Shown one piece after another: positions 1 through 15,652 of a stretch of 15,652 nucleotides of DNA; within the stretch, counting starts at the first letter, position 1; each line of letters begins with the position of its first letter. Below the pieces are notes generated by a model. That model saw only the letters and a program-made list of their open reading frames with translations, did not search any database and had not been told where the DNA came from. The DNA comes from Tolypothrix carrinoi HA7290-LM1 (GTDB taxonomy: Bacteria; Cyanobacteriota; Cyanobacteriia; Cyanobacteriales; Nostocaceae), in assembly GCA_019358935.1 (NCBI GenBank), contig JAHHIK010000154.1:1-15652 (forward strand), written 5' to 3'. The translations under genes and the position numbers were made by a program.

Positions 1-122
1 AATTGAAGACTTGCTTGATACTTTGCCGGAACCACTAAAAGAAAATATCACGGCGCTTGGTTAACCCTGCATCGTAGCTTTCATCCCCTGGCTAAAGCCA
101 AGGGGTTTTCAGCATACCTCTT
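1..122 (-). mobile_element. Left end of an IS200/IS605-family element (continues beyond window start)
   Basis: Minus strand reads TTAT|AAGAGGTATGCTG-AAAA-CCCCTTGGCTTTAGCCAGGGG: target tetramer TTAT (126-123), imperfect subterminal hairpin (85-105) and AAAA guide (109-106) directly 5' of it. NB-ARC-like sequence stops abruptly at this junction. Confidence 0.8.
2..64 (+). CDS. 3' end of a small protein inside the IS (IEDLLDTLPEPLKENITALG*), possibly a ribbon-helix-helix-type accessory protein; 5'-truncated by window
   Basis: Open frame from base 2 to TAA at 62-64, ending just before the IS hairpin. IEDLLDTLP resembles the C-terminal helix of small RHH-like proteins I recall from cyanobacterial IS605-type elements. 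Only 20 codons are visible. Confidence 0.45.
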   Translation: MEDLLDTLPEPLKENITALG

Positions 123-491
123 ATAACGTTTTTGCTGGAGAGTTTGACAAATTGCAATAATTAACTCATCCTCATCTTTGGGTGTTGGTTTTCCCAATTC
201 ATCCAACAACCAACCACCCCAAACCGCAAAAGAATAATTTAGGGAAAATGTCGTCCACAGCACTTGTTCAAAGCCTTGTGCTGCTTCGCACACCTTCGCT
301 ATCAGTGAAGACTTGCCAAAACCCCCTGCTGCCGTCACACCAATTAGGCGAACCTTTTGAGATTGTAGCAATTGTTGTATCTCAGCCAGTTCTTTCTCTC
401 GTCCTTGCCAATGGCTGGTATCAGGCAGAAGCGAGTTAAGAAAAGAACTAAGGGCAGTTGACTTTATCCGTTGCCCTACGGACGACTCCAG
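123..491 (-). pseudogene. N-terminal part of an NB-ARC/STAND NTPase (NLR-like), in frame with the upstream ORF and interrupted by the IS200/IS605 end
   Basis: Frame is open from 491: LESSVGQRIKSTALSSFLNSLLPDTSHWQGREKELAEIQQLLQSQKVRLIGVTAAGGFGKSSLIAKV...LQQKRY. It has the GRExEL motif, a P-loop (AAGGFGKS) and the KRY that normally precedes Walker B (LLVLD), which is replaced by IS sequence. The ORF-track start (TTG 371) lies downstream of the GRE motif. Confidence 0.85.
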
Positions 492-495
492 TCAA
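451..495 (-). other. Predicted RNA pseudoknot 8 nt downstream of the in-frame TGA (candidate readthrough stimulator)
   Basis: TGA(494-492)-CTGGAGTC-GTCCGT(483-478)-AGGGCA(477-472)-ACGGAT(471-466)-AAAGTCAAC-TGCCCT(456-451). Stem 1 is GTCCGT/ACGGAT (one G-U pair); loop AGGGCA is complementary to TGCCCT; TTGACT(495-490) can also pair with AGTCAA(463-458). Confidence 0.6.
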
Positions 496-935
496 TCTTT
501 TGGCGGAGTGCCATAATAGTTATGGGTATCCCCAAACTGATTGGTATTGTTATCACCCATTTTAGTTTGATAACCCTTACCACCGTAAATATTCTGAGTT
601 TGGCTGCTATTATCTTCAACTCGGTTAATATTGATTTCATGAGCGATCGCTCGAATTTCCGCAGCAAATTCGGGATCTTCTTTCATTTCATCTTCTAAAT
701 ATATCGCCAATCGCTGCAAATCTTCCTCGGAACCTTTTTCAACCGCAGCTACAGCACCGATAGCCCTACTATTTCCCCGTAGCTTATCTAATATTTTGTT
801 ACGCAGTTCGTCCATTTTCGTCAGCGCTGTCTCGGTAAATTTTTCACCCAACTTACCCACGCTGGACTCAAAGAACTTTTTGAAGGCGAATTTGGCTATT
901 GCTAGCGCTGTAATGGTGGTTACGGGGTCAACCAT
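492..935 (-). CDS. ~147-aa helical protein with C-terminal amyloid-like motif (Bell-like domain plus BASS/RHIM-like motif), putative NLR-associated effector
   Basis: ATG at 935 preceded by GAGGA. N-terminal hydrophobic/amphipathic helix (MVDPVTTITALAIAKFAFKKFF), charged helical body, and a tail SQTQNIYGGKGYQTKMGDNNTNQFGDTHNYYG rich in N/Q/G/T/Y. Directly upstream of an NB-ARC frame. The CDS is well supported; the family call is less certain. Confidence 0.75.
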   Translation of the reverse strand: MVDPVTTITALAIAKFAFKKFFESSVGKLGEKFTETALTKMDELRNKILDKLRGNSRAIGAVAAVEKGSEEDLQRLAIYLEDEMKEDPEFAAEIRAIAHEININRVEDNSSQTQNIYGGKGYQTKMGDNNTNQFGDTHNYYGTPPKD

Positions 936-1061
936 CTGTAAATTCCTCAAGACTTAGTTTGAGTTTATAACTGTTTATAGGTGTAATACAGTCTTGAGTG
1001 GCGATATTCCCTAAACTTTTTAGAATTGGGAAGGGAAAAGAAGCAGACAGGATGCATAAAA

Positions 1062-1266
1062 AACACAAGTTCGTTGGTTCAGAACACAAGTTCGTTGGTT
1101 CAGAACACAAGTTCGTTGGTTCAGAACGCAAGTCCGTTGGTTCAGAACACAAGTGTTTTGGTTCACAACGCAAGTTCGTTGGTTCAGAACACAAGTGTTT
1201 TGGTTCAGAACACAAGTGTTTTGGTTCAGAACACAAGCGTGTTGGTTCACAACGCAAGTCAATTGG
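1062..1266. repeat. 21-bp tandem repeat, 9 full units plus a partial unit (consensus about AACACAAGTTCGTTGGTTCAG)
   Basis: Units start at 1062, 1083, 1104, 1125, 1146, 1167, 1188, 1209, 1230 and 1251 (partial). No spacers between units. Confidence 0.97.
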
Positions 1267-1273
1267 CAACGAA

Positions 1274-1360
1274 ATCAATTATCGCTTGGCGATCGCCTAA
1301 CGACACTTCCTTATCATCTTCCCGCGTCATCACCACCGTTGCCCCTCGTTTTACCAACTC
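1274..1360 (-). pseudogene. Short internal fragment of an N-acetylmuramoyl-L-alanine amidase (Amidase_3) gene
   Basis: Translates as ELVKRGATVVMTREDDKEVSLGDRQAIID, matching the Amidase_3 pattern L..G..V.MTR..D..VSL..R. Similarity is lost on both sides, and a stop follows at 1261-1259. Confidence 0.75.
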
Positions 1361-1407
1361 AGTGTTTCCCCTTGGGGAATTACATAAGGCAGACAATGAC
1401 CATTAAA

Positions 1408-2250
1408 CTAATAAACTAAAGTTTGAACAGGTGGGTGTATTTTGCAATAAGTTAACTCTCCAGCACTCCAAGAATCGTATTTTTGGGAAGATATAGCTTT
1501 GAAGAAAACCTCTTCGCATTCCTTTCCATGAAGTTCAATAGCAATGTAGTTAACTTTGTTTAACCATTCCTGGTAATTACACGAAAAAACTGACAATTCT
1601 GCTTTTTCAATATCAACTTTGAGAATATCAACTTTATCAATCTTAAACTGTTCAAATACACTCTGGATGTCTATAGCATTCAAGTCCGGAGTTTCTCCTT
1701 CTTTGCAAGGTCTTACTTCAATCCCCCACTCTCCATTATCTTGTAATGGTCTATCAACAACCAATCCAACTTTACTAGACCAAACAGCTGATTTGAGCAG
1801 ATTGGCACGTTTGCCGTAAGGAGCAAGATTTAGAGAGCAAAGCTCAAAGTTATCAGGATCGGGTTCAATAACAATGATACGAGCTTGGGGATATTTGTTC
1901 AAGAAATAGACAGCAGAATAACCTACATTGGCTCCACAGTCAACAATCCAGTTGACATTCTCAATGTTTCCCACTCCAGAATACTCTTCCTCAATAAAAA
2001 TCTGATTAAATACCCAACTATCACTCGTTCCATAGCGACAATAAACTGGATATTGAAGCGTTTTTACAGATAAATGAAGTTTCTTACCTTTGATGTTAAT
2101 TCCCAGTCGAGAAAGAAAGGGGTAAAACAAAGATTTTAATTTGTAGGTAATTGCTTGCCAAATTCCTATCTTTTCACATGCTTTGAAAAAGAATTCACCT
2201 AATGATTTACTTTTAATCTGCTGAGTTTTTGGCTGTTCAATTGGGTTCAT
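1408..2250 (-). CDS. FkbM-family SAM-dependent methyltransferase
   Basis: 280 aa with IVDCGANVG, IEPDPDNF, ILKVDIEKAE and IAIELH motifs; AAGGA upstream of the ATG. Confidence 0.92.
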   Translation of the reverse strand: MNPIEQPKTQQIKSKSLGEFFFKACEKIGIWQAITYKLKSLFYPFLSRLGINIKGKKLHLSVKTLQYPVYCRYGTSDSWVFNQIFIEEEYSGVGNIENVNWIVDCGANVGYSAVYFLNKYPQARIIVIEPDPDNFELCSLNLAPYGKRANLLKSAVWSSKVGLVVDRPLQDNGEWGIEVRPCKEGETPDLNAIDIQSVFEQFKIDKVDILKVDIEKAELSVFSCNYQEWLNKVNYIAIELHGKECEEVFFKAISSQKYDSWSAGELTYCKIHPPVQTLVY

Positions 2251-2272
2251 ATATTTCCTTAAATTCTGGATA

Positions 2273-2322
2273 TTTAAACGCAGAGTAATACAGAGGTAAG
2301 CGCTGAGGTACGCAAAGTTTTT
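2273..2322. repeat. Intergenic short dispersed repeat, copy A
   Basis: 42/50 ungapped identity to 9341-9390; built from ACGC(A/T)GAGGT-like subunits. Confidence 0.8.
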
Positions 2323-2340
2323 ATTTAGTCCTTGGTCTAA

Positions 2341-4500
2341 TTATTTTGCCCAAGGCATTGGTTCAATTGGCTCAAATGAGGTTGTCATTTTATAAGTGCA
2401 ATTTGTTTCTAAAGCGTTATGTATGGCAAGTACAAGTTCGTTGTTGTGCAGAGAAAATTCTGCTGAAAGTCGGGGAGAACGTTGTTGTGCGATCGCTGAT
2501 GCCATTTCTGCTACACCTCGGCAAAAATCCATTTTGTGAGCTCCTCTATATCCCAATCGCGGGGCTTTTTTTGCTAGGGGTAATGATTGCTTCCAAATGC
2601 CTTCCCAGCGCTTGTAACCGATGTTTATACTGCGTCTGATATAAACTTGCGCTCCATAAAACCAAGCGTCATCAATGCCCAGCACGCCTTCATCACCGAT
2701 AATTTTTAATGAGTGGTCATGAGGTGCAATAATACTGCATGTCAGCCTTGCAACTACGCCTGAGGCGAACTTGATGCAAGCTACGGAAAAGTCGGGAGCG
2801 TTAATATCTAATTTGACATCGGTTTCTTTATCTGGTATAATGCATGAGGAAAATGCACTGACGATTTCCGCTGGTCCAAAGAATGCAGTCAGCCAGGTGA
2901 CATAGTAACCTGCATGTTCTAAAGTGCATCCAACTTCAAATTCGTCTTTATAGGGCCAAGGTGTGCCTGATTCATTTAACCATTTGCTGTATGGCATTTT
3001 GTGGACAAGTCCATCGTCCATTTCTGCATAAACAAGTCGAACTTTACCAATTTGATTTTCTCGCAAAGCTTTCCACACGGTTTGTGCTGTTTCGCTCAAC
3101 AAGCTGCATGGTGCGGAAGAAAGATATAAACCGCGCTGTTTAGCTAAGTTGACGAGTTCGTGTGCTTGTGACATCTCCATTGCTAAAGGTTTCTCAGAAT
3201 AAACGTGTTTACCTGCTTCTAAACAAGCTTTGGAAACTGCATAATGGCTGCTAGGATTTGTCAGATTTAAGACGATATCAACTTTTGGGTCTTTGAGAAT
3301 TTCCTCAAGGGAATCATAAATATGGGGAACGTTATAAAAGGCAGCAAATTTAGATGAGCGATCGCTAATTCGATCCATTACTCCCACTAGTTCTAATTGC
3401 GGATGAAGTGGTAATGTTTGCAAATAATAATCTGCAACAAAACCACTACCCACAATCGCAATATATTTCTTCTCTTTTGCGGAAACTGCGGAAGTAAAAT
3501 TATTTGAATTTGCGCTTTTATACTCAACTATAGTGCGCTGTTTATTTAACAACCGAGAAACGTGAAATTTAATTTGACCTTGTAGTTGTGGGAATTTGTC
3601 CAACGCACAAAACACAGAATAGGAAATTGCATCTCTAGATTTATATCCGCGTTGTCGCCAATACCGATACATGCGGTAAATTAACAACGTATAAGCGATT
3701 ATCAATAGTAAAATGCTGAATCCCCAAGTAAACCAAGCGGTAGCGATCGCTAACAAAGGTAAAAGCAAACCCCATAACCAAATACTGCGACTTTCTTTTA
3801 CCCAATGTTTTTCTGGGGTGGAACCGTGTAACCACGCACCTTCAGCATAAGCGTGACCACCACGAAGCGATCGCTTCCACCACTGACTCAAGCGAGTAAT
3901 TTGAGCATCGTGCAATGTCATCTCGGCATCGATCCGCAAAACCTTCCCACCTGCTTGACGCAACCGCACGCACAGTTCTGGCTCTTCACCAGCAATTAAA
4001 GTTGAATTGAACCCCCCAACCTTTTTGAATGCCTCCACGCGCATCATAGCGTCGCCTCCACAAGCTTTCGCCTCACCAACGGGAGTATCCCATTCCATGT
4101 TGCAAAAGCGATTATAAATCGAGTTAGCTGGAAATTCTTCCCGCCGCCGACCACACACTACTACAACGTCAGGATGGGCAATTAATTCATCTACGGCACG
4201 TTTCAACCAGTTTTCAACTACGCGACAGTCCCCATCGACAAATTGAACAAATTCAATGCTTGGTTCAAGTTCTAATAGAGCTGCAAATCCGGCATTTCTC
4301 GCACGAGCGGCAGTAAAGGGAACTGATAAATCAAGCTTGACTACATGGACACCGAAGGATTTTGCTAGCTCGACACTATTATCTGTGGAGCCAGAGTCAA
4401 CATAAACAATTGCTCTACCTTCACCTACTACTGAAAGCAAGCAATTTTTGAGACGATTTCCTTCATTGCGTCCAATAACAACTACTCCAATTTGATGCAT
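2341..4500 (-). CDS. Fusion of a family 2 glycosyltransferase (N-terminal) and a Gfo/Idh/MocA oxidoreductase (C-terminal)
   Basis: 719 aa. GT2 motifs VIGRNEG, YVDSGSTD, FVDGD and GEEPEL, then TM helices and ...IVEYK. After a linker: Rossmann IAIVGSGFVA, NLTNPSSH and HVYSEKPLA. GGAG RBS before ATG 4500. Confidence 0.92.
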   Translation of the reverse strand: MHQIGVVVIGRNEGNRLKNCLLSVVGEGRAIVYVDSGSTDNSVELAKSFGVHVVKLDLSVPFTAARARNAGFAALLELEPSIEFVQFVDGDCRVVENWLKRAVDELIAHPDVVVVCGRRREEFPANSIYNRFCNMEWDTPVGEAKACGGDAMMRVEAFKKVGGFNSTLIAGEEPELCVRLRQAGGKVLRIDAEMTLHDAQITRLSQWWKRSLRGGHAYAEGAWLHGSTPEKHWVKESRSIWLWGLLLPLLAIATAWFTWGFSILLLIIAYTLLIYRMYRYWRQRGYKSRDAISYSVFCALDKFPQLQGQIKFHVSRLLNKQRTIVEYKSANSNNFTSAVSAKEKKYIAIVGSGFVADYYLQTLPLHPQLELVGVMDRISDRSSKFAAFYNVPHIYDSLEEILKDPKVDIVLNLTNPSSHYAVSKACLEAGKHVYSEKPLAMEMSQAHELVNLAKQRGLYLSSAPCSLLSETAQTVWKALRENQIGKVRLVYAEMDDGLVHKMPYSKWLNESGTPWPYKDEFEVGCTLEHAGYYVTWLTAFFGPAEIVSAFSSCIIPDKETDVKLDINAPDFSVACIKFASGVVARLTCSIIAPHDHSLKIIGDEGVLGIDDAWFYGAQVYIRRSINIGYKRWEGIWKQSLPLAKKAPRLGYRGAHKMDFCRGVAEMASAIAQQRSPRLSAEFSLHNNELVLAIHNALETNCTYKMTTSFEPIEPMPWAK

Positions 4501-4543
4501 GTTTATCTCCGTAGCGAATTTAAAAATGTAGAATTAGATTCGG

Positions 4544-5194
4544 TCAGGCAGATGGAAACGGTCGATAAACAGCGTAGGATTTTTCTAATAAGAGCTTTCG
4601 CTCAATGTAAAGGCTGGAATCTGGAAATAGTTCAGTCATCTGCTTTCGAGAAATTACTGTTGTGCCTTTTACCATTTCTGTCCAAACTGGTAACTTTTTC
4701 TCCCAAGAGCGGTGCAGACTTTCGCGCACAGATTGCGGTAAATTCCAGTAGAATAATACACCGCTGTGGGGTTCGAGGGGCCAGCGATCGCTTGGAGTTT
4801 GTACCCAGTAACCTTGACCTAATCGACGCACTTCAGCGGCAAAAGCAGCTTGCTTTTCTTCGTTGCCTACGTGTTCAATTACAGAGTTGCTAAACACAAT
4901 ATCAAAGGATTTATCTGCGAAGGTATTTGATAAATTAGTGGCATCACCTTCAACAAAGGTAAAATCGCCAATTTTCCCGGTAGTTGTATAGGAACCTGGT
5001 AGGTTAACTAAGGTTATATCAAAGTCATGGTCGAACCACTTCCACATATTTGGGAATCCACCCAAGTCAATAATTCTAGCTTTTTTTGGAGGCTTGACCA
5101 GATCCAGAAATTGTTTCATTCGTTCTGTTCGCCAACTTTTACCGAAGGAATTGTCTTTAACCCAAATTGATGCTTTGGCATAAGCTATATGCAT
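4544..5194 (-). CDS. Class I SAM-dependent methyltransferase
   Basis: 216 aa with IIDLGG, VEGDAT and FDIVFSNSVIEHVG motifs; GAGG upstream. Confidence 0.88.
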   Translation of the reverse strand: MHIAYAKASIWVKDNSFGKSWRTERMKQFLDLVKPPKKARIIDLGGFPNMWKWFDHDFDITLVNLPGSYTTTGKIGDFTFVEGDATNLSNTFADKSFDIVFSNSVIEHVGNEEKQAAFAAEVRRLGQGYWVQTPSDRWPLEPHSGVLFYWNLPQSVRESLHRSWEKKLPVWTEMVKGTTVISRKQMTELFPDSSLYIERKLLLEKSYAVYRPFPSA

Positions 5195-5271
5195 TTGAAA
5201 AACCTCTCTTATGTAGATTCAATTGATATTAATAATTTTTGTGGCAGATGAGTTTTGATATTTTTTTGAGA

Positions 5272-5309
5272 ACGAACCGCGACCGACGCAAAGAGCGCAG
5301 AGAGAAGAG
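5272..5309. repeat. Intergenic short repeat element (ACGCAAAG/GCGCAGAG subunits ending GAAGAG)
   Basis: ACGAACCGCGACCGACGCAAAGAGCGCAGAGAGAAGAG; similar to the reverse complement of 10155-10192. Confidence 0.55.
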
Positions 5310-5361
5310 TAAAAGAGAGTTATTACGAATGATTGGTTAGATTGCAGATAATTTATTAGTT

Positions 5362-6600
5362 TTATCCGGAGTTCAATTTTTTATGTGGTTTCTTTGGCAT
5401 TGCTGAGAGAGCAGTAGTGATGTACATGACAAAATAAATGTTAGCTAATCTGCTAAAATAACTTTCCATCATATTATTTAATGTCAAAAATAATAATACA
5501 GCTAGGGGCCAATAGTCTTCGGGATTTTTCGACCCATAAGCAAATTTTAGAGCGCGATTATAAACAAGAATAAAGCTAATTATAAAAAGCGATAAACCGA
5601 TAAGACCGCTATCAAGAATTAAATCAATGTAGCCGTTATGAGCATGAGGTGGAAGATAGCCTTCTGATACTGCTTGACCGGCAGCGATCGCAAACTTACT
5701 ACCCTTTGCCCAAAATGCACCGCGTCCAAATCCCAGCCAAGGTCGCTCTTCTAATTGAGTGAATATAAAATGCCACATGGGTAAACGTCCTGTCAAAGTG
5801 ACATCTTTTCCCAAGCCACTTAAAATAGATACCCAGAAAGTTAAAACTATTGTTGAAATAGATCCAAGAATTAAAATTCCAATATCTAAATAAACTAAGC
5901 TAATTTTTCCTCGCCAACGATAGTTACGATAAAAGTATAAAATAAATATAATAATTAAAGAAATAATTAAAGAAGTTTTGGAATTTGATAGCGGTATCAT
6001 CGATATAGATAGCAAAAATAAACCCCATTTATATAGGCGTTGTTTTTGATTTTCGCACTTGAGTAAATAAAATGCTAAAGAACTTAAAACCATCATACTG
6101 CCAAAAGTATTTTTATAATCATAAATTCCTTTCCATACTCCTGGGTGGTCGTAAATATGCTTGCCTATAGTTGGGTATCGAAAGACAACAAATATACTAA
6201 AAATAACTCCTAAAGCTAAAGTTGTAGCCACAAGTTTTAATTGCTGTTTCACGCTATAACTGGTAGCAAAATATAAGCCAAATGTTAGCATTTGCCATAT
6301 TTCCTGCATATTTTTGAGGGTGAAGTCTGGATACTCAGACCAAACATAGGATGTTAATATTATTAATACCAACATCAAGATAAATACGTCACGAGTGATT
6401 GCGACTAAGGCTTTCTTCCAGCGGACGCAAATTAAAAAGGCGGAAATTGCCCAAACAGAATATCTAATCGCTGTCACAAAAACTACCGGAAGTAAGCCGG
6501 GAGCATCTCCGTTTCTACCAACATCAAAGCCTCTGGTAAAAAAAGTTAAACTTATAATTACAAATATTTGTTCAGCTAGTTCTAAATATTTTCTTTTCAT
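5362..6600 (-). CDS. O-antigen ligase / Wzy-family polysaccharide polymerase
   Basis: Multi-TM protein with WKGIYDYKN, SNSKTS, TLTGRLPMW, PWLGFG and HAHNGYID motifs. ATG at 6600 preferred over TTG at 6609. Confidence 0.9.
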   Translation of the reverse strand: MKRKYLELAEQIFVIISLTFFTRGFDVGRNGDAPGLLPVVFVTAIRYSVWAISAFLICVRWKKALVAITRDVFILMLVLIILTSYVWSEYPDFTLKNMQEIWQMLTFGLYFATSYSVKQQLKLVATTLALGVIFSIFVVFRYPTIGKHIYDHPGVWKGIYDYKNTFGSMMVLSSLAFYLLKCENQKQRLYKWGLFLLSISMIPLSNSKTSLIISLIIIFILYFYRNYRWRGKISLVYLDIGILILGSISTIVLTFWVSILSGLGKDVTLTGRLPMWHFIFTQLEERPWLGFGRGAFWAKGSKFAIAAGQAVSEGYLPPHAHNGYIDLILDSGLIGLSLFIISFILVYNRALKFAYGSKNPEDYWPLAVLLFLTLNNMMESYFSRLANIYFVMYITTALSAMPKKPHKKLNSG

Positions 6601-6641
6601 AATAATCAACTAATAATTTCTGGGACTTGATTAGCCCAAGT

Positions 6642-7949
6642 TTAAATTAATGTTAGATATTGTTTAATTAAGTCACTTCGGTGTGTAAAAACAACTTGTT
6701 CGTCGAACTGCTGACCAGATAATGCAGCCTGAGAAATTAACTCACTCAATTTTGCTCGGTCTAAATTGAGTTGAACCATCAAATAAGCTAGCTTTTGCCA
6801 ATCATTCATCGGCACAAATGCACCACCACCGTATTCTGATACAAGTCCTTCCGGGTAGAGACTGCTGTAACCGACTATCGGACAACCACAAACTAAAGAC
6901 TCAACTAAACATCGAGGTGATTCTGGGGTTTTGTGGCAAAACAGAAAGATATGATGTTTTTTCATCGTCTCTAAAAGTTTGTTTTGGTCATCAACAAATC
7001 CAGCGAAATGGACTTGCTCGGCAATACCCAATTTATCGGCAAGAGATTTCATTTCCAAAAGCAATGGTCCGTCACCAAGCCAAGTGGCTTGGATGTTAAC
7101 GCCAACTTGTACCAGACGATGTACCACTTTTAACCAGTCGAGGGGTCCTTTCATTTCGGCAGCTCGTCCTGCGTAGCAAATCAACAAAGGTTCATTTTGT
7201 AATAGTGAATTTATCTTTTGATTAAGACTGAAAGCATCAATGAGATCGGATTTTTTCGTATGAATGTCGTAAACACAATGAGGATTTTTGCAGAAAGGTG
7301 AATATGCCGAATAGCAGTCCTGTCCTTGAAAAAGTCCTAGGTGGGAACGACTAACTAAGTATTGCTGATAGGGTTTGAGAAACAAAAGACTGAAAAAATC
7401 TTGGAAGCGACGCTTGAGTGATGTTTTGTTATTTTTGTTGAATGTTCTTAGCATGACTTCGTATTCAACGCGATCTGCCCAGATAGAATAAGGTCGTTTG
7501 AGTTTGATGGCTTCCAGACAAGCGATCGCTCCCCAATCTCCAATAATTCCGCAAATGGCAAAACAAAGATATTCACACTCTTGGATCTTTGCAGTCAGTA
7601 GTTGAGATATGCTCTTGAAAGTTTGAATGAAGTCTGGCAATTTGTAAGCATAAGGCAGGGGAACTAATTCTAGTCGATCTGCACAAGGCAAATCGGCGAT
7701 CGCTTTCCATGTCGTTGAAGTCTGAGTTTTTTCGGTTATGTGTTCTGGCATCAAAGGACAAGCCATAACAACGCGATCAAAATTTTCTGCCCAACGAATC
7801 AAACCGTCGCAGGTTTGCTCATCAAATCCTAGGCGTCCTTTTACTTTCACAAACGGGACAGGCATTACTAATAAAATTTTCTTTTCGATTGCAGAAGTTT
7901 TATTAGTAAAAATTTTATTGTTAGGTTCAACTCTAAGTTTTTCAATCAT
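6642..7949 (-). CDS. GT-B fold glycosyltransferase (family 4-like)
   Basis: 435 aa with YAGRAAEMKG, WLGDGPL, VHFAGFV and ESPRCLVESLVCGCPIV motifs. Confidence 0.88.
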   Translation of the reverse strand: MIEKLRVEPNNKIFTNKTSAIEKKILLVMPVPFVKVKGRLGFDEQTCDGLIRWAENFDRVVMACPLMPEHITEKTQTSTTWKAIADLPCADRLELVPLPYAYKLPDFIQTFKSISQLLTAKIQECEYLCFAICGIIGDWGAIACLEAIKLKRPYSIWADRVEYEVMLRTFNKNNKTSLKRRFQDFFSLLFLKPYQQYLVSRSHLGLFQGQDCYSAYSPFCKNPHCVYDIHTKKSDLIDAFSLNQKINSLLQNEPLLICYAGRAAEMKGPLDWLKVVHRLVQVGVNIQATWLGDGPLLLEMKSLADKLGIAEQVHFAGFVDDQNKLLETMKKHHIFLFCHKTPESPRCLVESLVCGCPIVGYSSLYPEGLVSEYGGGAFVPMNDWQKLAYLMVQLNLDRAKLSELISQAALSGQQFDEQVVFTHRSDLIKQYLTLI

Positions 7950-7984
7950 GACTGCCAGTTCATCTTTACTAAAATCTGATTTCG

Positions 7985-9274
7985 CTAGATTGAGGTATTT
8001 GTAATTAGCGACTTGAATTTTCTGTTAGTTTTTAAATTTGACACAGTACAAGTCTGTTGATAAATCTCTAGAATGCGGTCGATTTTGCGTTCCCAGTCAA
8101 AATGCTGACGGACGCGCTCTTGTCCAGCACGACCCATTTGCGATCGCAACTCTGGATAATGTGCAAGTTTCAGCATGGCATCTGTGAATCCATTAATTAA
8201 TGCTTCGGTGGAAGTCGGTTCAATTAAAATCCCACAGGTTGCATCCAAATAATCCGCTGGACCACCCCATTTAGTTGCAATTACTGGTAATCCCATTGCC
8301 ATTGCTTCTAAAACCACTGCTCCGCCACACTCCAACAAACTCGGCAGAACTAGCGCCGATGCTTGTTCTAGCCTGATAGCGCACTCTTTTTGAGACAGCC
8401 AGCCAAAAAATTTCACTCGCTCCCCCAAGCCTAAATTCACAGCTTGAGCTTCTAATTCTTGCCGCAAATTCCCATCGCCGATAATTTCCAAACAAGCATC
8501 TGTTTCGGCGGCAACACCTTGAAAGGCTTCTATCAGTAATTCTACGGCTTTCCAGTCTACTAGCCGACCAATAAACACAAACTTCGCAGCCTCTGATGGT
8601 ATCTTTTCGGCTGCGAGGAGTTGCCACACGGACAAATCCACGCCGTTTTCTACCAATTCGATAACAGTGCCACTTATCCCTGAAGGTAGTGCTTGTTTTG
8701 TGCGTTCATTGGCAACTAGCAAAGTCTGTGCCTGAAGTTTACCGGGCATCACACGATTCCAGATATCTGCCAGTTGTCGCCCCAGTGAAATCGTTAATTT
8801 GGCGCTTTTGCTCTCGCGATCGCGAAAGGCGGGAGGGTATTCTATATCACCATTCATCGGACCGATGACAACCGGTGCGCCGACACCGTACATCAGCGAA
8901 GGAAATTTGGGGGAAACTGGTATCGGTTCATGCACTACATCTATGTTGTGTTGTAGCACCAGTTTCCGAACTATCGAGCGTTGGATGTTTTGCGTATACA
9001 GATGACTGATTAACCCTGTTGTCATCACTGCTACCCGTGAGGGCAAAAACTGCCCGAAACGCCAGAGAAACTTATGTATCCAGGTATCGCTGACAAAGTA
9101 CATGCGATCGCATTCTTTTGGCAAAAGTGATTGTAGTTCAGCTTGGGTGCGACCGTGAACTACTAACCACGCTTCGATGTTGCGATCGCGTAGTAACCTG
9201 AAGTAGTTTAGCGGCAGAAACGCCTCACCACCAAATTGACTGGAAGCGTGTTCAGCAACAATCACAACTCGCAT
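7985..9274 (-). CDS. Family 4 glycosyltransferase
   Basis: 429 aa with FIGRLVDWKA, IIGDG and LPSLLECGGAVVLEAMAMGLPVI (E-x7-E) motifs. Confidence 0.93.
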   Translation of the reverse strand: MRVVIVAEHASSQFGGEAFLPLNYFRLLRDRNIEAWLVVHGRTQAELQSLLPKECDRMYFVSDTWIHKFLWRFGQFLPSRVAVMTTGLISHLYTQNIQRSIVRKLVLQHNIDVVHEPIPVSPKFPSLMYGVGAPVVIGPMNGDIEYPPAFRDRESKSAKLTISLGRQLADIWNRVMPGKLQAQTLLVANERTKQALPSGISGTVIELVENGVDLSVWQLLAAEKIPSEAAKFVFIGRLVDWKAVELLIEAFQGVAAETDACLEIIGDGNLRQELEAQAVNLGLGERVKFFGWLSQKECAIRLEQASALVLPSLLECGGAVVLEAMAMGLPVIATKWGGPADYLDATCGILIEPTSTEALINGFTDAMLKLAHYPELRSQMGRAGQERVRQHFDWERKIDRILEIYQQTCTVSNLKTNRKFKSLITNTSI

Positions 9275-9340
9275 CTTGAGGTTCCTTGTAAAACGGTAGG
9301 TGCAATCGAGTAGTTAATCAGCTTTGCGTAAAAGCGCATT

Positions 9341-9390
9341 TTTAAACGCAAAGGTACGCTGAGGTACGCGCTGAGGTACGCAGAGTTTTT
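9341..9390. repeat. Intergenic short dispersed repeat, copy B
   Basis: TTTAAACGCAAAGGTACGCTGAGGTACGCGCTGAGGTACGCAGAGTTTTT; 42/50 identity to 2273-2322. Confidence 0.8.
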
Positions 9391-9416
9391 CCGCATTTTA
9401 ATGTACAATTTGATAC

Positions 9417-10121
9417 TTATATTTTCTTTTGCATAACCACAATAAAATCTGTAAGTTCAGCATCAACCTTGCCAAAAGTCAATGCTTTGACAACTGGTGA
9501 CATCATTTTCCATCCTCTATCGATTAGCCAATGACGCGATCGCAGTTTTTTCTGTCTGGGATTTTCATAAACATGCAAGCGTTCTATTGACAAATCATTT
9601 TCCGCTGCAAATTGCCTGATAGCTTCTGGTGAAATCGAAAACCGCAAATATGTTTTAAAAGGTAAACGGTCATCAACTCCCGCTAGCTTTTCTCCAAAAA
9701 TATATTTATAAAACCAAACATGAAAAGCATGGGGTGTAAACTTTGTCACCAATCCTTTCAAAGACATGACATTGGGAATTGCCACAATCATAATACCATC
9801 TTTCTTCAATGCTTTACGGCAATTATCAAGGACTTTTTCCGGATTGGAAAGATGTTCTAAAACCCACCAACAAACAATCAAATCAAACTCAGACTCTGGC
9901 AAATCATAACTTTCTACATCCGCCAAAATCTTTTCATTTAAAACCTCGTTTCTATCAAGTTGCTTTTGTGAGATATCAAGCCCAACTATATAAGAATTTG
10001 CCGGAATTTCAATATGAGAACAAGAGCCACAGCCAATTTCCAACACCTTAAAAGGTTGACGCTGCCAAATTAACTTCTCAACAACTGATTGCAACTTCGG
10101 GTCTTCTTCGAGTACTACCAT
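9417..10121 (-). CDS. Class I SAM-dependent methyltransferase
   Basis: 234 aa with VLEIGCGS, GLDIS and FDLIVCWWVLEHL motifs; AAGGAG RBS. Confidence 0.92.
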   Translation of the reverse strand: MVVLEEDPKLQSVVEKLIWQRQPFKVLEIGCGSCSHIEIPANSYIVGLDISQKQLDRNEVLNEKILADVESYDLPESEFDLIVCWWVLEHLSNPEKVLDNCRKALKKDGIMIVAIPNVMSLKGLVTKFTPHAFHVWFYKYIFGEKLAGVDDRLPFKTYLRFSISPEAIRQFAAENDLSIERLHVYENPRQKKLRSRHWLIDRGWKMMSPVVKALTFGKVDAELTDFIVVMQKKI

Positions 10122-10154
10122 GTAATCTCTCCTTAATTAAATTATGCAAAATTG

Positions 10155-10192
10155 CTCTTCTTCTTTGCGTCTTAGCGTCTTTGCGTGAGAAA
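10155..10192. repeat. Intergenic short repeat element
   Basis: Minus strand reads TTTCTCACGCAAAGACGCTAAGACGCAAAGAAGAAGAG, three ACGC(A/T)AAG 8-mers in tandem. Confidence 0.65.
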
Positions 10193-10197
10193 ACCCT

Positions 10198-11421
10198 TTA
10201 TCCAACAGGTTTATTAATTTCCCGCTCAGTACGCACCCAACTGCTTTGAGGTTGAACCAAAAACTTCAGATAAAGCGGAATCTTCCAAAAAATGTAAAAA
10301 GGAATAGTTAATAATTCCCCCAAAGGCAAATCTTGACTACCAAACTTCACCCAAGCTGTAAAAATTGCTGTTAGCAGAAACAACCCGGCTGTAGCTAACA
10401 AAATCGCTGGCATCCACAAAGCCGCCAAGACTCCAAACAGCAGTGAACTCGTCATCAGCGCCAACCAAATAACCACAAGTAAAGATAAAGGTGGCAGGGA
10501 CATATCTAAAGCGCTCATCAACAAATCTAATCTTTGTTGATGTATTGCTGCTTTAAATAACAAGGGTACATAAGTTAGTAAAGTTTGTAAATGTCCGTGT
10601 TCCCAACGAGTTCTTTGACTGGTAACAGCACGCTTTTGCTGGGGAAAATTCCCGGTAATATTTGCTTGTGGACAGAAAATTGGTGGGTGTCCAGCTATGG
10701 TCAAATCCAAGCTTAGTTTCATATCTTCAACGATGTAACCATTGGCTAAATCAACCGAACGAATGACAGACCAAGGAAAAGCCATTCCTGTACCGGTTAA
10801 TAAACAAGGTAGTTTCAATTGAGTTAATCCACGCAGACGAACTAAATTTTTCACCTTGAAAGCAAATACTGAGATTGATTCTTTAGGGCTAGAATTAGTG
10901 GGTTTTGCCATCAAATAGGTAGCTTGCACGGGTCTTTTTGTGGCGATCGCACTCTGAGTTAAAGAAGCGATCGCACCAATATGAACTCTACAGTCAGCAT
11001 CAACAAACACAACGACATCTGGTGGATCGCAAGAAAGAAACCGCAAGCCATAATCAAGAGCGTATCCCTTACCGCGCAGCATCAAATCGTGACGCTCGAT
11101 GACTGTAGCACCCGCAGCAGATGCAATTTCCGCCGTGCGATCGCTGCAATTGTCAGCAATTACTATTAAGCGATGTTCGTTTTTTAATTGTGATTTGATG
11201 TCTAGTAGTGTCGAACCAATGACCAATTCTTCATTGTGTGCTGGAACTAACACCGCAACTTTAGGATTTTGACTTCCATTCGCAACACAAGCAAGTGGAA
11301 ACAAAGCCGCGATACATTCCCCCAGCAAAACTAAGCTGAGAATTACCAACCCTAATGCACTAATTAACAAAACAGCATCAACGAATAAAACCGCAAACTG
11401 GTTAATTGACATTTGTTGCAT
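10198..11421 (-). CDS. Membrane-bound family 2 glycosyltransferase with QxxRW motif
   Basis: 407 aa with N-terminal TM, VPAHNEE, ADNCSD, GKGYAL, FVDAD, VED and QRTRW motifs, plus C-terminal TMs. Confidence 0.93.
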   Translation of the reverse strand: MQQMSINQFAVLFVDAVLLISALGLVILSLVLLGECIAALFPLACVANGSQNPKVAVLVPAHNEELVIGSTLLDIKSQLKNEHRLIVIADNCSDRTAEIASAAGATVIERHDLMLRGKGYALDYGLRFLSCDPPDVVVFVDADCRVHIGAIASLTQSAIATKRPVQATYLMAKPTNSSPKESISVFAFKVKNLVRLRGLTQLKLPCLLTGTGMAFPWSVIRSVDLANGYIVEDMKLSLDLTIAGHPPIFCPQANITGNFPQQKRAVTSQRTRWEHGHLQTLLTYVPLLFKAAIHQQRLDLLMSALDMSLPPLSLLVVIWLALMTSSLLFGVLAALWMPAILLATAGLFLLTAIFTAWVKFGSQDLPLGELLTIPFYIFWKIPLYLKFLVQPQSSWVRTEREINKPVG

Positions 11422-11448
11422 CCTAAATTGGTTACTTAGTCAAGCTGT

Positions 11449-12051
11449 TTATAGCTGACTGAGTTCACCGATATCAAATTTGTGATGATTGTCAGAATTA
11501 ATGATTTTTGCCGGAATACCAACTGCTGTTGCTCTTGCCGGAACATTACTTAAAACTACAGCATTCGCACCAATATTTACATCATCTCCAACAGTGATGT
11601 CACCAAAAATTTTTGCACCAGCACCAACATTGACACGTTTACCTAACTTTGGTGCATCAAGCGGACGATTTAAATAACGATTACCTAAAGTAACACCTTG
11701 GCGAATAATACTTTCATCGCCAATTGAAGCGTATCCATGAATTACAATTCCTCCTTGGTGTTCAATAATTACGCGACGACCAAGTTGGACAGTAAACGGT
11801 AGCTCAATTCCATAGGTATTGCGAACTTTCCGAAATAACATTTTATATAAAATGCTGAACGGTGCCCGCACAAATTTGGATTTAATTTTCATTGTCCAAA
11901 CACCAAAACGGTGAACTGCTACTGCGCGAAATCCTGGTTTAGTCCAATCTCGTCCATGAGCAATCCAGTCTTCTTTCACAAGCTGCCAAAGACTTAAAGT
12001 AAAAAGTTCCGCCTCGCTTGCAGTTGCTCTCCCAAAGGGTAATGCACTCAT
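11449..12051 (-). CDS. Hexapeptide-repeat O-acetyltransferase (serine-acetyltransferase-like / WcaB-like)
   Basis: 200 aa with GIELP, IEHQGGIVI, IRQGVTLG, VGAGAKI, IGANAVV and VGIPAK left-handed beta-helix motifs; located within the EPS cluster. Confidence 0.88.
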   Translation of the reverse strand: MSALPFGRATASEAELFTLSLWQLVKEDWIAHGRDWTKPGFRAVAVHRFGVWTMKIKSKFVRAPFSILYKMLFRKVRNTYGIELPFTVQLGRRVIIEHQGGIVIHGYASIGDESIIRQGVTLGNRYLNRPLDAPKLGKRVNVGAGAKIFGDITVGDDVNIGANAVVLSNVPARATAVGIPAKIINSDNHHKFDIGELSQL

Positions 12052-12114
12052 CGCTCTTGTTCCTATTTCAGTTTTTTATGAATAAGCTCGCGAGTTTTTT
12101 CAACTTCTCACTAA

Positions 12115-14301
12115 TTAAGGTATCGACGCAGTATCTACTTTTTCCACACCGTTTTCTGAGCGGTAGCTATTGTAGTAAAAATAGTTATCAGGCTCGTGCT
12201 TCACATTAACCGCATTGGCAACAATTCCTAAGATATTAGCTTCAGAACGTGCCAGTAAAGATTTAGCAGCAGTAGCAGTATTTGAATCAACAACGCCCGG
12301 TCTAACGACAATTAAAACTCCGTCTACCATGTTGCCTAAAACTGCTGCATCGGCAGTTCCCACAAGGGGCGGAGTGTCAAAAATTACGTAATCGTAACTT
12401 TGAGATAACATGTCTATAAAGGATGTCATGCGTTCTGAATCAATTAACGCTAAGGGATTGGGAGGCATGACTCCAGCAGTTAGTACAGATAAATTGCTTG
12501 TTATTCTTTGTACTGATTTTGAAAATTCATTTTCTCCAACCATGACATTACTTAAACCGACTGAGTTTATTAAACCCCAGAGGTGATGTTGGGAGGGCTG
12601 ACGCATATCTGCATCAACTAACAAAACTCGTCGTCCAGCTAAAGACATTACCGCAGCTAAATTAGCAGCAACTTCTGTTTTTCCCTCCCCAGAAATAGAA
12701 CTCGTGACTACAATTGCAGAAACTTTTCTATCTAAGCTAATAAATTTCAGATTTGCTTGCAGCATTTGGTATGCTTCGTGAATTACAGTACGCGGAGAAG
12801 TCGCCACAATAATTCGCTCTGAAACTTTTTCTAAGCTTCTATCTAGAGGAGTAGATGTATTATTATTTTCAATTTTAGGAATTAGCCCTAACAAGGTATA
12901 GCCAAAAAGCGCTTCAGCTTCTTTAGTTGTCTTCAATCTTCTATCAATTAAGTCAACAAAAAAGGCAGATGCTACGCCCAAAAGTAAACCAACAAATCCG
13001 CTACCTAATGTGATTACAAATGTCTTTCTTTTTACTGCTGCACTGGGGGCAACTTTAGCATATTCGACTACTTTAGCATTGCCTACAGTTTGATTTTCTG
13101 CTACTTGAATTTCTTGTTGTCTTGTCAAAAGGTTTTCGTAACTTTTTTGGGCAATTGATAGTCCTCGTTCTAAATCTCCTTCTTGTTTTTCTAAATTTGG
13201 CATCACCTCGGCTCTTCTTTTATAAGAAGCTATAACCGCAGATAAAGCTTCTACTTTTTTTTCTAAACCTAAGCGTTGTGACTGTAATCTGACAAAATCT
13301 GATGTTAAGTTTTGCTTGATTTCCCCCATTTGCAATTTCCCAGGAGCAATCGCAGCTTTATATCCTAAAGATTGAGATATTTGCTGTTGCAATAAAGAAT
13401 TTATATTTGCTTCTTGACTTTCGAGATCGACGATGGCTGGATGTGTTTCTGTATAACGAGCTTTCAAAGCTGCTAGTTGAGTTTCTACCTTTTGCAGTTC
13501 AGCTAAAAGTCCCTGCACACCAGGTATTTGACTTAATGAAGTGATATCCACCGCTTGATCTACAGGTAAATTCATTTGACGGCGTATTTGTATTTCCTGA
13601 GCACTTGCATCCGCTAATTCCGAACGAGCTTTGGCTAATTCATTCTCGGCATCACTGATATTTTTCACTGATGCTCTTGTTTCTTCTGCAAGTTCGAGAA
13701 TTTGATTTTTTAGCTTAAATTCTCGCAAAGCTTCTGCTGCTTTCTCTAATTGTGCTTTAGCTCGTGGCAATTCTTTTTCAATGAATGCACCGGCGGAGAT
13801 AGCTTGAGTTCGATTACTAAGAATGTTATTGGCAATGTAAGATTTCATCACCTGATCGACTATTGCTTTAGCCGATTCCGGATTGTCAGATGTGTAAGAA
13901 ACTTTCAGGACATCAGTACCGACAACTGCTTCCGTCTTGATAGAAATTGCATCTGGACTCAAAGGATTGCCCTTTTTATCTTTTAAATTGAGGGTTTTGA
14001 TCACGTCTAGGATGACCGGCTCAGACTGCATTACTATCGCTTGCGTGTCTAAAGGATTAGCCTCACGTTTGACGGATTCAAGATGCCCTATTTTTTCGCC
14101 TACTCCCGTCAGTGATGAAGTTTGGTTGGATTGGAAAAGAAGTTTTCCACTTCCTTCGTAAACGGGTGGTTGCATAACGAAATTAATTCCACCAAGGGTA
14201 GCAAAAACTGCAAACACTCCTGAAGCTATCAGCCAGCGACGTTTGAGAACTAGCAAATATTTTTGAACATCTATCTCTTCAGGATAGTTTTTTGTCTCCA
14301 T
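12115..14301 (-). CDS. wzc: Polysaccharide co-polymerase / tyrosine autokinase (Wzc/GumC family)
   Basis: 728 aa: two TMs flanking a coiled-coil region (YTETHP), Walker A SGEGKT, A' VDADMRQP, B IFDTPP, and a C-terminal Tyr cluster NYFYYNSY. Confidence 0.95.
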   Translation of the reverse strand: METKNYPEEIDVQKYLLVLKRRWLIASGVFAVFATLGGINFVMQPPVYEGSGKLLFQSNQTSSLTGVGEKIGHLESVKREANPLDTQAIVMQSEPVILDVIKTLNLKDKKGNPLSPDAISIKTEAVVGTDVLKVSYTSDNPESAKAIVDQVMKSYIANNILSNRTQAISAGAFIEKELPRAKAQLEKAAEALREFKLKNQILELAEETRASVKNISDAENELAKARSELADASAQEIQIRRQMNLPVDQAVDITSLSQIPGVQGLLAELQKVETQLAALKARYTETHPAIVDLESQEANINSLLQQQISQSLGYKAAIAPGKLQMGEIKQNLTSDFVRLQSQRLGLEKKVEALSAVIASYKRRAEVMPNLEKQEGDLERGLSIAQKSYENLLTRQQEIQVAENQTVGNAKVVEYAKVAPSAAVKRKTFVITLGSGFVGLLLGVASAFFVDLIDRRLKTTKEAEALFGYTLLGLIPKIENNNTSTPLDRSLEKVSERIIVATSPRTVIHEAYQMLQANLKFISLDRKVSAIVVTSSISGEGKTEVAANLAAVMSLAGRRVLLVDADMRQPSQHHLWGLINSVGLSNVMVGENEFSKSVQRITSNLSVLTAGVMPPNPLALIDSERMTSFIDMLSQSYDYVIFDTPPLVGTADAAVLGNMVDGVLIVVRPGVVDSNTATAAKSLLARSEANILGIVANAVNVKHEPDNYFYYNSYRSENGVEKVDTASIP

Positions 14302-14408
14302 ACAAATTTCTTACTTGTAGATGAATGCGTGGTTGGAGTATCAATGAAATTGTCATGTGAATACTTTGAGTAAAAACTTGGATCAACTTTTATTGAAACT
14401 AAAAGTTT

Positions 14409-15224
14409 TTACATTTTTTTACTCTTTATCAAAGATGCGAGGTTACTACCCTTATGTCTCTTAACTGCTGACCAAGGATTTTCATAAAGCTGAAATCTTT
14501 GCTTCACAATTAGCCACAAAAATGGAATAGCATCCAACAGATACCTCTTCCAGAGTCGCTGAGGTTCGCTTAACAGCCGATAAAGCCACTCTAGACCAAC
14601 TTCACTCATCCACTTTGGCGATCGCTTGATATTACCTGCCTCAAAACCGATAGTTGCACCAATCGCCAAAAATACTTTCACATTCTTCAATTGCTTTCTA
14701 TACCTAGCAATCCACATTTCTTGTTTGGGTGCGCCTACACCAATTGCTAAAACTGTAGCATCTGAAAAGTTAATCAGATTAACAATCTCTTGACACTCCT
14801 CTTCATTTTTCTCAAATCCAAAGGACGGCGAGTGCGCCGCAACTATAATATCTCTACCTACCTTTGAATTAATTTTTTGTTGAGCTATCTTAACTACATC
14901 TGCCTCAGCGCCCAGCAAAAATATTTTGATTTTGTCATCATGCTGGTAATAATTGTAAAACGCTGGAAACAAATCTGAACCCGAAATTTTCTCCTGTATT
15001 GGTGTTCTCAAAAAACTCGATATATACATCAAAACTTTACTATCGCAAACTCTATAATCTGCCTCTTGGTAAACAAGATAAAAGTCTTGATTTTTCTGCA
15101 ATTTCATCACATGATCTACGTTTGGGGTAAACACAACACCACCGATTCGCAGATTTTCTAGCAATTCGACCATTGTGATGTTGTTGATGGTCACATTTAG
15201 TAAGTTAACCTGTCTCATCATCAC
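14409..15224 (-). CDS. WecB/TagA/CpsF-family glycosyltransferase
   Basis: FTPNVDH, ISGSDL, FLLGA, GVGAPKQE and GLEWLYRLLSEPQRLWKRY motifs. Start could be GTG 15224 or ATG 15221/15218. Confidence 0.95.
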   Translation of the reverse strand: MMMRQVNLLNVTINNITMVELLENLRIGGVVFTPNVDHVMKLQKNQDFYLVYQEADYRVCDSKVLMYISSFLRTPIQEKISGSDLFPAFYNYYQHDDKIKIFLLGAEADVVKIAQQKINSKVGRDIIVAAHSPSFGFEKNEEECQEIVNLINFSDATVLAIGVGAPKQEMWIARYRKQLKNVKVFLAIGATIGFEAGNIKRSPKWMSEVGLEWLYRLLSEPQRLWKRYLLDAIPFLWLIVKQRFQLYENPWSAVKRHKGSNLASLIKSKKM

Positions 15225-15525
15225 CGTTAAAACAACTAAGCCTACGGGACAAAACTGTTTTTAGTGACTAACCAAGCAAGTTGTTTTAACTAGGGAAATC
15301 CAAAAAAAACATGATGTACCGATGATTGCAAAATACAGATTTCCCAGATTGCAATTTAAACAATGACTGAAAAAAGCTATTTAACAGAAAGTAATTTTCA
15401 ATTGTTTAGTTGCTTGGTTATTTACTGTGGATATGTACATTTTCTATTGCCAAAAATAAATATACCTTTTTCTGTGTATATTTAAAAGAGCTAATATAAA
15501 GTTAATATGTAGAGAGAAAAAAATT

Positions 15526-15652
15526 GGCGTTGCAGAATAGAAATATGAATTAGGGCGATCGCTATGAAATGTCCAAGGTGTGCATCAACTCACATTCGTA
15601 AGAATGGGAAGCAACGAGGTAAACAAAATTACATTTGTGTCAACTGTAAACG
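15526..15652 (+). mobile_element. Left end of an IS1-family element (continues beyond window)
   Basis: Candidate terminal IR GGCGTTGCAGAATAGAAATATGAA (15526-15549) resembles cyanobacterial IS1 ends as I recall them. It follows an AT-rich run and precedes an InsA-like ORF. The partner IR is not visible. Confidence 0.7.
15564..15652 (+). CDS. IS1-family transposase N-terminal zinc ribbon (InsA-like), 3'-truncated by window
   Basis: MKCPRCASTHIRKNGKQRGKQNYICVNCK: CxxC...KNG...GKQxYxCxxC. Confidence 0.88.
   Translation, partial: MKCPRCASTHIRKNGKQRGKQNYICVNCK

What the first reader, a model, noticed from the sequence alone, without database searches (positions are those of the whole stretch)
123..935. 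Candidate stop-codon-readthrough system: amyloid-motif effector and NLR share one reading frame split by a single TGA
Seen: the 147-aa ORF ends ...YYGTPPKD-TGA(494-492), and the same frame stays open into an NB-ARC domain (LPDTSHWQGREKEL...AAGGFGKS). There is no ATG, GTG or TTG between the stop and the conserved GRE motif, and both alternative frames close quickly (TAG 478-476 and TAG 450-448). Known: in described bacterial amyloid-signalling loci (Bell domain + BASS motif next to an NLR; Dyrka et al. 2020), effector and receptor are typically separate genes, each with its own copy of the motif. Here no second motif precedes the NB-ARC. Inference: leaky termination would give abundant short effector plus rare effector-motif-NLR fusion from one motif copy, keeping the partners sequence-matched and setting their ratio. 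Alternative: the TGA is just a nonsense mutation in a gene already disrupted by the IS.
Basis: partly seen in the sequence, partly recalled or inferred. Interest (0 to 1): 0.92.

Follow-up and report, generated by a model that had tools for sequence, protein, structure and literature searches.

The report
Conserved stop-codon readthrough in bacterial NLR loci
The in-frame TGA between a small cell-death-type effector gene and an NLR-like receptor gene is not a mutation: dozens of cyanobacterial relatives keep it together with a leaky context and an RNA pseudoknot, so it looks like a programmed readthrough signal, although this particular copy has been cut off by a mobile element.

Summary
A 147-codon ORF (935-495, minus strand) ends at TGA 494-492. 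The same frame runs on without ATG/GTG/TTG into an NB-ARC P-loop, until a multicopy IS end at 126/127.

In 162 non-redundant homologous effector loci from cyanobacterial genomes, 65 have the receptor in the same frame directly after the stop and no second motif. Of these, 63 use TGA and 60 continue with CTN.

An H-type pseudoknot starts 8 nt after the TGA. It shows compensatory changes, and the pattern is present in 55 of 66 junctions against about 4 in shuffles. The window's copy keeps it.

Sister loci reach the same receptor through a canonical -1 slippery heptamer abutting TAA (9 of 9). The 43 classic two-gene loci, each with its own ATG and a second motif copy, mostly use TAA or TAG.

Selenocysteine machinery was not found. 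No sense-codon fusion was seen in the 162 loci.

The likely products are an abundant free effector and a rare effector-motif-NLR fusion. Here the NLR is truncated and its remainder was not found in the assembly, so this copy is a relic of a new, widespread recoding system.

The parts
495..935 (-). Effector ORF of 147 codons. ATG is at 935-933 and an SD-like GAGGA at 948-944. Residues 1-105 (935-621) form a helical Bell-like domain; residues 107-142 are disordered.
   Evidence: Searches give the ORF. The AlphaFold2 model has helices 10-22, 29-32, 35-52, 56-66, 70-86 and 88-103, and pLDDT below 50 for residues 107-142. There is no Pfam or NCBIfam family. Homologues were found in 82 of 401 cyanobacterial genomes sampled.
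510..593 (-). C-terminal amyloid-signalling-type motif NIYGGKGYQTKMGDNNTNQFGDTHNYYG (residues 115-142). It is the only copy in the locus.
   Evidence: The motif aligns with the motif at the N-terminus of the NLR of the two-gene relative L027 (GTGYQTETGANNTNFFGGEHHH): local score 73, against a maximum of 35 for reversed controls. That relative carries the motif on both the effector and the NLR.
489..494 (-). Recoding site: TGA (494-492) followed by CTG (491-489), that is UGA-C / UGA-CUN.
   Evidence: 63 of 65 same-frame homologous loci have TGA and 60 of 65 have CTN next. The genome baseline is 10 TGA-CTN among 487 TGA stops.
452..483 (-). Predicted H-type pseudoknot. Stem 1 pairs 483-479 (GUCCG) with 470-466 (CGGAU). 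Stem 2 pairs loop 476-472 (GGGCA) with 456-452 (UGCCC). Stem 1 starts 8 nt after the UGA (+12).
   Evidence: The bases were read. Alignments are A2 and A3. Pair counts are: 89.1% of cells paired against 21-51% when partners are slid, and covariation 0.336 against 0.03-0.10. The window itself carries a double change in stem 2 (C-G where most rows have G-C). The covariance model R1 scores it at E 9e-9.
127..491 (-). Post-stop reading frame: linker (491-411), start of NB-ARC (WQGREKEL 410-387; P-loop GVTAAGGFGKS 341-309). It is truncated at 127.
   Evidence: It is 54% identical over 123 residues to the NB-ARC+TPR protein of L013. The remainder was not found in the assembly by tblastn.
1..126 (.). 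End of a multicopy insertion element that interrupts the NB-ARC. It is related to the left end of an IS200/IS605-type (TnpB) element.
   Evidence: It is 100% identical to 13 further contig ends on 12 other contigs. It is 77% identical over 95 nt to a site next to a 413-aa ORF on C92 that carries OrfB_IS605 and Cas12f1-like TNB domains.

Best explanation
The locus is a decayed member of a widespread cyanobacterial family. In this family one mRNA encodes a small Bell-like, helical, presumably membrane-attacking effector with a C-terminal amyloid-signalling motif. In the same frame behind a UGA it also encodes an NB-ARC/TPR NLR-like receptor that has neither a start codon nor a motif of its own.

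Most ribosomes terminate at the UGA and release the free effector (147 aa here). A minority decode the UGA with a near-cognate tRNA, probably tRNA-Trp (inferred). Two features favour this: the weak UGA-C(UN) context and an H-type pseudoknot that begins 8 nt downstream, at the ribosome's mRNA entrance. The result is an effector-motif-linker-NLR fusion of about 1000 aa in intact relatives.

The rest of the mechanism is inferred from the fungal NWD2/HET-S and bacterial BASS paradigms. Ligand-induced oligomerisation of the NLR would cluster the tethered motifs and nucleate the amyloid fold. That fold would then template the pool of free effectors and trigger cell death. Recoding would thus replace the second motif copy and fix the effector:receptor ratio.

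Sister loci obtain the same fusion by -1 ribosomal frameshifting at A_AAA_AAG or C_CCA_AAG placed directly before TAA.

What is shown: conservation of the stop, its context, the frame and the RNA structure; the lack of a start and of a second motif; and the lack of Sec machinery. What is inferred: the readthrough itself, its efficiency, the amino acid inserted and the signalling steps.

In this window an IS200/IS605-like element cut the NLR after 121 post-stop codons and the rest was not found in the assembly. Here only the free effector, and at most a truncated readthrough product, can be made.
For: 1. In one search the readthrough translation matched about 24 loci in other genomes in one frame with exactly one TGA inside. 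Open frames there are 739-1070 aa.

2. Searches classified 162 non-redundant effector loci. In the same-frame class without a second motif, the stops are TGA 63, TAG 2, TAA 0. In the two-gene class with a second motif and a start, they are TAA 31, TAG 8, TGA 4. In the -1 overlap class without a second motif, they are TAA 9 of 9, and all 9 carry an X_XXY_YYZ heptamer abutting the stop.

3. The next codon is CTN in 60 of 65. The genome baseline is 10 of 487 TGA stops.

4. Pseudoknot evidence. In one search, stem 1 is 98.2% paired, with pair types CG25/UA17/GC1/UG1 and CG18/UG9/GC7/UA7. No shuffle of 500 reaches the observed covariation, and slid controls give 21-51% paired. In one search the pattern is in 55 of 66 junctions, against a mean of 4.4 (maximum 10) in dinucleotide shuffles and 4 of 43 in two-gene loci.

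5; third codon positions are the least variable over the pseudoknot codons (0.20/0.21/0.15). Normal coding periodicity returns in the linker (0.17/0.14/0.25) and the NB-ARC (0.15/0.07/0.39). This region lies upstream of any conserved start.

6. 24 of 65 loci have no ATG/GTG/TTG before the NB-ARC core.

7. None of the 162 effector ORFs is fused through a sense codon. No longer fused homologue was found in the protein collection (weak evidence).

8. No SelA, no SelB over the cut-off and no tRNA-Sec in this genome. No SelB in 5 relatives that carry such loci.

9. 45 of 65 post-stop frames are open to the end of the fetched DNA (median 495 aa), and 13 more are 312-1212 aa.

10. The same-frame class occurs in 66 loci of 41 genomes, 23 genera and 14 families.

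11. The geometry matches known readthrough signals. The UGA-CUA type II context, the 8-nt spacer and an H-type pseudoknot starting at +12 in MoMLV are all described in passages of PMC13517186.
Against: - No protein, ribosome-profiling or reporter evidence exists. The peptide search in one proteogenomic supplement found nothing, not even for the control peptide.
- 41 of 65 same-frame loci have at least one in-frame ATG/GTG/TTG between the stop and the NB-ARC core, and 8 of these have an ATG. Internal initiation is therefore not excluded in those loci.
- 11 of 66 junctions lack the pseudoknot pattern.
- RNA reads from a 95-99% similar strain fall from about 45 to 12 to 4 in depth across one junction. 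That would also fit an attenuator or a processing site.
- The loci are related and were found starting from this window, so the counts overstate independence.
- The effector tree is poorly resolved.
- Receptor detection rests on a Walker-A pattern. 36 of 162 loci had none, and the window was added to the same-frame class by hand.
- In this window the system is broken.
Confidence: 0.78

Rival explanations
1. Two separate proteins. The ribosome terminates at the UGA, and the NLR is made on its own by termination-reinitiation or by initiation at a non-canonical or weak internal codon. The pseudoknot acts as a coupling or attenuation device that keeps NLR synthesis low. No fusion is made.
For: 41 of 65 same-frame loci have some in-frame ATG/GTG/TTG before the NB-ARC core. 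RNA depth drops after the junction of L128. Structures at gene junctions often regulate translational coupling (general knowledge).
Against: 24 of 65 loci have no canonical start at all. The candidate TTG and GTG codons vary synonymously, so they are not conserved as starts. CTA and CTC follow the stop in 43 of 65 loci. Such an NLR would carry no motif with which to address the effector, whereas two-gene relatives always have one. The sister loci with slippery heptamers can only make fusions. The exclusive same-frame arrangement and the choice of TGA would remain unexplained.
Confidence: 0.12
2. The TGA is a plain nonsense mutation in a formerly fused (all-in-one) Bell-NLR gene that was already decaying after the IS insertion.
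For: This copy is indeed disrupted by an IS at 126/127, and the rest of the NLR was not found in the assembly. 7 of 65 relatives also have short post-stop frames of 96-127 aa.
Against: The same TGA at the same place occurs in 63 further loci of 41 genomes. Most of these have long intact downstream frames. None of 162 homologues has a sense codon there. The context and the pseudoknot are conserved with compensatory changes.
Confidence: 0.01
3. The UGA encodes selenocysteine, and the downstream hairpin is a bacterial SECIS element.
For: A hairpin lies shortly after an in-frame UGA, as in bacterial selenoprotein genes (general knowledge).
Against: No SelA match. The best SelB-model match is a 414-aa EF-Tu-like frame at 188 bits, against a cut-off of 242. 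Aragorn finds no tRNA-Sec in a genome that is 99.65% complete. The SelB result is the same in 5 relatives with such loci. The site lies in a variable linker, not in a redox motif.
Confidence: 0.01
4. The conserved RNA element serves another purpose, such as an RNase site, a small-RNA target or a transcription attenuator. The downstream NLR frames would then be expressed by an unknown route, or be silent cassettes used for recombination with effectors.
For: Effector and receptor classes are intermixed on the effector tree. At least 9 changes of class are forced by well-supported branches, which points to frequent cassette exchange. RNA depth drops after the junction.
Against: The long NLR frames are kept open and show coding periodicity. 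The element sits at a fixed 8-nt distance from the stop codon. It is specific to the same-frame TGA class.
Confidence: 0.06

Closest known systems
Bell-domain / BASS-motif effector plus NLR gene pairs (Dyrka et al. 2020 preprint, 10.1101/2020.01.06.895854; passages read)
   Same: A short helical effector of about 120-150 aa, with an acidic residue at position 2-3, a hydrophobic first helix and a C-terminal Q/N/G-rich motif. A collinear NB-ARC/TPR gene lies next to it. The host lineage is filamentous cyanobacteria. Two-gene relatives of this very family have the paired motif.
   Different: There is one motif copy instead of two. The receptor has no start codon. The receptor is always in frame behind a TGA-CTN plus a pseudoknot. 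The preprint's main text holds none of 'stop codon', 'readthrough', 'read-through' or 'in-frame', and its method required a motif on both genes, which would miss these loci. The journal version and the supplements were not seen.
Gammaretroviral gag-pol readthrough (MoMLV: UAG, 8-nt spacer, H-type pseudoknot from +12), as described in passages of PMC13517186 and PMC5009743
   Same: An in-frame stop between a short abundant product and a long rare fusion. An 8-nt spacer. An H-type pseudoknot beginning at +12. Relatives achieve the same fusion by -1 frameshifting instead.
   Different: This is a bacterial chromosomal gene family and the stop is UGA, not UAG. The pseudoknot is much smaller: 5+4 bp within about 32 nt, against 50 nt. 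The bacterial release factor RF2 is involved rather than eRF1. Readthrough here is not experimentally shown.
Type II readthrough context UGA-CUA / UGA-CGG (Beier and Grimm classes; passages of PMC13517186)
   Same: UGA followed by CUA in 40 of 65 loci and by CUG in 17.
   Different: The context is defined for eukaryotic ribosomes and viruses. Its effect on bacterial RF2 termination is only inferred from the known weakness of UGA-C (recalled).
Phage Qbeta coat / A1 protein UGA readthrough in E. coli (3-5% according to passages of PMC13517186)
   Same: A bacterial ribosome reading a UGA to extend a small abundant protein into a rare longer one.
   Different: Qbeta's context is UGA-ACU, and that review's table lists no downstream structure for it. 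It is a phage gene, not a cellular one.
dnaX-type programmed -1 frameshifting at A_AAA_AAG (passages of PMC3711429)
   Same: The sister loci carry A_AAA_AAG or C_CCA_AAG. Purine-rich SD-like runs lie 10-17 nt upstream, and a stem is predicted downstream.
   Different: Here the frameshift product is the long one, as in IS elements and retroviruses. In dnaX the frameshift gives the shorter product. The stimulators are not established (n=6).

Membership tests
Bell/BASS-NLR amyloid signalling pair (Dyrka et al. 2020) | Bell domain: a short protein of about 120-140 aa, an N-terminal hydrophobic helix, an acidic residue at position 2 or 3, and a five-helix bundle (preprint passages) | tested here: inconclusive
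   The protein has 147 aa and starts MVD. Relatives start MEP, MTDP or MDP. The AF2 model has a first helix at 10-22 and five further helices, with pLDDT 66. No Bell profile is available in Pfam or NCBIfam. Foldseek against the PDB gave no match at E<=0.001. The features fit, but homology is not shown.
Bell/BASS-NLR amyloid signalling pair (Dyrka et al. 2020) | The same short motif occurs at the effector C-terminus and at the NLR N-terminus | tested here: not met
   No second copy in the window. Local alignment scores are 14-30 in the TGA loci of the same-frame class (one TAG locus scores 39), against 41-148 in two-gene relatives. The window's motif itself belongs to a paired family: score 73 to the NLR motif of L027.
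Bell/BASS-NLR amyloid signalling pair (Dyrka et al. 2020) | An adjacent collinear NLR (NB-ARC or NACHT with TPR or WD repeats) | tested here: met
   The NB-ARC fragment in the window scores 25.5 bits against a cut-off of 23.5. The closest intact relative, L013, has NB-ARC (E 2e-14) plus TPR_12 (E 5e-39).
Bell/BASS-NLR amyloid signalling pair (Dyrka et al. 2020) | The motif forms amyloid or a prion and transmits the fold | not testable with these tools
   Needs fibril or prion assays. The AF2 model only shows that residues 107-142 are disordered.
Programmed stop-codon readthrough | A conserved in-frame stop with ORF2 open in the same frame and under coding constraint | tested here: met
   65 loci besides the window. 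45 of 65 frames are open to the end of the fetched DNA. Codon periodicity appears downstream of the pseudoknot.
Programmed stop-codon readthrough | Leaky stop and context | tested here: met
   TGA in 63 of 65 and CTN next in 60 of 65. In genome-wide long ORFs, +4 C follows 11% of TGA stops and TGA-CTN is 10 of 487.
Programmed stop-codon readthrough | A 3' stimulatory RNA structure at about 8 nt | tested here: met
   The pseudoknot is supported by covariation and by pattern controls. There is no Rfam match at the junction. Its stimulatory activity is not tested.
Programmed stop-codon readthrough | The extended protein is detected | not testable with these tools
   A peptide search in the supplements of PMC8557916 found nothing, and the control peptide was absent too. 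RNA reads only show that the TGA is unchanged in the RNA of a related strain.
Bacterial selenoprotein gene (UGA + SECIS) | SelA, SelB and tRNA-Sec are present | tested here: not met
   for this genome; for 5 relatives (SelB only).
Programmed -1 ribosomal frameshifting (sister loci, not the window) | An X_XXY_YYZ heptamer, with ORF2 in the -1 frame overlapping ORF1 and no start codon of its own | tested here: met
   All 9 loci of that class: A_AAA_AAG in 4 and C_CCA_AAG in 5, each directly before TAA. The window has no such site.
IS200/IS605 (TnpB) insertion sequence | A multicopy element with an end related to an element that encodes TnpB | tested here: inconclusive
   14 contig ends share the 126 bp. 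It is 77% identical to the end beside a TnpB ORF on C92. The body of the inserted copy is not assembled.

The most novel reading that the evidence does not exclude
A whole family of cyanobacterial NLR-type immune or cell-death loci is expressed by programmed recoding. In most of them the mechanism is UGA readthrough driven by a UGA-CUN context and a compact H-type pseudoknot at +12. This would be the first such stimulator in cellular bacterial genes, and it is convergent with the retroviral gag-pol signal. In sister loci the mechanism is -1 frameshifting. Under this reading, a single amyloid motif serves both as the receptor's nucleator (in the rare fusion) and as the effector's responder (in the abundant short form). 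Recoding efficiency sets, and could regulate, the trigger threshold. The same cassette also precedes non-NLR partners, such as transmembrane proteins with PPC or PsbP-like domains.
Probability: 0.7. Interest if true: 0.93.

Novelty: new variant of a known kind. Interest (0 to 1): 0.88.

Why it matters
Programmed stop-codon readthrough is a textbook strategy of viruses but is hardly documented for cellular bacterial genes. I know of no bacterial case with a dedicated 3' pseudoknot (recalled). Six full-text searches and term look-ups in two BASS papers found none for NLR or BASS loci.

If the reading is true, several things follow:
- It gives a natural bacterial readthrough stimulator that can be dissected genetically.
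- It explains how single-motif Bell/NLR loci, which are invisible to searches that require paired motifs, can signal.
- It shows the same readthrough-or-frameshift interchange as retroviral gag-pol, now in prokaryotic immunity.
- It means that genome annotation of many cyanobacteria mis-calls these receptors as start-less genes or pseudogenes.

It also makes one idea directly testable: that the effector:receptor ratio is set at the level of translation.

Tried and rejected
- **Selenocysteine:** rejected.
- **CTG 491-489 as a start:** rejected, because relatives have CTA or CTC there.
- **A TTG start overlapping the stop (TTGA):** it would be in the wrong frame (read).
- **Fold search of the effector model against the PDB:** nothing at E<=0.001, so Bell membership stays open.
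- **Search for longer, fused homologues** in the 5.8-billion-protein collection: none at E<=1e-5. The tool itself calls this weak evidence.
- **Rfam:** no family at the junction, only two chance-level hits elsewhere.
- **The other half of the window's NLR:** not found in the assembly by tblastn with the L013 receptor. The only hits are other NLRs at 24-28% identity and TPR repeats.
- **Peptides of three same-frame loci of G112** in the supplements of a Nostoc proteogenomics paper: 0 files with hits, including the control peptide, so uninformative.
- **RNA contigs of run X1:** nothing laid.
- **Promoter and terminator scan of 100-1450:** at shuffle level.
- **Earlier findings of this scan:** none by words or by sequence. 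Two look-ups failed because the machine was busy.
- **A Hirsh-type suppressor reading of the second, divergent tRNA-Trp(CCA) on C183:** looked at but could not be judged.
- **Downstream stem after the -1 heptamers:** predicted, but from only 6 related sequences.
Full report
**Observation**

On the minus strand, an ORF starts at ATG 935-933, with GAGGA 8 nt upstream. It runs for 147 codons to TGA 494-492. Read through with X, the same frame continues LESSVGQRIKSTALSSFLNSLLPDTSHWQGREKEL...GVTAAGGFGKS. It matches Pfam NB-ARC just above the curated cut-off, at 24.7-25.5 bits against 23.5. None of the 27 codons between the stop and WQGRE is ATG, GTG or TTG, and the two other frames close at TAG 478-476 and TAG 450-448.

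Window 1-126 is identical to the ends of 13 further contig ends on 12 other contigs of the assembly. It is 77% identical to the sequence beside a TnpB gene (OrfB_IS605 plus Cas12f1-like TNB domains) on contig C92. The NB-ARC is therefore cut at 126/127 by a multicopy IS200/IS605-like element. A tblastn search with the receptor of the closest relative did not find the missing part anywhere in the 99.65%-complete assembly.

**The stop is conserved, not accidental**

I searched 61 related genomes with the readthrough translation. About 24 loci matched effector and NB-ARC in one frame with exactly one TGA inside, and open frames reached 1070 aa.

I then built an effector-only profile (A1) and searched 401 genomes of the phylum. 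82 of them had hits at E<=1e-8. I fetched the DNA downstream of the 30 loci returned and of the first 100 of the 120 other listed matches; 20 listed and 30 unlisted matches were not fetched.

A script classified every non-redundant effector ORF. From 170 profile hits, 8 were exact duplicates and none was dropped for running off a stretch, leaving 162 ORFs.

| Class | TGA | TAG | TAA |
|---|---|---|---|
| Receptor in the same frame, open directly from the stop, no second motif | 63 | 2 | 0 |
| Receptor in the -1 frame, overlapping the effector's end, no second motif | 0 | 0 | 9 |
| Classic two-gene loci (start codon and a second motif copy on the receptor) | 4 | 8 | 31 |

A further 9 loci were 'other', and 36 had no Walker-A pattern downstream. 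The window fell among those 36, because its P-loop GGFGKS misses my pattern, and I added it to the first class by hand.

In the first class the codon after the stop is CTA in 40, CTG in 17 and CTC in 3 of 65. In this genome, only 487 of 2519 long ORFs end in TGA. Only 11% of those have C next, and 10 of 487 have CTN.

No effector homologue is joined to a downstream domain by a sense codon; the largest tail beyond the profile is 56 aa. A search for longer homologues in the large protein collection found none, which is weak evidence.

45 of the 65 post-stop frames stay open to the end of the fetched DNA (median 495 aa). 13 more are 312-1212 aa long. 7 are short, like the window's. The class occurs in 66 loci of 41 genomes, 23 genera and 14 families.

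**An RNA pseudoknot sits behind the stop**

The junctions align to TGA CTA CAG TCG YCN GAA NGG GAA CNG RYA AAG TYA AAT CCC.

- Stem 1 has five pairs, beginning 8 nt after the TGA (+12 counted from the U). It is paired in 98.2% of cells. Two of its pairs covary: CG 25 / UA 17 / GC 1 / UG 1, and CG 18 / UG 9 / GC 7 / UA 7.
- Stem 2 pairs the loop GGGA with UCCC 10 nt further on. It is less variable but shows double changes. One of them is in the window, where GGGC pairs with GCCC.

Overall, 89.1% of cells pair, against 21-51% when the partners are slid by 1-3 columns. The covariation score is 0.336 against 0.03-0.10, and none of 500 shuffles reaches the observed values. On all 66 junctions the figure is 85.1% paired.

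A pattern script found such a pseudoknot in 55 of 66 same-frame junctions. The mean in dinucleotide shuffles was 4.4 (maximum 10), and it was found in 4 of 43 two-gene loci, which is shuffle level.

Over the pseudoknot codons, the third positions are the least variable (diversity 0.20/0.21/0.15). That is the signature of an RNA constraint laid over coding sequence. The linker behind it (0.17/0.14/0.25) and the NB-ARC (0.15/0.07/0.39) show ordinary coding periodicity. The roughly ten codons L-Q-S-S-E-R-E-R-T-K that hold most of the structure have no counterpart in two-gene receptors, which share only the following NP..IP segment (read).

Rfam has no family for the element. A covariance model of it finds the window (E 9e-9) and one decayed relic in this genome. 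In five relatives it finds mainly the junctions already listed, with a few additional hits not examined.

**Independent support from sister loci**

In nine loci the effector ends A_AAA_AAG TAA or C_CCA_AAG TAA. The receptor frame is open in the -1 frame from 7-43 nt before the stop, and there is no ATG and no second motif. These are canonical X_XXY_YYZ slippery heptamers. Within one subfamily, A_AAA_AAG replaces C_CCA_AAG at the same alignment position. A frameshift can only produce a fusion, so the family evidently needs the effector-receptor fusion.

The classes are intermixed on the effector tree. At least 9 changes for the readthrough class and 2 for the frameshift class are forced by well-supported branches. 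The tree is poorly resolved.

**Alternatives**

- Selenocysteine is excluded. There is no SelA. The best SelB-model hit is an EF-Tu-like frame below the cut-off. There is no tRNA-Sec and no UCA-anticodon tRNA. The SelB result holds in five relatives.
- A nonsense mutation is excluded by the conservation.
- Separate initiation of the receptor cannot be excluded everywhere. 41 of 65 loci have some in-frame ATG/GTG/TTG before the NB-ARC core, but 24 have none, and the candidates vary synonymously.
- RNA reads from a strain 95-99% like locus L128 cover its TGA with no letter change. Depth falls across the junction, from 45 to 12 to 4 in run X24. This shows co-transcription at best, and it could also mean attenuation.

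**What it is and how it probably works**

The effector has no Pfam or NCBIfam family. AlphaFold2 models it (pLDDT 66) as a bundle of helices (10-103) with a disordered tail (107-142). It has an acidic residue at position 3 and a hydrophobic first helix. This fits the description of the Bell domain in the Dyrka et al. preprint (passages), but no profile or structure match was available to prove it.

Its tail motif, GKGYQTKMGDNNTNQFGDTHNY, aligns with the motif that a two-gene relative carries on both effector and NLR: score 73, against a maximum of 35 for reversed controls. The genome also holds a textbook two-gene paralogue on C2. The closest intact receptor is NB-ARC plus TPR.

The most likely mechanism has these steps:
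- Termination at the UGA gives the free effector.
- Occasional near-cognate decoding gives the effector-motif-NLR fusion. It is favoured by UGA-C(UN) and by the pseudoknot at the ribosome's entrance.
- The fusion's motif nucleates the amyloid fold when the receptor oligomerises, and that fold then templates the free effectors.

Only the sequence-level signals are shown. Readthrough, its level and the signalling are inferred.

**Comparison with what is known**

The signal's geometry is that of the MoMLV gag-pol readthrough site (8-nt spacer, H-type pseudoknot from +12). Its context is the type II UGA-CUA motif. Readthrough of UGA by bacterial ribosomes is known at 3-5% for Qbeta and 1-6% for a B. 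subtilis reporter (passages of PMC13517186). The retroviral interchange of readthrough and frameshifting is discussed in PMC5009743 (passages).

The two BASS papers I could open do not hold the terms 'stop codon', 'readthrough', 'read-through' or 'in-frame' in their main text. Six full-text searches found no description of recoding in NLR or BASS loci. I did not see the journal version of Dyrka et al. or any bioRxiv supplements.

**Verdict**

The window holds an IS-truncated relic. Its TGA, context and pseudoknot are intact signals of a conserved and apparently undescribed recoding system. Confidence that the family uses programmed recoding to make a fusion is about 0.78.

Noticed in passing
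window 1062-1259: A tandem array of a 21-bp unit (9.4 copies, 88% matches) lies in the spacer between the effector gene and the upstream FkbM-type methyltransferase gene.
   Followed up: no
window 1408-15224 (minus strand): The rest of the window is an exopolysaccharide or O-antigen-type gene cluster: WecG/TagA, Wzz-GNVR-tyrosine-kinase-like, hexapeptide transferase, several GT2 and GT4 glycosyltransferases, Wzy_C ligase/polymerase, and methyltransferases.
   Followed up: partly
L012 = G000:C2:127142-130372: A textbook two-gene paralogue in the same genome. The effector ends ...NENWQGINIKGGNNTINKPNLDFRSK-TAA. The NB-ARC gene, in another frame, starts with its own ATG and the same motif, MTNNENWQGVNIKGGSVNIHNPNINFG.
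   Followed up: yes
L180 = G000:C69:31847-34896 (site at C69:33347-33396); L011 = G000:C175:1-1836: Two further relics in the genome. On C69, an effector-like ORF ends TGA CTA with a degraded pseudoknot, and a stop follows 11 codons later. On C175, a 69-aa N-terminal effector fragment lies beside toxin-antitoxin-like genes.
   Followed up: partly
L144, L151, L155, L152, L085, L088, L092, L140 (other genomes): Effector-TGA-CTN (or CCA) junctions continue in frame into partners that are not NLRs. These are a predicted transmembrane stretch followed by a PPC domain (L144, L155), a PsbP-like domain (L152), or unknown sequence. Only some keep the pseudoknot. The readthrough cassette may serve other receptors as well.
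   Followed up: partly
G000:C183:6890-7661 and G000:C91:28540-28613: Aragorn calls three unusual tRNAs. One is a second, very divergent tRNA-Trp(CCA) inside a run of at least 12 tRNA genes on C183. In the same run is a tRNA with a four-base anticodon (aaag). The third is a CUA-anticodon tRNA labelled Pyl on C91. Whether any of them affects stop-codon decoding is unknown.
   Followed up: partly
L128:529-726 (other genome): In RNA reads from a 95-99% similar strain, depth drops about tenfold from the effector ORF to the receptor across the junction. Seven molecules begin or end at position 594, 13 nt before the TGA.
   Followed up: no
L158, L089 (other genomes): Two same-frame loci use TAG instead of TGA. 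L158 (TAG CTA CAG TCG GCG G...CCG CC) keeps a stem 1 with a G-C/C-G swapped pair. L089 probably has its own ATG two codons after the stop.
   Followed up: no

What the first reader, a model, noticed from the sequence alone, without database searches (positions are those of the whole stretch)
451..495. H-type pseudoknot 8 nt after the TGA, matching the geometry of known readthrough stimulators
Seen: an 8-nt spacer CTGGAGTC, stem 1 GTCCGT/ACGGAT, a loop AGGGCA fully complementary to downstream TGCCCT, and a 9-nt connector. A third pairing, TTGACT/AGTCAA, would sequester the stop codon itself. That is three 6-bp complementarities within 45 nt of otherwise AT-rich DNA. Known: a stop, 8-nt spacer and pseudoknot is the arrangement that drives gag-pol readthrough in murine leukaemia virus. 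Inference: this is a cis-acting recoding element, possibly with two conformations. I am not aware of a described equivalent in a bacterial chromosomal NLR locus. Such structure would not be expected next to a random nonsense mutation.
Basis: partly seen in the sequence, partly recalled or inferred. Interest (0 to 1): 0.88.

Follow-up and report, generated by a model that had tools for sequence, protein, structure and literature searches.

The report
Stop-readthrough pseudoknot in cyanobacterial immune genes
Many cyanobacterial immune genes carry a conserved stop codon followed by a small RNA knot like the one retroviruses use to make ribosomes read past a stop, which probably lets one gene make both a short cell-death protein and a long sensor protein.

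Summary
Real and conserved. The 45 nt are the RNA core of a cassette: stop (mostly UGA-C), 8-nt spacer, 5-bp stem 1, about 4-bp stem 2 crossing it. It sits between a small Bell-type ORF ending in an amyloid-signalling (BASS9-like) motif and an in-frame NLR-type NTPase. A genome scan whose pattern left out the stop found one exactly 8 nt before stem 1 in 46 of 46 named cyanobacterial hits (41 TGA, 5 TAG). A protein-first set that ignored the RNA gave 59 of 90 Bell ends running on in frame without ATG: 58 TGA, 48 with an intact stem 1, and compensatory changes in 8 of 9 pairs. Two-gene relatives repeat the amyloid motif on the NLR (16 of 21); cassette loci never do (0 of 59). Best reading: programmed readthrough makes effector and sensor from one gene. 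Readthrough itself was not measured. The window's own copy is cut by an insertion sequence. I found no description in the searches run.

The parts
495..935 (-). Small effector ORF, 147 aa (MVDPVT...PPKD): helical Bell-type domain, the short product
   Evidence: AF2 helices over residues 4-103, mean pLDDT 61; no Pfam or NCBIfam family
507..635 (-). N/Q/G-rich C-terminal tail, BASS9-like amyloid signalling motif (approximate limits)
   Evidence: near-identical to published set member Ccya03_s022 by eye; Cya03 = BASS9 (PMC8086366 supplement passages)
492..494 (-). In-frame TGA, followed by C
   Evidence: 58 of 59 cassette-class ends are TGA, 56 of 59 have +4 C; TGAC is 56 of 2527 long-ORF stops in G000
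484..491 (-). 8-nt spacer CTGGAGTC
   Evidence: fixed length in 46 of 46 named cyanobacterial pattern hits; no spacer gaps in alignment A3 except for outlier L213
479..483 (-). Stem 1, 5' strand GTCCG
   Evidence: GTCCG/CGGAC, GCCCG/CGGGT, GTCTC/GGGAC, GCCTG/CAGGT, GTCAG/CTGAC, GTCGG/CCGAC
472..477 (-). Stem 2, 5' strand (AGGGCA here; conserved core 475-472)
   Evidence: 85.6% of cells paired, all 4 pairs with a double change; here C-G replaces the usual G-C
466..470 (-). Stem 1, 3' strand CGGAT
   Evidence: 91.9% of cells paired
457..465 (-). 9-nt loop 3 AAAGTCAAC; 463-458 can pair with the stop (alternative helix)
   Evidence: Lys codon is AAG in 35 of 40 against 28% genome-wide
451..456 (-). 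Stem 2, 3' strand TGCCCT (core 456-453)
123..491 (-). In-frame continuation: linker plus N-terminal part of NB-ARC (Walker A at about 332-309); no ATG/GTG/TTG before the domain start
   Evidence: L143; close homologues continue as NB-ARC + TPR (L059, L081)
1..122 (.). End of a multi-copy IS200/IS605-like element inserted after TTAT (126-123), cutting the gene before Walker B
   Evidence: 14 identical junctions, all after TTAT; a 76%-identical end lies by an OrfB_IS605/TnpB gene on C92; contig in run X5 continues into LLVLDNLETL without the IS

Best explanation
A portable programmed stop-codon readthrough signal. Most ribosomes stop at the UGA and release the short effector-BASS protein. A minority pause because the pseudoknot 8 nt downstream sits at the mRNA entry channel and the UGA-C context terminates poorly; they accept a near-cognate tRNA (Trp is my expectation from recalled knowledge) and make effector-BASS-linker-NTPase-repeats. 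The long form is the sensor and carries the same amyloid motif as the short form, so on activation it can template the more abundant short effector, as proposed for two-gene Bell/NLR pairs. SHOWN: conserved stop, spacing, covarying stems, kept frame, selected downstream ORF, frequent lack of its own start, mutual exclusion with the second motif copy. INFERRED: readthrough, its rate, the inserted residue, amyloid templating, defence role.
For: (1) Stop not in the pattern, yet present 8 nt before stem 1 in 46 of 46 named cyanobacterial hits against 1 of 34 named others, and in 16 of 18 metagenome hits for a second stem variant. (2) Protein-first set: TGA 58 of 59 against 6 of 31; stem 1 intact 48 of 59 against 1 of 31; full core geometry 47 of 59 against 0 of 31 and 152 of 4833 genome ORF ends. 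(3) 89.1% of cells paired, 50 double-change cells against 14.7 shuffled, covariation 0.355 against 0.209 (0 of 500 shuffles; slid controls at most 0.139). On the Bell tree pair 2 changes together in about 7 of 8 independent contrasts and never oppositely (p 0.016). The compensations change amino acids on both sides (Ser/Pro with Thr/Val), so the constraint is on RNA. (4) Synonymous bias: Ser codon +3 is TCG in 37 of 37 (genome 10%). (5) Indels in the element keep the frame (3-nt insert in 14 of 48); +1 and -1 frames reach 50 codons in 0 of 59. (6) Downstream dN/dS 0.15-0.52 in 13 of 14 pairs, and 19 of 49 have no ATG/GTG/TTG before the NTPase domain starts. (7) Tail/head motif match in 16 of 21 two-gene loci and 0 of 59 cassette loci. 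(8) Same element with different partners: CHAT or hydrolase upstream; NB-ARC, NACHT or PsbP-like downstream.
Against: No translation data. Stem 2 is short, its double changes are few (1-6 cells per pair), and it is weak or missing in 5 of 58. On the NTPase tree the contrasts are too few for significance, and Bell-tree pair 5 gives p 0.06. 30 of 49 loci do have an in-frame ATG, GTG or TTG before the NTPase domain, at varying positions. Some cassettes lead into short, non-NTPase or broken ORFs. The window's copy is truncated, so it says nothing about function today. The pseudoknot's energy could not be computed (no pseudoknot folder).
Confidence: 0.82

Rival explanations
1. Readthrough is real but conditional and needs a trans factor: an RNA-binding protein, a stress- or phage-induced change in release factors or tRNAs, or A-to-I editing of the stop while it is held in the third helix (UGA or UAG to UGG).
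For: The stop helix is 88-90% paired. Loop 3 sequence is conserved beyond protein need. Stops are almost only TGA or TAG, each one edit from TGG.
Against: Third-helix covariation is weak (2 double changes). Three RNA-library or RNA-guessed contigs from related organisms that cover the stop show no change there (low depth, contigs drop rare variants). One TAA allele exists (L146).
Confidence: 0.08
2. Translational coupling: ribosomes terminate and re-initiate on the NLR, and the structure regulates a hidden start.
For: The first codon is often CTG; many loci have a later GTG/TTG/ATG; RefSeq calls a separate downstream gene in A. marina pREB8.
Against: The first codon is as often CTA, or CCA/CAG/AAG; no start at all in 19 of 49; no conserved start position. 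Frame conservation would be unnecessary. An NLR made this way would lack the amyloid motif that two-gene NLRs keep. The RefSeq start at pREB8 lies about 50 codons after the stop and cuts off the conserved FVGR start of NB-ARC.
Confidence: 0.05
3. Ribosomal hop or frameshift over the stop rather than decoding it.
For: Stop plus structure is also a bypass ingredient (recalled: T4 gene 60).
Against: The same amino acid flanks the stop in 1 of 59; both other frames close quickly; 15 different codons precede the stop.
Confidence: 0.03
4. Selenocysteine insertion (a SECIS-like element), or an organism-wide recoding of TGA.
For: UGA followed by a structure.
Against: No SelA in G000 (controls positive); no tRNA with a TCA anticodon among ARAGORN calls; TAG and TAA alleles exist; TGA ends 493 of 2527 long ORFs.
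Confidence: 0.01
5. Shared ancestry of a nonsense mutation or a DNA-level motif (recombination site); no RNA function.
For: Modules on both sides are shuffled; the layout changes at least 8 times on the Bell tree.
Against: Compensatory pairs including G-U intermediates, codon-registered spacing and purifying selection downstream.
Confidence: 0.01

Closest known systems
Gammaretroviral (MoMLV) gag-pol readthrough pseudoknot (PMC13517186, sections 4.1.1 and 4.1.3 read)
   Same: In-frame stop, 8-nt spacer, H-type pseudoknot starting at nucleotide +12 with G; GUC near the 3' end of the spacer; a conserved loop that can alternatively pair back toward the stop; the element also encodes protein.
   Different: Bacterial chromosome or plasmid; mostly UGA-CUR rather than UAG-GG; about 31 nt rather than 50; stems 5 + about 4 bp against a 7-bp G-C stem 2; loop 3 of 9 nt against 18. 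No sequence homology was tested; convergence is my inference.
UGA-C(UA) readthrough of alphaviruses and related viruses; phage Q-beta coat readthrough (PMC13517186 passages)
   Same: UGACUA/UGACUG context; UGA readthrough occurs on bacterial ribosomes (3-5% for Q-beta, as reviewed).
   Different: The Q-beta context is UGAACU; the passages I saw give no conserved pseudoknot for a bacterial case.
Bell/BASS-NLR gene pairs (10.1101/2020.01.06.895854, sections 7 and 9 plus passages) and Bab/Agp (10.1101/2024.11.07.622273, passages)
   Same: Small helical effector with MEP-type N-terminus and C-terminal amyloid motif next to an NB-ARC/NACHT-repeat protein; CHAT and alpha/beta-hydrolase as alternative effectors; filamentous cyanobacteria.
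   Different: Published layouts are two genes with the motif twice, or an all-in-one protein. Here the motif occurs once, before an in-frame stop. The terms stop, readthrough and read-through occur 0 times in the main text of either preprint.
Bacterial SECIS (recalled)
   Same: UGA plus a 3' structure within the coding region.
   Different: No Sec machinery in G000; TAG and TAA alleles; a pseudoknot rather than a hairpin.

Membership tests
Pseudoknot-stimulated stop readthrough signal (works like MoMLV) | In-frame stop between two coding regions | tested here: met
Pseudoknot-stimulated stop readthrough signal (works like MoMLV) | 8-nt spacer before stem 1 | tested here: met
   46 of 46 named cyanobacterial hits; alignment A3
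Pseudoknot-stimulated stop readthrough signal (works like MoMLV) | Two crossing stems supported by compensatory change | tested here: met
   stem 1 strong, stem 2 moderate; tree-aware support significant for one pair only
Pseudoknot-stimulated stop readthrough signal (works like MoMLV) | Measured readthrough that depends on both stems | not testable with these tools
   needs reporter, proteomics or ribosome profiling
Gammaretroviral readthrough element (membership) | UAG, G-rich spacer (G1, G5), 50-nt knot at a gag-pro junction; match to a curated RNA family | tested here: not met
   UGA-CUR, about 31-nt knot; no Rfam match over the element at E up to 10
BASS amyloid signalling motif (BASS9) | Tail sequence belongs to a published BASS family | tested here: met
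   window tail near-identical to Ccya03_s022; tails of cassette loci L043 and L021 appear letter for letter as s023 and s002; Cya03 = BASS9 (compared by eye)
BASS amyloid signalling motif (BASS9) | Forms amyloid and templates its partner | not testable with these tools
   no experiment; 14 of 59 cassette tails match NLR-side motifs of two-gene loci at z of 4 or more, the window tail at z 3.4
Two-gene Bell-BASS/BASS-NLR pair | Separate NLR gene with its own start and an N-terminal copy of the motif | tested here: not met
   0 of 59 cassette loci against 16 of 21 two-gene loci
Bell domain | Helical bundle with N-terminal hydrophobic MEPIS-like helix | tested here: inconclusive
   MEP/MDP consensus and hydrophobic first helix; helical model at pLDDT 61; no decisive fold or profile match. 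The label rests on architecture and the BASS tail.
NLR-like STAND NTPase | NB-ARC or NACHT plus repeats | tested here: met
   window NB-ARC start; NB-ARC + TPR in L059, L081, L043, L039; NACHT in L089. The window copy itself is truncated.
SECIS / selenoprotein | Sec machinery in the genome and UGA only | tested here: not met

The most novel reading that the evidence does not exclude
A mobile, regulated recoding switch for bacterial immunity. The element toggles between a stop-sequestering hairpin and a pseudoknot, is swapped between many effector and sensor modules, and sets (and under stress or infection raises) the ratio of NLR sensor to amyloid-armed death effector made from one gene. It would be a pseudoknot-programmed readthrough signal in cellular bacteria and a third architecture for amyloid NLR signalling.
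Probability: 0.2. Interest if true: 0.96.

Novelty: new variant of a known kind. Interest (0 to 1): 0.88.

Why it matters
It would put a retrovirus-style readthrough pseudoknot into many bacterial chromosomal genes, giving a natural allelic series of a roughly 45-nt signal for asking how a downstream structure beats release factor 2. It explains why many cyanobacterial Bell-BASS genes have no motif-bearing NLR partner: the partner is the same gene read further, which guarantees an identical amyloid motif and probably an excess of effector over sensor. It also means annotation can split and truncate these NLRs (seen for A. marina pREB8), so cloned versions for defence assays may lack their signalling end.

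Tried and rejected
Rfam over 1-1400: nothing on the element. Nested folding: no unusual stability. Pfam and NCBIfam for the upstream protein: no family. Foldseek, VIA-align and a PDB profile search: no decisive match, best Z 6.5; ESM Atlas gave unnamed cyanobacterial clusters and one with HetE-N on 12% of members. Longer fused forms of the window protein: 0 of 771 candidates, weak evidence. Viral contigs: 0 hits for the first pattern; 9 hits for the second were one repeated sequence without stop or ORF, as were 2 of 18 metagenome hits. RNA model R1 outside cyanobacteria: 0 of 5, 0 of 121 and 0 of 121 genomes (the latter two centred on an Anaerolineales and a Peterkaempfera record); these lack a positive control and cannot exclude diverged forms. 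PLSDB blastn: no match. Sequencing runs: contigs only, RNA shares 0.05-0.11, so no evidence on expression or strand. The rest of the window's NLR was not found in G000 (smallest contig 10,054 bases). The 6+6 geometry was rejected as the family structure. Covariation in the pattern-found set A1 was not relied on because the pattern fixes part of it. Earlier scan findings: none. No complex prediction was run.

Full report
Observation. The finding lies on the minus strand at the end of a 147-aa ORF (935-495) whose TGA (494-492) is followed in frame by an NB-ARC start. The window is the start of contig C154 of G000. Bases 1-122 are the end of a multi-copy IS200/IS605-like element: 14 junctions all follow TTAT, and a related end lies by a TnpB gene. 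A contig in run X5 continues instead into the Walker B region. The window's allele is therefore truncated, and the rest of the gene was not found in the assembly.

Homologues found by DNA. A search of 61 related genomes gave matches in 11, G000 included. Four full-length homologues at 66-67% identity keep the TGA and the element, and two loci match only the 34-38 nt of the element, behind different upstream ORFs and in front of different NTPases. A stop-containing pattern hit 10 places in 9 of 401 genomes of the order, all TGA; the reversed control hit 1. Of 80 named loci I labelled 46 as cyanobacterial by title: all 46 have a stop exactly 8 nt before stem 1 (41 TGA, 5 TAG). Of the 34 others 1 does (an 'uncultured bacterium' record identical there to L015), and 18 of 39 unnamed loci do. 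Named carriers include Nostoc, Scytonema, Brasilonema, Moorena, Prochloron, Pegethrix and an Acaryochloris plasmid. A second pattern for the GCCYG stem variant, again without the stop, gave TGA in 16 of 18 metagenome hits.

Protein-first test. To avoid circularity I searched 71 genomes of the family with a profile of 31 upstream proteins (131 matches in 50 genomes by my sum) and examined 90 loci, mainly the best-scoring. These gave 92 ORF ends; I dropped 2 (a long Bell-like TPR ORF end and an internally broken Bell). Classified without regard to RNA, 59 ends continue in frame for at least 50 codons with no ATG in the first 12, and 31 do not. TGA: 58 of 59 against 6 of 31. Intact stem 1: 48 of 59 against 1 of 31, the exception being a frameshifted cassette. 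The profile was built from cassette-bearing proteins, so 59 of 90 is not the frequency among all Bell genes, and kin inflate the Fisher p-values.

Structure. On these 59 sequences the 5+4 bp pseudoknot has 89.1% of cells paired, double changes in 8 of 9 pairs (50 cells) and covariation 0.355 against 0.209 shuffled (0 of 500); slid partners reach at most 0.139. Allowing local register shifts, stem 1 is complete in 51 of 58 and a crossing stem of at least 4 bp is found in 53 of 58 (L213 left out; best-match search, so lenient). Tree-aware: pair 2 co-changes in about 7 of 8 independent contrasts on the Bell tree (p 0.016), pair 5 in about 5 of 5 (p 0.06); the NTPase tree has too few contrasts. 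A covariance model found 21 matches in 15 of 150 genomes of the phylum; the 20 besides the window all follow a Bell-like ORF at TGA and add variants such as GGCGG/CCGCC (the model includes the stop and some hits were in its training set). Codon choice points to an RNA constraint: TCG in 37 of 37 Ser codons at +3 (genome 10%), AAG in 35 of 40 Lys at +10 (28%), and TGAC is the rarest stop context (56 of 2527). By geometry it would exclude stem 2 (my inference). It remains possible and resembles the spacer-loop pairing reviewed for MoMLV.

Why readthrough. The downstream ORFs are under purifying selection (dN/dS 0.15-0.52 over codons 61-330 in 13 of 14 pairs; the last pair is nearly identical). 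19 of 49 have no ATG, GTG or TTG before the NTPase domain begins, 19 have only GTG/TTG and 11 have an ATG, at varying positions. The +1 and -1 frames reach 50 codons in 0 of 59, and the residues flanking the stop match in 1 of 59. There is no SelA or UCA tRNA. Indels within the element keep the frame.

Biological logic. The upstream tails are published amyloid signalling motifs: the window tail is nearly the BASS9 set member Ccya03_s022, and two cassette tails occur letter for letter in that set. In the published layout the motif sits at the C-terminus of an effector and again at the N-terminus of an adjacent NLR gene. In my non-cassette loci the tail matches the head of the next gene in 16 of 21 (10 more had no long ORF nearby); in cassette loci it does so in 0 of 59. 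The two layouts interleave on the Bell tree (16 changes, at least 8 forced; quick tree, unrooted, so direction unknown). The cassette also follows CHAT and alpha/beta-hydrolase ORFs, both named as alternative BASS effectors, and precedes NB-ARC-TPR, NACHT and PsbP-like ORFs. The simplest account is that readthrough supplies the sensor with the motif, so one gene yields both parts. Amyloid templating and cell death are inferred from Bab/Agp (passages). The Bell label could not be confirmed by fold.

Comparison and novelty. It works like the MoMLV signal (8-nt spacer, knot starting at +12) but is not a member of that family. Nine literature searches listed nothing describing this element; the library lacks most subscription papers. 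Seen: 10.1101/2020.01.06.895854 (passages, sections 7 and 9; figures and bioRxiv supplements not seen, and these might list such loci); 10.1101/2024.11.07.622273 (passages); PMC8195603 and PMC13581612 (term look-ups only); PMC13517186 (passages, two sections); PMC8086366 (passages and supplement passages, file cut when stored); PMC3835772 (search listing only). Rfam has no match.

Verdict. Observation confirmed with a corrected core geometry; interpretation supported by strong comparative evidence but not by measurement. Programmed readthrough 0.82, or about 0.9 if the trans-factor version is included. New variant of a known kind; interest 0.88.

Noticed in passing
window 1062-1259: 9.4 copies of a 21-nt tandem repeat (consensus AACACAAGTGCGTTGGTTCAG, 88% matches) upstream of the Bell ORF; function unknown.
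   Followed up: no
G000:C69 about 33,350-33,450 (L251): A second, decayed cassette in the same genome: Bell-like ORF, TGA, spacer one base short, damaged stem 1, closed downstream frame.
   Followed up: partly
G000:C91:28540-28613 (L252): ARAGORN calls a tRNA with a CTA (amber) anticodon and a weak acceptor stem; may be a pseudo-tRNA.
   Followed up: partly
G000:C183:6577-9684: Array of 23 tRNA genes, including a second tRNA-Trp and one with an 8-base anticodon loop.
   Followed up: no
window 1408-15224 (-): Polysaccharide-synthesis-like gene cluster; the 719-aa ORF 2341-4500 looks like a glycosyltransferase fused to an oxidoreductase (by eye, labels recalled).
   Followed up: no
L012/L069, L161, L034, L248: Some cassettes lead into non-NTPase ORFs: PsbP-like (L069, L161) or a hydrophobic segment followed by a proline-rich region (L034, L248), suggesting membrane-linked sensors.
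   Followed up: partly
L036, L064: The frame upstream of the cassette is only 38-62 codons, essentially the amyloid-like motif alone; may be minimal adaptors or broken Bells.
   Followed up: no
L038, L039, L085, L078: Moorena records use TAG instead of TGA, three of them behind a longer ORF (alpha/beta-hydrolase in L039).
   Followed up: partly
window 1-122 and 13 other contig ends of G000: Identical IS200/IS605-like ends with a TTAT target, suggesting a recent expansion.
   Followed up: partly
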